Source: Actinomycetes bacterium (lineage in GTDB: Bacteria > Actinomycetota > Acidimicrobiia > Acidimicrobiales > JAAEMS01). Taken from it: DNA of 41,054 nt. Below the pieces are notes generated by a model, which searched no databases, was not told the origin of the DNA, and saw nothing but the letters and a program-made list of their open reading frames with translations. How positions within the stretch are numbered: position 1 is the stretch's first letter; each line of letters begins with the position of its first letter. This document shows, one piece after another, positions 1 through 41,054 of the stretch. The translations under genes and the position numbers were made by a program. Location of the stretch: contig JAAEMS010000220.1 of assembly GCA_024225275.1 (NCBI GenBank), positions 1-41,054 of the forward strand, written 5' to 3'.

Positions 1-21
1 GGCCGAGCTTCTCGGACGCAT

Positions 22-729
22 GTGAGTCAGCGGCTACGCATCGTCTCGTTGGTTCCGTCAGCCACCGAAACCCTCATCGAGTGGGGCCAGCCGCCCATCG
101 CGGTCACCCAGTACTGCGAGCAGCCCGGGTACCCCACCGTCGGCGGCACCAAGAACCCAGACCTGGCGGCTGTCGTCGAGCTGGCCCCGGACCTGGTGGT
201 GATGTGCACCACCGAGAATCTTCGTGAACACGCCGAGAAGCTCGAGGGGGCCGGTCTGCGGGTTCATGCCATCGATTTGCACACCCTGGCCGAGAACGGC
301 CCGGAGATGGCCCGCCTGGCCGCCGCGGCCGGCTGTGAGGACCGGGGCCGCGGCCCGTGGCCGGTGGGCGATCCGGTCACCGTCACCACCCGAGCGTTCC
401 TACCGATCTGGCGGAGGCCGTGGATGACCATCTCCGGCCGCACCTACGGGTCGACGCTGCTCGAGTCGATTGGGGTGGGGAACGTGTTCGCCCACCATGC
501 CGATTGGTGGCCCGAGGTCACCATCGACGAGGCCATCGCCCAGCAGCCCGACGTGGTCATCGCCCCGTCAGAGCCGTACGAATTCGAGCCCGAGCACCTG
601 ACCGAATTGGCCGCGGTTGCGCCGGTCGTCGAGATCGACGGTCGCGATCTGTTCTGGTGGGGAGCCCGGGCTCCGGCTGCGATTGAGCGCCTGGGACGAC
701 AGTTGGCGTCAGCCTCCCCCAACGACTGA
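22..729 (+). CDS. TroA/BtuF-like (class III periplasmic-binding-protein fold) substrate-binding domain protein, apparently cytoplasmic (no signal peptide)
   Basis: N-terminal IVSLVPSATETL...PDLVV plus the RAFLPIWRRPWMTISGRTYGSTLLESIGVGNVF block match the BtuF/Fe-siderophore-binding family pattern (PRVFYQVW.DPLYTVGG.SFI.DLIELAGG.NIF). No hydrophobic leader. Convergent 21-nt overlap with the next gene. Confidence 0.6.
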   Translation: MSQRLRIVSLVPSATETLIEWGQPPIAVTQYCEQPGYPTVGGTKNPDLAAVVELAPDLVVMCTTENLREHAEKLEGAGLRVHAIDLHTLAENGPEMARLAAAAGCEDRGRGPWPVGDPVTVTTRAFLPIWRRPWMTISGRTYGSTLLESIGVGNVFAHHADWWPEVTIDEAIAQQPDVVIAPSEPYEFEPEHLTELAAVAPVVEIDGRDLFWWGARAPAAIERLGRQLASASPND

Positions 730-3315
730 GAGCTCGACATCGAGGGGCGAGACGGTGGCGGCCTGGCCGGGGAGACCGAGCTCGGCGATGGGTGCCGGGC
801 GGGCGTGGTGATAGCCCTGGAGTAGGTTGGCTCCGTAGCCCCGGGCCAGACCGGAGCTGACTGCGCACTCGATGCCCTCGACGATCACGTTCAGTCCCAG
901 GGCGTGGACGAGCTCGATCAGGTTGCGCAGAACCACCTGATCGGACTCACGAACCGCAACGTCGGCGACGAACGACTGGTCGATCTTCACCCCATCGACG
1001 GGCAGGGTCCGGAGACGGGCAAAGGATGAATGCCCGGTGCCGAAGTCGTCGATCCATACCTTGACGCCGATGGCGCGAAGGCCTCCCAGCACCTCGGTGG
1101 CCGCCTCCTGGTCGTCCATGATCATCGTCTCGGTGATCTCGACTGCCAGCCGCTCGGGGGCCACCCTGTGGCGCGACAAGGCGTCGCCGACCCACGCCAC
1201 CAGATCACCCTCGTAGAGGTTCCGGACCGACAGGTTGCACGACAGGATGAGGTGCGCGCCCTGGGCTCCCAGGGCGGCGATCTCGCTGAGCGCTTGGTCG
1301 ATGACCCACCGAGTGAGCGCCTTCATCTGGCCGGAGACCTCGGCCAGCTCGATGAACCGGAGGGGAGGGACGAGTCCCAGCTCGGGATGGTTCCACCGGA
1401 TGAGGGCCTCGGTGCCGGCAACCTCGCCGCTGAGACCATCGACGAGGGGCTGGTGGTGCAGTACCAGACCACCGGTCTCGATGGCTGTCTCGAGCTGATT
1501 GACGAGCTGAAGCCGCTCGCGGCCGAACGGGTCGGCCGTGGCGTCGTAGACCTGATGCCCGAGTCTGCCGGTCTTGGCCTGATACATCGCGACGTCGGCC
1601 TGGCGCATGAGCTCGATGGCGCCGTCGGCGTCGGTCGGGTGCATGGCGATCCCCACGCTGGCCCGGACCCGCAGGCGCAGACCGTCATGCATGACCGGTT
1701 CGCGAATCTGGTCACCGAGGTGCTGGGCCCGCCAGCGGGCGTCGTCGACTCGGGTGTCGGTCAGCACGAGGGCGAACTCGTCGCCTCCGAGGCGGGCGAC
1801 GAAATCATGGTCACCCGCCACTGATTCGAGCCGCTCGGCGATGCTGCACAGGAGCTGGTCGCCGATTTCGTGGCCGAGGGCGTCGTTGACCTCTTTGAAG
1901 TCGTCGAGGTCGATCATGAGGATGGCGGTGGATGTGTTCTGCTCGCGGCCCGCGACAATCGTGCGGTCCAGGGTCTCGACGAAGGCGCGACGGTTGGGCA
2001 GACCGGTGAGCGAGTCGATCCGAGCCAGCTCCTCGAGCTTCTGGGCGGCCTCGACCCGCTCGGTGATGTCCAACACATCGACCGTGTAGGACCCGACCTC
2101 GAGCCGCCGGACGGTGGCCTGATAGATGGTGCCACTCTCACCGAGGATCTCTCCTCGAGCGGGCTGATCGTCCGCACCCATCAGGAGCCGGTTGAGGACT
2201 GCCAGCTCCGGACGCTCGGCCACGAGGATCGGAACACAGCGACCGGTCGGGTCCTCGGACCCCGGGAAGAGATCACGACAAGCTGCGTTGGCGGCGTCGA
2301 TACACAAGCCCCGCTCGTTGCGGACGACGAGGAACTGGCCGACCGGGGAGGTGGCGACCAGGTGGCTGAACCGGTCGGCCTCGGCCGAAGCCTGGAGCTC
2401 GCGGGTGCGATCAGTGATGATCCCGACGAACAGGAGGTGGCGATCCTGGCGGTCCCGGGCCGAGCTGATCCGACTCTCGGCCGTCATCCAGGTGCCGTCC
2501 TTGCGCAGCAGCCGAAACGTCGAGGTGTGGTCGGGCTGGGCGTGGTACGACGCCTTGACCTCAGCTAGTACCCGGGCGAGGTCGTCGGGATGGACGATCG
2601 AGGTCCAGAAGCCCGGCTCGAGCCACTGGTCCACCGCGTACCCGAGCATGCGCTCGGCCGCTGGTGAGACCTTCAGGGCTGACAGCTCGCCGGAACGGCT
2701 GGGCACCTCTTCCCACAACACGGCGTCGACACCCAGCGCGATCTGGCGTTGTTTATCGCTGGTTCGACGGGCGGCCATGTTGAGGCGGATCGATCTCATC
2801 ATGAAGATCATGCCCAGCAGCACGAAGACCGTCAGGGTCTGGCCGGTGGAGACCGAGGCATCCTCCCGAGTGAGGCTGGCGATCGCCGCCCCGGTCACCG
2901 CGAGGTAGGTGGTGATGGCCGGGATGGGCCGGAGGGAAGCGGCCCACCCGAGGCTGGCCACACCGATCAACAGGACGATCAGGGGCGGAAGACCCAGGAT
3001 GGCCAGGGTGATGAGGGCGACACCATCGAGGAGGGTGACATGGGGGATCAGGCGGGGTATGGCCTGGGTGGCGAGGTGTGAGCAGAGGTCGACAAGGGCG
3101 GCGATGATCACCAGAGCACCGGTCTCACCCACGCCCCCCTGCACGACACCCAGACTGGCAACCACGAGCACGGTGTGGCGAAGCCACCACATGATGGAGC
3201 ACAACTGGAGCTGGATCCCCTGATCGGCCGAGTCGTGGGCCGCGAGATCTCGCAGGAGAGTCCGCACCGAGTCGGTGCTCTGAAACCGAGACGGTGTGAG
3301 AGACGGCACGATCAA
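709..3315 (-). CDS. Membrane-anchored PAS-GGDEF-EAL protein (diguanylate cyclase/phosphodiesterase, c-di-GMP turnover)
   Basis: N-terminal hydrophobic helices, a PAS-like region, GGDEF motif (RLGGDEFALV), and EAL-domain motifs (EALIRWNHPELGLVPP, DDFGTGHSS, KIDQSFV). The annotated TTG start at 3315 has no RBS; the true start may be an internal Met near 3192. Confidence 0.85.
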   Translation of the reverse strand: MIVPSLTPSRFQSTDSVRTLLRDLAAHDSADQGIQLQLCSIMWWLRHTVLVVASLGVVQGGVGETGALVIIAALVDLCSHLATQAIPRLIPHVTLLDGVALITLAILGLPPLIVLLIGVASLGWAASLRPIPAITTYLAVTGAAIASLTREDASVSTGQTLTVFVLLGMIFMMRSIRLNMAARRTSDKQRQIALGVDAVLWEEVPSRSGELSALKVSPAAERMLGYAVDQWLEPGFWTSIVHPDDLARVLAEVKASYHAQPDHTSTFRLLRKDGTWMTAESRISSARDRQDRHLLFVGIITDRTRELQASAEADRFSHLVATSPVGQFLVVRNERGLCIDAANAACRDLFPGSEDPTGRCVPILVAERPELAVLNRLLMGADDQPARGEILGESGTIYQATVRRLEVGSYTVDVLDITERVEAAQKLEELARIDSLTGLPNRRAFVETLDRTIVAGREQNTSTAILMIDLDDFKEVNDALGHEIGDQLLCSIAERLESVAGDHDFVARLGGDEFALVLTDTRVDDARWRAQHLGDQIREPVMHDGLRLRVRASVGIAMHPTDADGAIELMRQADVAMYQAKTGRLGHQVYDATADPFGRERLQLVNQLETAIETGGLVLHHQPLVDGLSGEVAGTEALIRWNHPELGLVPPLRFIELAEVSGQMKALTRWVIDQALSEIAALGAQGAHLILSCNLSVRNLYEGDLVAWVGDALSRHRVAPERLAVEITETMIMDDQEAATEVLGGLRAIGVKVWIDDFGTGHSSFARLRTLPVDGVKIDQSFVADVAVRESDQVVLRNLIELVHALGLNVIVEGIECAVSSGLARGYGANLLQGYHHARPAPIAELGLPGQAATVSPLDVELSVVGGG

Positions 3316-3398
3316 TCGATCGGATCGAGCCCGTCCTGCCTAGAGTCCCATGAGTCGATTGGACGGGTCCCGATTCCGGGACCACAGAGGGGGACACA

Positions 3399-4472
3399 TT
3401 GGGGGGCGATCCACGGCCACTGGCCGGCGTGCGGGTCATCGAGATCGGGGGTGGGGTCTCGGCTGCCTTCTGCTCCCACCTCCTGGCCGGCCATGGCGCT
3501 CGGGTCGTCCGGGTGGAGGGCCCGGGCGATAGTGTTCTCGATCCTCACCAGGCGACCTATCTCACCGCGGGCACGAGTGGGGTCATCGAAGGGACCGCCG
3601 CACTGGACGAATTGGTGGGACGGGCCGATGTCGTTGTCGATACCCGCCCGCCCGGCTCCCACACTGGCCCTGACTCGATGGCCCTGTGGGAGAGGCGTCC
3701 GGAGCTGGTCGTCACATCGATCACTCCGTTCGGGCTCTCCGGCCCCCACGCGGGACACCAGGCGACCAATATCGTCTCGTTCGCCGCCGGCGGCATCATG
3801 GCCCTGACCGGCGACGCCGACCGACCTCCCCTGCAGACCGGTGGCGATCAGGCCCACATGCTCGGTGGCCTGCACGCCTTCTCGGCCACCACGGCCGCCC
3901 TGTTCGGTGCCCTGGTTCACGGGAGAGGCGACCACATCGAGATCTCGTTGCAGGAGGCGGCCGCCTCCATGCTCGAGCTCTACGCGGCAATGTGGGAGTA
4001 CGACGGGGAGCTCGCGGAGCGGATGGGTAATAGTGTGCGTGCCGAGTGGGGGGTCTACCCGGTGGCCGACGGCTACGCCGGGGTCTGCTGTCTGGGCCGC
4101 CAGATCCCGGCCCTTCTGGACCTGCTCGATACCGATGATCTCGACGAGCAGTTCCTGGACACCACGTATCGGCGCGAGCACAACGACGAGTTGTTGGCCC
4201 ACTTGTTGGGCTTCATGGCTGATCGAACCAAGGACGAGCTGGTGGCACTGAGCCCCACCCATCGGATTCCGTTCGGTGCCGTCCTTACCCCCACCGAGCT
4301 GTTGGCTGACGAGGGACTGGCCCGGCGGGGGTTCTTCGACACGGTCTCCTTCGAGGGGACAGAAGTCAGGGTGCCGGGGCGCCTCGTGCCCGGACTGGCG
4401 TGGGAGCGACCCTCCCATGCCCCGGCCCGCCCGGTCCGCGACATCCTTGCCGAGTGGGGGTCGGCCCGATGA
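3399..4472 (+). CDS. Family III CoA-transferase (CaiB/BaiF fold)
   Basis: N-terminal LAGVRVIEIGGGVSAAFCSHLLAGHGARVVRVE glycine-rich CoA-binding motif. TTG start at 3399 is preceded by a purine-rich RBS (agaggggga). Ends with ATGA overlap into the next gene. Confidence 0.85.
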   Translation: MGGDPRPLAGVRVIEIGGGVSAAFCSHLLAGHGARVVRVEGPGDSVLDPHQATYLTAGTSGVIEGTAALDELVGRADVVVDTRPPGSHTGPDSMALWERRPELVVTSITPFGLSGPHAGHQATNIVSFAAGGIMALTGDADRPPLQTGGDQAHMLGGLHAFSATTAALFGALVHGRGDHIEISLQEAAASMLELYAAMWEYDGELAERMGNSVRAEWGVYPVADGYAGVCCLGRQIPALLDLLDTDDLDEQFLDTTYRREHNDELLAHLLGFMADRTKDELVALSPTHRIPFGAVLTPTELLADEGLARRGFFDTVSFEGTEVRVPGRLVPGLAWERPSHAPARPVRDILAEWGSAR

Positions 4473-5704
4473 AGCAACTGCCGCTGGCCGGGGTTCGCGT
4501 CGTTGACCTCAGCATGATGTGGGCCGGGCCGTACGCCACCAAGATGCTCGCCGAGATGGGGGCCGAGGTGATCAAGGTCGAGTCACCCCGGGCCTGGGAC
4601 AACCTCCGGACCCTGGTGCCTCAGGATCCCGAGCCTGACGACCCGTGGAACTCGGCCTACTACTTCAACGAGTACAACCACCACAAGAAGTCGGTCACCC
4701 TCGACCTGGCCGACGAGCGGGGTCGCCAGGTGTTGTTCCGGCTGCTGGCCCACGCCGATGTGCTCATCGAGAACTACCGGGCCGACGTCATGGACGCTCT
4801 GGGGCTCAGCGAGGATGTGCTCCGGTCCGCCCGCCCCGATCTGGTCCTTGTCTCCATGGCCGGGTTCGGCAAGACCGGGCCTGACCGGGACAATGTCGGC
4901 TTCGGCCCCATCATCGAGATGATGTCAGGGCTCATGTCGCTGACCGGGTATGGCGACGATGGTGTTCCCTACAAGACCGGCATCTCCTACGGCGACCCGG
5001 TGGCAGGGCTCGCCGCCGTCGGGGCGGTGGCGATGGCCCTGATCCAGAGGCGGCGCACAGGCGAGGGGATCACCATTGACCTGGCCCAACGAGAGACCGG
5101 CGCCAAGATGGGGGGTGCGGCCTTCGTCGCGGCGGGCCTCACCGGCTCCGACCCGGTGGTCACCGGCAACCGCAGCCCACGATGGGCACCCCAGGGCTGC
5201 TATCCGGCCCGGGGCGAGGACCAGTGGATCGTCATCTCCTGCACCGACGACTCCGAGTGGGCCGCGTGTGCCGAAGTGGTGGGTCGGCCTGACCTGGCCG
5301 CCCTGTCGCCCGAGGAGCGACTCGAGCGCCACGACGAGCTCGACGAGGCACTGGGCCGGTGGAGTGCGCCCATCGACCCGCGAGTGGCAGTCGACGAGTT
5401 GGAGGCGGTAGGGGTTCCGGCGGGTCGGGTTCTCGACATGCGCACGATCAAGGACGACCCCCACCTCCACGCCCGGGGCTTCTGGGTGAGGATCCCGAAT
5501 CCCAAGATGCGGCCATACCGCAAACACGGAATCGTGTGGCGACTGGTCGAGGCCAACCCACAGCTGACCCGACGGGCCCCGTGGTTCGGTGAGCACAACC
5601 AGGAAATCCTGGGTGATCTGGTCGGGCTCACCGCCGACGAGCTCGACTTGTTGACCTCAGAAGGGATCATTGCCGATGCGCCGTTCGGTGCCTCGGCTGG
5701 GTGA
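4469..5704 (+). CDS. Family III CoA-transferase (CaiB/BaiF fold), second tandem copy
   Basis: MKQLPLAGVRVVDLSMMWAGPYATKMLAEMGAEVIKVESP motif. ATG at 4469 overlaps the upstream stop (ATGA), implying translational coupling. The track ORF start at 4400 is a spurious 5' extension. Confidence 0.85.
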   Translation: MKQLPLAGVRVVDLSMMWAGPYATKMLAEMGAEVIKVESPRAWDNLRTLVPQDPEPDDPWNSAYYFNEYNHHKKSVTLDLADERGRQVLFRLLAHADVLIENYRADVMDALGLSEDVLRSARPDLVLVSMAGFGKTGPDRDNVGFGPIIEMMSGLMSLTGYGDDGVPYKTGISYGDPVAGLAAVGAVAMALIQRRRTGEGITIDLAQRETGAKMGGAAFVAAGLTGSDPVVTGNRSPRWAPQGCYPARGEDQWIVISCTDDSEWAACAEVVGRPDLAALSPEERLERHDELDEALGRWSAPIDPRVAVDELEAVGVPAGRVLDMRTIKDDPHLHARGFWVRIPNPKMRPYRKHGIVWRLVEANPQLTRRAPWFGEHNQEILGDLVGLTADELDLLTSEGIIADAPFGASAG

Positions 5705-7140
5705 GTCGCCGGCGCACTAGGTTTCCCGACATGAGTGAGGACTTCGATCGGGCCCTGGAGGCCGTGCTGTTGGGTTCGGTGCCCGGAGTCACCGGTCTGA
5801 TCGAGGCCGAACGGCTCAGTGGTGGTGCCAGTCAGGAGACCTACCGTCTCCGGGTCGAGACCGACGACGGGCCGGCTGTGCTGGCCATGCGCCGGGCCCC
5901 CGGCGGCGAGGCCCCCGAAGACCTGATGGGCCGGCCGGGGCTGGAGGTCGAAGCCGAGCTCATGCGGATTGCCGGCGACCATGGTGTTCCGGAACCCGTC
6001 GTCCACCACGTTCTCCAGCCCGCCGACGGCATCGGGCCCGGCTTCATCATGGAATGGCTGGAAGGAGAGGCACTGGGCGGACGAATTGTCCGTTCCCCCG
6101 ATCTGGCCGACGTCCGTCCCCACCTGGCCGGGGAGTACGGCCGCATTCTCGCCCGGATCCACGCCATCGACCTCGACGCCACCGGGCTGCGGGCCAAGCT
6201 CACCGAGAAGTCGACGGTGGAGTTCATCCACGAGATGTGGGACCGCTACAAGCAGTACCCCACGCCCCAACCAATGATCGACTATGCCGCCCGCTGGTTG
6301 CTCGATCACCTCCCCCCTGAGCGGCCCCTCACCCTCGTGCACAACGACTTCCGCAACGGGAACGTGATGGTCGACCCCGACGGGGTGGTGGCGGTCCTCG
6401 ACTGGGAGGCCGCCCACATCGGTGACCCGGGCCGCGACCTCGGTTGGCTGTGCACCGCGTCGTGGCGTTTCGGGAGCGACCTGCCGGTAGGGGGGTTCGG
6501 GACCCGCGACCAGCTCCTCGCCGGCTACGAGGCCGAGTCGGGTGTTGGGGTGGACCCCGAGGAGGTGCGTTTCTGGGAAGTGTTCGGCTCGTTCTGGTGG
6601 GCAGTGGGCTGCATCGGGATGGCCGAGCACTACCGCACCGGGCCCGATCAGTCGGTCGAGCGGCCGGCGATCGGTCGCCGCAGTTCGGAGTGCCAGGTCG
6701 ACTGTGTGAATCTGATCATCCCCGGACCGGTGGAGCTGTTGAGCCCGACCCCGGTCGACGATCGTTCCGACATGCCTCGGGCCGACGAGCTGTTGGTCAG
6801 CGTCCGTGACTTCCTGCGCGACGACGTGATGACCGAAACCCGGGGCCGCACGAACTTCCTGGCCCGGGTGGCCGCCAACTCGCTCGACATCCTGTTGAGG
6901 GAGGGGGCGGTCGGGCCCCAGCTGAGTGCCCTCGAGGCCACGATGCTGGCCTCCCTGCTCGATGATCCGCCCCCCTCCGCTTCGGTCTGGGAACTGCGCT
7001 GGCAGCTCGTCGATCAGCTCCGCGACGCCACCATGCCACTCGACCAGTCGGGCCTCACCGACTATCTGCGTACGGCGGTGGTGAACCAGGTGGCAATCGA
7101 TCAACCCCGTTATCCGGGACTGGCCACCGCCCTGGATTGA
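5701..7140 (+). CDS. Phosphotransferase of the APH/choline-kinase family with a roughly 150-aa C-terminal extension
   Basis: Catalytic-loop and Mg-binding motifs LVHNDFRNGNVMVD...VLDWEAAHIGDPGRDLGW. GTG at 5701 overlaps the upstream stop (GTGA); an alternative ATG lies at 5731. Confidence 0.75.
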   Translation: MSRRRTRFPDMSEDFDRALEAVLLGSVPGVTGLIEAERLSGGASQETYRLRVETDDGPAVLAMRRAPGGEAPEDLMGRPGLEVEAELMRIAGDHGVPEPVVHHVLQPADGIGPGFIMEWLEGEALGGRIVRSPDLADVRPHLAGEYGRILARIHAIDLDATGLRAKLTEKSTVEFIHEMWDRYKQYPTPQPMIDYAARWLLDHLPPERPLTLVHNDFRNGNVMVDPDGVVAVLDWEAAHIGDPGRDLGWLCTASWRFGSDLPVGGFGTRDQLLAGYEAESGVGVDPEEVRFWEVFGSFWWAVGCIGMAEHYRTGPDQSVERPAIGRRSSECQVDCVNLIIPGPVELLSPTPVDDRSDMPRADELLVSVRDFLRDDVMTETRGRTNFLARVAANSLDILLREGAVGPQLSALEATMLASLLDDPPPSASVWELRWQLVDQLRDATMPLDQSGLTDYLRTAVVNQVAIDQPRYPGLATALD

Positions 7141-7275
7141 CCCAGATCCCTCCCACGAGCTTCCTCAAACAACAGATCGGAATTCCGACGGGAACCGGGA
7201 ACTGGCGATGAACCAGCGGCGTTGGATTCAATAGGACGTGGATGCCGTAGCAGCGGCAAGAGGGAGGCAGGACAG

Positions 7276-7899
7276 ATGGACGACGTGATCTCGGCGTCCT
7301 TCCAGCTGCCCACCCTCGTGTTCACGATCCTCTTCGCTCTCGTTGCCTGCCTCTGGGTGCTGGGTGTGGTCGGGTTCTTCGAAGTCGACCTCGACCTCGA
7401 CCTCGATGGTGGCGACGGCGTGCTCGACGGCGCCCTCCACTCCTTGGGGCTCGCCGGCGTACCCATGGTGGTCATCCTGACTCTGGTCGCGGCCGGTGGG
7501 TGGTTCACCTCGGTGGTGCTCCAGGTCACCGTTCTCGACGGTCGCTCGGGTGCCACCCTTGTTCTGCTCGGCCTGGTCACCCTCGTGGTGGCGTGGCTGG
7601 TCGCCTTCATGTTCGCGGCCGCCCTTGCCCGACCCCTGGGACGAATGATGCGGGTCGCCACCGCCCCCTCGGCCGCCGAGCTGGTGGGCCGGGTCGGCAC
7701 CATTCGGTCGGGTCGGGTTGACACCCGTTTCGGCTACGCCGACGTCGATTGGGCTGACGGGGGTTCGTCTCGTGTCGAGGTGCGCCTCGCTGATACCAAC
7801 GACTCCTTCGGCCCCGGTGACCGGGCTCTCCTCGTCGACTGGGACGTCGACTCCGGTCTATACCTCATCAGCCCTCCGCCCTCCGATCTCGATCTCTGA
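7276..7899 (+). CDS. NfeD-like membrane protein (short form: N-terminal TM helices plus C-terminal OB-fold barrel)
   Basis: ATG at 7276 sits 8 nt after a strong RBS, AGGGAGG (7261-7267). Two or three hydrophobic helices are followed by a beta-rich C-terminus (GRVGTIRSGRVDTRFGYADVDW...VEVRLADTN...GDRALLVDWDVDSGLYLI), typical of NfeD/YqiJ/YuaF partners of SPFH proteins. There is an acidic DLDLDLDGGDG linker. Confidence 0.7.
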   Translation: MDDVISASFQLPTLVFTILFALVACLWVLGVVGFFEVDLDLDLDGGDGVLDGALHSLGLAGVPMVVILTLVAAGGWFTSVVLQVTVLDGRSGATLVLLGLVTLVVAWLVAFMFAAALARPLGRMMRVATAPSAAELVGRVGTIRSGRVDTRFGYADVDWADGGSSRVEVRLADTNDSFGPGDRALLVDWDVDSGLYLISPPPSDLDL

Positions 7900-7934
7900 T
7901 CTCTCGTTCTTCGCCAGCCAGACAGGAGCCAACC

Positions 7935-9950
7935 GTGGAAAGCATCATCTCGGCAGCAGTGGTGGTGATCGTCGTACTGCTCGTCGCCCTCCTGGGTATC
8001 GGGCTGATGGTCACCCGCCTCTTCCGCAAGGTCCGCCAGGGTGAGGCCCTGGTCGTGTCGAAGTGGCGTGAGGTGGTCGTGACCTTCACCGGCATGATCG
8101 TCATCCCGGTGATCCACAAGGCCGAGTGGGTGGACATCTCGGTCAAGAACCTCCAGATCGAGCGTCGGGGCAAGGACGGTCTGATCTGTGCCGACAACGT
8201 CCGGGCCGATATCACGGTCGAGTTCTACGTGAAGGTCGACCGCACCGCCGAGGCGGTCATCAAGGTGGCCCAGCAGGTGGGTGCCGACCGGGCGTCTGAC
8301 CCCGAGACCCTGCGCGAGCTCTTCGCCGCCAAGTTCTCCGAGGCCCTCAAGACCGCCGGCAAGCAGTTCGAGTTCGAGTCGCTCTACACCGACCGCCAGC
8401 AGTTCCGCGACGCCATCATCGAGATCATCGGCCAGGACCTCAACGGGTATGTCCTCGAGGATGTCGCCATCGACTATCTCGAGCAGACCCCCATGGACGC
8501 TCTCGATCCCACCAACATTCTCGACGCCGACGGCATCAGGAAGATCACCGAGCGGACTGCCGATCAGCACATCCGCACCAACGACGCCGAGGAACGTGAG
8601 CGGGAGGAGACCTTCCGCCGCACCACCGATGCCGACAAGGCCGTGTTCGAGATGGAACGCGACCGGGCCGAGGCCGAGGCCCGCCAGCAGCAGGAGATCC
8701 GTACCGTCCAGGCTCGCTCCGCGGCCGAGGCCCGAGTGGTCGAGGAGACCTCCCGCGAAGAGGCCGAGTCGGCCCGCATCTCCACCGAGCAGGGGCTGGG
8801 TGTGGCCGACCAGAACAAGGACCGCGAGATCGCCCTGGCCGACGCCAACCGGGAGCGGGTCATCGCCGTACAGACCGAAGAGATCGAGCGCGACCGATTG
8901 CTCGCCGTCGTGGGGCGCGAAACTGCGGTCGCCGAGGCCGGCAAGGAGAAGGAATCGCGGGCCCGTGAGCTGTCCGAGGTGGAGAGGAGCCGGGTCGAGG
9001 CCGACAAGGCCGTGGCTGAACAGGAAGAAGCCATCGCCACCCTGCGGGTTGTCGAGGACGCCCAACGCACCGCCACCGCTGAGGTGAAGATGGCCGAGGG
9101 TTCCGCCCAGGCTGCCTTCGTCTCCCGGGTGCAGGAAGCCGAGGCCGACAAGGCCGCCGCCGGCAGCGAAGCCGAGCGTCGCACCATCCTCGCCCGGGCC
9201 GAGGCCGAGGCATCGGACCAGGAGATGGCTGCCGCCAAGCGCCGGGCCGAAGGGGCCCAGGCCGAAGCAGCGGCGGGTGGCCTCGCTGAAGTCGAGGTCG
9301 AGACCAGTCGGGCTGAAGCCATTCGGCAGGTGGGTACGGCCGAGGTCGACATCGAGCGCCAGCGGGCCGAGGCCATCCGGGACACCGGCGTGGCCGAGGG
9401 TGACGCCACCAAGGCCCGTCTCGCCGGCGAAGGTGAGGGTCTCGAGGCCAAGGCCACCGGTGTGGGGGCTATGACCGAAGCCGGTCGTGGTCACGAGGAG
9501 TTTCGCCTCGGGCTCGACGCCAACAAGGAGATTGCCTTGGCCGGCATCGACGCCAAGGCCGACGTGGCCCGGTCGGCGGCAGCCGCTCTGGGCGAGTCGT
9601 TGTCCAACGCCGACATGCAGATCGTGTCCGACGAGGGCATCGTCGAACGTATCCTGTCGGCGGCCGGGCATGGTCAGGCCATCGACGGGTTCGCTACCAA
9701 CGGCGACACCGCTCGTCAGCTCCTGTCGCCCTACCTCGAAGGCGACGGCAACTTCGTGGCCGACGTGGCTGCCGGTCTCGGCGGCCTGGGTGCTGCCGGT
9801 CTCCGTGACCTCACGATCGCCGACTTCATCGGCCGTCTCGGCCGCCGGGTCGACGACGGGGGAGCGCTCGACCGTCTGCGGGCAGCCATCGACGACGCGG
9901 GTATCGCCGACCTGCCTGTCGGTGACCTGCTCGACGACGGGGCCAAATAG
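7935..9950 (+). CDS. Flotillin-like SPFH/band-7 protein (YqiK/FloT type)
   Basis: GTG start sits 9 nt after AGGAG. N-terminal TM helix, SPFH core (GEALVVSKWREVVVTFTGMIVIPVIHKAEWVDISVKNLQIERRGKDGLICADNVRADITVEFYVKV), then a roughly 300-aa E/A/R-rich coiled-coil flotillin tail. Confidence 0.9.
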   Translation: MESIISAAVVVIVVLLVALLGIGLMVTRLFRKVRQGEALVVSKWREVVVTFTGMIVIPVIHKAEWVDISVKNLQIERRGKDGLICADNVRADITVEFYVKVDRTAEAVIKVAQQVGADRASDPETLRELFAAKFSEALKTAGKQFEFESLYTDRQQFRDAIIEIIGQDLNGYVLEDVAIDYLEQTPMDALDPTNILDADGIRKITERTADQHIRTNDAEEREREETFRRTTDADKAVFEMERDRAEAEARQQQEIRTVQARSAAEARVVEETSREEAESARISTEQGLGVADQNKDREIALADANRERVIAVQTEEIERDRLLAVVGRETAVAEAGKEKESRARELSEVERSRVEADKAVAEQEEAIATLRVVEDAQRTATAEVKMAEGSAQAAFVSRVQEAEADKAAAGSEAERRTILARAEAEASDQEMAAAKRRAEGAQAEAAAGGLAEVEVETSRAEAIRQVGTAEVDIERQRAEAIRDTGVAEGDATKARLAGEGEGLEAKATGVGAMTEAGRGHEEFRLGLDANKEIALAGIDAKADVARSAAAALGESLSNADMQIVSDEGIVERILSAAGHGQAIDGFATNGDTARQLLSPYLEGDGNFVADVAAGLGGLGAAGLRDLTIADFIGRLGRRVDDGGALDRLRAAIDDAGIADLPVGDLLDDGAK

Positions 9951-9952
9951 CG

Positions 9953-12900
9953 GTGACGGACACGTCCCCGCCGCCTGCGGGGAGCCCGCCGTCAGAGCTT
10001 GGCGCCCAGAGCGACGACACCGCTGGGCCCAGCGAGGCGGACGAGCTGAGGGGGGGTTCCTATGAGCTTCTCCGCCGCCGGCTGGCCAGCCAGGCCCGCC
10101 AGTTGGTCAGTGGCGCCGAGGCCGTCGACAGTCGTCGGATCGCCACCTTCTCGTCCAGCCGGCTGAAGCTGGTCGGGTCCGACCGATTGAGCACCGACGT
10201 CATCGGCCAGGCTCGCGACATCGTGCGCATCGGCGACCTGCTCCTTTTCGGCTACAACGTGGGTCTCGACCTGGCCAGCGTCGAACCCGAGCACGTCTTC
10301 GCCCTGTACCGGGCCGGTGGCGCCGGCGGGCGACCCCATCCCGAGCTCGTGCCCGTGGACCCCTCCGATCCCGCCTACTTCCTGGGCGATCCGGTGTTCC
10401 GGGAGGAATTTGCCAAGCTGTACCGGTTCTACGGCAAGGCCCGATTCATCGACCTGAGGGCGTCGACCACCCAGTTGCTGGCCGCCTTCCAGGTGGGGGA
10501 CCGCATCAGCGATGTCGTAGTCCTGCGCTGGGCGGTGGCCGACGACGGTTCGGTTGCGTTCATCGACAGCCGCGGTGACCGCGACTACACCTGGCCGCCG
10601 GCCCATGACTTCATGTGGACCGTGTGTGGCCGTGAGGACCAACGAGCGGGCGCCCACCCCACAGTGGTGGTCGACAACGAGGTATTCGTCGGGTTCCGCA
10701 ACGGCCGGCTCCAGCTCCGCACCGAAGACGGCAGCCCCGGCGGCCGCGTCGTGGTCGACGAGGAGGTGGAGGCACCCGGCCAGTCGTTGGCCGATGTCGA
10801 GGTGGCCTGGTTCGGCCTGGGCGATGTCTTGTTGCTCCGGGTCTCTCTCTACGGCGAGGCCGAACGCTTCTATGTGTTCGGTCGCCGCAGCGGTTCGGGT
10901 ACACGGGTCGATGCCATCGGTGCCGCTTGTCGGATCCTGCCCGGCGAAGACGGCGTGGTCTTCCCCGGTGGGTATCACCTGGCCTCCACCGGTACCCGGG
11001 TCTTCGAGGTCGATGCCCAGGAGATGGTCTTCGAGGAGGCCGTCGTCTCCCCGAACGGTGAGGACGTCCTGTACGTCTTCCACCGGCCCGAGAATGGCGA
11101 CTATCTGCTGTTGCCCTACAACCTCGTGCGCAAAGAGATCACCCAGGTCATCCCCTGTCATGGCTTCGGGGCGTTCGGCGATGGGTCGATGGTGTTGTTC
11201 CGGGGCGGGCCCGACGACAGTGCTGCCGCCCGCGCTCATCCGGTCCAGTGGTGGGAGACACCGTTCACCGATCCTGACATCGAGCAGGTGGTGGGCGACG
11301 ACCGGTGGATCGTCACCGTCGGCAACCCCACCCTCGTTCGAGGTCTTGCCGATGTGTACGACCTCGGTCGGTTGATTGATCAGGCCGAGAGTTCGGAGCG
11401 CACCTGGGAGGCAATCATCGTCGCCGCCCGACGGGCTCTGGACACCCACCTGTGGTTCGGCGACGACGAGGCCGGCGGTCTTCACGACCAGCTTCGGGGC
11501 CTGCTCGGCACCGCGGGCCAGATTGTCGACGAGTACGCCAGGGTCCGCCGTCTGCGGGGTGAGGCGGTCCGCCGGACCGACGAGGCCCGAATGGGAATCC
11601 GCCGCACCATCGACTCCGCCGGCCAGGCCGGCGAACCGGGTGCCGTGGTCAGCGCCCTGGGTGAACTTCAGAGGGCGCGGGGCGAGACCTCGCTGTTGAG
11701 CGACGTGCCCGAGGTCAGCGACGCCGACGTGAGTGCCCTCATCGACGAGCTCGACGGTGCCCTGGCCCAGCTGGCCGACCGGGCTGTGTCGGTCCTGGAC
11801 TCCGATACGGCCTTCGCCCGCTTCACCGATCAACTCGACCTCCTCGTGACCGAGGGCACGGCCGCCCCCACCACAGCAGAGGTCGACTCGGTGGGGGAGC
11901 GGCTCACCACCCTGCGAACTGACTTGGGTGCCGTGGTCGACGCCGTCACATCGCTCGATGCCGGTGACCCCACCGTGCGGACCCGGATCGTGCGTCGGGT
12001 CGCCGACACGACCGCAGCCGCCAACCGAGCCCAAGCCGTATTGGCCGGTCACCGGCGGGGTCTCTCCGAGAGCGAATCGGCCGAGGCCTTCGACGCCGAG
12101 CTGGCCCTGGTCGAGCAGACCCTGGCCGGCGTGGTCGTCTCGCTGGAAACCCCCGAGGACTGCGACGCCGAGCTGGCCCGCCTCCTCGTGAACGTGGAAC
12201 GCATCGAGGCCAGGTACGCCGACGATCCTGAGCGGGTGGCCAGCGTGGCTGAGCAGCGTGAACGGGTCGCCGAGATCATCGGCAACCGACGCACTGAGCT
12301 CGCCGACGCCCGCGCCCGGCGAGCTGCCCGCATCACCGAAGCCGCCAACCGGCTACTGGCCACCATCGGACGACGGGCGGCCGAGGTCGACGACGATGCC
12401 GCGGTGGCTGGGTTCTTCGCCGCCGACCAGATGGTCTCGCGGGTCCGGTCGTTGGCTGATGACCTCGATGAGCTCGGCGAGCGGGGGTTGGCCCAGGAGA
12501 TCCGCACGGAGCTGGCCGCAACCGCCGAGGAGGCTGCCCGCCAGGTTCGGGACCGCAAGGCGCTGACCGCCGATGACGGGTCGATCGACTTCGGGGGATT
12601 CCGGTTCGCGCCGAACCATCAGCCCTTCGACGTGGTGCTCAGCCCGGCCGGTGACGGCCGTATCGGGGCCGCGGTGACCGGTACCGAGTACCGGGCCGAT
12701 GTGACCGAGCGGCTCGGCGAGTTCGCCGATCTGCTCGACCAGAGCGTTCCCTCGGAGACACCCACGATCTACCGGGGTGAGTATCTGGCCTGGGTCGTGT
12801 TGGCCGAGGCCGAGAAGGCCGATGGAGTGGCCGAGCTGATCTCGCGGGCTGCGGCCCCCGATCGGATGGTCGACCATTGCCGGGCCGCGGCCGAGCGTCG

Positions 12901-14872
12901 CCACCTCGACGGCTACCAGCGGGGTGTCCACGACGACGACGCCGCCCGGATCCTGAGCTCGGTGCTGCCTCACAGCGCGGCGGAGCCCCGCCTGCGTCAT
13001 CCGGGTTGGGTACGGGCTCAGGCCCGGATGTGGCTGGCCGAGCTGGGCCCCGACCACGTCGATCAGCTCGCCGCCCGAATCGGTGGAGCCTGCACTGCGA
13101 GGCAGCGGCTCGGGGCCAGCGGCCCTCTCGATGACGTCGTCGCCGCCCTAGAGGCCGATGCCCCCCGTTCGGCCCCCTGGTACCCGGGCGACGGCCACTG
13201 GTCAGCGGTGCTCGGCTATCTCGTCGATCAGTTCGAAGATGGTCCGGTCCCCCTCGTTGCCGCCAGCACTGCTCGCACACTGGTGACCCGGCTCAACGAA
13301 CGTTTGGGCCGGGAGGGAGTGGCCGATCTCGAGGCGTCCATGACCGGTTCCCCCGATCCGCTGGCTGCCGCCCGAGCCTGGGTGGCTGCCTACGTCGAGG
13401 GCGACGGGTCTCCGGAGTCGTTGGCACTGGACATCGACGAGGCCGCCGGTCTGCTGGCGGCGCCCCACGTCGAGACCGTCGACGCCACCCACCCCGGTGG
13501 GATCGCCATCACCGGTCTCGCCGGTGATCACCCCCGGATCGAAGGAGGCCAGCTCCTGGTCCGTCTCGACGAGCTGGCCGAACGAGTCGGCCGCCATCAC
13601 CGCACCATGGAGGACCGTTGGCCCCGCTACGCCGAGGCTCGCCGCCGGGTGATCGCCGAGGTCAGGGCCCAGGTCGATGTCGACGAACACCGGCCCCGGG
13701 TGATGGCGGGTTTCGTTCGCAATCGGCTGATCGACGAGGCCCTCCTGCCCCTGGTCGGGGCCAACCTCGGGCGCCAGCTCGGAACCGTCGACCAGACCGA
13801 GCTGGCCCGGTCGGGCCTGATGGTCATGATCAGCCCTCCCGGCTACGGCAAGACCACCCTCATGTCGTGGGTGGCGGACCGCCTCGGCCTGCTCATGGTC
13901 AAGGTGAACGGCCCGGCTCTGGGACAGGACACCACGAGCCTGGACCCCGCGGCCGCTCCCAACGCCGCGGCTCGGGCCGAAGTCGAGAAGATCAATCTGG
14001 CCTTCCGGTTCGGGCGGAACGTGATGCTCTTCCTCGATGATGTGCAGTACACCGCGCCGGAGCTGCTCTCCCGCTTCATCCCGCTCGCCGACGCCACCCG
14101 CCGCATCGAGGGTGTGATCGATGGCGAGCCCACGACCTTCGACCTCCGGGGCAAGCGGTTCTGCGTGGTCATGGCCGGCAACCCCTACACGACCGGTGGC
14201 CGCTTCGAGCTGCCTGACATGCTCGTGAACCGATCCGACGTCCACAACCTTGGTGACGTCGCCGATTCCCATCGGGTCGCCTTCGAGCTGTCCTATCTCG
14301 AGAACAGTCTGACGGCGTGCCCGACCTTGGCCCCCCATGCGGCCAAGCTGGCCGACGACATCGAGCTGGTGCTGGCGATGGCCGACGGTCGTCGGGCGGT
14401 CGCCAGCGACGGTCTGAACCATCGGTGGGACTCATCAGAGCTTGGCGACGCGGTGCGGACCATCCGCCACCTGCGTCGAGCCCAGGAGGTTCTGCTCCTG
14501 GTGAACGAGTCCTATGTGCGCTCGGCGGCGATGCGCGACGAGGACCGGGTCGTTCCTCCCTTCCTACTTCAGGGGTCGTACCGGAACATGGCCCGGCTGG
14601 CCTCGCGGATCGTGCCGGTGATGACCGACGACGAGCTCGATGTTGCCGTCGACGAGCACTATCGGGCCGAAGCCCAGACCCTCACCGAGAAGGCCGAGGA
14701 GAACCTGTTGGCCCTCGCCGCCAAACGAGATCGGCTGGCAGACGCCGACCAGGTGAGGTGGGACGCCATCACCGAGCGGTGGGCCGGCATGGCCGCCGCG
14801 GCTGATCCGGCGGGCCGGATCGCTGAAGCGATCGATCGCCTGGCCGGCCGGATGGAGTCTGATACCCGGTAG
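9953..14872 (+). CDS. Giant (1639 aa) cytoplasmic protein with one C-terminal MoxR/AAA_5-type AAA+ ATPase module; N-terminal roughly 1290 aa of unknown function
   Basis: GTG start 2 nt after the flotillin stop. Single P-loop ISPPGYGKTT (about aa 1296), Walker B MLFLDDVQY, then IEGVIDGEPTTFDL and FCVVMAGNPYTTGGRFELPDMLVNRSD. These align well to the MoxR pattern [53 protein letters not shown]. No TM segments and no second P-loop. The N-terminal region is beta-rich, followed by a long A/E/R/D-rich helical region. Confidence 0.8.
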   Translation: MTDTSPPPAGSPPSELGAQSDDTAGPSEADELRGGSYELLRRRLASQARQLVSGAEAVDSRRIATFSSSRLKLVGSDRLSTDVIGQARDIVRIGDLLLFGYNVGLDLASVEPEHVFALYRAGGAGGRPHPELVPVDPSDPAYFLGDPVFREEFAKLYRFYGKARFIDLRASTTQLLAAFQVGDRISDVVVLRWAVADDGSVAFIDSRGDRDYTWPPAHDFMWTVCGREDQRAGAHPTVVVDNEVFVGFRNGRLQLRTEDGSPGGRVVVDEEVEAPGQSLADVEVAWFGLGDVLLLRVSLYGEAERFYVFGRRSGSGTRVDAIGAACRILPGEDGVVFPGGYHLASTGTRVFEVDAQEMVFEEAVVSPNGEDVLYVFHRPENGDYLLLPYNLVRKEITQVIPCHGFGAFGDGSMVLFRGGPDDSAAARAHPVQWWETPFTDPDIEQVVGDDRWIVTVGNPTLVRGLADVYDLGRLIDQAESSERTWEAIIVAARRALDTHLWFGDDEAGGLHDQLRGLLGTAGQIVDEYARVRRLRGEAVRRTDEARMGIRRTIDSAGQAGEPGAVVSALGELQRARGETSLLSDVPEVSDADVSALIDELDGALAQLADRAVSVLDSDTAFARFTDQLDLLVTEGTAAPTTAEVDSVGERLTTLRTDLGAVVDAVTSLDAGDPTVRTRIVRRVADTTAAANRAQAVLAGHRRGLSESESAEAFDAELALVEQTLAGVVVSLETPEDCDAELARLLVNVERIEARYADDPERVASVAEQRERVAEIIGNRRTELADARARRAARITEAANRLLATIGRRAAEVDDDAAVAGFFAADQMVSRVRSLADDLDELGERGLAQEIRTELAATAEEAARQVRDRKALTADDGSIDFGGFRFAPNHQPFDVVLSPAGDGRIGAAVTGTEYRADVTERLGEFADLLDQSVPSETPTIYRGEYLAWVVLAEAEKADGVAELISRAAAPDRMVDHCRAAAERRHLDGYQRGVHDDDAARILSSVLPHSAAEPRLRHPGWVRAQARMWLAELGPDHVDQLAARIGGACTARQRLGASGPLDDVVAALEADAPRSAPWYPGDGHWSAVLGYLVDQFEDGPVPLVAASTARTLVTRLNERLGREGVADLEASMTGSPDPLAAARAWVAAYVEGDGSPESLALDIDEAAGLLAAPHVETVDATHPGGIAITGLAGDHPRIEGGQLLVRLDELAERVGRHHRTMEDRWPRYAEARRRVIAEVRAQVDVDEHRPRVMAGFVRNRLIDEALLPLVGANLGRQLGTVDQTELARSGLMVMISPPGYGKTTLMSWVADRLGLLMVKVNGPALGQDTTSLDPAAAPNAAARAEVEKINLAFRFGRNVMLFLDDVQYTAPELLSRFIPLADATRRIEGVIDGEPTTFDLRGKRFCVVMAGNPYTTGGRFELPDMLVNRSDVHNLGDVADSHRVAFELSYLENSLTACPTLAPHAAKLADDIELVLAMADGRRAVASDGLNHRWDSSELGDAVRTIRHLRRAQEVLLLVNESYVRSAAMRDEDRVVPPFLLQGSYRNMARLASRIVPVMTDDELDVAVDEHYRAEAQTLTEKAEENLLALAAKRDRLADADQVRWDAITERWAGMAAAADPAGRIAEAIDRLAGRMESDTR

Positions 14873-14896
14873 CTCGCCGTCGGCCATGATGGTCCC

Positions 14897-15835
14897 ATGA
14901 GTACTCTCATCACCGGGGGAACCGGGTTCATCGGGGCCGAGATCGTACGGATGCTGCTGGACCGGGGTGAGGGGCCGATCCATGTGGCCCACCGGTCGGG
15001 CAATTTCGGTCGGCTGACCGGAGTCGAGGACCAGGTCGAGCTCCACCAACTCGATCTGGCCGACCTCGGCGCCGTTGATCGGGTGATCGCGGAGGTGGCT
15101 CCCCGACGGCTGATCCACTTCGGTGCCATCCTCACCGGGCCGGGCGAACAGGACCCCCAGACCCTCCTCCAAGCCAACGCAGTCGGATTCATCCGCACCA
15201 TCGAGGCGGCACGCCTGGCTGGCACCGAGCAGATGATCTTCGCCAGCAGCATCGGTACCTACGGCCGTGACCTCGGCGACGGACCGGTCACCGACCTCTC
15301 GCTCCAACGCCCCAACAGCGTCTACGGAGTAACGAAGGTGTTCGGCGAGAACCTGGGCGCCTACTACCGAACCAAGTACGGCCTCGACTTTCGGGGGCTC
15401 CGGTATCCGTCGATCGTGGGACCGGGGGTCACGACCTGGAGCCTGGCCCAGTACACGAGCTGGATGATCGAGAAGGCCGCCATGGGTGAGCCGTTCGCGG
15501 TGTGGACCGCACCCGAGGCCGTCATCCCCATCCTCTACTACAAGGATGCAGCGCGGGCCGCCCTCGATCTCGGGGCCGCGCCGGCGGAGAGCATCCGGGC
15601 CATCAACTACCTGGTGAACGGTCCGGTACCCACCCCCAACGCCGGCGAGATGGCCGAGGCGGTGCGGGCGAAGGTGGCGGGGGCCGAGATCACCTTCGAG
15701 CCCGACGAGGCCGCGGCAGCAGCTCTGGCCCGGGAGCTGCACATCGACGATGCCGTTGCCCGCCGTGAATGGGGCTGGGAGCCGGCCTTCGATCTCGACG
15801 CCATGATCGACGACGTCATCGCCGAAGTCGGCTGA
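14897..15835 (+). CDS. NAD-dependent epimerase/dehydratase (extended SDR)
   Basis: N-terminal LITGGTGFIGAEIV Rossmann motif; YxxxK region around SVYGVTKVFGE. Confidence 0.85.
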   Translation: MSTLITGGTGFIGAEIVRMLLDRGEGPIHVAHRSGNFGRLTGVEDQVELHQLDLADLGAVDRVIAEVAPRRLIHFGAILTGPGEQDPQTLLQANAVGFIRTIEAARLAGTEQMIFASSIGTYGRDLGDGPVTDLSLQRPNSVYGVTKVFGENLGAYYRTKYGLDFRGLRYPSIVGPGVTTWSLAQYTSWMIEKAAMGEPFAVWTAPEAVIPILYYKDAARAALDLGAAPAESIRAINYLVNGPVPTPNAGEMAEAVRAKVAGAEITFEPDEAAAAALARELHIDDAVARREWGWEPAFDLDAMIDDVIAEVG

Positions 15836-15875
15836 GCGGTACTGTCGGGGTGGATCGCGCCGCAGAGGGGACAAG

Positions 15876-17090
15876 ATGACCGACATCGAGACCGTCCGTA
15901 CCGAGGTGAGGGACTGGCTGGCTGAGAACTGGAGCGAGGCTCTCGACCGGAGGAGCTGGCTCGACACGGTCATCGACTCGGGCTGGGCGGCACCGAGCTG
16001 GCCCGAGCAATGGCACGGCAAGGGACTCGACCCGGCCATGACCAGCGTCGTGATCGACGAGTTCCGGCGGGTCGGTGCCACCGACACGGGGATGGACAAG
16101 ACCCACCTGTGGGCCAACACCGTGCTGGCGTTCGGTAGTGACGACCTGAAGTCGAGGTTCGTCCGCCGACTCATGCTCGGTGACGTCGACATGTGTCTGC
16201 TGTACAGCGAGCCCGGGGCCGGTTCCGATCTGGCGGGCATCCAGACCCGGGCCGTGCGCGACGGCGACGAATGGATCGTCAACGGCCAGAAGGTGTGGAC
16301 CTCGGGTGGTCGGGCGGCCGAGTTCGCCCTGCTCATCACCCGTACCGACTGGGACGTGCCCAAGCACCGGGGCATCACCTTCTTCTGGTTCCCGATGAGA
16401 CAGGACGGGGTCGAGGTCAGGCCCCTGCGCCAGGCCACGGGCGACGCCCGGTTCAACGAGGTGTTCATGACCGATGCCCGGGTCCCCCACGAGAACATGC
16501 TCGGCGACGAGAACAACGGCTGGATGGTGCTCCAGACCGCGCTGGCCTACGAGAGAGCGGTCATGGGCGAGAACCAGCGTCGCCGGCGCGGCCAATCCGA
16601 TGACCAGGCGGTTCGATCGGCCGAAGACGAGAGGTCGGCGCCCGTACCCGACCTCTCCCTGGTCGAGCTGGCCCGCACTGTCGACAAGAACGGTGATCCT
16701 TCCATCCGGCAGGGGCTGGCCCACCTCCACTCGATGGTCCAGGTGAACGAGTGGAACAACCTGCGGGCCAAGGCCGAGCTGGCTCAGGGCACGTCGTCGT
16801 CGGTCGTCTCGCTGGGCAAGCTGGCCATGAGCGGCATCCTGCACACGGCTGGCAGCCTCCAGGAGTCGATCCTGGGGGCCGAGGGGATGATCGGCGGCAC
16901 TGATTCGCCCCGGGCGGCAGACGCCGCCTACTCCCTCCTCAACGCCTTCTTCACCTCGATCGGGGGCGGCACCGACCAGATCCAGCGCAACATCATCGGT
17001 GAGCGCATCCTGGGCTTGCCCAAGGAGCCCGAGCTCGACAAGACGATGGCCTTCCGTGATGTCCCCAAGCCCGACATGGAGCGCCCCTGA
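15876..17090 (+). CDS. Acyl-CoA dehydrogenase (ACAD/FadE family)
   Basis: ACAD N-terminal and middle-domain blocks (LYSEPGAGSDLAGIQTRAVRDGDEWIVNGQKVWTSGG) and a C-terminal helical domain, within a 404-aa protein. Confidence 0.9.
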   Translation: MTDIETVRTEVRDWLAENWSEALDRRSWLDTVIDSGWAAPSWPEQWHGKGLDPAMTSVVIDEFRRVGATDTGMDKTHLWANTVLAFGSDDLKSRFVRRLMLGDVDMCLLYSEPGAGSDLAGIQTRAVRDGDEWIVNGQKVWTSGGRAAEFALLITRTDWDVPKHRGITFFWFPMRQDGVEVRPLRQATGDARFNEVFMTDARVPHENMLGDENNGWMVLQTALAYERAVMGENQRRRRGQSDDQAVRSAEDERSAPVPDLSLVELARTVDKNGDPSIRQGLAHLHSMVQVNEWNNLRAKAELAQGTSSSVVSLGKLAMSGILHTAGSLQESILGAEGMIGGTDSPRAADAAYSLLNAFFTSIGGGTDQIQRNIIGERILGLPKEPELDKTMAFRDVPKPDMERP

Positions 17091-17107
17091 CGGGGGCCGG
17101 GCCCGAT

Positions 17108-17218
17108 CTGGCAGGGCAGACCATCCGGGCCGAGCGCGACAGGGGTGAGTGGGTCTTCAATGGTCAGAAGGTCTGGAGTTCGGGTGCCCCCAACGCGGCC
17201 TCCGGGAGACTTCGGTGA
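17108..17218 (+). pseudogene. Fragment (36 codons) of a second acyl-CoA dehydrogenase gene: remnant or truncated paralog
   Basis: The translation LAGQTIRAERDRGEWVFNGQKVWSSGAPNAASGRLR* parallels residues of the upstream ACAD (LAGIQTRAVRDGDEWIVNGQKVWTSGGRAAEF). It has no start codon and no N- or C-terminal domains. Confidence 0.5.
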
Positions 17219-17251
17219 GGCCCGCACCAACCAGTAGCCGCGGGCGGGCAC

Positions 17252-18754
17252 TCAACCCAGAGCGACGGTGAGGGCCACGAACCCCAGGGGCGGGAGCTCG
17301 ACCCGGACCCCGACACCGTCCACCCGTGCCCGATCGGTGGACTCGTGGACGACAGTGTCGGGTGACTCCCAGGTGTTGGTGGCCTCGGGGTCGTCGTGGT
17401 GGAGCAGATCGGCCGACTCAATGGCGACCACCGCCCGGTCGGCCACCTCGATCGAGACGTCGAGGGTCTCGTCGACCAATCGGTTCACCAGGAAGAAGTG
17501 GGCCCGGTCGTCGTCGTGGATGACCGATGCGTCGACTCCGGGTAGGTCACCGAAGGGCCCACCGACGGTGGTGCCGTCGTAGGCGGTCCGCAGTGATCGG
17601 CCGCTCTGACGGTGTCGGAACATGGCGAGAGCGTGGAAGATCGTCTGATGCAGCAGGTCGTCGCCGCGGGTGAGCAGGGGGGCGATGACGTTGACGATCT
17701 GGGCCAGGTTGGCGACCTTCACCACGTCGGCCCGGCGAATGAAGCTGTTCAGGAACTGGGCCACCACCAGGGCGTCCTGGTGGTCGTACACCTCCTCGAC
17801 GAGGTGGGCGGGGAAGGGCTGGCCCCGCTTCATGCCCTCGGCGTCCATGGTTCGAAACCACACGTTCCACTCGTCGAAGGCGATGTAGGGGCGTCGCCCG
17901 CTGAGGCGCACTCCGGCGGCGTAACGGCATACCGCATCCATCTCGTCGATCTGGCGATCGATCAGGGCTCCGGTGGTGAGGTAGCGGCGGGTGTCGCCGT
18001 CGGGGTTGCCGACGTAGCGGTGGGTCGAGAGGTAGTGGCCCAGGCCGCCCACCGCTTCGAGGGCCTGGCGGTCCCAGCTCATCCATGTGGGGCTCTCGGC
18101 GGTGGACGAGCCGCTGACCACCAGCTCGATGGCGGGATCGACCAGCCTCATCATGTGGGCGGCCTGGCTGGCCTTCACCCCATAGTCGTGAACGGGAACC
18201 CGGCCCACCTGCCACGGGCCGTCCATCTCGTTGCCGAGACACCAGAGGGGCACGGCCCATGGCCCGGCGCGGCCGTTGTCGACCCTGCGGTCGGCGTACC
18301 GGGTGCCGGCGGCGGCATTGCAGTATTCGACCCAGTCGGCGGCCTCTTCGGGTGACCCGGTGCCGAGGTTCACCGCCAACATCGGGGTCCAGCCCATGCG
18401 GGCGGCGAGGGCGAGGAACTCATCGGTACCGAACCTGTTGGGCTCGATGCTGCCCCACGCCAGGTCCCTCACCGTGGGCCGCTCCGCGGTCGGGCCCACG
18501 CCGTCGGTCCAGTGGTAGTTGGAAACGAAGTTCCCACCCGGGTAGCGCATGACCGTGAACCCGAGCCGGTCGAGAGCTTCGAGCACGTCACGCCGACAGC
18601 CGTGTTCGTCGGCGTGGGCGGAATCGGGGTCGTAGACCCCCTCGTACACGGCCCGGCCCATGTGTTCGAGGAAGCCGCCGAACACCCGTCGGTCGACCTC
18701 ACCGACATGGTGTCGGGTGTGTAGGTGCAGGGTCGCATTGGCCATCGTGGGCAC
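17252..18754 (-). CDS. GH51 alpha-L-arabinofuranosidase
   Basis: Family blocks RYPGGNFVSNYHW, CLGNEMDGPWQ and IAFDEWNVW (catalytic Glu regions). Length of 500 aa is typical of AbfA. Confidence 0.85.
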   Translation of the reverse strand: MPTMANATLHLHTRHHVGEVDRRVFGGFLEHMGRAVYEGVYDPDSAHADEHGCRRDVLEALDRLGFTVMRYPGGNFVSNYHWTDGVGPTAERPTVRDLAWGSIEPNRFGTDEFLALAARMGWTPMLAVNLGTGSPEEAADWVEYCNAAAGTRYADRRVDNGRAGPWAVPLWCLGNEMDGPWQVGRVPVHDYGVKASQAAHMMRLVDPAIELVVSGSSTAESPTWMSWDRQALEAVGGLGHYLSTHRYVGNPDGDTRRYLTTGALIDRQIDEMDAVCRYAAGVRLSGRRPYIAFDEWNVWFRTMDAEGMKRGQPFPAHLVEEVYDHQDALVVAQFLNSFIRRADVVKVANLAQIVNVIAPLLTRGDDLLHQTIFHALAMFRHRQSGRSLRTAYDGTTVGGPFGDLPGVDASVIHDDDRAHFFLVNRLVDETLDVSIEVADRAVVAIESADLLHHDDPEATNTWESPDTVVHESTDRARVDGVGVRVELPPLGFVALTVALG

Positions 18755-18807
18755 AGTAGCGATCCCCTCGGGTACCGTGCTGAACGCCGACGCGAGGGGG
18801 CCGCCGC

Positions 18808-20292
18808 ATGACCGATCTCGATCTGGACAGCGACGAATCGATCCGCGATCCGGCCGGGTACTTCGGTGCCCGCCGGACTGATGGGCCGGTGCAGTGGAGT
18901 GAGCGCCAGCGGGCCTGGGTCGTGCTCGACCATGCCGAGGTCGGTGACGCTTTCCGGGAGACCGAGACCTTGTCGGCAGACCGCATCACCGCCCTCGAAC
19001 GGGTGGCCCGGGACCGGCCGGCGGCGTTCATGAAGGTCGTCGACCTGTTGAGGGGCTGGATGGTCTTCCGCGACCCGCCGGCTCACACCCGGCTGCGCGA
19101 CCCCATGCGCAATGTGTTCACCCCGAGGCGGGTGGGGGACATGCACGACCTCGTCGCCGAGGTCGTCGACGACGTGGTGGGGGGACTGCCCGCCGACGGC
19201 TTCGAGGTCCGCCGCGATTTCGGCAGTCCCCTGCCCGCTCTGGTCATTGCCGCGATTCTGGGCGTCGAGCGGGAGGACCGGGCGAAGTTCCAGGCCTGGT
19301 CCGATGATCTGGCCACGATCGTGTTCTCGGCCCAACCCTCGGCCACCGAACCCGCTCGGGCCATCAGCGCCACCGAGGAGTTCAGTGCCTTCTTCGGCGA
19401 TCTGATCGACCGCGAGCGAGAGAATCCGGGCGACAGCCTGCTTTCGACCCTGGTAGCCGAGGCCGACGACGAGCTGACGGCCATGGAACTGGTGGGCGCA
19501 TGCACCCTGGTCCTGTTCGGGGGTCACGAGACCACCGCATCACTACTGACCAACACCGTTGGAGTCCTGCTGGAGCGACCTGGCCTGATGGCCTGGTGGC
19601 GGGCCCACCCCGAAGCCGATGCCACGGCCATCGAGGAGTTCCTCCGGGTGGTCGGGCCGGCCCGCACCATGTTCCGCAAGGCCGCGGTTGACCACCAGCG
19701 CGGTGGTGCCAGTGTCAAGGCTGGCCAGACGGTGGCCATCTGCATCGCCGCGGCCAACCACGACGAGTCGATGATCGCTGATCCCGGCCGCATCGACCTG
19801 ACCCGGGACCCCAACCCCCACTACGCCTTCGGTTGGGGGCTCCACCACTGTGTCGGCTCCCACCTGGCCCGGCTCGAGGCCCAGCTGGCCATGCGCGCCC
19901 TGTTCAATCGCTTCGCGGTACTCGAGCCGGTCGGTGTCGTCCCCCCGGTCACCGGGACCGTGCTCGGCTACGCCCGCGAACCGATGGTCGTGGGGGCGGG
20001 ATGGACAGGCGACGCGCAACCACCAGATTGCGCCCATCGGTGGTCCTCAGCGGCTGGCGTCGCTGCGGAACACCCGGGCGAGAACCAGGATCAGGATGGC
20101 GCCGAACACAGAGCCGAAGAAGCCGCTGCCGGCCGGCTCGAATCCGTCCCCGGTGAGCGCGTTGAGAGCGGTGCCACCCACCAGCGAGCCGATCATGCCC
20201 AACCCGATGGTCCCGATACAGCCCAGCCCGCGGTTGCCGGGTACGACCATCCGGGCCAGCACCCCGATAATGAAGCCACCGATCAGCCATGA
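18808..20292 (+). CDS. Cytochrome P450 monooxygenase with an unusually long C-terminal tail
   Basis: I-helix GGHETTAS, ExxR (EEFLR) and heme-thiolate loop FGWGLHHCVGSHLARLE. After the expected P450 end (near 20030) the frame stays open for roughly 85 low-complexity codons that are antisense to the GlsB-like gene. Confidence 0.8.
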   Translation: MTDLDLDSDESIRDPAGYFGARRTDGPVQWSERQRAWVVLDHAEVGDAFRETETLSADRITALERVARDRPAAFMKVVDLLRGWMVFRDPPAHTRLRDPMRNVFTPRRVGDMHDLVAEVVDDVVGGLPADGFEVRRDFGSPLPALVIAAILGVEREDRAKFQAWSDDLATIVFSAQPSATEPARAISATEEFSAFFGDLIDRERENPGDSLLSTLVAEADDELTAMELVGACTLVLFGGHETTASLLTNTVGVLLERPGLMAWWRAHPEADATAIEEFLRVVGPARTMFRKAAVDHQRGGASVKAGQTVAICIAAANHDESMIADPGRIDLTRDPNPHYAFGWGLHHCVGSHLARLEAQLAMRALFNRFAVLEPVGVVPPVTGTVLGYAREPMVVGAGWTGDAQPPDCAHRWSSAAGVAAEHPGENQDQDGAEHRAEEAAAGRLESVPGERVESGATHQRADHAQPDGPDTAQPAVAGYDHPGQHPDNEATDQP

Positions 20293-20325
20293 GATCACGC
20301 CCATGCCCCCATCCTCCCACGCCAC
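20047..20325 (-). CDS. GlsB/YeaQ/YmgE-family small membrane protein (transglycosylase-associated)
   Basis: GVISWLIGGFIIGVLARMVVPG...IGTIGLGMIGSLVGGTAL matches the YeaQ/YmgE two-helix glycine-zipper pattern. An alternative start at the second Met is about 20304. Confidence 0.65.
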   Translation of the reverse strand: MAWEDGGMGVISWLIGGFIIGVLARMVVPGNRGLGCIGTIGLGMIGSLVGGTALNALTGDGFEPAGSGFFGSVFGAILILVLARVFRSDASR

Positions 20326-20406
20326 CCCCCGAAGTTGAGGCCGATTGCCTCACGGGTGACGCGATCCGCCTCACGTTGGGTTGGGTCGGGTGGGGGCGGG
20401 TGAGCG

Positions 20407-21516
20407 GTGTCGGGCAGACTGGGGGCCATGACCAACGCGGCGACCACCAGCTCGGCCCTGGGTCTGGCCGTGGCCGCGGGGGTACCGGTGCTGCTCTGGG
20501 GGGCACCGGGTACCGGCAAGAGCTCGGCGGTGCGAGCCATGGCCGAATCCATCGGCTGGCCGTGCGAGGTGGTCATCGCCTCGATCCGTGAGCCCACCGA
20601 CTTCGCCGGGCTCCCGGTTGTGGTCGACGATGGCATCCGTTTCGCCCCGCCCACCTGGGCCACCAGGCTGGCCGAGTCCGAGCGCGGGCTTCTGTTCCTC
20701 GACGAGATCTCCACCGCGCCACCCGCCGTCCAGGCGGCCCTCCTTCGGGTGGTGCTGGAACGGGTCGTGGGCGATCTGGATCTGCCCGACAGCATCGCCG
20801 TGGTTGCGGCCGCCAACCCGCCTGACCAGGCGGCCGATGGCTGGGACCTGTCAGCCCCCCTGGCCAATCGCTTCTGCCACCTCGACTGGGACGTCGATCC
20901 GGCGGCGGTGGCCGAGGGTCTGGCCGGCGGATTCCCCGAGCCCACCGTTCCCCAGCTGGCCGGTGAATGGGAGAAGCGCATCACCACCGCCCGGGCCCAA
21001 GTGGCTGCGTTCCTGGTGGTGCGGCCCGGGCTGGTGTCCGCACCGCCCACCGAACGGGCCGCTGCGGGCCGAGCCTGGCCCAGTCCCCGATCCTGGGAGA
21101 TGACGGCCCGCCTCCTGGGCGCCGCCCAGGTCGCCGACTCCGACGGCCCGGTTCGTGCCGCCTTGGTCACCGGATGTGTCGGCCAGGGGGCGGGTATCGA
21201 GTTCCTGTCCTGGCTCGACGAGCTCGACCTGCCCGATCCCGAGGCGGTGCTGGCCGACCCGGGCTCGTTCGTCCTGCCCGAGCGGGGTGACCGGGCCTAC
21301 GCGGTGCTCACCTCGGTGGCCGCCGCGGTGGCGGCCGACACCACGCCCGAACGGTGGGCCGCCGGTTGGGTGGTACTGGGCCAGGCCGGCGAAACCGCTC
21401 CCGATGTTGCCGCGGTGGCTGCCCGCATCCTGGCCCGGTGCCGGCCCGAGGGTGCCTCGGCCCCACCCCAGGCCGCGGCCTTCGTACCCCTCCTAGAGCA
21501 GGCCGGACTGCTCTGA
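20407..21516 (+). CDS. MoxR-family AAA+ ATPase (AAA_5)
   Basis: Walker A LLWGAPGTGKSS, PTD motif (REPTDFAGLP), Walker B LLFLDEISTA, QAALLRVVLER, sensor ANP (VVAAANPPD) and LANRF. GTG start at 20407; alternative ATG at 20428. Confidence 0.85.
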   Translation: MSGRLGAMTNAATTSSALGLAVAAGVPVLLWGAPGTGKSSAVRAMAESIGWPCEVVIASIREPTDFAGLPVVVDDGIRFAPPTWATRLAESERGLLFLDEISTAPPAVQAALLRVVLERVVGDLDLPDSIAVVAAANPPDQAADGWDLSAPLANRFCHLDWDVDPAAVAEGLAGGFPEPTVPQLAGEWEKRITTARAQVAAFLVVRPGLVSAPPTERAAAGRAWPSPRSWEMTARLLGAAQVADSDGPVRAALVTGCVGQGAGIEFLSWLDELDLPDPEAVLADPGSFVLPERGDRAYAVLTSVAAAVAADTTPERWAAGWVVLGQAGETAPDVAAVAARILARCRPEGASAPPQAAAFVPLLEQAGLL

Positions 21517-21520
21517 CCGG

Positions 21521-22714
21521 GTGGTTGACCCCGTGACCCACAGCCCGCTCCCGGCCCTCGACGGGGAGAAGGTGGCCGCCGCGAGGCTCCACGCCATCGA
21601 TCGCTTCCCTTACCTGGCGTCAGCCCTGTTCGCCGCCCCGATCCTCGAAGCCGACGAACTGGGTCGCCTCATGGTCGATGAGTGGTGGCGGATCCATGCC
21701 GATCCGGTGACCGTCGACCAGCTGTCGGTCCCGGAGTTGGCCGGTGAGCTGCTACACCTGACCGGCCACCTCCTGCGCGATCACGCGGCCCGGGCTCGAA
21801 CCGTGGGGTTCGACGAGGCCACCGAGCTGCACCACTGGGTCGACGCGGCCGACGCAGAATTGGTCGACGATCTGCCGGCCGATCTGCAGGCTCTGGCGGC
21901 GGTGCACCCCGAGGATCTGGGCTGCGAGGACGGGCGTCTGGCCGAGGAGTACTACCGGCGCGGCCTGCCCCGAGAAGGCATGGAGAACAACTGTGGGAGC
22001 GGAGCCCACGGGCGACACGCCCCCTGGGAGCCCCCGCCCCCGAGCGATGGCGGCGAAGGTTTGGAGCGTGATCAACAGGAGCTGGTCCGCCGCCGGGTCG
22101 CCGAAGACGTACTTCGTCACGCCAACGAGGCCACCAAGGGTTTGCGCCGTTGGGCCCAGGAAGCTGTGGGCAGCCAGGTCGACTGGCGTCGGGAGCTGGC
22201 CTCCGAGCTGAGGCGCAGTATCTCGTGGGTCAGCGGTGCCGTCGACTACAGCTGGGCCCGTCCCAGCCGTCGTGCCGTCGCCCTCGGGCCGGTGGTATTG
22301 CCCTCCTTGCGCCGGCCCGTCCCCGAAGTGGCGGTGGTGGCCGACACCAGCGCATCGGTGTCGGACGAACTGCTGGGTGAGGCAATGGCCGAGGTCGACG
22401 GCCTGCTGAGGGCGGTGGGGGTCCGGGATGTCCGGGTGTTGGCGTGTGACGACGCGGTCCGAGGGGTGAGCCGGGTCCGCCAGGTCGAGGACATCACCCT
22501 GCTGGGCGGGGGTGGCACCGACATGGGAGTGGGCCTCGAAGCCGCCCTCGACCACCGGCCCCGCCCCCAGGTGGTGGTCGTGCTGACCGATGGGTGGTCG
22601 CCGTGGCCGGAAGCGCCCCTGCCCGGCACCCGGGTGGTGGTGGGTCTGTTGGGATCCGATCCTTCGCCTCCTCCCTCATGGTGTCGGACGGTCGCCATCG
22701 GGGATGCCCTGTGA
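21521..22714 (+). CDS. VWA-domain protein, DUF2201-like (N-terminal putative metallopeptidase-like domain plus C-terminal von Willebrand A)
   Basis: MIDAS DxSxS motif in VAVVADTSASVSDEL, then LTDGWSPWP near the end. It begins 5 nt after the MoxR stop. The N-terminal region has HLTGHLLRDH but no clean HExxH. Confidence 0.8.
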   Translation: MVDPVTHSPLPALDGEKVAAARLHAIDRFPYLASALFAAPILEADELGRLMVDEWWRIHADPVTVDQLSVPELAGELLHLTGHLLRDHAARARTVGFDEATELHHWVDAADAELVDDLPADLQALAAVHPEDLGCEDGRLAEEYYRRGLPREGMENNCGSGAHGRHAPWEPPPPSDGGEGLERDQQELVRRRVAEDVLRHANEATKGLRRWAQEAVGSQVDWRRELASELRRSISWVSGAVDYSWARPSRRAVALGPVVLPSLRRPVPEVAVVADTSASVSDELLGEAMAEVDGLLRAVGVRDVRVLACDDAVRGVSRVRQVEDITLLGGGGTDMGVGLEAALDHRPRPQVVVVLTDGWSPWPEAPLPGTRVVVGLLGSDPSPPPSWCRTVAIGDAL

Positions 22715-23535
22715 CGGGGGGCGACGACATCGAGGACCTCGAGCTCACCGTGAGGTGCGGGGGTGGGTTGCATGTCGTGCGGTGGAGCCGGGGCCGACTC
22801 GTGCTCGACCATCACCCCGACATCGATGCCGAACGGGCCCTGGTGGCCTTTGGTGGCGAGGCCCCTCCGTGTGTCGCCCACTATGAGCTGTGGTGCGAGG
22901 CGGTGGCCGACGGAGGGTTCCTGGGTGAGTGGGCCCACCGGCACGAGATCGGCCGCGACCGGCTGTGGTGGTTGAAGGTCGCCATCGAGCGGATGCGGTC
23001 CGAGGGGGTGCAGGAGTTCCTGCGAGACATGTCACGCCCCACCGCGGCCCGTATGGGCCAGTTCGTAACCGGGTTCCCCCAGTCCTTTGTCGACCAGGCT
23101 GGGGCCGAGGTGGCCCGGCGCCTGCTGGCGGGCGAGAATGTCGCCTACCCGCGGGCCGATCTCCTGATCGAGCAAGCCGTAGCCCTCCGGGTGCGCGAGG
23201 CCTTCGCCCGCAGCATCGGGGGCACCCTGCTCTCCTTGGGGGCCGCTGCCCTGGTGCCCTTCCGGCCGATGATCGCCGACGACGTCGAGGCGGGGATCTC
23301 CGGGGTTCTGGACGGCCGCAACAGTTGGGTCGAGGTCACCGTTTCGCCGGCTTGGTTGGCCCAGGTGTGGGCCCGGGGGTTGGGGGTGGTCGAGGGCCAT
23401 CTCCTGGTCGCGGTCGATGACGAATCCCATCGGGCCCTGGTGGTGACCTGGAAGGGCGAGGCCAATGGGCACCACGTACCCGTCGTCGACTGGTCGGATC
23501 TGGTGCACCGGCCCGATGGCTGGGCCTTGGCCTGA
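22711..23535 (+). CDS. Hypothetical soluble protein (about 275 aa) translationally coupled to the VWA gene
   Basis: GTG at 22711 overlaps the VWA stop (GTGA). Codon usage is consistent with the neighbouring genes. I recognise no motif. The track ORF start at 22594 is a 5' extension into the VWA gene. Confidence 0.55.
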   Translation: MTGGDDIEDLELTVRCGGGLHVVRWSRGRLVLDHHPDIDAERALVAFGGEAPPCVAHYELWCEAVADGGFLGEWAHRHEIGRDRLWWLKVAIERMRSEGVQEFLRDMSRPTAARMGQFVTGFPQSFVDQAGAEVARRLLAGENVAYPRADLLIEQAVALRVREAFARSIGGTLLSLGAAALVPFRPMIADDVEAGISGVLDGRNSWVEVTVSPAWLAQVWARGLGVVEGHLLVAVDDESHRALVVTWKGEANGHHVPVVDWSDLVHRPDGWALA

Positions 23536-23572
23536 GCGTCATACCCGGGCCGACTGTGCCGATCCCAGAGGC

Positions 23573-24436
23573 ATGATCGCCATGAACAAGGGTGGCCCTC
23601 GGCGGGGCCTGACCCCGGCGCGCACCTTCATCTACGCGGTCGTCGCATTGATCTCGGTGGCTGCGGTCGTGAGCATCAACCGGCTCGACACCACCGGCAA
23701 GGCGGCGGGCATCGTTCTCGACGTGGAGGCGGCCCGGCAGACCACCCGAAGCCCCTTCGTCGACCAGTGGGAATACACCTACGAGGTGCGGATCTCGCCG
23801 GCCTTGGGTGGCTACACGCGCGACCTGCACACCACCGACGAGTTCGACATAGGTGACCAGATCGAGGTTCTGGTGGTCGCTCGCGAGGGTGGCTTGGCCT
23901 TCGAGCCGGTCGGCACTGTCCGGAACCTGTGGTGGCTGACGATCGCCGTGGGGGGCCTTGCCGTGGCATCCCTATTGGGTAGTGGGGCCGTTCTCCGGAG
24001 CAGGGGCGGCGGCCAGAACCTGGTGATGGGGGCCGGACTCGTGGCGGGAGCCATTGCCGTTCTCGTTGCCCTCTGGATGGGTGTACCCCGGCTGGCCGAA
24101 GCCACCGCGTCCACGGCTCCGGCCGATGTCGGCAGGGTGCACATGTTCGGCGCGTCGGGTGGGGTCGACATCGAGGTGATCACTGGGTCGGGCCGAGCGG
24201 TCGAAACGAATGTCGCGGCCCGGTGGTGGCTGTCCCACGGCGAACCCGGCGTCATCGAGGTCGTCGAGACCGACCGCGGCCTTCTCGTGCGGGGTGACGA
24301 CCGCTTCGGTCCCGGGGGTCTGGCCATTGTCGGGCTGTGGGCCTTCAGCCTGGTCGCTGGTGGGGTCATCTGGTCAGCCAAGCGGGACCGCCGCCGATCG
24401 GCGCCGACTCCACCGACCGAGCTATCGGCGCACTAG
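23573..24436 (+). CDS. Multi-pass membrane protein (four predicted TM helices with two soluble beta-rich inserts)
   Basis: ATG at 23573 (MIAMNKGG). Hydrophobic segments FIYAVVALISVAAVV, LWWLTIAVGGLAVASLL, LVMGAGLVAGAIAVLVALWMGV and LAIVGLWAFSLVAGGVIW are separated by roughly 80-90-aa hydrophilic segments, giving a tandem TM-barrel-TM arrangement reminiscent of DUF3592-type proteins. Confidence 0.55.
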   Translation: MIAMNKGGPRRGLTPARTFIYAVVALISVAAVVSINRLDTTGKAAGIVLDVEAARQTTRSPFVDQWEYTYEVRISPALGGYTRDLHTTDEFDIGDQIEVLVVAREGGLAFEPVGTVRNLWWLTIAVGGLAVASLLGSGAVLRSRGGGQNLVMGAGLVAGAIAVLVALWMGVPRLAEATASTAPADVGRVHMFGASGGVDIEVITGSGRAVETNVAARWWLSHGEPGVIEVVETDRGLLVRGDDRFGPGGLAIVGLWAFSLVAGGVIWSAKRDRRRSAPTPPTELSAH

Positions 24437-24445
24437 AAACGGGGG

Positions 24446-25084
24446 ATGGCGAACCTCCCCGACGGACTGGCCGAACGTGAAGACAGATCCGTGGGGTGCT
24501 GGTGGCACGGCACCAACGAGCTCTACGTCGAATACCACGACGGCGAATGGGGTCGACCGGTCGGCGATGATGTCCGCCTGTTCGAGAAGGTGTGCCTCGA
24601 GGGGTTCCAGTCGGGGCTGTCGTGGCTGACCATCCTGCGCAAACGGGAGAACTTCCGCGCCGCGTTCGACGGCTTCGACTTCGAGAAGGTGGCGGGCTAC
24701 ACCACCAATGACGTCGAGCGGCTGCTCGGCGACGCCGGGATCATCCGTCACCGGGGCAAGATCGAGGCCACCATCAATAATGCCCAGCGGGCCATCGAGC
24801 TGATCGACGACGTCGGGTCGCTGGCCGCCTTCTTCTGGCGCTACGAGCCCGGCCCCGACGCCCGCCCGAAGGTGGTGAACCATGCCGCGCTGATGGAGCT
24901 GGCCATCACCCCCGAGTCGACGGCGCTCTCGAAGGACCTGAAGAAGCGGGGCTGGAAGTTCGTGGGCCCCACCACGATGTACGCACTCATGCAGGCCATG
25001 GGCATCGTGAATGACCACCTGGAGGGTTGCTCGACCCGCGACGAGGTGGAATCAGAGCGCGACACGTTCACCCGGCCGGGCTGA
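24446..25084 (+). CDS. tag: DNA-3-methyladenine glycosylase I
   Basis: Canonical Tag blocks: CWWHGTNELYVEYHDGEWGRP, LFEKVCLEGFQSGLSWLTILRKRENFRAAFDGFD and the zinc-site residues. Confidence 0.9.
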   Translation: MANLPDGLAEREDRSVGCWWHGTNELYVEYHDGEWGRPVGDDVRLFEKVCLEGFQSGLSWLTILRKRENFRAAFDGFDFEKVAGYTTNDVERLLGDAGIIRHRGKIEATINNAQRAIELIDDVGSLAAFFWRYEPGPDARPKVVNHAALMELAITPESTALSKDLKKRGWKFVGPTTMYALMQAMGIVNDHLEGCSTRDEVESERDTFTRPG

Positions 25085-25089
25085 GACCC

Positions 25090-26304
25090 TCAGGCCTGAC
25101 GGCCGGCGGCGGGGTCGCCCCGTGAACCCACCAGAAAGAGAACGGCGGCGCCCGCCACCAGTACGCCGCTGACCCTCATCGCCACGCCGATCGAGGTGGC
25201 CTCGCTGAGCAGGCCCAACAGGGGAGGGGCGGCCACGAAGCCGAAGTCTCCGGCCGATCGGTAGAGGGCCACGGCCATGCCGCGCCGATTGGGGGGCGCG
25301 ATGTCGGCCACGTAGGCGGCGGGAGCCGGCCCGGCCGTTCCCGTACCGAGGCTCATCACCACGTTCCCGACCACGAAAGCGGTCACGGTCGAGCTGCCAC
25401 CGATGACAAGAGTGCCGGCCCCGGCAGCAATTCCCGAGAACAGGATCACCCAGGCCCGTCCAACACGGTCGGCCGCCCCCGCGGCCGGGATCAGGGTGAA
25501 CAGGGTGAGCATGCCGGTGGCCGTGAACAGCAGGCCGAGCTCGCCTGCCCCCCACCCGAACACGTCGTTGGCGTAGAGGGGCACGAGCGTTCCCCGGGTA
25601 CCGGCCCGGCTCATGAAGATGGTGGCCGTGACCACCGCAATGAGCAGGAACTGCTTGCTGGAGAGCAGCGCCCATGTGGTGATCTCGGCCGGCGGAGGGC
25701 TGCCATCGGTGGGCTCGGGCGGTTGCTCGGGGCGGGTCTCGGGCAGCCGCACTGCCGCGTAGATGGCTGTGAGCAGGGCGGTGCCTCCGACCACGAAGAA
25801 GGGCATGTCCAGGCCGTAGCGTTCGGCGATCAGGCCCCCAACCCCGGGACCGACAGCCACCCCGAAGCTGAGGGCCCACTGGTTGGTCGCAACGTATCGG
25901 GCCCGCTTGTCGGGAGGGGCGATGTCGATCAGGTAGATCATCGCCGCGCTCATGTAGAAGCCCGAACCGGCACCGGCCACGAAGCGCCAGACGAGCAGGG
26001 TCCAGATGTCGTTGGCCAGACCCGAGCCGATCATTCCCACCGAGGTGATCAGCGGCCCGCCGACCAGGAGCAGGCGGCGTCCGTGCCGATCGGCCACCAG
26101 TCCCGCCGGGATGTTGAGGATCAGCCGGGCCAGGGCGAACACGGTGAGGGTGAGCCCCACCATGGTGGCTTCCACTCCGAATTCCTGGGCGTAGAGAGGC
26201 AGGACGGGAGCGACCACGCCTTGTCCCACCATCACCAGGAACGTGGCTCCCGACAGGACCAGCAGATGTTCGGCCTGGCGGAGTCGTTGGATCAGGCCGG
26301 GCAC
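25090..26304 (-). CDS. MFS transporter
   Basis: A 12-TM-type hydrophobic profile and the MFS loop motif GLVADRHGRR between TM2 and TM3. Confidence 0.85.
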   Translation of the reverse strand: MPGLIQRLRQAEHLLVLSGATFLVMVGQGVVAPVLPLYAQEFGVEATMVGLTLTVFALARLILNIPAGLVADRHGRRLLLVGGPLITSVGMIGSGLANDIWTLLVWRFVAGAGSGFYMSAAMIYLIDIAPPDKRARYVATNQWALSFGVAVGPGVGGLIAERYGLDMPFFVVGGTALLTAIYAAVRLPETRPEQPPEPTDGSPPPAEITTWALLSSKQFLLIAVVTATIFMSRAGTRGTLVPLYANDVFGWGAGELGLLFTATGMLTLFTLIPAAGAADRVGRAWVILFSGIAAGAGTLVIGGSSTVTAFVVGNVVMSLGTGTAGPAPAAYVADIAPPNRRGMAVALYRSAGDFGFVAAPPLLGLLSEATSIGVAMRVSGVLVAGAAVLFLVGSRGDPAAGRQA

Positions 26305-26462
26305 CGGTCCTTGCTAGCAGGGTGGGGCCCTCGGGGGTGAACGCCGGCGCCAGGTGAGGGACAGGCCCCGGTAGTAGGCGGGGAAGCCACCGAGGTTGGT
26401 GGGCGACACCGACCACGACCTCGACTTCGTCGCCGGTCCGGGGCCGCGATCCTCTACCCTGC

Positions 26463-27308
26463 TTGCTCGCCATGGCCGTCTTCCTCAGTCTCCTCACCGC
26501 GGCCTTGTTCGGCACCGGCGACTTCTGTGGTGGCCTCGCAGCCAAACGGACTTCGGTGGTCCAGGTCGTCCTCGGATCCCATCTGGTGGGTCTGGTGGGG
26601 GTGTTCATCGCCAGCCTGGTCATGGCCGAACGGTTCCTGCTGGGCGACCTCGTCCTGGGTATGGTCGGCGGGGCTTTCGGGGCGATGGGTGTGGGCCTGC
26701 TCTACCGGGGGCTCGCCCGGGGCCCGATGGGAGTCGTGGCGCCCCTGACGGCCATGACCTCAGCGGCCGCTCCCGCGGCGTGGGGGGTGGGGTTTGGCGA
26801 CGAGCTGTCGGGCTGGGCGTGGGTTGGCATCGTGCTGGCGGTCCTGGCCATCGGCCTGGTCTCGTCCACATCGAGCGCCCCATCCAGCCCGGTGACCGGT
26901 CAGGTGATCGTCGAGGCTCTGATGTCGGGTGTCGGCTTCGGCGCCTTCTTCATCGTGATCGACGCCACCGATGCGGCCAGCGCCCCGTGGCCGGTGGTCG
27001 GCGCCCGGCTGCTGACCACGGTGGGCATCGGGTTCTTCGTCCTGGTCACCGCCGGTCCCGGGGGCGTTCAGTGGGGGGGAGCCACCCCACTCATCGCCCT
27101 CACCGGTGTGTTCGACACCGGCTCGAACGTGCTCTTCCTCTACGCCACCCACGAAGGACTGCTCTCGGTAGTGGCGGTGCTCAGCTCGTTGTACCCCATC
27201 ACCACTGTGATGCTGGCCCGCCTGGTCCTGAACGAACGGTTGACCAGGCTCCAGCTCTGGGGGTTCCTGGCCGCCATGGCCGCCACGGTCCTGATCGCCG
27301 CCGGCTGA
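26463..27308 (+). CDS. EamA/DMT-family permease-like membrane protein
   Basis: Roughly 10 hydrophobic helices with two repeated halves. TTG at 26463; alternative ATG at 26472. Confidence 0.65.
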   Translation: MLAMAVFLSLLTAALFGTGDFCGGLAAKRTSVVQVVLGSHLVGLVGVFIASLVMAERFLLGDLVLGMVGGAFGAMGVGLLYRGLARGPMGVVAPLTAMTSAAAPAAWGVGFGDELSGWAWVGIVLAVLAIGLVSSTSSAPSSPVTGQVIVEALMSGVGFGAFFIVIDATDAASAPWPVVGARLLTTVGIGFFVLVTAGPGGVQWGGATPLIALTGVFDTGSNVLFLYATHEGLLSVVAVLSSLYPITTVMLARLVLNERLTRLQLWGFLAAMAATVLIAAG

Positions 27309-27362
27309 CCGGTCGGCCCGGCCGGACGCTGAGCTGGCGGTCGAGGACACCGGCCCAGGTCA

Positions 27363-29849
27363 TCAGAGGGGCCGGCCCTCGATATCGAGGTAGTCGAGCG
27401 ACAGGTGGCGTTCTGCGTCGAGGGCGGCCATCTCGTCGTCGCCCAGTCCCAGCAGGCCCCGGTAGATCTCGTCGTTGTCGGCCCCCATACGATTGAGCGG
27501 GCCCCAACAAAGGTCGGGCCCGTCCCAGTGCCACAGGTGTCCGGGGAGGAGGTAGGGCGGGACGTCGGGCGAGCTGTTCTCACGGAAGAAGCCCCGGGCC
27601 GCCAGCTCGGGGTCGGCCAACAGGTCGGCTTCGTCGAGCACTGGGCCCACGGTCACGCCCAGCTCACGCAGGCGGGCCGCGAGCTCGTCGCGATCGAAGC
27701 TGGCCGACCATTGGGCGAGCCGGTCGTCGAGGAGGTCGTGCTGGGCTCGGCGGCCCGTCTCGGTGGCCAACCCGGGGTCGAGGGCCCAACCGGGGGAGTC
27801 CATGGCTTGGACCAGGGCCGCCCACTCGGTGTCGTTGGCCACCGTGATGGCGATCCATCGGTCTTCGCCGGAGCAGGGATACACCCCTTGGGGCGCCAGG
27901 TGGGGGTCGCGGTTGGCGTGACGGTCGTGGGGTTCGCCGGTGAGGGAAGTGTCGACGAGATACTCACCGATGTAGTTGAGCAGGTTCTCGGCCTGAGCCA
28001 ACTCGATGAGCTCGCCGTGACCGGTGCGTTCCCGCCGGCGGAGGGCGGCGAGGATGGCGAACGTGGCCGCCGCGCCGCTGGCGGGATCCATGAAATAGGT
28101 GGAGTCGAGGGCCGAGGGATCGAGATCGAGGTAGCCCCGGAGTGAGGTCAGCCCACAAATGGCCTCCATATGAGCTCCGAACCCGATGTAGTCGGAGTAG
28201 GGCCCTTCGAGGCCCAGGGAAGGCAGGCGGGCCGCGATCAGCCGGCTGTTGCGGGCGTGGAGCTCGTCCCAGCCCAGGCCCAGGGTGTCGAGCACCTTGG
28301 CTGAGTTGTTCTCGACGAACACGTCGCTCTGCTCGACCAGGCGCAGGAACGTCTCGCGACCGAGCTGGGTGCGCAGGTCGAGCGTGGCGCCCTTCTTGCC
28401 CCGGGCGTGGCATACGAACGCACCCACCCGGTTCCAGGGGCGCTCACCCCCCTCATCACCGGGGAACACACCCCAGTACTGACCCAAGTCGGCCTCGTGG
28501 CCGGGCCGGGGTCGGGGGATGGCCCCCCGGGTGGCGGTGGGGAACAGGTTCGGATTGTCGAGCCGGATGACCTCGGCCCCCAGGTCGCCGAGAAGGGCGG
28601 TGCAGAGGGGTCCGGCCCACACGACGGTCAGGTCGAGGACGCGGACTCCCTCGAGGGGGAGGCGGCGTTCGCCGGCCGGTGTTCGGGCGGCCCGCTCCGG
28701 CGGGGGTGCTGCCCTCAGTTCGGCGGTGTGCTGACCCAGGGTGGGCGAGGGCCGCCGCGGGACCCATCCATCGGTCATCCGGATCTGGGGACCCGGTGCT
28801 TCGAACTTGCCGGCGACCGGATGATCCACTGGGGTCCAGAACCCTCGGCTCCGGAAGTGATCGTCGGCCAATACGTCGGTGGTGGAGTTCAGCGGGGTGA
28901 CGGCCAGCTGCCGGGCCTGGGCGTCCTCCATGGTCTGCTGGCTCGTGCGGGTGAGTGTCCAGCCGAAGATGGCCTCGTTGAGCAGCCCCGGTATCTCGTC
29001 GTCTTCCATCCAGTCGGGCTGGGCGATTCGTTCCTGTAGCTCCTCATGGCCCAGCATCTCGGCCACTCGGGGCATCCAGTTGGGGGCGAACACGATCTGG
29101 GTGTAGCCGTCGAGGGTGGGGTAGATGCCGGCCGGGATCAGGCCCTCGCGGTGGCCACCCTCGCGCTCTCCCAGCCGGCCGGTGAACACATGGCGTACCA
29201 GGAGGGCGATACGGCGGTCGATCGAGCCCGCCTGGGTCTCGAAGTTGGAGACGTCGACATGGGTTCCCTGCCCCGACGCCTCGGCCATGGCCACTGCCGC
29301 CAGGGTGGCCGCCGCCGCCACCGCCCCGCACTGGTATTGGATGATGTTGCCGGCCAACCTCACCGGCTCCCGATCGGGCGACCCGGTGGAGCTGAGGGGT
29401 CCGGCCATGGCGTAGGTCGTGAGCTCGCTGGCCGGCCACCCGGCGTAGGGGCCGGTGCGACCGAAGGGGGTGACGCTGGTGACCACGAGACCCGGGTAGC
29501 GGGCCCCCAACTCATCGGGGTCGAGGCCCGGAGGTGACCGGCCCGGGACCGAGGACTCGATGACCACGTCGGCGCCGGCGATGAGGTCCGCGAGCAGGGC
29601 CCGGTCCTCGTCGGCCTCCTCGTCGATGACGACCGACCGCTTGTTGCGGTTCAGATGGAGGAAGAGGGGGCTGCGTTCCGGGTCGGGTCGCGGCCCGGGC
29701 CGGGGACTCTCGCTCCGGGACGGGTCGCCGGTGGGCGGCTCGACCTTGATGACATCGGCTCCGTAGTCGGCCACCAGCTTGCCCGTGTAGGGGCCGGCGA
29801 TCCCGGTGGCGAGCTCGACCACCACGAGCCCGGCGAGGGGTTGTTCCAT
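27363..29849 (-). CDS. Tandem-fused double family III CoA-transferase (two CaiB/BaiF domains in one 828-aa polypeptide)
   Basis: Two separate N-terminal-type CoA-binding motifs: LAGLVVVELATGIAGPYTGKLVADYGADVIKVE at the N-terminus and LEGVRVLDLTVVWAGPLCTALLGDLGAEVIRLD near residue 400. Each is followed by the family III large and small domain blocks. Confidence 0.85.
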   Translation of the reverse strand: MEQPLAGLVVVELATGIAGPYTGKLVADYGADVIKVEPPTGDPSRSESPRPGPRPDPERSPLFLHLNRNKRSVVIDEEADEDRALLADLIAGADVVIESSVPGRSPPGLDPDELGARYPGLVVTSVTPFGRTGPYAGWPASELTTYAMAGPLSSTGSPDREPVRLAGNIIQYQCGAVAAAATLAAVAMAEASGQGTHVDVSNFETQAGSIDRRIALLVRHVFTGRLGEREGGHREGLIPAGIYPTLDGYTQIVFAPNWMPRVAEMLGHEELQERIAQPDWMEDDEIPGLLNEAIFGWTLTRTSQQTMEDAQARQLAVTPLNSTTDVLADDHFRSRGFWTPVDHPVAGKFEAPGPQIRMTDGWVPRRPSPTLGQHTAELRAAPPPERAARTPAGERRLPLEGVRVLDLTVVWAGPLCTALLGDLGAEVIRLDNPNLFPTATRGAIPRPRPGHEADLGQYWGVFPGDEGGERPWNRVGAFVCHARGKKGATLDLRTQLGRETFLRLVEQSDVFVENNSAKVLDTLGLGWDELHARNSRLIAARLPSLGLEGPYSDYIGFGAHMEAICGLTSLRGYLDLDPSALDSTYFMDPASGAAATFAILAALRRRERTGHGELIELAQAENLLNYIGEYLVDTSLTGEPHDRHANRDPHLAPQGVYPCSGEDRWIAITVANDTEWAALVQAMDSPGWALDPGLATETGRRAQHDLLDDRLAQWSASFDRDELAARLRELGVTVGPVLDEADLLADPELAARGFFRENSSPDVPPYLLPGHLWHWDGPDLCWGPLNRMGADNDEIYRGLLGLGDDEMAALDAERHLSLDYLDIEGRPL

Positions 29850-29880
29850 GGCGGGGGACGTTAGCCAGCCTGCAAGGTGC

Positions 29881-30906
29881 TCACAGGCGGCGCTCGGCGG
29901 CCTGGGTGGCCGCTTCGACGAGACCGGGCATCTCGGCCTGGAGACCCAACTCGGGACGGGCGTCCAGCCAGGCCACCAGCATGAGGTGACGGATCAGCAG
30001 GAAGGTGTCGATGAGGGTGACCTGATCATCGCTGAGCGGTCGGACCTCGCGGTAGCCCTGGACCAGGGCCTGGCGGGCCGCGACCTCGTAGGGCTCGCCC
30101 ACCGATGGATGGAGGGCAACCGCAAGCTCGTGGGCGTACCAGCCGTATCCGGCATCGTCGAAGTCGATCATGACCAGCCGGTCGTCATCGGTGACGAGCA
30201 CATTGTGGAGGTGGAGATCGGCATGAATGAGCCCATAGTCATCGGTGGTGGCCAGCCCGGCCAGTACGTCGTGGGTGGATGCTCGGGCCCGGAGGAGGAG
30301 ATCGGCCTGGGCGGGGGTGAGGCCATCGACTTCCCAGAAGCGACCCCACAGCGGGTCCTGCCCCACCAGACCGGCGACATCCCAGGACCGGCGGCTGAAG
30401 TCCGGCGGCCGTGGCCAACGCTCGGAGACGTCGTGTACCCGAGCGGCCAGCGCCCCGAGCCGGCGGTGGTGTTCGGCGGCCCGGCTGGAGTCGTGGGCCA
30501 GGGACTCCCCGAGGGGGCTGCCATCGATCCATTCGATGACCCCGACTTCGCGTTGCTCGGACCCTACGGGGAAGGCCCGGTAGAACTCGCCGTGCCGATT
30601 GGGGAGGGCACCGGGGAGATCGAGCCCGGCTTCGCGGAGCGCCGATACCCACGCCACCTCGGACTCGAGCTCGGCCCGCGAGTTGTAGCCCGGGCGATGG
30701 AGGCGCAGAGCGACCGGGCCCTGGGCGCCGGCCCTCTCGGCCCGGAACACGGCGTTCTCCTGGATGGCCACCAACTCGATCGACCCGGCGTCGAGGTCCC
30801 ATTCGACGGCCGCAGCTCGGGCCGCGGCCGCCAGTTCGGGGGTGGGGGTGGGCTTACGCTCGAACACTGGTGGCGGGGACGGCGTCGATCGCGTCAGAGA
30901 AGGCAT
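29881..30906 (-). CDS. APH/homoserine-kinase-II-like small-molecule kinase
   Basis: Brenner and Mg-binding motifs LIHADLHLHNVLV...LVMIDFDDAGYGWYAHELA. The ATG at 30906 would overlap the upstream aminotransferase by 53 nt; an in-frame GTG at 30867 gives a 14-nt overlap. Confidence 0.75.
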   Translation of the reverse strand: MPSLTRSTPSPPPVFERKPTPTPELAAAARAAAVEWDLDAGSIELVAIQENAVFRAERAGAQGPVALRLHRPGYNSRAELESEVAWVSALREAGLDLPGALPNRHGEFYRAFPVGSEQREVGVIEWIDGSPLGESLAHDSSRAAEHHRRLGALAARVHDVSERWPRPPDFSRRSWDVAGLVGQDPLWGRFWEVDGLTPAQADLLLRARASTHDVLAGLATTDDYGLIHADLHLHNVLVTDDDRLVMIDFDDAGYGWYAHELAVALHPSVGEPYEVAARQALVQGYREVRPLSDDQVTLIDTFLLIRHLMLVAWLDARPELGLQAEMPGLVEAATQAAERRL

Positions 30907-32152
30907 CGAGGAAGAGGTCGGCGTGCTCGTCGTTGAACACGAGCGGGGGTCGGACCTTGAGCACGTTGCGGTGCTGTCCGGCCTGGCCCATGAGGATGCC
31001 CCGCTGGCGCATGGCCTCGACCACGCGGGCCGCTCCGTCGGGGTCGGGGGTGTTCGAATCGGGGTCGGTGACCCACTCGACGCCGATGAACAGGCCGTGG
31101 CCGCGCACGTCGGCCAGAGCAGGATGCTCGAGCGCGTCGAGGCCGGCCCGGAGATGGGCTCCGACCCTGGACACCTGGCTCACCAGGTCGCCGCTCTCGA
31201 TCTCCTCGAGTACGGCGTTGCCGGCCGCAGCCTGTAGCGGGCTTCCCGCGTAGGTGTTGAAGTACCGGCGGGTACGTCGAAAGCCGCTGACCAGCTCATG
31301 GCTGGCTGTCACGCCCGACACCGGTAGGCCGTTGCCCATTGGTTTGCCCATGGCGACGATGTCGGGCTCGAACCCCGAGGTCTGGTATCCCCACCACCGA
31401 CCGCTGCGGGCGAAGCCGGCCTGAACCTCATCGGCGATGAACAACCCACCCGCCTCGTGTACGAGCTCGACTGCCCCTTCCATGAAGCCGGCGGGGATGC
31501 GGGGGAGGCCCTCGTTGGCCATGATCGAGCAGGCGATCATGCCGGCGAAGCCCACCCCGTCGGCCTCGAACGCCGCGATCTGGGTTTCGAGCTCGGACAG
31601 GTAGAGGGCGGTGAGCTCGGTGTCGGTGAGGCCGGGGGCCAGGGGCCGGAAGAGTTGGGGGGTGGGGATGGACCGGAACTCGGGGTGGGGGCTGGATGCG
31701 TTGACCGACGACAGCCTGGTCAGCTTGCTGACCTCCTCGGTGTTGCCGTGGTAGGTGGCGTCGGTGCCGATGATCCCCCGGCCGCCGGTGGCGCCCCTGG
31801 CCATCATGAGGGCGATCTCGATGGCCTCCGAGCCCGAGCAGGCGAACACGACGCTCTCGAACTGGTCGTGGTGGAGCCCGAGGAGCCGTTCGCCGTACTC
31901 GATCACCCCTTGGTGGAGGTAGCGGCTGTGCACATTGAGGGTGCGGGCCTGCTGGTACATGGCCTCGGCCACCCGGGTATTGCCGTGTCCCACACAAGGC
32001 ACATTGTTGTACACGTCCAGATAGCGGTCGCCGTCAGCGGTGTGGAGCCAGACCCCGTCACCCTCGGTGAGCTCGAGGGGTTCGTCGTAGAAGAGGGGAG
32101 TGGCGTCGCCGAGAATGCGGTCGTGTCGGGCCCGGAGCCCATCGGGGGCCAT
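30854..32152 (-). CDS. Class III PLP-dependent aminotransferase-fold enzyme; candidate O-phospho-aminoalcohol phospho-lyase or aminotransferase
   Basis: YLDVYNNVPCVGHGNTRV, GSEAIEIALMMAR, the DEVQAGFARSG motif (DEV.. of class III) and the PLP lysine region GKPMGNG. Confidence 0.85.
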   Translation of the reverse strand: MAPDGLRARHDRILGDATPLFYDEPLELTEGDGVWLHTADGDRYLDVYNNVPCVGHGNTRVAEAMYQQARTLNVHSRYLHQGVIEYGERLLGLHHDQFESVVFACSGSEAIEIALMMARGATGGRGIIGTDATYHGNTEEVSKLTRLSSVNASSPHPEFRSIPTPQLFRPLAPGLTDTELTALYLSELETQIAAFEADGVGFAGMIACSIMANEGLPRIPAGFMEGAVELVHEAGGLFIADEVQAGFARSGRWWGYQTSGFEPDIVAMGKPMGNGLPVSGVTASHELVSGFRRTRRYFNTYAGSPLQAAAGNAVLEEIESGDLVSQVSRVGAHLRAGLDALEHPALADVRGHGLFIGVEWVTDPDSNTPDPDGAARVVEAMRQRGILMGQAGQHRNVLKVRPPLVFNDEHADLFLDAFSDAIDAVPATSVRA

Positions 32153-32158
32153 CGGGAC

Positions 32159-32635
32159 TCAGGCTCCGGGCCGGAAGACCATCAGGTAAAGCAGGATCAG
32201 GAGGAGCACCGTGAGGATGACACCACCCAGATCGACCTTCGACTTGGCCATCCGGTTGCCGGTGCCGTAGGCCCGTTCGGCCGGATACAGCAGGCCGTGC
32301 AGGACACCGTTCATGGCCACCCAGACCACCATGGCGGCCACGATCCAGCCGTCGCTCATGGAGTAGACGCTGGTGTCGCCCCCGGCGGGATCGCCGCTCA
32401 TGCCCACCAGCCCGAAACCCAGGATCCCGGCCAGAGCCAGGGCGGGTCCATGGATGCGCTGGGTGCCGATGGCCTGGAACGACCGGACGGTGGAGGCGGC
32501 GCCCTGATCGATGTCGTCCATTCGGCGATCGAGTATCGGGTTGATGAAGGCCGGAGCGAAGGCGGCCAGCACGCACAGGATGTGCAGGAACAACACGATG
32601 TTGTAGGGCGTGTCACGGTACGCAGCGAGAATCAT
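32159..32635 (-). CDS. Small integral membrane protein (four TM helices), first gene of the minus-strand operon
   Basis: Hydrophobic helices throughout. It lies 6 nt upstream of the aminotransferase start on the same strand. Confidence 0.6.
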   Translation of the reverse strand: MILAAYRDTPYNIVLFLHILCVLAAFAPAFINPILDRRMDDIDQGAASTVRSFQAIGTQRIHGPALALAGILGFGLVGMSGDPAGGDTSVYSMSDGWIVAAMVVWVAMNGVLHGLLYPAERAYGTGNRMAKSKVDLGGVILTVLLLILLYLMVFRPGA

Positions 32636-32730
32636 GGCTGCACCCTACGGCCCGACCCTGCGGCGCTCAAGGGGCGGCAAAGGATGGGGTCAGACCCCGG
32701 CGGATCCCACTCCTCCCAAATTTGCACGGC

Positions 32731-32751
32731 AAGGGTGATCTGATCACCCTT
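32731..32751. promoter_or_regulatory. Perfect 21-bp palindrome AAGGGTGATC-T-GATCACCCTT
   Basis: Read directly from the sequence. It lies 2 nt downstream of the MOSC stop codon and about 95 nt upstream of the minus-strand operon start (32635). It is an operator-like dyad or a short terminator hairpin. Confidence 0.3.
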
Positions 32752-32752
32752 C

Positions 32753-33613
32753 TCACCCGAATTTCGCCAGAGGGGCGGTGGTTTCGTCGACTTCGACGGG
32801 GTCCCCGACGGTCAGATCGGTGCCAGTGGGACCGATGGCACAGCCGATGCCGAACAGGCCGCTGCCCTCCAGGGCGCCCCGCCACCGCGCGGGAGCAGCC
32901 GAGGCGTCGGTACACCAACGGTGGGCCTTCAGGGCCAGAGCCGGCTCCTTGTGGCGTTCGGCGGTGTCCTGGTCGATCTGGGGAATGGGGCATCGGGGCC
33001 AGGGGCTGCCGGTGGTGACGGAAGCGGCTCCTACCCGGAAGCGCGACCAGGTGTCTTCGACCCACGCTTCGTCGGTGTCGACCACCAGGTTGGGGCGGAA
33101 GCGGTCCATACCGAATGGTTCGGACGCCCTCTCGTTCAGCCACGCCAGCGACGCGGTGTTGGCGACCAGTACGGGAGCGGCATCGGCAAACGAGACGTCC
33201 TGGTCGAACACGTCGAAGCCGCCGGGAAGGCGCCACTGGGTGGCGCCGACGAAGGCGGTCAGGCGGGCTGGCTCGCCGAACAGATCGCAGAACCAGGCGG
33301 CAACGTCATCGCCCGCGTCACCGACCTCGACCGGCACCTTGAACAGGGTCCGCACCGTGGCCGATGCATCAGTCGGGTGCGGCACCTCGATGGGCTGGCG
33401 GCCAGGAGCCTCGAGCCGGAGACCCCCGCTGATCAGGGTGGGTTGCACGGTGGCCATCACCGGGTGCTGACGCTGGGTGATGGGCTCACCTTCGGGGGTG
33501 GTGACCTGCCACTCACGGTCGTGTTCGATGCCCCGGACCGAGACCCGGGCCGTCTCTACCTCGAGTCGGTGACAGGACTTGATGGGGTGGATGTGGATGC
33601 TGGCCAGCTGCAT
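32753..33613 (-). CDS. MOSC-domain protein (MOSC_N beta-barrel plus MOSC)
   Basis: N-terminal MQLASIHIHPIKSC (YcbX-type MOSC_N) and a conserved Cys-containing C-terminal MOSC region. Confidence 0.85.
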   Translation of the reverse strand: MQLASIHIHPIKSCHRLEVETARVSVRGIEHDREWQVTTPEGEPITQRQHPVMATVQPTLISGGLRLEAPGRQPIEVPHPTDASATVRTLFKVPVEVGDAGDDVAAWFCDLFGEPARLTAFVGATQWRLPGGFDVFDQDVSFADAAPVLVANTASLAWLNERASEPFGMDRFRPNLVVDTDEAWVEDTWSRFRVGAASVTTGSPWPRCPIPQIDQDTAERHKEPALALKAHRWCTDASAAPARWRGALEGSGLFGIGCAIGPTGTDLTVGDPVEVDETTAPLAKFG

Positions 33614-33754
33614 CGCGGGATCGTACCGGCCTGGCCGTCAGCCCATGCACCGCAGGAAGCGCCAACCATCCGAAACATGTCGGATAAGGGTGCCTACACA
33701 ACCTTTCCCAGGCGAATTTCGGGTGTGGGGGGTCCGGCGTGCGAGCATGGCCGG

Positions 33755-34636
33755 ATGGCGAACGCAACCGTGGGTCCTGTCGAGCTGCACTACGAAGAAT
33801 TCGGAGATGGCAATGACCCGCCCTTGCTGATGGTCATGGGCTTGGGTGCGCAGATGATCGTGTGGCCCGACGAGCTGTGCCAGGGCCTGGTCGACCGAGG
33901 CTTCCGGGTCATCCGTTTCGACAATCGCGACGTGGGCATGTCGACCTGGTTCGACGGCGTTGAGGTCGACATGGCCGCGGCCGTCACCGCCGGCATGATG
34001 GGCCAGCCCTTCGACGGCGCCCCCTACAACCTCTCCGACATGGCGGCCGACGCCATCGGGCTGCTCGACCATCTCGATATCAGCCAGGCCAACATCGTGG
34101 GGGCCTCGATGGGCGGCATGATCGTCCAGACCATGGCCATCGAACACGGCGACCGCATCGCCAGCCTGTGCTCGATCATGTCGAACACCGGCAACCCCGA
34201 GTTCGGTGCCCCCACCCCCGACGCCATGGGCGCCCTGCTCAGTCCGGGACCGACCGAACGTGAGGCCGCCATCGAGCACAGCGTGGGGGTATCGAAGGTG
34301 ATCAGCAGCGCCGCCCACTTCGACGAGGACGATGTGCGGGCCCGGGCCGCCGCCCACTACGACCGCGGGTTCAACCCCGATGGGGTGACCCGTCAGGTCG
34401 CCGCCATCATGGCGTCGGGCAGCCGCGAGGAGGGCCTCCAGGCTCTCGATCTGCCCACTCTGGTCATTCATGGTGCCCAAGACCCCCTGATCACCCCGAC
34501 CGGCGGCGAGCGTACGGCCGAGCTCGTGCCCGACGCCGAGCTGTTGATGCTCGAGGAGATGGCCCACGACCTCCCGATCCCGTTGTGGGGGCCGATCATC
34601 TCCTCGATCACTTCCAACGTGATACGGGTGGCATGA
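33755..34636 (+). CDS. Alpha/beta-hydrolase fold protein (copy 1)
   Basis: HG-type oxyanion region LLMVMGLGAQ and nucleophile elbow GASMGG. The ATG at 33755 is in frame. The track ORF start at 32921 is a long spurious 5' extension antisense to the MOSC gene. Confidence 0.8.
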   Translation: MANATVGPVELHYEEFGDGNDPPLLMVMGLGAQMIVWPDELCQGLVDRGFRVIRFDNRDVGMSTWFDGVEVDMAAAVTAGMMGQPFDGAPYNLSDMAADAIGLLDHLDISQANIVGASMGGMIVQTMAIEHGDRIASLCSIMSNTGNPEFGAPTPDAMGALLSPGPTEREAAIEHSVGVSKVISSAAHFDEDDVRARAAAHYDRGFNPDGVTRQVAAIMASGSREEGLQALDLPTLVIHGAQDPLITPTGGERTAELVPDAELLMLEEMAHDLPIPLWGPIISSITSNVIRVA

Positions 34637-35514
34637 GCCGCACGGCGCGCAGTGGCGCGGTCGAGCTCGTGTACGAGACCTTCGGTTCGCCGGAGGATCC
34701 GACCCTCCTCCTGGTGAACGGCCTCGGGTCCCAGATGATCGCCTGGGCCCCCGGCATGGTCGATGCGTTCGTCACCGAGGGGTTCCATGTCATCCGCTTC
34801 GACAACCGCGATGTCGGCCTCAGCACCTGGCTCGACGAGTTCGACATCGACGTCGTCGGCACCCTGAAACGGGTCGAGGCCGGTGAGTCGGTCGACGTGC
34901 CCTATGACCTGTCCGACATGGCGGCTGACGCGGTGGCGGTCCTCGACGCAGCGGGCATCGACCGGGCCCACATCCTCGGGGTGTCGATGGGCGGGATGAT
35001 CGTCCAGACCATGGCCATCGAGTACCCCGAGCGGGTCGCCACCCTCACCTCGGTCATGTCGCGCACCGGTGAGGCTGACTACGGCGTATCGACCCCCGAG
35101 GCCAGCCGGGGCCTCATGTCACCGGCGCCGGCCGAGCGCAGTGCCGTCATCCAGCACACGGTCGACACCGGCCGCTTGTGGGCCAGCCCCGACTGGTACG
35201 ACGAGGATCGGGCCCGCGCCCGCGCTGCCGCAGCCTATGACCGGGCCCATCACCCGATCGGAGTGGGCCGCCAGATGCTGGCGGTACGGGCCTCGCCCGA
35301 CCGGACCGAGGGGCTGCGGGAACTCGATGTCCCGACCCTGGTCATCCATGGCGCCTCCGATACCCTCATCCCACCCGACGGGGGTGAGCGGACGGCCGAG
35401 CTCATACCCGGCGCCGAGCTCTTGCTCATCGAGGGGATGGGCCACGACTATCCACCCGAGGTCTGGCCCAGCTGGGCCACGGCCGTGCGGGCCCTGCGTG
35501 ACCGCGCCGATTGA
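34633..35514 (+). CDS. Alpha/beta-hydrolase fold protein (copy 2, tandem paralog)
   Basis: ATGA overlap with copy 1. Roughly 50% identity to copy 1 (VELVYETFGSPEDPTLLLVNGLGSQMIAW / RFDNRDVGLSTW / GVSMGGMIVQTMAIE). Confidence 0.8.
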   Translation: MSRTARSGAVELVYETFGSPEDPTLLLVNGLGSQMIAWAPGMVDAFVTEGFHVIRFDNRDVGLSTWLDEFDIDVVGTLKRVEAGESVDVPYDLSDMAADAVAVLDAAGIDRAHILGVSMGGMIVQTMAIEYPERVATLTSVMSRTGEADYGVSTPEASRGLMSPAPAERSAVIQHTVDTGRLWASPDWYDEDRARARAAAAYDRAHHPIGVGRQMLAVRASPDRTEGLRELDVPTLVIHGASDTLIPPDGGERTAELIPGAELLLIEGMGHDYPPEVWPSWATAVRALRDRAD

Positions 35515-35551
35515 CAAGACCAAGATCACACCGACACAAGGGACACACCAC

Positions 35552-36700
<1,149 letters not shown>

Positions 36701-36702
36701 TC

Positions 36703-37494
36703 ATGGCAACCCTCGTCACCTTCCACGCCCACCCCGACGACGAGGTCATCGCCACCGGCGGCCTGATGGCCAACGCAGCGGCGGCCGGCCACCGGGTGGT
36801 GCTGGTTTTGGCCACCCGGGGTGAGCAGGGCGAGCCGGTCGAGGGAATCCTCGACGACGACGAGCATCTTCACCACCGACGCTCCGACGAAGCCGAGGAG
36901 GCGGCCCGCATCCTGGGGGTGGAACGCGTCGAGTTTCTCGAGTACGTCGACTCGGGAATGATGGGCGAGTCGTCGAACGATCATCCCGATTCGTTCTGGC
37001 GGGCCGATGTCGAGGAGGCCGCCGGGCGGCTGGCCAAGCTCCTGAGCGGCTTGCGGGCCGACGTTCTCACCATCTACGACGACCACGGCGGCTACGGCCA
37101 CCCCGACCACATCCAGGTTCATCGGGTGGGGTCAGCGGCGGCGCGGCTGGCCGGTACGGAAGGAGTGTTCGAAGCCACCATGAACCGCACCGAGATCATG
37201 AAGCAGATGGCCGAGGCTCCCGACCTGCCCGCCGATTTCAGCGAGGACGAGATTGCCCAGTTCGGTACCCTCGAGCACCAGCTGACCCACGGCGTTCGGG
37301 TGGGTGAGGCCATAGATCTCAAACGCCAGGCCATGGCCGTCCACCGCAGCCAGATCAGCGAGCAGTCGTTCTTCCTGGCCATGGAACCCGAACCGTTCGC
37401 CGTCGCCTTTGGCACCGAGTGGTTCATCGAGCACGGAGCAACCGACCACTCGGCCGGCCCCCGTTACCTCGATCTCCTGCCCGGACTCCATTGA
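36703..37494 (+). CDS. PIG-L/LmbE-family N-acetylglucosaminyl deacetylase-like protein
   Basis: The AHPDDE motif at the N-terminus, and HPDH at the zinc site. It starts 3 nt after the mcr stop. Confidence 0.8.
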   Translation: MATLVTFHAHPDDEVIATGGLMANAAAAGHRVVLVLATRGEQGEPVEGILDDDEHLHHRRSDEAEEAARILGVERVEFLEYVDSGMMGESSNDHPDSFWRADVEEAAGRLAKLLSGLRADVLTIYDDHGGYGHPDHIQVHRVGSAAARLAGTEGVFEATMNRTEIMKQMAEAPDLPADFSEDEIAQFGTLEHQLTHGVRVGEAIDLKRQAMAVHRSQISEQSFFLAMEPEPFAVAFGTEWFIEHGATDHSAGPRYLDLLPGLH

Positions 37495-37507
37495 CGGTGC
37501 GCCGCTG

Positions 37508-38620
37508 ATGGGTTGGGTCCACCACGGCTTCGGCCAGCAGATCATCGTCGGTGGCGGCGAGGCCCTCGGTTCGCTACGCGACCTGCCCCGGATCACCGGG
37601 GCCCGCCGTCTCCTGTTGGTCACCACCCCGAACCGGCTGGCCGACGAAGCATCGATCCCCGTGGTGAGGGCCCTGGGCCGCAATCTGGCCGCTACCTTCG
37701 ACCGGGTAGAGGCCCACGTGCCCACCCCCAGCATCCAGGCCGCTATCTCGCTGGCTCGGGCCGAGAACATCGATGGAGTCGTGTCCTTGGGCGGTGGATC
37801 AGCGGTCGACACCGCCAAGGCGGTGGCCTGGTTCCTCGAAAAGGAAGCGGGTACCCCCGGCACCCATGTGCTCGACCGCCCCGCGGTACCCCACCTGGCT
37901 GTACCGACCACGCTGGCCGGAGCCGCCTTCACCGGCGAGTTCGCCATGACCGACCCCCGCTCCGGCGCCAAGGATCTCGCCGGCGGGCCCACCGCGGTAC
38001 CCCGCGGGGTGATCGTGAATCGCGACGCGGTGGCGGCAGTCGATCGGGGCTTCCTGCTGTTGACCGGATTCACCGCCCTGGCTCACGCCCTCGAGACCTC
38101 GTGGTCCACCCAGCGCACCCCCGAAGCCGGTGCCCTGGCGGCCGCGGCCTCGGGCCGGCTGTTGGCCGCTCTCTCCGCCGCCGTCGACTCGGACCCGATC
38201 GACGCGGTGATCATCGAGGAGCTCGTCGATGGGGCGGTACTGGCGGGGCGGGCCCGGCAGAACGCGGTTGTTGCCCTGCACCACGAGCTGGTGCGGGTGG
38301 CCGGTGGTCGTAGTGGGATGGCCGACGGACTGCTCCACGCCCTGCTCCTGCCCCACACCCTGCGTTTCAATGATCTTGCCATCGAAGAGACCGCGGGCCG
38401 GCTGGCCGAGCAGGTGGTTGACGGCTTGGATCTGTCCACCATCGTCGCTGATCTGGCTTCCGCGGCGCGAGCCACCGGCGGTCTGAGCGATCACGGGTTC
38501 GACGACGACATGCTCGAGGCGGTCGTGCGCACCGTGGCGTCGAGCCCGGCCGTCGAGCGCAACCCCATGCCCGTCGGCGAAGGCGACATCCGCGGCATCC
38601 TCGAGTCCGCCTGGGTGTAG
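37508..38620 (+). CDS. Iron-containing (group III) alcohol dehydrogenase / maleylacetate-reductase-like oxidoreductase
   Basis: GGGSAVDTAKAVA dinucleotide-binding motif and a conserved His cluster in the C-terminal half. ATG at 37508 is in frame. The track ORF start at 37409 is an extension into the PIG-L gene. Confidence 0.8.
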   Translation: MGWVHHGFGQQIIVGGGEALGSLRDLPRITGARRLLLVTTPNRLADEASIPVVRALGRNLAATFDRVEAHVPTPSIQAAISLARAENIDGVVSLGGGSAVDTAKAVAWFLEKEAGTPGTHVLDRPAVPHLAVPTTLAGAAFTGEFAMTDPRSGAKDLAGGPTAVPRGVIVNRDAVAAVDRGFLLLTGFTALAHALETSWSTQRTPEAGALAAAASGRLLAALSAAVDSDPIDAVIIEELVDGAVLAGRARQNAVVALHHELVRVAGGRSGMADGLLHALLLPHTLRFNDLAIEETAGRLAEQVVDGLDLSTIVADLASAARATGGLSDHGFDDDMLEAVVRTVASSPAVERNPMPVGEGDIRGILESAWV

Positions 38621-38657
38621 GTGTCGGACACTTGGATCGGGATGGGTGTCTGACACC
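38620..38657. terminator. Strong hairpin (12-bp stem with one G-U pair, 14-nt loop) at the convergent 3' ends of the Fe-ADH gene and the 38770-39075 gene
   Basis: GGTGTCGGACAC ... GTGTCTGACACC begins at the Fe-ADH stop codon. There is no U-tract, which is common in high-GC actinobacteria. Confidence 0.35.
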
Positions 38658-38769
38658 AAATCGGGATCAGGAGCCGGACACGCTCAGCCGGGGGACAGGC
38701 CCCGCAGGGTGTCGTCGATCTCGGCCAGCCGATGCACCAACCGAGTGAGAGCTTCGTCGGGCTCCGACA

Positions 38770-39075
38770 TCAGCTCTCGAGGCCTCGGAAGTCGTCGGGG
38801 TCGAAGCCGCCCAGAGGTCCGGCCCCCCGCCAGACGTGGGACTGGCCGTCGGAACGGACCAGGAAGGCGGGGCCCCTCAGCTGGCGCCCTTCGGTGGTCT
38901 GCATGGCCAGCTTGTACGGCGACTGGGCTACGGGGGCCCGGGCCTCGGTGCGGCTGATCAGCTCCCAATCGAGGGGGCCATCGACGTGGCGGACCACGAC
39001 CAGATCGCCCACGATCATGTCGAACGCCTCGCCATCGAGTTCGAGCTCGGCGATGACGTAGCTGGTGTGCTCCAT
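38770..39075 (-). CDS. Small hypothetical protein (101 aa)
   Basis: Reasonable amino-acid composition (acidic, V/L-rich); it may be a small beta-barrel-like protein. I recognise no motif. The competing antisense-frame ORF at 38684-38968 looks like a GC artefact. Confidence 0.4.
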   Translation of the reverse strand: MEHTSYVIAELELDGEAFDMIVGDLVVVRHVDGPLDWELISRTEARAPVAQSPYKLAMQTTEGRQLRGPAFLVRSDGQSHVWRGAGPLGGFDPDDFRGLES

Positions 39076-39198
39076 GTTTCCCTTGGCTGATCGGACCTGG
39101 GCAGCAGACCGCTCCAGGGTCTCACAACGACCTGGCCGGGTCGATACCCGGGTCAGGGATAACTAGCATCGCCGGGTCGCAGTCGATGAGGAGACCCC

Positions 39199-39561
39199 GT
39201 GACCGTCCGCGCTGTCCACGAATCGTGGGCCTGGTTCATGATCATCGGCAACGCCCTGGCCGGAGTGTGGTCGCTGGGCGCCCATCGGCTCCCGAGCCTG
39301 CGCACCCGCGCCCTCTGGTGGTTCACCGGGGTGGTTGAGATCGCCATCATTGTGCAGGTGGTGCTGGGCGTGGTGTTGGTGAGCGGCCAGGGATTCGAGC
39401 CGCCCCAGTTCCACATGTTCTATGGGTTCGTGGCGATCATCGCGGTGGGGATCCTGTACAGCTACCGCGACCAACTCCGCGACTGGATCTACCTGCTCTA
39501 CGGTTTCGGCGGCCTGTTCCTGATGGGCTTGGGCATCCGGGCCATGCTGATCAGCGCCTGA
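39199..39561 (+). CDS. Small membrane protein (about 120 aa, four TM helices)
   Basis: GTG start 6 nt after GAGGAG; hydrophobic helices throughout. Confidence 0.6.
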   Translation: MTVRAVHESWAWFMIIGNALAGVWSLGAHRLPSLRTRALWWFTGVVEIAIIVQVVLGVVLVSGQGFEPPQFHMFYGFVAIIAVGILYSYRDQLRDWIYLLYGFGGLFLMGLGIRAMLISA

Positions 39562-39685
39562 GGTTCACGGGCGATACCTGAGCAGAACAGCCACAGCCCA
39601 CCCACGCTGAGTCCATCCGGGGGGGTGGATGGATGGAGGGAGGGAGGGTGCGTGGGTGGGCCGGGAACAGGCTGGACCGGGACGC

Positions 39686-40114
39686 TCAGGCGGCGTCGAC
39701 CTCGGCCTCGATGGCGGGAGTGGGCGCGGCGACCTCTACCTTGCGGGCCTTGGCCGTCTCGGCCACGGGAATCTCGACGGTGAGCACACCGTGTTCGTGG
39801 GTGGCGGCGATGGCCCCGGTGTCGAGGTTCTCGCCGAGATGGAGCTGGCGTACGAACTCGCCGTGCCGACGCTCGGTGGTGATGACCTCTTCGCCCTCGG
39901 TGGTCACCCAGTCGCGAATGGCTTTCAGGGTGAGGACGTTGCGCTCGACGGTGAGATCGACATCGGCGGGGTTCACCCCGGGCAAGTCGAAGTGGATGAC
40001 GACCTTTCCGTCTTTGCGGACGGCATCGAATGGCACCGACGGGTGGGCGGTGGCCCTGGTGGGGGCCTCGAATACGCGGTCGAGGTCGCGGAAGGGATCG
40101 AATCGAAGCAGCAT
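39686..40114 (-). CDS. Hsp20/alpha-crystallin-family small heat-shock protein
   Basis: MLLRFDPFRDLDR N-terminus and an alpha-crystallin domain (GVLTVEIPV, HFDLPGVNPADVDLTVE...LTLK). The ATG at 40114 is preceded by GGAGGT at 6 nt. The track start at 40135 is a TTG extension. Confidence 0.85.
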   Translation of the reverse strand: MLLRFDPFRDLDRVFEAPTRATAHPSVPFDAVRKDGKVVIHFDLPGVNPADVDLTVERNVLTLKAIRDWVTTEGEEVITTERRHGEFVRQLHLGENLDTGAIAATHEHGVLTVEIPVAETAKARKVEVAAPTPAIEAEVDAA

Positions 40115-40174
40115 GTCGGAACCTCCAGGGTTCAAGGGGGATTACTGATTTCCTGATCCAAGAATAGGAGTAAA

Positions 40175-40195
40175 CCTGAGCGACTGCAACTCAGC
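40175..40195. promoter_or_regulatory. HAIR-like inverted repeat (candidate HspR operator) upstream of the Hsp20 gene
   Basis: CCTGAGC-GACTGCA-ACTCAGC versus the HAIR consensus CTTGAGT-N7-ACTCAAG (7-nt spacer preserved, two mismatches per half). It lies about 60 nt upstream of the Hsp20 start in an AT-richer promoter region. Confidence 0.35.
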
Positions 40196-40383
40196 TTTGC
40201 TCATACCTGCTGTGAATGTGGTCACGGAGATCATCGGACGCCGGACTGCGCCGAGCCTCGGCCCGGCTCGTGGGCCCGGGAGGGTCGCGTACAGCGCCAG
40301 CCGAGGAGCCTGTCGGGTCCGACCACGAATGATGGCGGGTCCTGGTTCACCCCACCGGGCGCCCGGTGAGTCTGTCGTCGCTG

Positions 40384-41054
40384 TCAGGCGGCGTTCTGGT
40401 ATTCGTGGATGAGTCCGTCGCATCGGCTGGTTCGAAGCACGGGGACGGTCGCCGGGGGCGTGTCTGGCGGCTTGTCGACTGGTGTCGGTGGCCGCTGGCC
40501 GAGCGACTGGTGGGGTCGGTGCTGGTTGTGGTGAGCGATGCAGTCGATGACGAGTCGCTCGAGCTGTCGTTGGTTCCAGATGGTGATTCTGTCGAGGAGT
40601 TTTCGACTGACCGATCCGATCCAGCGCTCGGCAAACGTGTTGGCCACCGGAGTCCGTACGGGTGTGGGGAGGATCTTGTGGCCTTCGGTGCGGAAGATCT
40701 CGTCGAAGCTGTTGGTGAACTGGCTGCCTCGATCACGGACCAGAGCCCGGGCGTCTTCGAGTCGTTCTCGGTGGCTGATGAACAGGTTGGGGGCGGCTTG
40801 GGAGTGCAAGAACTCGGTCCAGGTCACCTCGGACCGTTTCGGGGAGGGGTTGATGTTGTTGTCGGTGAGGATCTGCCAGACGGTGGTCTTGGCGATCGTG
40901 TGTCCGACTCGGGCGAGTTCGCCCTGGAGGCGGCGGTGTCCCCAGGTCGGGTTCTCGGTGGCGAGTCGCACGACCAGATCGCGCAGCTCTGTACCGGTTG
41001 GTGGTCTGCCCGTGCGGTGAGTGGGCGGCTGTGTCCAGTGTCTGGCGACGCGAC
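40384..41054 (-). mobile_element. Transposase gene (integrase-core/rve type), partial: the 5' end runs off the window. It is probably degenerate through an internal deletion.
   Basis: The LVVRLATENPTWGHRRLQGELARVGHTIAKTTVWQIL linker motif and the C-terminal DDE-region blocks RDRGSQFTNSFDEIF, RTPVANTFAERWIGSVSRKLLDR and HHNQHRPHQSL. The frame is open upstream to the window end. The segment that normally carries the first catalytic Asp (about 60-70 aa between the HTH linker and RDRGSQF) is missing. Confidence 0.7.

Follow-up and report, generated by a model that had tools for sequence, protein, structure and literature searches.

A DUF3686 AAA+ ATPase encoded in a conserved three-gene flotillin operon: an abbreviated form of a PspA-associated operon and a candidate for remodelling membrane scaffolds

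In yqiJ-yqiK of E. coli and yuaF-floT of B. subtilis, which are pairs of an NfeD-like protein and a flotillin, the flotillin gene is preceded by one for a small protein that has several TM segments and ends in an OB-like domain. By comparative genomics, Ravi et al. (2024; mSystems, PMC11237479) described an operon in which a YqiJ/YuaF protein with three transmembrane segments (3TM) and a band-7/coiled-coil/flotillin protein are encoded together with a "novel AAA+ ATPase" that has a beta-propeller and a coiled coil (e.g., ANH61663.1 of Dokdonia donghaensis). These authors placed the operon in the PspA envelope-stress network and reported a long form that is joined to a CesT/Tir-PspA pair, as well as a widespread "abbreviated" form, to which one sentence is devoted; both the CesT/Tir-PspA context and the DUF2491-DUF350-DUF1190-glutathionylspermidine-synthase context are covered, and the description is purely computational. 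The ATPase is mentioned neither in a survey of the SPFH proteins of Pseudomonas aeruginosa (PMC13086221) nor in the Psp survey of Popp et al. (PMC9239133). Our literature searches found no functional study of the DUF3686/PF12458 ATPase or of the operon (searches for flotillin with AAA+, MoxR and YqiK included), and no papers for DUF3686, PF12458 or flotillin with "DNA repair ATPase". Thus, the statement of the initial annotation that no SPFH/NfeD operon with such a partner had been characterised holds in the experimental sense. Elsewhere, SPFH cages working with AAA+ machines (i.e., HflK/C with FtsH) are described in PMC12330512, and solved structures of flotillin cages in PMC11260169.

The window analysed here is a 41,054-nt stretch of actinomycete DNA, in which a gene for a small membrane protein (7276..7899, 207 aa, ATG start), a flotillin gene (7935..9950, 671 aa, GTG start) and a gene for a giant ATPase (9953..14872, 1639 aa, GTG start) follow one another on the forward strand, the latter two as listed open reading frames. 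In its three proteins, gene order and domain plan, this locus is the same as the operon of Ravi et al. (PMC11237479), and both gene order and domains agree with Table S3 of that study. The full-length form has the CesT/Tir-PspA pair, whereas no PspA or CesT/Tir gene was found in the 41-kb window; judged by gene content, the locus is the abbreviated form of the PspA-associated operon. The system had been proposed initially as undescribed, but the 2024 report already gives it, including the abbreviated three-gene form. The E. coli yqiJ-yqiK operon, in contrast, has no third gene, and yqiK is followed by sibD/ibsD where the window has the ATPase gene. On a Hymenobacter plasmid, genes for CesT/Tir (PF22550, E = 5.8e-53), PspA, DUF1449, flotillin and the ATPase stand in one row, and the ATPase of this five-gene locus aligns with that of the window over 94% of the length at 33% identity. 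On pQBR103, the trio directly follows a DUF2491-DUF350-DUF1190-glutathionylspermidine-synthase cluster. Within 8 kb of 80 genome loci, however, PspA, CesT/Tir and yjfKLMC genes were all absent. Given that PspA and CesT/Tir are missing from both the window and these 80 loci, the link of the abbreviated form to the Psp system is indirect.

The flotillin stop codon (TAG, 9948-9950) and the ATPase start codon (GTG, 9953-9955) are separated by 2 nt, as was noted before and as can be read directly from the sequence (junction at 9948..9955). A ribosome-binding site may lie within an upstream gene, so a gap of this length does not exclude one. Of the earlier argument that there is no room for an independent ribosome-binding site and that the genes are co-translated, only the second part stands as plausible: no good Shine-Dalgarno sequence is visible at the junction ahead of GTG 9953, which makes coupling of flotillin and ATPase translation by termination-reinitiation plausible. 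This GTG is the only possible start of the ATPase gene, because the frame is open from 9926 and holds no further ATG, GTG or TTG ahead of the first conserved residues (Y37, L40 and R41); the alignments of the ATPase orthologs to the window protein begin at about residues 21-35. The ATG of the small-protein gene at 7276 is preceded by GAGGGAGG, and the alignment of its orthologs begins at residue 1. GC3 of the two large genes is 0.83-0.84. A scan of positions 6900-15400 returned no promoter-like site, and terminator-like sites inside coding sequence only. A hydropathy scan detected three hydrophobic segments in the small protein, a single N-terminal one in the flotillin (aa 1-33) and none in the giant protein, which bears out the earlier statement that the latter is soluble.

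Besides its three hydrophobic segments, the small protein has an acidic loop (DLDLDLD) and, at the C-terminus, a beta domain of OB-like type; this architecture, together with the position of its gene directly upstream of an SPFH gene, recalls YqiJ and YuaF. It does not match the Pfam NfeD, YqiJ_N or YqiJ_OB models at E <= 5, and the Pfam searches with five of its orthologs gave nothing usable, one of them matching YqiJ_N at E = 3.9; in contrast, E. coli YqiJ itself scores 1e-15 and 1.7e-14. With hhalign, a profile of the small-protein family aligns with E. coli YqiJ over 128 collinear columns (probability 72%, E = 3.5e-5) and with a Hymenobacter protein named "DUF1449 family" by NCBI at a probability of 99.7%. 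The small protein is thus best regarded as a YqiJ/YuaF-like inner-membrane protein by profile comparison only. Of the nfeD-like and flotillin pair proposed in the initial annotation, the flotillin is confirmed by its match to YqiK (E = 2e-36), while the small protein is without an NfeD match and is YqiJ/DUF1449-like in the sense just given.

In the flotillin, an N-terminal membrane anchor is followed by an SPFH/Band_7 domain (PF01145, aa 32-179; 44.1 bits, cut-off 23.6), and a long coiled coil rich in E and A then leads to the C-terminal region. Its identity to E. coli YqiK is 29% across 475 aa, and the BLAST alignment stops at residue 463; by this similarity it is a YqiK homolog of the YqiK/FloT type. 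It is 118 aa longer than YqiK, and the C-terminal Flotillin domain of Pfam (PF15975) was not detected in it at E <= 0.01, whereas YqiK scores 6.4e-41 with the same model. It should be noted that Ravi et al. (PMC11237479) label the C-terminal region of the orthologs as flotillin. Among 75 orthologs, the SPFH domain is the best-conserved part and the C-terminal tail is poorly conserved, so that no docking motif is obvious on the flotillin. Although Proteus and E. coli both belong to Enterobacterales, the Proteus flotillin encoded in the trio shares 37% identity with that of the window and only 29% with E. coli YqiK. These identities indicate that the flotillins of the operon are a distinct group.

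The synteny of the operon is strict. Wherever enough upstream DNA was available for a locus to be counted (80 loci, i.e., 74 genome loci and six further ones), a flotillin ortholog was found directly upstream of the ATPase gene on the same strand (80/80). In the 74 genome loci, which come from Actinomycetota, Myxococcota, beta- and gammaproteobacteria, Planctomycetota and a MAG labelled Clostridia, this ortholog was full-length in every case, and the small protein was detected upstream of it in 63. The same arrangement is present in the six further loci, from Pseudomonas (pQBR103), Hymenobacter, Deinococcus, Proteus, Vibrio and Halomonas, and the whole set spans at least seven phyla. The junction gap between the orthologous flotillin and ATPase genes ranges up to about 560 nt and is often below 20 nt or -4; stop and start codons overlap by 4 nt in about 17 loci. 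Whether orthologs of the giant protein are consistently found beside SPFH genes had been set in advance as the test of the proposed unit, and the 80/80 synteny, the small protein in most loci and the 4-nt overlaps all argue that the trio is genuinely conserved as a functional unit. Around it, the orthologous loci share no universal fourth gene, and a neighbouring PucR-like regulator is Streptomyces-specific. Divergence of the flotillin correlates with that of the ATPase (r = 0.82-0.92), which is weak evidence because any two genes of the same genomes track phylogeny.

The giant protein had been regarded as an orphan in which an ATPase module was the only recognisable part. Its Pfam matches, however, are PF12458 (DUF3686), PF25472 (DUF7902) and PF00004 (AAA), the first two N-terminal and central, and NCBI names its family "DNA repair ATPase." The same Pfam set recurs in over 1500 homologs, about 1600-1700 aa in length, and among 1.84 billion representatives the family accounts for 522 clusters at 50% identity; the copy in the window is an ordinary member. 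DUF3686 (aa 51-499; 10103..11449) matches at 435.8 bits against a cut-off of 25 (E = 1.9e-130, profile positions 2-447 of 448). In the AlphaFold2 models of the protein (mean pLDDT of 87.6 and 92.8), this region starts with a helix and continues as an all-beta domain resembling a propeller (aa ~72-435, about 27 strands), for which all top Foldseek matches are beta-propellers (E = 1e-5 to 1e-4, TM-scores <=0.36). A helical/coiled-coil stalk follows (aa ~451-870; 11303..12562), with helices of 25-58 residues in both models, and includes DUF7902 (aa 620-702, E = 2.7e-15). A small beta unit (aa ~878-916), a helical middle domain (aa ~919-1200) and linker helices to the ATPase (together 12584..13780), placed by the secondary structure of the C-terminal model, gave no family match.

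The AAA+ core and lid (aa ~1290-1480; 13820..14392) contain the catalytic motifs: Walker A is SPPGYGKTT (residues 1294-1302), Walker B is LFLDDVQ (1359-1365), a beta-hairpin (1384-1397) precedes the sensor-1 strand with N1410 as sensor-1, and R1427 is a candidate arginine finger. Both Walker motifs, N1410 and R1427 are conserved in >95% of 80 orthologs, among which the core is the best-conserved region, and the protein is predicted from these features to be ATPase-competent. Walker B contains DD instead of the usual DE, so the rate of hydrolysis may be atypical. The assignment to the MoxR class, made initially, is supported by fold: the predicted core is closest to MoxR-type and dynein-type AAA+ proteins, and MoxR-class (CbbQ, NorQ and RavA) and dynein/midasin AAA modules are among its closest known counterparts. 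The assignment does not extend to sequence or system. The window protein matches only PF00004 among the AAA models (E = 1.7e-5) and neither AAA_3 nor AAA_5 in Pfam, although AAA_5 is present among the precomputed Pfam matches of some homologs, and no VWA-domain gene is found in the operon or conserved nearby. With the DD Walker B, these results led us to reject a canonical MoxR-VWA system.

To our knowledge, bacterial flotillins have no known factor that consumes energy, and for the question of how SPFH/flotillin scaffolds assemble, open and turn over, the operon offers a genetically defined candidate ATPase. We propose, with a probability of roughly 0.55, that the three-gene operon encodes a membrane-proximal, cytoplasm-facing machine that remodels the flotillin scaffold or its clients. 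Its parts would be the YqiJ/YuaF-like 3TM protein, whose OB-like domain would be cytoplasmic, the flotillin with one N-terminal anchor helix and the soluble 1639-aa AAA+ ATPase with a propeller-like head on a long helical stalk. The soluble parts of all three are predicted to be cytoplasmic, since R/K residues follow the flotillin anchor, the C-terminal domain of the small protein comes after TM3 and an RPLGRMMR stretch, and the ATPase has no TM segment. On the cytoplasmic side of the membrane, flotillin oligomers would build a scaffold or cage, the small protein would bind flotillin via its OB-like domain, and the ATPase, probably a ring oligomer, would dock on the assembly via its propeller and coiled-coil arm. 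ATP hydrolysis might then drive assembly, opening or dismantling of the scaffold, or extraction of clients held by it, in a membrane/envelope stress response, possibly in partnership with a PspA homolog from another part of the genome. What the analysis established is the gene structure, domain anatomy, catalytic-motif conservation, strict synteny across phyla and CesT/Tir-PspA linkage in some genomes; from these we infer the protein-protein contacts, oligomeric state, ATPase substrate and stress role, with ATP-driven remodelling of flotillin assemblies or clients under membrane stress as the most likely function. A more specific version, which we put forward tentatively, is that the DUF3686 ATPase is dedicated to remodelling cytoplasmic flotillin cages at the expense of ATP, and opens, closes or recycles the scaffold on demand. 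It would then be the bacterial equivalent of Vps4 on ESCRT-III, or of FtsH within HflK/C; if true, this would be the first case in which energy is known to be fed into the dynamics of SPFH microdomains. The trio occurs in tractable organisms (Streptomyces, Proteus mirabilis, Vibrio campbellii and the Pseudomonas plasmid pQBR103). To the published description, which fills one paragraph, the present analysis adds quantified synteny (80/80), a domain map from confident models, the catalytic motifs including the DD Walker B, and evidence that the name "DNA repair ATPase" is unfounded.

Among other readings, the one that survives best, though it is unlikely, is that the ATPase is a quality-control unfoldase or extractase for damaged or misassembled membrane proteins, working like HflK/C-FtsH minus the protease and using flotillin only as a landing site. 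A substrate-binding propeller, a stalk and an AAA+ ring would resemble adaptor-bearing unfoldases, and the established SPFH-AAA+ protease partnerships, HflK/HflC-FtsH and prohibitin-m-AAA protease, likewise couple an SPFH scaffold genetically or physically to an AAA+ ATPase at the membrane (PMC12330512). FtsH, however, is a membrane-embedded protease with its periplasmic part inside a periplasmic cage, whereas the ATPase of the window is soluble and without a protease domain, and the bulk of its flotillin is predicted to be cytoplasmic. Furthermore, no protease gene is linked to the operon, the beta2-alpha2 loop (GPALG...) has no aromatic pore-loop motif, and the best fold matches are MoxR-/dynein-type remodelers, which are not known to act as threading unfoldases.

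Somewhat less probable still is an anti-phage or conflict module in which the ATPase would sense infection and the flotillin and 3TM protein would be a membrane-disrupting or abortive-infection effector. The distribution of the operon is patchy (at least 562 matches among 185,579 species genomes), copies lie on megaplasmids of Pseudomonas, Deinococcus, Hymenobacter and Streptomyces, and the operon moves as a self-contained block into unrelated neighbourhoods; such patchiness and carriage on megaplasmids would also be compatible with an accessory or conflict function. PADLOC models are matched by a few immediate neighbours (MADS 3, AriA 3 and DrmD 1), but of the 135 nearest neighbours the majority are regulatory or metabolic, not defence, genes. 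In the window, the operon is flanked by genes for CoA-transferases, a kinase, an epimerase and an acyl-CoA dehydrogenase. Nuclease, protease and toxin domains are all lacking from the core. A phospholipase D gene is present in some proteobacterial versions (Ravi et al., PMC11237479). None of the three proteins has a meaningful score in PADLOC-DB v2, where the only matches are RmrT (E = 5.9e-3) and IetA (E = 6.6e-4 over 39 P-loop residues); the faint IetA/IteA similarity (E = 4e-4 to 7e-4) does not extend beyond some 40 residues around Walker A and scores 19.7 bits, where the cut-off is 510. Finally, the genes to which the operon is repeatedly linked encode stress proteins, PspA and CesT/Tir.

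A role in DNA repair, with the flotillin neighbourhood incidental, is very improbable and was rejected. It draws on the NCBI product name, on how Pfam describes the family ("ATPase involved in DNA repair") and on a match to RuvB that spans 35 residues of the P-loop (E = 0.006); the search against solved structures gave P-loop-level matches only (RuvB and NVL, E ~0.006). Pfam shows no DNA-binding or nuclease domain in the giant protein, the ATPase gene is linked to flotillin in all 80 loci and to the small membrane protein in most, and no paper was found that supports the name, which we regard as unfounded. Chance adjacency of three functionally independent genes, for which the sole point is that the E. 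coli yqiJ-yqiK pair exists without the ATPase, is refuted by the same order and strand in 80/80 loci over at least seven phyla with frequent stop/start overlap, and its probability is negligible.

Outside the operon, the epimerase gene starts 24 nt downstream of the ATPase stop codon, a synteny that is not conserved. A separate pair of MoxR and DUF2201 (VWA-like) genes lies elsewhere in the window, at 20407-22714.

In the window, ORF calls place three genes on the forward strand where the initial annotation had located them, namely a gene for a small membrane protein of 207 aa (7276-7899), a flotillin gene of 671 aa (7935-9950) and the gene for a giant protein of 1639 aa (9953-14872). Only 2 nt separate the flotillin stop codon (TAG, 9948-9950) from the GTG at 9953. 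This GTG is the sole usable start of the giant gene, since its reading frame is open only from 9926 onward and contains no further start codon ahead of the first invariant residues. The small gene starts at ATG 7276, with GAGGGAGG directly 5' of it, and the alignment of its orthologs begins at residue 1. In a hydropathy scan, the small protein showed three hydrophobic segments, the flotillin a single, N-terminal one and the giant protein none. On the same strand, an NAD-dependent epimerase gene begins 24 nt past the ATPase stop (14873-14897), and given this spacing it may be co-transcribed with the trio here, although other loci do not conserve it as a neighbor.

When relatives were sought in one genome per species, at least 562 were found, and 80 loci were retained. 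A full-length flotillin ortholog (38-71% identity) lies directly upstream of the ATPase gene, on the same strand, in 74/74 loci with enough upstream DNA, and tblastn picked up the small protein in 63. The genome loci came from Actinomycetota, Myxococcota, beta- and gammaproteobacteria, Planctomycetota and one MAG labeled Clostridia, while the same trio was found in six plasmid-collection loci, from Pseudomonas (pQBR103), Hymenobacter, Deinococcus, Proteus mirabilis, Vibrio campbellii and Halomonas. The initial annotation had proposed such neighborhood conservation as its check, and the flotillin-ATPase adjacency is found in every genome locus with enough upstream DNA and in all six plasmid-collection loci. 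This conserved synteny excludes a chance adjacency of the three genes, and the trio is a functional unit. Between the flotillin stop and the ATPase start, about 17 loci have a spacing of -4 nt and many others one below 20 nt, with a maximum of about 560 nt; as judged from these distances, translational coupling between the two genes is common but not obligatory. In a Polyangiaceae MAG (L074, 3582-5568), two Uma2-family (restriction-endonuclease-like) genes separate the small gene from the flotillin gene and interrupt the normal close spacing of the trio.

The giant protein is not the orphan that it had first been taken for, as it matches PF12458 (DUF3686, aa 51-499, 435.8 bits), PF25472 (DUF7902, aa 620-702) and PF00004 (AAA, aa 1290-1370) and has more than 1500 full-length homologs, named "DNA repair ATPase" by NCBI. 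It is 100% identical to a protein assigned by NCBI to an uncultured Actinomycetes MAG. Two confident AlphaFold2 models, each built with 50 homologs (mean pLDDT 87.6 and 92.8), contain a disordered stretch (aa 1-30), a helix (aa 35-66), an all-beta domain of about 27 strands (aa 72-435), very long helices (aa 451-870), a small beta unit (aa 878-916), a helical domain (aa 919-1200), linker helices (aa about 1205-1290), the AAA+ core with its lid (aa about 1290-1480) and a helical C-terminus extending to aa 1639. Across 80 orthologs from many phyla, conservation is highest in the AAA+ core, and more than 95% of these orthologs keep Walker A (SPPGYGKTT), Walker B (LDDVQ), sensor-1 (N1410), NRxD with R1427, and LQGSYR. 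Given this conservation, the giant ATPase looks catalytically competent, despite the presence of DD in its Walker B instead of the usual DE.

The flotillin passes the Pfam Band_7 threshold and shares 29% identity with E. coli YqiK over 475 aligned residues (E 2e-36). The Pfam Flot domain is present in YqiK, whereas it was undetected in the flotillin of the window. The flotillin of the Proteus trio is 37% identical to the actinobacterial flotillin of the window vs. 29% to E. coli YqiK, which suggests that the ATPase travels with a distinct lineage of flotillins. For the small protein, a Pfam search gave no match, even at E 5. A profile of 15 orthologs aligned end to end with a Hymenobacter protein annotated by NCBI as "DUF1449 family protein" (probability 99.7%); its alignment with E. 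coli YqiJ was collinear but weaker (probability 72%, E 3.5e-5). The conserved layout consists of a transmembrane helix, an acidic loop, two further transmembrane helices and, at the C-terminus, a beta domain whose consensus is FVGRxCxVRTxxVxxxFGQAEV...VRxxx...L..G..ALI..YD.

The initial annotation regarded this combination as undescribed; however, operons that unite CesT/Tir-PspA with three more genes were described previously (Ravi et al., 2024; mSystems 9:e00847-23, PMC11237479; preprint 2020), including a Dokdonia donghaensis context of identical gene order (Table S3, PMC11237479). The Hymenobacter plasmid ties that operon to the window, as it carries the full row of CesT/Tir (PF22550, E 5.8e-53), PspA, DUF1449, flotillin and "DNA repair ATPase," and its ATPase aligns with the giant protein of the window over 94% of the length. 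In the window, neither a PspA nor a CesT/Tir gene was found, and it therefore holds the abbreviated form. A computational study has thus already recorded the trio, the copy in the window is a typical abbreviated member, and specialists familiar with that study would not be surprised to find it here; no experimental work on the ATPase was found in the literature searched. On the Pseudomonas fluorescens megaplasmid pQBR103 (L084, 125-3179), a DUF2491-DUF350-DUF1190-glutathionylspermidine-synthase-like cluster of the yjfKLMC type is followed directly by the trio. This polyamine-related context is the second PspA-linked context in the previous study (PMC11237479).

Based on the positive-inside rule and the lack of transmembrane segments in the ATPase, the entire ATPase is predicted to lie on the cytoplasmic side of the membrane, together with the body of the flotillin and the OB-like domain in the small protein. 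SPFH proteins are known to form cages, such as those of Flotillin 1/2 (PMC11260169) and of HflK/C around the AAA+ protease FtsH (PMC12330512). As the best-supported reading, we propose, with a probability of roughly 55%, that the ATPase is recruited to flotillin and drives ATP-dependent remodeling of the assembly or its clients during membrane stress. The propeller and stalk would recruit the ATPase to the flotillin assembly, and under membrane stress its use of ATP would build, open or dismantle that assembly or act on clients held there. From the anatomy we infer the interaction, the oligomeric state and the substrate, and the proposal is in line with the function predicted by Ravi et al. 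(2024; PMC11237479). The trio is a good experimental target for learning how flotillin scaffolds get remodeled.

We consider it rather unlikely that the ATPase is a client-directed unfoldase for which flotillin serves merely as a platform. The patchy and plasmid-borne distribution of the trio would fit a conflict or anti-phage system, but the trio has no effector domain, its proteins had no significant PADLOC match and its neighbors are mostly non-defense genes, all of which makes such a role quite improbable. A function in DNA repair is highly improbable, as the labels "DNA repair ATPase" (NCBI) and "ATPase involved in DNA repair" (Pfam) are unsupported by domains, structural neighbors, context and the literature searched, the sole basis found for them being a 35-residue P-loop resemblance to RuvB, and "DNA repair ATPase" is probably a misnomer spread through annotation pipelines.

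No fourth gene conserved universally beside the trio was found among the loci compared. The 135 nearest neighbors, from 72 loci, are mixed, with PucR-like regulators (15) first, proteins with the TrkA_N domain (potassium transport, NAD-binding; 7) second and assorted metabolism making up the remainder; few match defense models. In 21 loci, all of Streptomyces (e.g., L002, 1173-2234, reverse strand), the trio is preceded by a divergently oriented gene for a PucR-type regulator (GGDEF_2 and HTH_30), which is a candidate dedicated regulator in this genus. In the window, which has a high GC content (about 68%) and Ilumatobacter (Acidimicrobiia) as its closest named relatives, a PAS-GGDEF-EAL gene (709-3315, reverse strand) precedes the trio by about 4 kb. 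Its relative in Ilumatobacter coccineus, with 40% identity in the GGDEF-EAL part, is directly upstream of the trio on the same strand, and a GGDEF gene occupies this position on a Deinococcus plasmid. Such neighbors, among them those in L001 (1939-4905), L003 (38-1429) and L086 (1532-3013), were found near the trio in only 6/87 loci, so lineage synteny, and not a link to c-di-GMP, may account for them.

Family III CoA-transferase domains are encoded by four genes of the window (3399-4472, 4400-5704, 27363-29849 and 35069-36700), of which one is double-length. The window also contains two APH-family kinase genes, one with DUF6285 (5701-7140 and 29881-30906), and genes for a class III aminotransferase and an acyl-CoA dehydrogenase. 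All these genes together look like repeated acyl-CoA metabolic cassettes flanking the operon. A separate, canonical-looking MoxR ATPase gene (AAA_5, bpMoxR, AAA_3; 20407-21516, forward strand) is directly followed by a gene for a DUF2201 VWA-like protein or putative metallopeptidase (21521-22714, forward strand). This true MoxR pair (20407-22714) is unrelated to the flotillin operon and illustrates MoxR pairing in this genome.

Follow-up and report, generated by a model that had tools for sequence, protein, structure and literature searches.

What is the 1639-aa protein encoded at positions 9953-14872 of the window (the whole stretch of 41,054 nucleotides analyzed herein, contig JAAEMS010000220.1 of an Actinomycetes bacterium), and on what does it act? 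A sequence-only reading of this DNA had described roughly 1290 aa of unannotatable sequence followed by a single MoxR/AAA_5 ATPase, without a VWA partner domain, and this architecture corresponded to no family that could be named. Herein, we consider in turn the integrity of the gene, the domains of its product, the clade of its ATPase module, and the genes encoded beside it, before weighing what the protein may do.

Gene integrity and domain architecture

The open reading frame is genuine, running in one unchanged frame on the forward strand (as do all features of the module described below), with third-position GC of 0.78-0.87 in each 150-codon block. Long spurious ORFs are common in high-GC genomes, and several overlap 9953-14872 on the opposite strand; that the frame is itself such an ORF, or a frameshift or assembly fusion of several genes, is nevertheless next to inconceivable given the even GC by codon position along its entire length, confident AlphaFold2 models over the domains, and collinear full-length family members (1600-1900 aa) in hundreds of genomes. 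The conservation data rule such an artefact out. Moreover, 21-58 homologues, each 1600-1700 aa long, are collinear with the protein throughout; the 21-sequence alignment has no large gaps, and these alignments carry no signal of the frameshifts or fusions that the sequence-only reading had thought worth checking for. Among the 120 homologues listed, query coverage is 96-100% and identity is 40-86%; NCBI also holds a 100% identical protein (P0001). Full-length homologues bearing the NCBI name "DNA repair ATPase" are present in at least 581 species genomes from at least five phyla, and relatives in public databases number in the thousands.

Profile searches of the N-terminal part annotate much of what had been deemed unannotatable. 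Pfam PF12458 (DUF3686) matches aa 51-499 (positions 10103-11449) with 435.8 bits against a cut-off of 25 (E = 1.9e-130), spanning profile positions 2-447 of 448, while PF25472 (DUF7902) matches aa 620-702 (positions 11810-12058) with 56.8 bits against a cut-off of 26 (E = 2.7e-15). The length and N-terminal placement of DUF3686 are typical of the rest of the family. On this profile evidence, the protein belongs to the DUF3686-DUF7902-AAA+ family, i.e., the "DNA repair ATPase" of the databases; a confident multi-domain family, large and conserved, thus takes the place of a combination that could not be named, an outcome that the sequence-only reading had itself listed as refuting it.

The beta-rich N-terminus and long helical middle that had been read from the sequence are borne out by the AlphaFold2 model of aa 1-1200 (mean pLDDT 86.6). 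Therein, the DUF3686 core (aa 72-435, pLDDT roughly 90) comprises ~28 strands in a beta-propeller-like arrangement, probably of seven blades as counted (like the AAA+ clade inserts considered below) from DSSP secondary-structure strings of the models. Foldseek matches in the PDB with E < 1e-3 are mostly propeller-containing proteins, including prolyl oligopeptidases, YncE, EED, Vps18/Vps11, DDB1, and IFT-A, and invariant polar residues are numerous in the aligned core. As modelled, the fold of DUF3686 is propeller-like, and the domain is not an ATPase.

Downstream of the propeller, helical region 1 (aa 451-871, positions 11303-12565) forms bundles or coiled coil, with long helices at aa 510-557, 673-730, and 759-810, and DUF7902 lies inside it. 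A small beta subdomain of AlphaFold2-predicted strands (aa 878-916, positions 12584-12700), with a lower pLDDT of 52-74 in that part of the model, separates this region from helical region 2 (aa 920-1170, positions 12710-13462), which was delimited from AlphaFold2 and conservation and carries a conserved GY..GVHD.DA motif near aa 987-997. Beyond the ATPase module, a C-terminal extension of AlphaFold2-predicted helices (aa 1494-1639, positions 14432-14869) holds a motif, PPFLLQGSYRNM (nt 14555-14590), that is near-invariant in the alignments.

The AAA+ module and its clade

Pfam, AlphaFold2, and Foldseek concur on a single AAA+ module with a helical lid (aa 1258-1478, positions 13724-14386; mean pLDDT of the region, 87.3), which is the most conserved part of the protein in the 21-sequence alignment. 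All of the ATPase motifs that had been quoted are present, and the five of them are invariant across about 70 orthologues: Walker A SPPGYGKTT (aa 1294-1302, positions 13832-13858), Walker B MLFLDDVQ (aa 1358-1365, positions 14024-14047), RIEGVIDGE (aa 1384-1392), sensor-1 VVMAGNP (aa 1405-1411, positions 14165-14185), and LPDMLVNR, with the arginine-finger candidate (aa 1420-1427, positions 14210-14233). The motifs of the family at large (PPGYGKTT, DD[IV]Q, MAGNP, and PDML.NR) are likewise all found in the protein. RIEGVIDGE falls within a pre-sensor-1 beta-hairpin (aa 1384-1397, positions 14099-14152) that AlphaFold2 places between helix alpha-3 and the sensor-1 strand, in agreement with the hairpin proposed from the sequence. 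Judged from these alignments, the module is under selection and its nucleotide-binding motifs are intact. In every family member examined, Walker B has the form hhhhDD and not DE, and sequence alignment reveals no aromatic pore loop in the loop where classical unfoldases have one; together, these traits would be as compatible with a slow or switch-like ATPase as with a threading motor.

The protein possesses one P-loop (aa 1294-1302) and no Pfam match to a VWA domain, as had been stated. With one Walker A and one AAA+ fold, it also differs from midasin- and dynein-type proteins, in which several AAA+ modules are concatenated in the chain, and on this point too the earlier description stands. 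Sequence searches of the PDB, whether with the single protein or with the family profile, returned P-loop matches only, and those of NCBIfam and PADLOC yielded trivial P-loop matches only.

The assignment to MoxR/AAA_5 proved insecure, with AAA_5 scoring 16.3 bits against a cut-off of 22, AAA_3 giving no match, and the generic Pfam AAA model scoring 25.7 bits against a cut-off of 21.2. Were the protein a MoxR-class chaperone ATPase, its VWA/MIDAS partner would need to be encoded elsewhere or to have been replaced by its own N-terminal domains. It does share with MoxR proteins (NorQ, CbbQ, RavA) a single AAA+ module, a pre-sensor-1 hairpin, an 'NP...L.NR' segment, and a structure near that of NorQ/CbbQ, which attain the best target-normalized TM scores in Foldseek (0.55-0.61). 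The family profile can be aligned with a MoxR protein encoded at 20407-21516 of the window; the 122 aligned columns begin at the P-loop and reach as far as the arginine finger, hairpin and '...NP...L.NR' included (hhalign probability 55%, E = 1.2e-4). Precomputed AAA_5 matches are also found in many family members, some of which JGI calls 'MoxR-like ATPase'. RuvB, however, is at least equal to these by Foldseek (7.6e-8, versus about 2e-7 for NorQ/CbbQ, with NorQ at 2.1e-7) and is ahead by profile comparison (probabilities of 95% for E. coli RuvB, 55% for the window MoxR, and 2% for RavA), the RuvB profile match spanning the Walker A to Walker B stretch only. Also against a MoxR assignment, BLASTP of the protein with the neighboring MoxR reaches only E = 0.62.

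In the classification of Iyer 2004 and of Erzberger & Berger 2006, the MoxR clade is reportedly distinguished by a beta-hairpin insert in helix 2 along with the pre-sensor-1 hairpin. At the former position (aa 1320-1337, from strand beta-2 to helix alpha-2), the predicted secondary structure, which is what this comparison draws on, consists of a loop and a short helix with no hairpin. The protein is also five times longer than MoxR proteins, and, across about 80 loci encoding its relatives, VWA genes are not among the conserved neighbors. Within the window, the MoxR gene at 20407-21516 already has a partner in the only VWA-like gene present (21521-22714), and this pair is separate from the module described below. 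MoxR membership is thus not established and would seem improbable; the missing VWA partner is puzzling only if the protein is a MoxR.

A three-gene flotillin module

The ATPase gene (9953-14872) is the third of a module whose first gene (7276-7899) encodes a 207-aa membrane protein resembling YqiJ/YuaF (NfeD2), in which hydropathy picks out three hydrophobic, transmembrane-like segments and the C-terminal domain is OB-like. When 20 orthologues are aligned, their alignment matches E. coli YqiJ with an hhalign probability of 84% (E = 7e-6), and YqiJ_N and YqiJ_OB were each matched by one aligned orthologue. The second gene (7935-9950) encodes a 671-aa YqiK-type flotillin (SPFH2), as indicated by Pfam Band_7 (E = 3.2e-11) and by 29% identity to E. 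coli YqiK over 475 aa (BLASTP, E = 2e-36), in which a strong N-terminal hydrophobic segment (the membrane anchor) is accompanied by a long Ala/Glu-rich coiled coil. The sequence-only reading passed over these conserved partners, which lie directly upstream and just outside the interval that it covered. The GTG start of the ATPase gene is located 2 nt past the TAG stop of the flotillin gene; on sequence grounds, the two genes are co-transcribed and probably translationally coupled. The ATPase itself is soluble, with no transmembrane segment detected (top 19-residue hydropathy of 1.34), and is therefore considered cytoplasmic.

This gene arrangement was compared across 80 loci chosen as best matches to the ATPase, a sample that is for this reason biased toward Actinomycetota and Myxococcota. 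A flotillin gene is located upstream of the ATPase on the same strand in 74 of the 76 evaluable loci (median gap of 26 bp), and a YqiJ-like orthologue lies upstream in about 65 loci. The YqiJ-like, flotillin, and ATPase families are the only ones conserved around the ATPase; a fourth conserved gene (PspA, CesT, VWA, or nuclease) was sought around 83 loci and none was found. The same three-gene order is present in Ilumatobacter (L001), Streptomyces (L002), and the Bacteroidota genus Flammeovirga (L084), the member from the latter having the same layout and Pfam domains as the 1639-aa protein. By gene order, the three genes travel together over at least five phyla. In some Streptomyces, lineage-specific neighbors encode a TrkA_N protein and a PucR-type regulator. 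Pairwise distances among ATPases and among flotillins are correlated, with r = 0.93 (Mantel p <= 0.001), a value that may largely mirror shared species phylogeny. No conserved docking motif was found at the C-terminus of the flotillin, where the tail is too poorly conserved for one to be obvious.

Two-gene NfeD2-SPFH2 operons are known from E. coli (yqiJK) and B. subtilis (yuaFG, i.e., floT) (Hinderhofer et al. 2009, PMC2636767). In the module, homologues of YqiJ and YqiK likewise come first and second; those operons differ in lacking the third (ATPase) gene, and YqiK is about 120 aa shorter than the flotillin of the module. Literature searches with DUF3686, PF12458, or DUF7902, and with flotillin together with 'DNA repair ATPase', returned nothing, and the ATPase goes unmentioned in work on the SPFH proteins of Pseudomonas and on how SPFH proteins evolved. 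Broader terms led to Ravi et al. [quoted passage not shown] The operon studied here, with no PspA or CesT/Tir gene inside the 41-kb window, equates to their 'abbreviated' version without PspA, the match having been made by architecture and gene order in Flammeovirga and not via their tabled Dokdonia protein, which is absent from the 120 matches listed. The window protein is thus one more member of a family already catalogued, along with its domains and its operon setting.

Function of the ATPase

The database name would make the protein an ATPase of the SbcC/SMC/Rad50 type. Beyond the name itself (PF12458 is described as 'ATPase involved in DNA repair', and the NCBI product is 'DNA repair ATPase'), this notion can draw on a weak SbcC match confined to the coiled coil (E = 0.023, 12.6 bits against a cut-off of 478.5) and on RuvB being the nearest solved AAA+ protein by sequence profile. 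The RuvB match, however, is limited to the stretch between the Walker motifs, and in SbcC, Rad50, and SMC proteins the coiled coil splits an ABC-type head, with Walker A N-terminal and Walker B/signature C-terminal, whereas here one contiguous AAA+ module is situated toward the C-terminus. Neither the protein nor its conserved neighbors contain a nuclease, helicase, or DNA-binding domain; across the roughly 80 loci, a partner nuclease of the SbcD/Mre11 type is absent, and the invariant partners are two membrane proteins. We thus regard a role in DNA repair as exceedingly improbable. The name is unsupported and probably misleading, having in our view most probably spread from compositional similarity among coiled coils.

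A second alternative is an anti-phage or other conflict system, wherein the propeller would sense an invader and the ATPase would work alongside flotillin and YqiJ at the membrane, leading to abortive infection or membrane protection. Patchy occurrence over distant phyla would be in keeping with such a role, as would a plasmid-borne copy and the presence of two copies in one Streptomyces genome (P0097, P0054, P0091), an IS21 helper gene adjoining one locus, weak P-loop-only matches to the defence ATPases IetA/IteA, and the phospholipase D gene found in some proteobacterial versions of the operon (Ravi et al., PMC11237479). Yet no PADLOC-DB v2 model matches beyond the P-loop (IetA reaches 17.2 bits over 39 P-loop residues, and the flotillin has no match), effector domains such as nuclease, protease, or TIR are absent from the three core genes, and the surroundings of the module, in the window as at the other loci examined, are metabolic or housekeeping in character and not defence islands. 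The ATPase is moreover highly conserved (mean pairwise p-distance of 0.45), without the hypervariable sensor typical of conflict systems. A defence function is therefore unlikely, albeit less remote than one in DNA repair.

The position of the gene, almost always right after that of a flotillin, implies instead that its product most likely acts on flotillin assemblies, and we consider the ATPase very probably to be a functional partner of the flotillin. With rather less assurance, though still as our favored reading, it would be the ATPase subunit, located in the cytoplasm, of a membrane-associated flotillin module of three genes and a remodeller of flotillin assemblies. SPFH membrane scaffolds genetically coupled to AAA+ machines are a recurring theme, as exemplified by HflK/C with FtsH and prohibitin with the m-AAA protease, and the module shares this coupling. 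It departs from the FtsH-type systems in that the ATPase has no transmembrane segment and no Pfam match to an M41 peptidase domain, its AAA+ module is not of the classical FtsH type, and its partner, compared with HflK/C, is of the flotillin type (SPFH2).

Remodelling of flotillin cages as the specific mechanism is drawn by analogy with these pairs, as well as with Vps4 or PspF acting on ESCRT-III/PspA, and is a tentative proposal that we hold to be somewhat doubtful. Therein, the AAA+ modules would oligomerize, probably as a hexamer, while docking to the flotillin/YqiJ assembly, on the cytoplasmic side of the membrane, would fall to the propeller together with the helical part. Binding and hydrolysis of ATP would power the assembly or disassembly of flotillin cages, or the extraction of clients from them, and this remodelling might serve membrane or envelope-stress maintenance.

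More speculative again is the possibility that the family constitutes the first remodeller that is dedicated to flotillin (SPFH2) cages and driven by ATP. In this scheme, the flotillin/YqiJ dome would be docked by a coat-protein-like propeller and helical scaffold for the AAA+ ring to open, dismantle, or unload it, much as Vps4 does for ESCRT-III; in a variant, the ATPase would be gated by a client or membrane-stress ligand bound in the highly conserved polar pocket of the propeller.

Ultimately, the role of bacterial flotillins, as well as how their assemblies are built and taken down, is still unsettled. A soluble and conserved ATPase with so tight a genetic link to a flotillin, present in hundreds of genomes, provides an experimental handle on these questions, with tractable hosts for the flotillin-linked ATPase including Streptomyces and Myxococcus.

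Reading frame, domains and predicted fold of the giant ATPase

The giant ATPase is encoded, as the sequence-only reading had claimed, by a single ORF at 9953..14872 (+) with a 1639-aa product. GC3 is 0.84 overall and 0.78-0.87 across all 150-codon blocks, the frame is unchanged, and the protein can be aligned end to end with 1600-1700 aa homologues, free of internal gaps. Both a shadow ORF and a fusion artefact are thus ruled out, and the frameshift or multi-gene fusion considered earlier was not found. Long opposite-strand ORFs overlapping 9953-14872 are high-GC shadows. An NCBI protein originating from a metagenome-assembled genome (P0001; named "AAA family ATPase [Actinomycetia bacterium]") is 100% identical.

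Three Pfam matches lie above threshold, namely PF12458 DUF3686 (aa 51-499, E 1.9e-130), PF25472 DUF7902 (aa 620-702, E 2.7e-15), and PF00004 AAA (aa 1290-1370, 25.7 bits versus a cut-off of 21.2). The ~1290-aa N-terminal part once described as unannotatable thus belongs, by profile search, to a known multi-domain family. Across 533 clusters (50% identity), DUF3686 is almost exclusively N-terminal in proteins of 1550-2036 aa; i.e., the family architecture is fixed.

The protein was modelled in two parts with AlphaFold2 on family alignments, both confidently. For aa 1-1200 (mean pLDDT 86.6), the model contains a disordered N-terminus (aa 1-29), a helix (aa 35-66), ~28 β-strands (aa 72-435), very long helices (aa 451-871), a small β subdomain (aa 878-916), and a second helical domain (aa 920-1170), in keeping with the β-rich N-terminus, helical middle, and single ATPase originally read from the sequence. 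The model of aa 1180-1639 (mean pLDDT 87.3) has a standard AAA+ α/β core, a β-hairpin (RIEGVIDGE..., aa 1384-1397) between helix α-3 and the sensor-1 strand, a helical lid, and a C-terminal helical extension of ~145 residues bearing a near-invariant PPFLLQGSYRNM motif. No transmembrane segment was found in the protein, which is shown to be soluble and composed of a propeller, a helical scaffold, and an AAA+ module.

Because propellers occur in most Foldseek matches of the N-terminal model at E < 1e-3 (prolyl-oligopeptidase propellers, YncE, EED, DDB1, Vps18/Vps11, IFT-A, and CPLANE, at E 1e-5 to 1e-3), the predicted β domain of aa 72-435 (10166-11257) is assigned as a divergent β-propeller, probably of seven blades judging from the strand count. 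Among 58 homologues, this domain displays unusually many invariant polar residues (D89, D187, R210, R227, E270, Q277, D281, E302, R305, R318, D320, N368-G-E-D371, H429, Q432, and W434); the set suggests a candidate conserved binding or even catalytic pocket.

Operon context and surrounding genes

The GTG start of the giant ATPase gene lies 2 nt past the TAG stop of a flotillin gene (7935-9950, +; 671 aa), the product of which has a Pfam Band_7 domain, and an N-terminal membrane anchor and is 29% identical to YqiK of E. coli (E 2e-36); no conserved docking motif was found in the flotillin tail. The gene further upstream (7276-7899, +) specifies a 207-aa product that has three hydrophobic segments plus an OB-like tail and is related to YqiJ of E. 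coli (probability 84% in hhalign, E 7e-6), with YqiJ_N and YqiJ_OB each matched by a single aligned orthologue. From these likenesses, the two genes constitute the known NfeD2-SPFH2 pair (yqiJK / yuaFG; PMC2636767).

When each species was represented by one genome, scanning revealed relatives of the giant ATPase in at least 581 genomes, drawn from Actinomycetota, Myxococcota, Gammaproteobacteria, and Planctomycetota, with family members also present in Bacteroidota, Acidobacteriota, and Vibrio. Synteny was examined at the loci of the best 80 of these at least 581 relatives, together with an Ilumatobacter coccineus locus (L001), a Streptomyces comparison locus (L002), and the window. There, 74 of the 76 loci with enough upstream DNA have a co-directional flotillin gene ahead of the ATPase (median gap 26 bp; < 430 bp in 70 loci), a YqiJ-like gene precedes flotillin in ~65, and no further gene family is conserved around the ATPase. 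Gene order and Pfam domains in Flammeovirga (Bacteroidota) are identical to those of the window module. Operon linkage of the ATPase to flotillin and its NfeD-like partner is tight across at least five phyla. Pairwise ATPase and flotillin distances correlate (r = 0.93, Mantel p <= 0.001), which, with shared phylogeny contributing, fits inheritance as a unit.

No literature was found under the DUF3686/DUF7902 names, nor any published experiments on a family member. The operon itself has been described: CesT/Tir-PspA operons encode three further proteins, one being a 3TM YqiJ/YuaF protein, while abbreviated forms with flotillin and YqiJ/YuaF only, sometimes with the ATPase, occur widely (Ravi et al., mSystems 2024, PMC11237479). 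[quoted passage not shown] The domain combination for which no family could initially be named is therefore that of a typical representative of an already catalogued family, the operon context of which has been published. In Flammeovirga yaeyamensis, a 160-aa protein without a Pfam match (L084 6453-6935, +), whose gene immediately precedes the YqiJ-like one, may correspond to the CesT/Tir-like chaperone of the Bacteroidota operons.

Lineage-specific additions are seen at equivalent positions in ~8-16 Streptomyces loci: a 663-aa TrkA_N-domain protein ~40 bp downstream of the module in one subclade (e.g., L018 11507-13498, +) and a divergent PucR-type regulator (GGDEF_2 + HTH_30) upstream (e.g., L063 15212-16285, -). 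In the window (709-3315, -) as in I. coccineus (L001 1939-4905, +), a gene for a PAS-GGDEF-EAL cyclic-di-GMP protein precedes the module by a few kb, which may reflect Acidimicrobiia local synteny or a regulatory link. The neighbourhood in the window is otherwise one of lipid or steroid-type catabolism and includes four CoA-transferase family III genes (one double-domain, 828 aa), two APH-type kinases, and one acyl-CoA dehydrogenase (3399-5704, 27363-29849, and 35069-36700; also 5701-7140, 29881-30906, and 15876-17090). The mechanically called ORFs 34585-35514 and 35069-36700 (+) overlap by ~445 nt; since the CoA-transferase match in the latter starts at residue 165, translation of that ORF probably begins well past the earliest possible start codon.

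ATPase class and alternative readings

The motifs GYGKTT, FLDD, RIEGVIDGE, VVMAGNP, and LPDMLVNR are all present and invariant in ~70 orthologues, pointing to strong selection on nucleotide binding, and there is indeed only one P-loop. AAA+ proteins usually carry an hhhhDE Walker B, whereas that of all family members examined (aa 1358-1365; 14024-14047) is hhhhDD[IV]Q, which may denote a slow, regulated, or switch-like ATPase. An aromatic pore loop is absent from the AAA+ module.

The proposed motif-by-motif alignment with MoxR was reproducible; membership in MoxR/AAA_5 was not established, with AAA_5 remaining below threshold (16.3 bits versus 22). A MoxR chaperone whose VWA partner is encoded far away would accord with NorQ/CbbQ giving the highest target-normalised TM scores (0.55-0.61; Foldseek ~2e-7) and with an hhalign probability of 55% against the neighbouring MoxR (20407-21516) over 122 columns (P-loop, hairpin, sensor-1, arginine finger). 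However, RuvB is at least as near among solved structures (7.6e-8; dynein, Vps4, Lon, MCM, and Cdc6 rank lower than RuvB and NorQ/CbbQ), and hhalign reaches 95% with E. coli RuvB from Walker A to Walker B versus 2% with RavA. Family-profile matches to PDB sequences are confined to RuvB and NVL, in each case at the P-loop. No conserved VWA neighbour was seen at the loci examined, and the neighbouring MoxR has its own partner, making this reading unlikely; the module is most aptly described as a divergent AAA+ belonging to the pre-sensor-1-hairpin group. That neighbouring MoxR (+) is canonical (AAA_5, bpMoxR, and AAA_3 matches) and is followed after 5 nt by a DUF2201_N putative metallopeptidase + DUF2201 VWA-like protein (21521-22714, +), the two making up a MoxR-VWA pair of their own that has no relation to the giant ATPase (BLASTP not significant, E 0.62); recent duplication from it was rejected.

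A role in DNA repair is highly improbable: the name seems to derive from SbcC coiled-coil similarity (12.6 bits), while the ATPase belongs to the AAA+ class, not the ABC type, and has membrane proteins as its conserved partners. No reliance should be placed on the database label "DNA repair ATPase". Patchy distribution, plasmid-borne and duplicated copies, and a phospholipase D gene reported in some operons (Ravi et al., PMC11237479) could bespeak an anti-phage or conflict system, yet PADLOC gave no match, an effector domain is absent, the neighbourhoods are housekeeping, and no defence genes were found in the window, so we consider this improbable.

Proposed role alongside flotillin

The giant ATPase is very probably a functional partner of flotillin. 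Its AAA+ module would oligomerise, the N-terminal propeller and helices would recruit it to the flotillin/YqiJ assembly at the cytoplasmic membrane face, and the ATP cycle would power assembly, disassembly, or client release. Remodelling of a flotillin cage as the specific mechanism is a more tentative proposal. Parallels for such a flotillin-ATPase model include HflK/C-FtsH, prohibitin-m-AAA, and ESCRT-III/PspA with Vps4/PspF, and the model agrees with the chaperone-like role put forward for the operon by Ravi et al. (PMC11237479). Ultimately, what the family as a whole does is a question worth pursuing by experiment in flotillin biology.

Follow-up and report, generated by a model that had tools for sequence, protein, structure and literature searches.

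Gene content of the locus

The window, the 41,054-nucleotide stretch of DNA from an Actinomycetes bacterium that we analysed (GCA_024225275.1 JAAEMS010000220.1:1-41054), contains four open reading frames between positions 20,407 and 24,436, which sit where the initial annotation had placed them and whose frames are backed by codon-position GC (GC3 0.80-0.89). Together with the gene that follows them, their features are:

20428..21516 (alternative GTG start 20407), plus strand: MoxR-type AAA+ ATPase (gene 1), 362 aa; Pfam AAA_5, bpMoxR
20500-20523, plus strand: Walker A, GAPGTGKS; by eye
20689-20712, plus strand: Walker B, LLFLDEIS; by eye
20806-20820, plus strand: sensor-1, AAANP; by eye
20863-20874, plus strand: Arg-finger region, ANRF; by eye
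21521..22714, plus strand: DUF2201_N (zincin-like) and DUF2201 (VWA-like) protein (gene 2), 397 aa; Pfam
21755-21784, plus strand: degenerate zincin motif HLTGHLLRDH, with Leu in place of the catalytic Glu
22343-22357, plus strand: MIDAS element DTSAS; motif alignment
22505-22522, plus strand: MIDAS element GGGGTD; motif alignment
22583-22609, plus strand: MIDAS element LTDGWSPWP; motif alignment
22711..23535, plus strand: g3 (gene 3), 274-aa soluble protein of an unannotated family; conserved homologues
22756..22872, plus strand: N-terminal module of g3 (residues 16-54); near-invariant C-H-H-E-C signature
23353..23370, plus strand: WLAQVW motif of the g3 C-terminal domain (W215 to W220); conservation
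23573..24436, plus strand: g4 (gene 4), membrane protein, 287 aa, or 284 aa from ATG 23582; four hydrophobic segments
24446..25084, plus strand: Tag, DNA-3-methyladenine glycosylase I; Pfam Adenine_glyco, E 1.6e-71

The initial annotation had put the MoxR stop and the VWA start 5 nt apart; the spacing is indeed close, with exactly 4 nt between the stop (TGA 21514-21516) and the GTG start of gene 2 (21521). The overlap that it reported between the gene 2 stop and the GTG of g3 is present (GTGA, 22711-22714). A g3 start at 22711 agrees with the N-termini of homologues, and the frame holds as given, with a product of 274 rather than 275 aa. No terminator-like sites were found on the plus strand in 20000-25400. 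Tight spacing and start/stop overlaps of this kind are commonplace in high-GC operons, and it is conserved synteny, rather than these junctions, that carries weight at the locus.

A MoxR ATPase paired with a DUF2201-type VWA protein

The product of gene 1 matches Pfam AAA_5 over profile positions 1-139 of 139 (E 2.6e-10, 40.9 bits, gathering cut-off 22). It also reaches 31.7 bits with bpMoxR, just over the 27-bit cut-off and below its own AAA_5 score. Read by eye, Walker A, Walker B (DE), the sensor-1 Asn and the Arg finger are all intact and spaced as expected. Among solved sequences, the AAA modules of Midasin/Rea1 come nearest (E 8e-9), and the protein matches the phage ATPase family phrog_1297 (E 1.5e-52). 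Identity to the window protein is 67-78% across more than a dozen (13+) syntenic loci, and the adjoining VWA-domain partner is kept in every triad of MoxR, DUF2201 and g3 genes.

That partner, gene 2, was compared with the Pfam models for DUF2201-type VWA proteins (PF13203 and PF09967) and scores well with both DUF2201_N (E 3.9e-21, 76.3 bits, cut-off 23.2) and DUF2201 (E 1.3e-21, 77.4 bits, cut-off 26.4); it also matches phrog_1314 (E 1.5e-28), and sequence searches found no solved relative. Its MIDAS (DTSAS, GGGGTD, LTDG) is intact and kept in 16/16 aligned full-length homologues. The DUF2201 VWA domain ends at residue 393 of 397, with no C-terminal extension or effector domain, and Pfam gives no propeller or WD40 match. 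Plasmid DUF2201 proteins are 37-43% identical to gene 2, with which canonical DUF2201 proteins have HxxxHxxRxH, DxExxDD, CGSG, RPSRR, DTSxS, GGGGT and TDGxTPWP in common.

The initial annotation had left the integrity of the HExxH motif to an alignment. The window protein has HLTGH instead: the zincin His residues are kept and the catalytic Glu is gone. The same Glu is absent (H[L/H]xxH) from 19 of the 20 assessable g3-linked DUF2201 proteins, in contrast to DUF2201 loci from actinobacterial replicons of the plasmid collection, where HExxH is kept in 7/8 cases and the neighbours are different; in Mycobacteriales and Xylanimonas plasmids these are a ~66-aa protein, a ~400-aa protein and an AAA_30 helicase-like ATPase. 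Two loci break the pattern, as L037 has a g3 neighbour yet retains HExxH, and Nonomuraea L044 is without the Glu although no g3 is detectable there. Judged from these alignments, loss of the Glu appears to track linkage to g3, a strong but not absolute correlation. By profile, gene 2 is a DUF2201 family member, though its product is predicted to lack peptidase activity.

g3 contains a sharply conserved C-H-H-E-C module

The g3 protein is predicted to consist of an N-terminal module (three strands and a helix), a helical middle that is variable, and a C-terminal domain rich in beta structure. It has no match in Pfam (even at E<=1), NCBIfam or PADLOC, no Pfam hit recurs among 31 family members, and fold searches yielded no solved structural relative, with all hits under the significance threshold. 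The initial annotation had seen no recognisable motif in this protein, a description that does not survive comparison of its homologues: a module with the spacing C16-x4-H21-x13-H35-x5-E41-x6-G48-x5-C54 stands out. Counted over representatives at most 50% identical to one another, H21 (157/157), H35 (159/159), G48 (161/161) and C54 (161/161) are invariant, E41 is present in 158/159 and C16 in 148/157 (94%). The module is the most conserved region of g3 (2.37 bits per column vs 1.30 in the helical middle), followed by block 211-230 with the WLAQVW motif (W215 170/170, V219 162/169 and W220 156/169 of the representatives).

The His/His/Glu/Cys centre may, to go by this conservation, bind a metal or act catalytically through Cys and His. 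An order of invariant His, His and then Cys at a helix N-terminus recalls that of permuted papain-like enzymes.

A g3-type module recurs (E 7e-10 to 4e-7) at residues ~300-415 of different, larger proteins of ~460-500 aa, whose genes immediately precede MoxR–DUF2201 at four loci of Streptomycetaceae (L038, L042, L043, L045). The C-H-H-E-C module is the sole element that g3 shares with this protein type. Searches of viral contigs and plasmids turned up no g3 relatives.

g3 is genomically locked to the MoxR–DUF2201 pair

A g3-family gene adjoins MoxR–DUF2201 in 20/27 distinct loci and in three different gene orders. Contiguous MoxR–DUF2201–g3 on one strand is found in the window, L001, L008 and L011-L021, with identities to the window of 67-78% for MoxR, 51-62% for DUF2201 and 40-54% for g3. 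The genes are rearranged but linked in L036 (divergent), L037 (g3 first) and L025 (three tandem g3 copies). Even very distant family members (L023, L026, L028) remain linked to the pair, and adjacency is kept down to about 25% sequence identity. Only one nested (marine) clade and the separate locus L022 lack the linkage, with no MoxR–VWA within 5-8 kb of g3; since the unlinked loci are confined in this way, linkage is ancestral. From the same loci it follows that g3 can occur without this linkage, or that it can be served in trans.

The triads have different flanking genes from locus to locus, and those after g3 are mostly convergent; therefore the unit consists of MoxR, DUF2201 and g3. The neighbours are metabolic or housekeeping genes, with no mobile-element genes seen among those scanned and no client enzyme complex encoded near the locus. 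The initial annotation had proposed a functional link between the MoxR, the DUF2201-type VWA and the next protein, and had named a lack of g3 conservation, or of synteny elsewhere, as what would count against it. For the triad the opposite holds: g3 is conserved, and it stays beside the pair as gene order varies.

Could g3 instead be an independent protein, for example a small nucleic-acid-binding or DNA-damage protein that merely lies beside MoxR–VWA and whose true links are to nearby DNA-repair genes? In the one clade without MoxR–VWA, g3 is always convergent with a UDG gene, and Tag, NUDIX, UvrD_C, PDDEXK_1 and a WYL/PafC-like regulator occur beside g3 loci in separate contexts. However, these repair genes are of different families, for the most part convergent, and missing at many loci, and no fold hit to g3 rises above the significance threshold. 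Adjacency in 20 of the 27 distinct loci already suggests a frequency far above chance, and its survival of ~25% identity and of gene-order rearrangement is not explained by chance or hitch-hiking. We consider an independent g3 very unlikely.

g4 and Tag are local passengers

The initial annotation had described a four-gene cluster with start/stop overlaps, in which g3 together with a membrane protein of repeated topology (g4) would serve the MoxR–VWA pair as cargo or effector. g4 begins 37-46 nt past g3 and shares its strand; no terminator-like site intervenes, and g4 is probably co-transcribed. Its four-segment topology is real: hydrophobic segments at residues 13-40, 119-142, 147-175 and 247-269 give the order TM, ~80-aa soluble, TM, TM, ~75-aa soluble, TM. 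The repeat is one of topology only, as the two halves have no sequence similarity; the AF2 model is unusable (pLDDT 36.9), and searches of Pfam, NCBIfam, PADLOC and phrog gave no hit. The order g3–g4–Tag is repeated in L007, a 71%-identical relative of the window.

Beyond this relative, the four-gene arrangement dissolves. There is no start/stop overlap between g3 and g4; only four g4 homologues exist, all close (65-99% identical); g4 follows g3 elsewhere only in L007; and the other 19 triads have no g4 homologue, the next gene past g3 being in most of them an unrelated one on the opposite strand. Tag begins 9 nt past the g4 stop, fitting a locally assembled transcription unit of which it is probably the last gene. 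The comparison of loci thus leaves the four-gene reading largely refuted, and we regard it as highly improbable. By the distribution of its homologues, g4 is an adjacent neighbour specific to the window's close relatives and outside the conserved system; Tag is likewise outside it, and both are local passengers. The conserved unit is three genes (MoxR, the DUF2201_N/DUF2201 protein and g3), not four.

Comparison with known MoxR–VWA systems

Coupling of a MoxR-class AAA+ gene to a VWA/MIDAS gene is familiar from CbbQ/CbbO–Rubisco, NorQ/NorD–NO reductase, CoxD/CoxE–CO dehydrogenase, RavA/ViaA and BchI/BchD–BchH. In CbbQ/O, NorQ/D, CoxD/E and BchI/D, each pair services one dedicated client, often at a metal centre. 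The triad resembles the characterised pairs in having a third specific partner gene in the operon and intact ATPase and MIDAS motifs. It differs from them in its DUF2201-type VWA protein, whose zincin-like N-terminal domain has lost the catalytic Glu, in a third protein that falls outside every described family and solved fold, and in the absence of a client enzyme complex close to the locus. Plasmid and phage DUF2201 pairs (annotated by NCBI as 'VWA-like domain-containing protein' with an AAA/MoxR ATPase; phrog_1297, phrog_1314) have the same Pfam domains and the same ATPase partner.

In Rea1, the MIDAS domain grips a conserved Glu of small substrate domains and thereby pulls on substrates. 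Rea1/Midasin, the best solved match of gene 1, also combines an AAA_5 module with a MIDAS domain, although the two are separate small proteins here. The invariant E41 of the g3 module could be a parallel to the substrate Glu, by way of a putative Glu–MIDAS contact; a further difference is that the module is not ubiquitin-like in fold searches.

With MoxR, vWA and a specific third protein as its three genes, and with its presence in Actinomycetota, the triad also resembles the MoxR–vWA ternary conflict systems of the VMAP, iSTAND, FtsH and beta-propeller types (Kaur, Burroughs, Iyer and Aravind 2020, PMC7159879), and the initial annotation had pointed to VMAP-like systems as a parallel. On that view g3 would be the sensor or the effector, such as a latent thiol hydrolase (C54 with H21 and H35) that the pair restrains and then frees on infection or stress. 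The His, His, Cys order of g3 fits such a role, and its conserved N-terminal module, fast-diverging all-helical middle and conserved C-terminal domain offer a loose VMAP parallel; g3 paralogues stand in tandem at L025, and MoxR and DUF2201 have full-length phage relatives and actinobacterial plasmid relatives. However, g3 is small and has no VMAP, iSTAND, FtsH or propeller domain; neither a tripartite VMAP architecture nor VMAP-C was found in it with a Pfam copy that includes bpMoxR, though perhaps not VMAP-C. No beta-propeller is fused to the vWA as in a bpMoxR-type system, only the ATPase touching that model, and the vWA protein is without C-terminal effector domains. Effector-associated, peptidase and nucleotide-signalling domains are absent at the locus. 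PADLOC-DB v2 gave only generic P-loop matches (best RtcR/PspF, E 2.5e-7, about 35 residues) and nothing for genes 3 and 4, so that none of the four proteins has a meaningful score. MoxR is strongly conserved rather than diversifying, and the housekeeping context and the lack of viral or plasmid g3 relatives likewise speak against conflict. A defence role for the triad is not supported, and we judge it unlikely.

Discussion

We slightly favour a reading in which MoxR, the VWA protein and g3 form a dedicated remodelling system of three components, with g3 as the client or partner, as the gene content, motifs and synteny of the locus suggest. The MoxR ring and the VWA adaptor would act on g3, which would be recognised through its N-terminal C-H-H-E-C module, the only element in common with the second, larger protein type encoded next to MoxR–DUF2201 in Streptomycetaceae. 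The zincin-derived domain would now serve as a non-catalytic binding domain, and the MIDAS site would engage the partner at an acidic residue. Hydrolysis of ATP would then remodel g3, either loading or unloading metal at the His/His/Glu/Cys centre or switching the protein between latent and active states. g3 could be a client, a regulator or an adaptor.

A bolder version, which we put forward tentatively and think rather doubtful as a whole, is that the C-H-H-E-C module is an undescribed domain that flags a protein as client or effector of a DUF2201-type MoxR–VWA machine. In this version g3 would have a new fold, with a catalytic thiol–imidazole or a regulated metal site, and would be switched on or off by the ATPase, and the dead zincin would act as a substrate clamp. 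At this locus a known type of ATP-driven MoxR–VWA remodelling duo comes with a conserved, unannotated partner, g3; if the bolder version were true, the system would amount to a new type of AAA+-gated switch that is widespread among uncultured Actinomycetota.

Gene arrangement in the window

The four ORFs named in the initial annotation exist, and each reading frame is backed by codon-position GC in a window of approximately 69% G+C. Together with the gene that follows them, they are arranged as below.

Genes of the MoxR–DUF2201 region
20428-21516 (alternative GTG start at 20407), + strand: gene 1, MoxR ATPase; Pfam AAA_5, with weaker matches to bpMoxR, AAA_3 and Sigma54_activat
21521-22714, + strand: gene 2, DUF2201-type VWA protein; DUF2201_N and DUF2201, approximately 1e-21 each
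from 22711, + strand: gene 3 (g3), 274 aa; start matches homologue N-termini
from ATG 23573, or 23582 as in homologues, + strand: gene 4 (g4), membrane protein; 37-46 nt past gene 3, no overlap
24446-25084, + strand: Tag, 3-methyladenine glycosylase I; begins 9 nt past gene 4

Genes 2 and 3 do overlap: the GTGA at 22711-22714 contains the stop of the one and the start of the other. The MoxR stop and VWA start are as close as had been claimed, but the gap is 4 nt and not 5 (TGA 21514-21516, GTG 21521); likewise, the g3 ORF stands, with a length of 274 aa instead of 275. By profile, genes 1 and 2 belong to AAA_5 (MoxR class) and DUF2201. Gene 1 carries motifs interpreted here as Walker A and B, sensor 1 and Arg finger, and the closest solved-sequence match of its ATPase is Rea1/Midasin (E 8e-9). 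Neither a sigma-70-like promoter nor a + strand terminator was found around the cluster, and the window contains no Rfam family. The homologues that match exactly are labelled "MAG: Actinomycetia bacterium" at NCBI, and the related loci derive from Acidimicrobiia and Acidimicrobiales MAGs. A metagenome scan gave at least 10 loci.

Elsewhere in the window, a 671-aa SPFH/Band7 protein (7935-9950, + strand) is followed 2 nt on by a 1639-aa protein (9953-14872, + strand) in which DUF3686 ('ATPase involved in DNA repair') and DUF7902 are accompanied by an AAA domain at the C-terminus. The two (7935-14872), a flotillin-like protein and a giant ATPase, form an uncharacterised pair.

g3 defines an undescribed protein family

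A word-indexed search returned 20 g3 homologues at 41-99% identity, and a profile search of a 50%-identity representative library extended the family to 889 proteins at E<=1e-3 (464 at E<=1e-10), mostly 250-330 aa long. These matches, with the codon-position GC, counter the earlier doubt that gene 3 might be an unconserved GC-frame artefact. Wherever a member is named, the name is "hypothetical protein" and the source is an Acidimicrobiales or Actinomycetota MAG; Pfam, NCBIfam, PADLOC and PHROG models match neither the window g3 nor any of 41 tested family members. There is no tblastn match to g3 in plasmids, and two pattern scans found no relatives in viral contigs. The distant member P0072, used as query, gave 6 matches on short contigs, 3 of them with usable context. 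One 2955-bp soil contig carries a DUF2201 3' end with three g3-family paralogues in tandem behind it (L025:2-2829), a local amplification of the partner gene.

The AlphaFold2 model of g3, built from 19 sequences, is confident (pLDDT 90.8, pTM 0.87). It places a three-stranded sheet and a helix at residues 10-46, a helical middle at 53-180 and a beta-rich C-terminal domain at 184-273. g3 is an undescribed family without a solved structural relative. Its best-conserved region, at 2.37 bits per column, is the N-terminal module (residues 16-54), which we call the C-H-H-E-C module; residues 211-230 form a second conserved block, and the helical middle is variable in length and least conserved (1.30 bits).

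Conservation of signature residues among approximately 170 g3 representatives (mutual identity <=50%) aligned to the family profile
C16: 148/157
H21: 157/157
H35: 159/159
E41: 158/159
G48: 161/161
C54: 161/161
W215: 170/170

In the predicted structure, the first hairpin turn lies between C16 and H21, H35 comes after strand 3, E41 is part of helix 1 and C54 begins helix 2. As modelled, this layout would suit a metal site or, alternatively, a catalytic centre of Cys and His.

MoxR, DUF2201 and g3 form a three-gene unit

Linkage was assessed by tblastn and profile searches over 37 fetched loci (L001-L037) around g3-family genes. A contiguous, one-strand MoxR–DUF2201–g3 triad is present in the window, at L001 (L002 is the same place), at L008 and at L011-L021, with identities to the window copies of 67-78% for MoxR, 51-62% for DUF2201 and 40-54% for g3. 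Very distant g3 members are still linked (L023, equal to L024; L026, equal to L027; and L028), g3 is divergent from MoxR–DUF2201 in L036, in L037 the order is g3, MoxR, an unidentified ORF and DUF2201, and the soil contig L025, with its DUF2201 3' end and three g3 copies, counts as linked too. The question raised at the outset, whether g3 homologues always follow DUF2201/VWA genes, has a mixed answer: 20 distinct loci are linked, with varying gene order, and 7 carry neither MoxR nor DUF2201 within 5-8 kb. Since six of these seven (L003/4, L005/6, L009/10/33, L030, L034 and L035; the seventh is L022) constitute one clade nested among linked lineages, we take linkage to be ancestral and its loss to be derived.

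The initial annotation had also placed g4 in the cluster. Its proposed TM–soluble–TM–TM–soluble–TM topology is borne out by four hydrophobic segments, and BLASTP detects no sequence similarity between the two halves that would indicate an internal repeat. Only four g4 homologues were found, 65-99% identical; Pfam, NCBIfam, PADLOC and PHROGs searches gave no match, and the AlphaFold model is unusable (pLDDT 36.9). Outside the window, g4 follows g3 only in L007, a 71%-identical relative that also has g3, g4 and Tag in succession. Synteny contradicts a functional unit of four genes including g4, which we regard as very improbable; g4 is a local passenger.

The flanks of the triad vary by locus (PhyH, ECH, SDR, ABC transporter, methyltransferase, Ser/Thr kinase, WYL regulator and others), and the gene past g3 is mostly convergent. 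Neither a conserved fourth gene nor a DNA-repair theme in the flanks is consistent across loci.

Repair-type genes adjoin g3 in several unrelated contexts (window 24446-25084; L007:1706-2344; L003:8788-9465; L005:8847-9530; L009:8839-9504; L008:8884-9366; L023:5154-5654; L001:3935-4912; L014:7643-8707), and other loci have unrelated neighbours. The kinds observed are Tag, which is co-directional, UDG, which is convergent across the marine clade of loci without nearby MoxR–VWA genes, NUDIX, UvrD_C, PDDEXK_1 and a WYL/PafC-like regulator. These adjacencies may be due to chance. That g3 itself is a chance neighbour of the pair, or is linked to DNA repair, seems hardly probable: its adjacency to MoxR–DUF2201 is deep and survives rearrangement, and the repair-type neighbours are too heterogeneous and inconsistent for a repair role.

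The zincin motif of g3-linked DUF2201 proteins lacks the catalytic glutamate

HExxH integrity in gene 2, a point raised in the initial annotation, is not preserved. The motif is HLTGHLLRDH versus HExxHxxRxH in the family, so that the catalytic Glu is absent. All 16 full-length triad DUF2201 proteins have H[L/H]xxH, and, with partial sequences counted, Glu is absent in 19 of the 20 assessable g3-linked loci, the exception being L037 (HEIMH). Among eight DUF2201 homologues taken from the plasmid collection, seven keep HExxH (L038, L042, L043 and L045 from Streptomyces and Embleya, L039 from Rhodococcus, L040 from Mycobacterium and L041 from Xylanimonas). The window protein retains DxExxDD, CGSG, RPSRR, the MIDAS motif DTSxS, GGGGT and TDGxxPWP. 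Judged from these motifs, the zincin-like domain of the g3-linked subfamily may have kept metal binding and lost peptidase catalysis.

The eighth plasmid-collection homologue, from Nonomuraea gerenzanensis (L044; NZ_LT559118.1 4045103-4056191), has HHVGH and lacks the CGSG loop. Neither the g3 family nor the module has a match within 5 kb of it, so Glu loss does not coincide with a g3 partner here.

Gene 2 (21521-22714) also matches a full-length phage family, phrog_1314 (E 1.5e-28), whose PHROGs label 'HNH endonuclease' looks like a mislabel of a zincin-VWA protein. In the plasmids of Rhodococcus, Mycobacterium and Xylanimonas, where the AAA–DUF2201 pair has an intact HExxH, a conserved group of genes comes next (L039:6206-8959; L040:6206-8950; L041:6386-9029). 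These genes encode an approximately 60-66-aa protein, an approximately 390-406-aa protein with no Pfam match in either L039 or L040, and a protein of approximately 430-440 aa annotated as an AAA-family ATPase, which Pfam identifies as AAA_30 helicase-like in L039. The group is a different, likewise uncharacterised, extended module.

A portable module in two MoxR–DUF2201-linked proteins

In all four fetched Streptomycetaceae loci, an approximately 460-500-aa "hypothetical protein" is encoded immediately upstream of MoxR–DUF2201 with intact HExxH (L038:2059-3426; L042:1838-3352; L043:2163-3560; L045:2219-3631). No Pfam family covers these proteins. They match g3 in the C…H…H…E…LGG…C module only, at residues ~300-415 (E 7e-10 to 4e-7). 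At the level of sequence, the C-H-H-E-C module is what two different proteins associated with MoxR–DUF2201 have in common, and this is the main reason why we propose it as a recognition handle.

A candidate client for a MoxR–VWA pair

Characterised MoxR–VWA pairs have one client each, often at a metal centre, and the MIDAS domain of Rea1/Midasin holds its substrates by a conserved Glu. The triad combines an intact MIDAS with a zincin domain that lacks Glu, and its third gene, locked to the pair in the genome, encodes a protein whose His/His/Glu/Cys(+Cys) centre is invariant. By analogy, we liken the window system to MoxR–VWA chaperone pairs that serve one dedicated client, g3 being the candidate: the MoxR ring and VWA adaptor would bind g3 via its N-terminal module, and ATP would be used to remodel it. 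We consider this reading somewhat probable.

A conflict or defence system of the MoxR–vWA ternary type could account for the fast-diverging middle region of g3, the tandem paralogues in the soil contig, and the phage and plasmid relatives of the ATPase–VWA pair. It is nevertheless unlikely, given that no PADLOC defence model matches, the VWA protein has no effector domain, the gene context is housekeeping, and g3 relatives are absent from the viral contigs and plasmids searched. Moreover, neither the third component nor the vWA architecture fits the described VMAP, iSTAND, FtsH and beta-propeller ternary systems (PMC7159879). The literature searched contained no functional work on DUF2201, its accessions or the MoxR subfamily APE2220.

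The comparative evidence also suggests that the 'putative metallopeptidase' domain is now non-catalytic in the g3-linked DUF2201 subfamily. The portable module of approximately 40-50 residues could be made into a family model for annotating approximately 900 'hypothetical protein' clusters, mostly from MAGs of Acidimicrobiia and other Actinomycetota. Bacteria very commonly have MoxR–VWA pairs, but only a minority of these pairs have a known client. g3 is compact and soluble, its structure is predicted with confidence, and it combines an invariant signature of five residues with the lack of a solved relative. With a putative function, it would provide a specific candidate partner for the orphan DUF2201-type class, and the triad an experimentally tractable three-protein system.

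Follow-up and report, generated by a model that had tools for sequence, protein, structure and literature searches.

A candidate phospho-lyase and amino-alcohol kinase cassette next to a fused CoA-transferase gene in an Actinomycetes bacterium

The DNA analysed here, called the window below, is a stretch of 41,054 nt from an Actinomycetes bacterium (GCA_024225275.1 JAAEMS010000220.1:1-41054), in which four minus-strand ORFs are closely packed at 27363-32635 (Table 1). Pfam matches were strong for three of the four (the PLP enzyme, hereafter AT, the kinase and the CoA-transferase), and GC3 was 0.83-0.88 in all of them, which together with the ~69% GC of the genome is as expected of real genes. 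The membrane-protein and AT genes are 6 nt apart ('tga gtcccg atg') and the kinase and CoA-transferase genes 31 nt apart, while AT and kinase overlap, by 53 nt if the kinase starts at its first ATG and by 14 nt if it starts at the GTG at 30867. The ORF calls thus bear out a preliminary description of this DNA, which gave four co-directional genes with gaps of this size and an overlap of 14-53 nt. The GTG start is favoured, as it matches the 328-aa call and the 14-nt overlap in L001, a relative with 83% identity and the same four-gene order, hence the kinase is likely a protein of 328 aa. A MOSC-domain gene lies on the same strand 117 nt upstream of the membrane-protein gene. It is found upstream in L001 too, where an AMP-binding ligase gene and an MFS gene intervene before the membrane-protein gene.

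Table 1. Genes of the locus and the gene upstream of it, in window positions.
Feature	Position	Strand	Product and domain matches
Membrane protein	32159..32635	-	158 aa; Pfam/NCBIfam: no match
Aminotran_3 PLP enzyme (AT)	30854..32152	-	432 aa; Pfam Aminotran_3 (PF00202) 231.7 bits, residues 26-422
APH-family kinase	29881..30906	-	341 aa from first ATG; Pfam APH (PF01636) 92.9 bits
Fused double CoA-transferase	27363..29849	-	828 aa; two CoA_transf_3 stretches, 562 bits total
MOSC-domain protein	32753..33613	-	286 aa; Pfam MOSC_N + MOSC

The best PDB matches of AT were the phospholyase 5G4I (342 bits, E 6.5e-101) and ETNPPL, 6TOR (261 bits, 1.4e-76). The third-best match had an E of 3e-46, and transaminases, racemases and epimerases all scored ~161 bits or less. 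A1RDF1 (Arthrobacter aurescens TC1, 5G4I/5G4J) and human ETNPPL/AGXT2L1 (6TOR) are O-phosphoethanolamine phospho-lyases (EC 4.2.3.2), and AT shares with them the class-III fold, the NNV..VGH block, MGKPMGNG and the NVLK.(R/K)PP C-terminal block. Identity was only 41-42% to A1RDF1 and 36-37% to ETNPPL, and 24-27% to ordinary class-III aminotransferases. In a neighbour-joining tree, made without bootstrap and with few outgroups, AT, A1RDF1 and ETNPPL form one clade, from which the ordinary class-III aminotransferases stand apart. By both bit scores and tree AT thus falls with the characterised phospho-lyases and away from the transaminases, as the preliminary description had expected. Among NCBIfam models the best matches were the kinase-AT fusion families PRK06148/PRK06149. 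The RefSeq and JGI names are 'aspartate aminotransferase family protein' or '4-aminobutyrate aminotransferase-like'.

The residues of the class-III fold are in place, with the PLP-Lys in MGK270PMGNG and the Asp pairing with the pyridine nitrogen in AD241EVQ; both motifs align with 5G4I and 6TOR and are invariant across 20 homologues. The YLDVYNNVPCVGH block pointed to earlier was also found in AT. In the signature block after the YLD motif, AT reads YNNVPCVGH against NNV(A/P)HVGH, so that a Cys stands where A1RDF1, ETNPPL and the rhizobial homologues have His; this Cys is itself invariant in the 20-sequence alignment. We predict AT (432 aa) to be an O-phospho-amino-alcohol phospho-lyase of the AGXT2L/ETNPPL/A1RDF1 clade, and the Cys-for-His replacement in the NNVP-H-VGH block means that its activity or substrate could differ.

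For the kinase, the best PDB match was 6EF6 (145 bits, E 3.9e-41), an aminopropanol kinase (PMC7314540), and the second was amicoumacin kinase at 57 bits. The HADLHLHN and IDFDD of the kinase align with HADLRLAN and IDFDD of 6EF6, that is, with the HxDxxxxN catalytic loop and the DxD metal-binding motif. Models of antibiotic APHs scored far under their cut-offs, as with APH(9)-Ia (17 bits against 680). The kinase is thus nearest to 6EF6 among solved structures and lies away from the antibiotic APHs, and we predict it to be an amino-alcohol kinase with an APH fold.

Further, the synteny of the pair was followed in related genomes, and the co-localisation that the preliminary description had anticipated was confirmed. 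Of 84 informative related loci, 72 have a kinase gene directly 3' of AT, on the same strand and no more than 300 nt away. The pair was found in Acidimicrobiales, Poribacteria, Chloroflexota, Alpha- and Gammaproteobacteria, and in annotated relatives the start and stop of AT and kinase overlap by 8-23 nt. As the order AT-then-kinase is kept in so many loci across many phyla, we regard the pair as a conserved cassette. On RefSeq plasmids its two genes are annotated 'aminotransferase' and 'phosphotransferase', and an APC permease, SDR or ALDH is encoded close by; in Pseudomonas and rhizobial loci it is accompanied by amine permeases. The conserved unit is limited to the AT/kinase pair, 32152..29881, which by its sequences appears to be a widespread relative of known pairs of amino-alcohol kinase and phospho-lyase. 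The lyase-like AT, the aminopropanol-kinase-like kinase and their co-localisation are the opposite of what the preliminary description had named as evidence against itself, namely grouping with ordinary transaminases and antibiotic APHs and no conserved pairing. Its view of a PLP enzyme acting together with a kinase is therefore supported by lyase grouping, kinase relatives and pair conservation alike.

The reading we favour, at a probability of about 0.7, is that of a two-gene lyase-kinase cassette with the CoA-transferase and the membrane protein as juxtaposed non-partners. The cassette would most likely convert a 1,2-amino alcohol to an aldehyde, ammonia and phosphate. The kinase would use ATP to phosphorylate the hydroxyl of the amino alcohol, with ethanolamine, 1-amino-2-propanol or a substituted relative as candidate substrates. 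The PLP enzyme would then form an external aldimine with the substrate amine, take off the alpha proton and eliminate phosphate, and the released enamine would hydrolyse to the aldehyde and ammonium. The AT and kinase genes are probably translationally coupled.

Several known systems resemble parts of the cassette. The aminoacetone-utilisation (RMM) microcompartment of M. smegmatis, attributed to Mallette & Kimber 2018, reportedly holds a (S)-1-amino-2-propanol kinase, a phospho-lyase, a dehydrogenase and an aldehyde dehydrogenase. Like the cassette it combines a kinase with a class-III lyase, and its kinase, 6EF6, is closer to ours than any other solved structure by a wide margin; unlike it, the window has the order lyase then kinase, and its operon lacks a shell domain, SDR and ALDH. 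Since no BMC shell, SDR or ALDH domains were detected among the window ORFs of at least 80 aa scanned with Pfam, an RMM-type microcompartment locus was rejected. Some relatives of the cassette are arranged SDR-AT-kinase-ALDH, reportedly the same set of genes that M. smegmatis uses for aminopropanol. A hydroxylysine kinase (HYKK/AGPHD1) is likewise said to be matched by a 5-phosphohydroxylysine phospho-lyase (PHYKPL/AGXT2L2), as attributed to Veiga-da-Cunha et al. 2012. For both AT and the kinase the best-scoring models are those of the kinase-AT fusions, AT aligning to 591-1011 of PRK06148 and to 548-967 of PRK06149 and the kinase to 10-302 of PRK06149, whereas in the window the genes are separate and in reverse order. 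With 369 and 316 bits against family cut-offs of 1128 and 973, the window proteins lie outside the PRK06148/PRK06149 families.

The CoA-transferase was described at first as a double one, and Pfam indeed finds two full family-III domains in it. By sequence and fold its N-terminal half matches BbsE (best match 9FN0_A) and its C-terminal half BbsF (9FN0_B). The column of the catalytic Asp, Asp169 of CaiB/Frc, which forms acyl-anhydride and CoA-thioester intermediates (PMC9196870), holds Gln172 in the N-terminal half and Asp588 in the C-terminal half. In the alignment 4ED9, YfdE and 10UH have their Asp opposite D588, which is invariant in 40 orthologues, and fused homologues carry Asp at this column in 18/18 C-terminal domains against 1/18 N-terminal ones. 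In BbsE the position is likewise not Asp, while for BbsF the title of 9FOL names a D178-CoA adduct; this D178 falls one residue off D588 in the ungapped phmmer alignment. The AF2 model (pLDDT 91.3, pTM 0.94) gave BbsEF chains as best Foldseek matches, with target-normalised TM of 0.82-0.91 against BbsE, BbsF, SUGCT and YfdW. Sequence and model thus point to a single-chain BbsE/BbsF-like pseudo-heterodimer with a single working active site at Asp588. BbsE and BbsF are two subunits, compared with one fused chain here, and identity is ~30-34% outside any toluene-degradation context; with Pfam scans of the window finding no bbs-type neighbours, a benzylsuccinate CoA-transferase orthologue was rejected.

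It was also proposed that the double CoA-transferase is attached to the cassette, and in its wider form this alternative makes the four genes one pathway: the lyase aldehyde would become an acid and then, by the fused CoA-transferase, an acyl-CoA, with the membrane protein importing the substrate. The four genes are close together on one strand, also in L001, and L044, a gammaproteobacterial MAG, has SDR-AT-kinase-fused-CoA-transferase with a CoA-transferase only 32% identical, an arrangement independent of that in the window. Single CoA-transferase genes abut AT in L004 and L005, and two Caulobacteraceae loci have fused ones within 3-4.5 kb. Given the 31-nt gap and the arrangements in L044, L004 and L005, a genuine link to CoA is still conceivable, and the fused CoA-transferase is probably co-transcribed with the cassette in this lineage. 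However, its closest orthologues (72, 68 and 67% identity) lie elsewhere, in a synteny of their own with adenine glycosylase and with AT and kinase absent nearby; the AT-kinase pair was absent from all 80 of the more distant loci with fused or paired CoA-transferases; and CoA-transferase density was flat with distance from the cassette, with no enrichment. With four CoA-transferase genes in the window, chance adjacency is likely. The operon also has no aldehyde dehydrogenase, the nearest aldehyde-handling candidate being an Fe-ADH ~5 kb away on the opposite strand.

The membrane protein, which judged by eye seems to have some four hydrophobic segments, is related to UPF0093/DUF2269, and its homologues bear precomputed PF03653/PF10027 matches. 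Its gene adjoins AT in the window and L001 only, and homologues of 51-54% identity are found beside SecA/AdoHcyase or 2-oxoglutarate dehydrogenase genes, which are housekeeping contexts unrelated to the cassette. We therefore consider the one-pathway alternative unlikely, and neither the CoA-transferase nor the membrane protein held up as part of the module. The fused CoA-transferase looks, by these comparisons, like a juxtaposed independent gene, a lineage-specific neighbour that is no conserved partner of the cassette. The membrane-protein gene, probably co-transcribed in this lineage, looks like another.

A narrower proposal, that cassette and fused CoA-transferase act jointly on an amino-hydroxy carboxylic acid, as or toward a CoA thioester, both in this lineage and, independently, in L044, seems to us very doubtful. 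If true, the kinase/PLP-lyase pair would represent the PLP-dependent equivalent of 'phosphorylate then eliminate', the strategy of ACAD10/11-Lva for acyl-CoAs. Its most specific form has the amino-hydroxy acid loaded on CoA, the acyl-CoA hydroxyl phosphorylated by the kinase, and phosphate and ammonia eliminated by the PLP enzyme. Precedents are the hydroxyacyl-CoA kinase LvaA and the ACAD10/11 kinase domains, the latter of which phosphorylate 4-hydroxyacyl-CoAs, followed by elimination (PMC12440821, PMC11342911). ACAD genes adjoin the cassette in six related loci (L002, L036, L040, L052, L065 and L081), and a second window kinase (APH+DUF6285) immediately follows a split CoA-transferase pair of BbsE/F-like type. 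Yet the operon kinase resembles the free amino-alcohol kinase 6EF6 and has no significant similarity to the DUF6285 kinase, CoA enzymes are missing from the surroundings of most cassette loci, and the amine permeases of the Pseudomonas and rhizobial cassettes argue for free small amines, which makes this CoA-bound chemistry highly improbable. In the LvaA/ACAD10-ACAD11 systems the kinase is fused or adjacent to an ACAD, whereas the nearest ACAD of the window (15807-17090) is ~13 kb away on the opposite strand. With no ACAD beside the kinase, and ACADs abutting the cassette in some relatives only, membership of that type was rejected. As a weaker form of the CoA-linked proposal, the Cys-type subfamily could, judged from the altered block, act on a substrate class other than ethanolamine or aminopropanol.

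Finally, that AT is an ordinary omega-transaminase, racemase or epimerase beside an unrelated resistance or protein kinase, paired incidentally, as the database names and the Cys-for-His change might suggest, is hardly credible given the low antibiotic APH scores, the lead of over 100 bits that the lyase matches have on every transaminase or racemase match, and a pair kept throughout so many phyla.

Within a known type of two-enzyme module, the PLP enzyme (AT) and the kinase encoded next to it constitute a new subfamily that is uncharacterised and very widespread. Among all PDB sequences the top match to the AT was the Arthrobacter phospho-lyase A1RDF1 (5G4I; E 6.5e-101, 342 bits), followed by the human ethanolamine-phosphate phospho-lyase ETNPPL (6TOR; 1.4e-76, 261 bits), and to our knowledge these are the sole solved phospho-lyases. 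An isoleucine 2-epimerase came third with 161 bits, and GABA transaminases scored about 130-148 bits. Identities to A1RDF1 and ETNPPL amounted to 41-42% and 36-37%, and those to ordinary class-III aminotransferases to 24-27%. A simple NJ tree without bootstrap placed A1RDF1 and ETNPPL in one clade with the window AT, its relatives and the homologues from rhizobia and Pseudomonas. Between phospho-lyases and transaminases, the choice posed in the preliminary description, these comparisons favour the former. The best NCBIfam models were the kinase-aminotransferase fusion families PRK06148 and PRK06149, followed by ordinary transaminase models (at most 210 bits); as the scores to the fusion families were far under the cut-offs, the window proteins are not members of them.

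The active site of the AT retains the PLP lysine (MGK270PMGNG) and the ADEVQ motif. Residue C53 is a Cys where the NNVP-H-VGH block has His in A1RDF1, human ETNPPL and the rhizobial homologues, and this Cys is invariant in the window AT and its 19 aligned relatives (alignment A1). The register of the C-terminal motif, compared with a transaminase paralogue for the 'carboxylate-binding Arg' position, varies between class-III subgroups. In three loci without an adjacent downstream kinase (L077, L081 and L083) the position of C53 is occupied by Asn, Val or Thr, and in L077 and L083 a PLP decarboxylase lies upstream instead.

For the kinase the best solved relative by a wide margin was 6EF6 (E 3.9e-41, 145 bits; next match 57 bits), an aminopropanol kinase (PMC7314540). 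The catalytic loop HADLHLHN and the motif IDFDD align with their 6EF6 counterparts, and the NCBIfam models for antibiotic APHs gave negligible scores.

To follow the pair in other genomes we used an alignment of AT homologues to scan species-representative genomes, one for each species, and at least 586 matched stretches encoded AT relatives. The best 80 of these came from Acidimicrobiales, Poribacteria, Dehalococcoidia, Caldilineaceae and many Alpha- and Gammaproteobacteria, cultured Pseudomonas and Reyranella included. Together with six loci from protein look-up they gave 84 informative loci, and in 72 of these a kinase ORF lay downstream of the AT, on its strand and at most 300 nt away. ORFs at high-GC loci were called by GC3, since a greedy choice of the longest ORF yielded shadow ORFs. 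Where relatives are annotated, the AT and kinase genes share 8-23 nt of sequence. The expected synteny is thereby confirmed, and neither a grouping with ordinary transaminases, nor one with antibiotic APHs, nor a lack of co-localisation, the three observations held to speak against the module, was found. The hosts are marine, sponge-associated and soil bacteria, and on RefSeq plasmids the pair is annotated merely as 'aspartate aminotransferase family protein' and 'phosphotransferase'; once substrates are assigned to the subfamily, nitrogen and amine scavenging in these bacteria would be better annotated.

Deamination of amino alcohols by a kinase and a phospho-lyase is an established route which needs neither B12 nor oxygen, and the aminopropanol route of M. 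smegmatis reportedly uses the same kinase-then-lyase chemistry. From the family placement and the pairing found here we infer that the kinase would phosphorylate the hydroxyl of a 1,2-amino alcohol, and that the PLP enzyme would then eliminate phosphate and ammonia to leave an aldehyde. Such elimination is documented for ETNPPL and PHYKPL (PMC8154272). The window locus is not an RMM microcompartment locus, as no shell, SDR or ALDH domains occur among the window ORFs scanned (80 aa or longer), nor is it a bbs system.

An assumption-free clustering of all the ORFs lying up to 7 kb from the pair revealed no third universal partner. The most frequent neighbours were ABC ATPases (18 loci), SDRs (16), CoA_transf_3 proteins (14), ACADs (11), TauD-like dioxygenases (10), luciferase-like oxidoreductases (9), family-5 solute-binding proteins (8), sulfatases (7) and ALDHs (5). 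An amino-acid/amine permease lies immediately upstream of the pair in Pseudomonas loci, one Sinorhizobium plasmid carries APC permease, AT, kinase, SDR and IclR together, and one or two Gammaproteobacteria MAG loci show the order SDR-AT-kinase-ALDH (L076; L086 less tightly). Such surroundings are consistent with free small amino alcohols being taken up and broken down.

The dioxygenases, of the TauD/TfdA-like Fe/2-oxoglutarate type, are found a few kb from the pair (L009, L010, L011, L015, L022, L053, L060 and others, sponge-associated Poribacteria among them) and in L053 and L060 they immediately follow the kinase; a nearby hydroxylase could make the amino alcohol which the cassette then deaminates. 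Further, His-type cassette homologues of 45-46% identity lie in surroundings resembling aromatic-amine islands. L173 (R. leguminosarum pRL9b4) holds hpaR, hpaD, hpaE, a PLP-dependent decarboxylase, a second class-III aminotransferase and an ALDH; L175 (Shinella) holds the decarboxylase, second aminotransferase and ALDH without hpa genes, and L174 (Pseudosulfitobacter) only hpaR and the second aminotransferase. This suggests that the His-type rhizobial pair may turn aryl-ethanolamines (octopamine, noradrenaline) into arylacetaldehydes, a reaction reported long ago in Pseudomonas as 'octopamine dehydratase'. No HpaD or HpaR homologues occur in the window or in 86 close-subfamily loci, hence we confine the proposed aromatic-amine role to the His-type rhizobial subfamily and do not extend it to the window pair.

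The pair was described as part of a four-gene operon, and the arrangement itself is accurate: ORFs, domains and GC3 (0.83-0.88 in all four genes; window GC about 69%) support four co-directional genes, and the gaps of 6 nt (membrane protein/AT) and 31 nt (kinase/CoA-transferase) are exact. The two ends of the 14-53 nt AT/kinase overlap correspond to two candidate kinase starts, the GTG at 30867 (14 nt) and the first ATG (53 nt); the shorter overlap agrees with the gene call in L001, an 83%-identical relative from a related MAG. The reading of the block as a single pathway was not supported, as orthologues or homologues of the CoA-transferase and the membrane protein were found in other contexts. 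What looks like operon logic is chiefly a matter of juxtaposition, in a genome with a great many CoA-transferase genes, and the main value of the analysis for the window is corrective, against an appealing four-gene operon reading.

Features of the window, with the genes of the minus-strand block first
Feature	Position	Strand	Content or basis
Membrane protein, 158 aa, hydrophobic	32635..32159	-	ORF
AT, 432 aa	32152..30854	-	Aminotran_3 (Pfam)
Kinase, 341 aa	30906..29881	-	APH (Pfam)
Fused CoA-transferase, 828 aa	29849..27363	-	two CoA_transf_3 domains (Pfam)
Split CoA-transferase pair	3354-5704 (3354-4472, 4310-5704)	+	BbsE-like/BbsF-like
507-aa ORF	5617-7140	+	APH + DUF6285
709-aa protein, then 1648-aa protein	7821-14872	+	SPFH/Band-7; DUF3686 ('ATPase involved in DNA repair'), DUF7902, AAA
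AAA ATPase, then DUF2201 protein	20404-22714	+	MoxR-like; VWA-like + putative metallopeptidase
Perfect palindrome	32734-32748		GGTGATC-T-GATCACC, extendable to 9+1+9
Divergent cluster beyond MOSC	33638-38620	+	two alpha/beta hydrolases, CoA-transferase, PIG-L-family deacetylase, Fe-dependent alcohol dehydrogenase
CoA-transferase gene in the span of that cluster	~35.5-36.7 kb		

Both halves of the fused CoA-transferase are full family-III domains; the best match is BbsE (9FN0_A) for the N-terminal half and BbsF (9FN0_B) for the C-terminal half, both of benzylsuccinate CoA-transferase. The catalytic nucleophile of family-III enzymes is a strictly conserved Asp (PMC9196870). D588 in the C-terminal half aligns with the catalytic Asp of 4ED9, YfdE and 10UH and is invariant in 40 orthologues, while the N-terminal column holds Gln172 (Tyr in BbsE); in the fused homologues compared, Asp occupies this column in all 18 C-terminal domains and in 1 of the 18 N-terminal ones. 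BbsF D178, whose CoA adduct is recorded in the title of 9FOL, falls one residue off D588 in an ungapped phmmer alignment. The AlphaFold model is confident overall (pLDDT 91.3, pTM 0.94), and its halves superpose on the BbsF and BbsE chains. With these half-by-half matches and Asp only C-terminally, the protein is a single-chain BbsE/F-like pseudo-heterodimer with one predicted active site.

Whether this enzyme serves the pair was weighed for two models jointly, one in which the aldehyde is oxidised to an acid and activated to acyl-CoA, in line with the first proposal, and one in which kinase and lyase act on a CoA-bound amino-hydroxy acid. Besides the short gap, L001 keeps the gene order of the window, the gammaproteobacterial MAG locus L044 reads SDR-AT-kinase-fused-CoA-transferase (its fused enzyme merely 32% identical), two Caulobacteraceae loci have fused CoA-transferases 3-4.5 kb from the pair, and single CoA-transferases abut the AT in L004 and L005. 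However, the three closest long-contig orthologues (72, 68 and 67% identity), found by protein search and contig look-ups, carry neither AT nor kinase within 8 kb, and an adenine glycosylase gene lies 2-4 kb downstream of the CoA-transferase in the 72% and 68% orthologues and the window alike. The enzyme therefore has its own conserved neighbourhood, with the cassette beside it only in the window/L001 lineage. A metagenome scan with the fused CoA-transferase alignment reached only distant relatives (identity 41% or less), a good number of them on short contigs, and says little on true orthologues; of its 80 loci with a fused or paired CoA-transferase, not one carried the pair. CoA-transferase gene density at 0-1.5 kb from the cassette was about that at 3-6 kb, the window alone has four such genes, and the operon is without an aldehyde dehydrogenase to connect the aldehyde with a CoA-transferase substrate. 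A true pathway link thus seems unlikely, and the CoA-bound route, analogous to ACAD10/11-Lva, we regard as quite unlikely. One further lead was dropped: in L080 an orthologue of the other CoA-transferase in the window (66% identity) lies 5.9 kb from a cassette, with mobile or defence-like genes in between.

The split pair and the APH + DUF6285 ORF make a second juxtaposition of family-III CoA-transferase and APH-fold kinase in the window. The latter kinase shows no significant similarity to the operon kinase; a kinase of its type occurs 1.5 kb from a split pair at one of the 80 metagenome loci, L114.

The membrane protein gave no Pfam match of its own, and its homologues carry weak UPF0093/DUF2269 matches. 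The window and L001 are the only loci where it adjoins the AT, and homologues of 51-54% identity adjoin SecA/AdoHcyase or 2-oxoglutarate dehydrogenase genes, which argues against its place in the module; the sole tie to the pathway is the 6-nt gap. In L001 (4623-7485) an AMP-binding acyl-CoA ligase and an MFS transporter lie between the MOSC and membrane-protein genes, both absent there in the window.

Searches for Rfam families and tRNAs found none, and promoter or terminator matches did not rise above background. The palindrome follows closely on the stop codon of the MOSC gene, some 100 nt ahead of the gene for the membrane protein, and was not found in L001 or any other retrieved locus. 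The divergent cluster is matched in L001 (1-3639) except for the alcohol dehydrogenase, the locus stopping short of that position; it may cooperate with the cassette, e.g. by de-N-acetylation of a precursor. Elsewhere, the SPFH/Band-7 and DUF3686 proteins form an unusually large pair, and the genes at 20404-22714 are a typical MoxR-VWA pair.

Follow-up and report, generated by a model that had tools for sequence, protein, structure and literature searches.

An uncharacterized two-domain family III CoA-transferase from an Acidimicrobiales genome, probably a single-chain counterpart of the heteromeric enzyme BbsEF

Introduction

DddD is reportedly a DMSP CoA-transferase/lyase (Todd 2007; Alcolombri 2014). 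Two-domain proteins of this kind were described as a class by Dong et al. (2018, Nat Commun; PMC6006322), with 2,401 members found mostly in Actinobacteria and Proteobacteria, and are defined by tandem domains, a poorly conserved linker and a conserved Asp in the C-terminal domain. The characterized members are DddD, the first of them and a CoA-transferase/lyase, and PtmU4, in which mutants of D430 were 125-400-fold less active (PMC6006322). The two domains of DddD span residues 1-416 and 439-821 (PMC7174347). Apart from Dong et al., a literature search returned nothing usable on CoA-transferases in fused or tandem form, and likewise nothing usable on Rv1866, on the structure of BbsEF or on the catalytic residue of DddD.

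The closest solved relative of the protein described here is the benzylsuccinate CoA-transferase BbsEF, an ordinary CoA-transferase built from two separate polypeptides of which only one carries the nucleophile. The gene in question lies on contig JAAEMS010000220.1 of an Actinomycetes bacterium (assembly GCA_024225275.1), the whole analysed stretch of which (41,054 nucleotides) is referred to as the window. An earlier note on this DNA had implied that the fusion of two family III domains is novel; the architecture is in fact already recognized and belongs to a widespread enzyme class.

Results

The gene is an unbroken minus-strand ORF of 828 codons followed by a TGA stop. Third-position GC content (GC3) is even along its length (0.88 in the N-terminal half, N-half, and 0.87 in the C-terminal half, C-half), as is base composition over the region, and the two alternative frames are interrupted by 10 and 8 stops. 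Its parts are as follows.

27363..29849, minus strand: two-domain family III CoA-transferase, complete ORF (ORF call, Pfam and frame check)
28710..29849, minus strand: N-half, residues 1-380, similar to chain A of BbsEF and without the nucleophile (best solved match 9fn0_A; Foldseek TM 0.82)
28662..28709, minus strand: linker between the halves, residues 381-396, APPPERAARTPAGERR, the least conserved stretch
27366..28661, minus strand: C-half, residues 397-828, similar to chain B of BbsEF, predicted catalytic unit (best solved match 9fn0_B; Foldseek TM 0.92-0.93)
29337..29339, minus strand: codon CAA of Gln171, which takes the place of the catalytic Asp in the N-half (alignment with solved enzymes)
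28086..28088, minus strand: codon GAT of Asp588, the predicted nucleophile (alignment with YfdW/Frc Asp169)

Two CoA_transf_3 (PF02515) stretches are recognized by Pfam in the 828-aa protein (E = 6.3e-169). Solved family III enzymes can be aligned along the entire length of each half, and both halves contain the large Rossmann domain and the small domain of that family (TM 0.82-0.93). The two-domain architecture proposed in the earlier note is correct, far beyond chance, and the CoA-binding motifs that it placed near residues 5 and 400 are found roughly there, as loops at residues ~12-20 (ELATGIAGP) and 405-414 (LDLTVVWAGP). That the halves differ substantially is also borne out, their identity to each other being about 25%.

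A search of a collection of 5.8 billion proteins yielded no fewer than 119 homologues that are fused and full-length (809-904 aa, 50-85% identity), most of them from metagenome-assembled genomes (MAGs) of Acidimicrobiia and other Actinomycetota. An identical protein is present in NCBI, annotated as 'MAG: CoA transferase [Actinomycetia bacterium]'.

At the nucleophile column, that of Asp169 in Frc, YfdW and CaiB, the C-half carries Asp588 ('YFMDPASG') and the N-half carries Gln171 ('NIIQYQCG'). Chain numbering in the YfdW structure is offset by +2 from the native numbering, the row from chain residue 170 reading 'GDSNTG', so that the catalytic Asp169 is the D of 'ALGDSNTG', about 30 residues beyond the 'GYD' motif. 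Asp588 aligns with this residue, and Gln171 with the Asp of 'AFADIFTG' in 4ed9 and of 'AMTDLATG' in SUGCT. The column of the 'GYD' motif itself (Glu142 in the N-half, Gly558 in the C-half) was also considered as the site of the nucleophile and was ruled out by the YfdW numbering; Glu142 corresponds to Tyr139-Glu140 of Frc and His126-Asp127 of alpha-methylacyl-CoA racemase (MCR), which is not the nucleophile position. Position 142 is nevertheless always acidic in the fused homologues (Glu in 92, Asp in 27).

Conservation of the two columns is sharply asymmetric. While Asp588 is invariant in 119/119 fused homologues, position 171 is occupied by Gln (77), Glu (18), Ser (15), Ala (5), Arg (3) or Gly (1), and never by Asp. 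The same pattern extends to other phyla, where all 74 C-like units carry the Asp (33/33 fused and 41/41 split) and none of 27 split N-like units does; nine of the 33 distant fused relatives apparently have an Asp at the N-half column. In the AlphaFold model, helices start at residues 169 and 587, and Gln171 is the third residue of helix 169-192, a place that matches that of Asp165 of MCT, which sits at the start of helix alpha7 (163-186; PMC9196870). Judged from these alignments, the catalytic half is the C-terminal one, and the N-half has lost the nucleophilic Asp. The earlier note had instead located the catalytic Asp context in the N-terminal half, and scoring the residue in each half, as it had suggested, reversed that polarity.

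Each half is matched best by a different subunit of BbsEF. The N-half scores E = 8.6e-46 against 9fn0_A and 4.3e-22 against chain B, and the C-half scores E = 2.2e-53 against 9fn0_B and 2.1e-19 against chain A. The title of structure 9fol refers to a 'D178-CoA adduct'. Since position 178 is an Asp in chain B ('NYTDHV') but an Ala in chain A, the nucleophile of BbsEF lies in the subunit that resembles the C-half; Asp588 is the equivalent of Asp178.

Unfused counterparts of the two halves occur as adjacent genes. One such pair lies in the window itself, with an ATGA overlap and with the same asymmetry and order as the fused gene.

3399..4472, plus strand: N-like gene of a paralogous split form, without the Asp ('GDQAHMLGG'), 30% identical to the N-half
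4469..5704, plus strand: C-like gene of the same split form, with the Asp kept ('ISYGDPVAG'), 38.8% identical to the C-half

On a plasmid of Rhodococcus qingshengii, a separate N-like gene (His at the nucleophile column) is followed by a C-like gene (Asp kept) with a 4-nt overlap, the pair being situated within a bbs-like beta-oxidation cluster. Among 80 loci from GTDB species genomes, 32 were fused and 48 split, and gene order was N-like then C-like in the loci examined in detail. Fused forms also occur in Chloroflexota, Myxococcota and Binatia, and are interleaved with split pairs that include one from a Bacillota MAG. A neighbour-joining tree, crude and indicative only, likewise interleaves fused and split forms, with at least 16 changes needed, and places the query in a clade made up of fused forms alone, with split pairs as its closest neighbours. 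As the asymmetry is shared by unfused adjacent pairs, the halves diverged before they were fused. By this comparison, the fused gene encodes a covalently linked heterodimer and not a duplicated homodimer that diverged later. The pseudo-heterodimer with diverged sites suggested in the earlier note therefore holds in part: one half has the nucleophile and one lacks it, but the catalytic half is predicted to be the C-terminal one.

An AlphaFold2 model built on 108 homologues has a mean pLDDT of 95.5 and a pTM of 0.96, with no segment of low confidence, the linker included. It confidently predicts a single compact unit with the halves packed together, and the interlocked topology may form within one chain. 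The Ala/Pro/Arg-rich linker is the least conserved stretch of the protein (majority frequency 0.31), and the span from H374 to L397 that contains it varies between 18 and 54 residues among the 108 homologues. The large domain of the C-half is the most conserved block (0.75). The large domain of the N-half is also well conserved, residues 1-40, which form the CoA-binding N-terminus, have majority frequencies of 0.73-0.83, and the N-half contains several invariant Arg, Lys and Gln residues. The N-half is not decaying. Its small domain had been predicted to be better conserved than that of the C-half, on the idea that it completes the sole active site; the values ran the other way, with 0.58 versus 0.64. 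Given this result and the conservation of the N-half, this half may do more than serve as a scaffold.

In the window and at the locus of the 85%-identical relative (L090), the CoA-transferase gene ends a co-directional cluster that encodes a 158-aa protein, a class-III aminotransferase, an APH kinase and the CoA-transferase. Its upstream members nearest to the fused gene are the following.

29881..30906, minus strand: co-directional APH-family kinase (Pfam APH, E = 3e-26), 31 nt from the CoA-transferase start
30854..32152, minus strand: co-directional class-III aminotransferase, PRK06148/06149-like (profile matches)

On its other flank, the gene is bordered by EamA and MFS transporters. L090 shows the same arrangement at the kinase junction, and its cluster contains a co-directional AMP-binding acyl-CoA synthetase four genes away. 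In L001, an aminotransferase and a kinase are found nearby on the other strand. Among the relatives examined, the pair of APH kinase and aminotransferase recurs only in L090 and L001/L002. Relatives at 68-72% identity have a convergent gene for an HMGL-like lyase (L005, L006 and L091) and share only the synteny of an adenine glycosylase. A conserved neighbourhood that could assign a substrate was sought and none was found, the other relatives having unrelated neighbours. A link between kinase and transferase was considered as well and set aside: the two APH kinases of the window, one beside the split pair and one beside the fused gene, are not close paralogues.

No NCBIfam equivalog cut-off was reached, the best match being succinate--glutarate CoA-transferase with 301 bits against a cut-off of 750. 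The substrates would most plausibly be a (di)carboxylic organic acid and, as donor, succinyl-CoA or a compound like it. The locus points to no specific new activity.

Discussion

Based on these comparisons, the protein is considered, with a probability of roughly 0.8, to be a single-chain family III CoA-transferase of the BbsEF-type heteromeric kind, probably with one active site. It would consist of a nucleophile-free N-terminal unit and a catalytic C-terminal unit, separated by a variable Ala/Pro-rich linker and folding into the pseudo-dimer that is normally built from two chains in family III. As there is one nucleophile, there is most likely one complete site, which would be made of the large domain of the C-half with Asp588 and the small domain of the N-half. 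By homology with the solved enzymes, we infer both this single site and the course of the reaction: Asp588 would attack the donor acyl-CoA, leading through a mixed anhydride to an aspartyl-CoA thioester, and the acceptor carboxylate and CoA-S- would then resolve the aspartyl intermediate to give the new acyl-CoA.

A wider proposal, held tentatively and judged rather unlikely, is that the N-like unit, split or fused, is a conserved pseudoenzyme partner found in at least 6 phyla, with fusion and fission recurring many times. Its strongly conserved CoA-type pocket could then bind a second substrate or act in channelling or allostery, so that the enzymes acquire chemistry beyond CoA transfer, as in DddD and PtmU4. 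If so, the Actinomycetota/Acidimicrobiia clade would represent a third functional type, possibly tied to the adjacent kinase and the phospho-lyase-like aminotransferase.

For the present protein, it is very unlikely that the chemistry goes beyond CoA transfer and that the conserved N-half pocket provides a second function, in the form of a second substrate or a regulatory site. Both characterized two-domain enzymes are indeed non-canonical, DddD being a CoA-transferase plus lyase and PtmU4 making thioacids by sulfur transfer (PMC6006322), the N-half has kept its CoA-binding region and Glu/Asp142 despite the loss of the nucleophile, and the cluster of L090 includes an acyl-CoA synthetase, although four genes off. 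However, more than 90% of the thioacid group have an acyl-CoA synthetase within 2 genes and the window holds none so near to the fused gene, nor does it contain a ddd-type operon. BbsEF shows the same asymmetry and is an ordinary CoA-transferase, and Dong et al. find DddD branching outside the other two-domain proteins (PMC6006322).

Alternatively, both halves could be active and form two different sites, with an N-half nucleophile such as Glu/Asp142 or, in some homologues, Glu171. The strictly acidic position 142, the well conserved large domain of the N-half and the nine distant relatives that seem to have an N-half Asp would fit such an arrangement, but it is less probable again. Within the clade, residues of unlike chemistry (Q/E/S/A/R/G) occur at position 171, residue 142 is the counterpart of Frc Glu140 rather than of a nucleophile, changing the nucleophilic Asp to Glu cut the activity of PtmU4 125-400-fold, and the equivalent position in chain A of BbsEF also lacks the Asp.

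The chance that an artefact of assembly or a frameshift has joined two adjacent genes is next to nil and this explanation is effectively refuted already, as the adjacent split pairs in relatives (48/80 loci) and in the window are outweighed by 119 independent fused full-length proteins that come from many samples and assemblers and align end to end, by the identical NCBI entry, by a single reading frame with uniform GC3, by a model that is confident through the linker and by the coherence of the fused clade on the tree. The earlier note had named separate genes in related genomes as the sign of such an artefact, and these do exist. With the fused form recurring in more than 119 independent sequences, they are genuine heteromeric relatives and do not point to an artefact.

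As a probable single-chain enzyme of the BbsEF kind, the protein can be set beside the known systems feature by feature. It shares with BbsEF the division into two distinct units with the nucleophile on one of them, here within one chain, and also the Gly that replaces the 'YD/YE' acidic residue in the nucleophile-bearing, C-half-like subunit. BbsEF differs in being made up of two chains instead of one. The identity is low, at about 31-32%, no bbs/bss genes are found near the fused gene, all NCBIfam equivalog scores are far below the cut-offs, and the C-half contains an additional stretch of some 19 residues in which a Pro-Trp-Asn motif is invariant. The His126/Asp156 acid-base pair of MCR has no counterpart here, as neither half has the His: the corresponding columns hold Ser141-Glu142 and Gln171 in the N-half, and Phe557-Gly558 and Asp588 in the C-half. 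A single-domain paralogue in the window does carry residues of the MCR type (GHDINY/GDFGGG).

DddD, compared here by description only, is similar in length (~820-830 aa) and has two CaiB-like domains with nearly the same boundaries, but is the reported outgroup to the other two-domain proteins (PMC6006322). None of the elements of a ddd operon (BCCT transporter, DddB/DddC dehydrogenases, LysR regulator) is adjacent to the fused gene. The sole Fe-ADH is located about 8 kb from it on the other strand. PtmU4 and the CoA-transferases of thioacid cassettes likewise have two domains with the catalytic Asp in the C-terminal one. They differ in the PtmA3-like acyl-CoA synthetase within 2 genes, which is absent beside the gene described here, and in PtmU4, also compared by description, the Asp lies at position 430, which implies that its N-terminal part is shorter.

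Tandem family III domains, a variable linker and a C-terminal Asp, that is, all the defining features of the two-domain class of Dong et al., are present, while the clade to which the protein belongs consists of uncharacterized proteins from Actinomycetota/Acidimicrobiia MAGs. The fusion as such is not news, and what is new here is an uncharacterized member of a recognized class. The useful points are that the catalytic half is the C-terminal one and that split and fused forms interleave across phyla. Because the two halves correspond to different BbsEF subunits, the recently solved structures of BbsEF can serve directly as templates for the entire two-domain class. Only two members of this class have a known function and both are unusual, so that it is reasonable to look for new enzymes in uncharacterized clades like the present one.

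Split and fused CoA-transferases in the window

Besides the fused gene, which encodes two family III CoA-transferase domains in a single 828-residue chain, the window carries a split pair of separate genes matching its N-terminal and C-terminal halves, with the N-like gene first, the C-like gene second and an ATGA overlap between them. A single-domain gene represents a third family III type.

3399-4472, plus strand: N-like family III CoA-transferase gene, without the nucleophile Asp
4469-5704, plus strand: C-like family III CoA-transferase gene, with the Asp
5701-7140, plus strand: APH-family kinase with DUF6285, directly after the C-like gene (4-nt overlap)
29881-32152, minus strand: APH kinase and class-III aminotransferase pair
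~35519-36700, plus strand: CoA_transf_3 protein of a single domain, bearing the motifs GHDINY and GDFGGG

Relative to chain B of BbsEF, the solved heteromeric benzylsuccinate CoA-transferase, the C-terminal half of the fused protein contains an insertion of ~19 residues (ORF residues ~433-475; nt ~28425-28553, minus strand), within which Pro471-Trp472-Asn473 is invariant. The insertion is also found in the C-like units of split pairs, as 'PWN' or 'PYE'.

Gene neighborhoods

APH kinases adjoin both forms in the window, after the split pair and before the fused gene, and a comparison of the two kinases showed that they are not close paralogues. The APH kinase/aminotransferase pair may be co-transcribed with the fused CoA-transferase, in the lineage of the window only. 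In the relatives at 68-72% identity (L005, L006 and L091), an HMGL-like gene of the HMG-CoA/citramalyl-CoA lyase family lies directly 3' of the fused gene and convergent to it. The window has no such gene; EamA and MFS transporter genes take its place.

L005, 9522-10607: HMGL-like gene
L006, 9503-10624: HMGL-like gene
L091, 10518-11606: HMGL-like gene

In some genomes multiple CoA-transferase copies lie side by side: L025 contains two fused genes, L026 contains two split pairs, and a second fused paralogue of 857 aa in L007 (2193-4766) adjoins an FMN-dependent dehydrogenase. This arrangement is consistent with the CaiB/BaiF expansions described in SAR202 (PMC5395668).

Elsewhere in the window, the SPFH/Band-7 gene and its neighbor form a large, unusual pair.

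709-3315, minus strand: PAS-GGDEF-EAL protein
7935-14872, plus strand: SPFH/Band-7 protein (671 aa), then a protein of 1639 aa in which DUF3686 ('ATPase involved in DNA repair') and DUF7902 occur together with an AAA domain
20407-22714, plus strand: MoxR-like AAA ATPase, then a protein with DUF2201 (putative metallopeptidase and VWA-like domain)

Comparison with known systems

The two motifs of the single-domain protein carry the paired His and Asp residues that characterize alpha-methylacyl-CoA racemases. The kinase and aminotransferase beside the fused gene resemble the fused kinase-aminotransferase models PRK06148/PRK06149, which are related to systems that pair a kinase for hydroxylysine or amino alcohols with a phospho-lyase.
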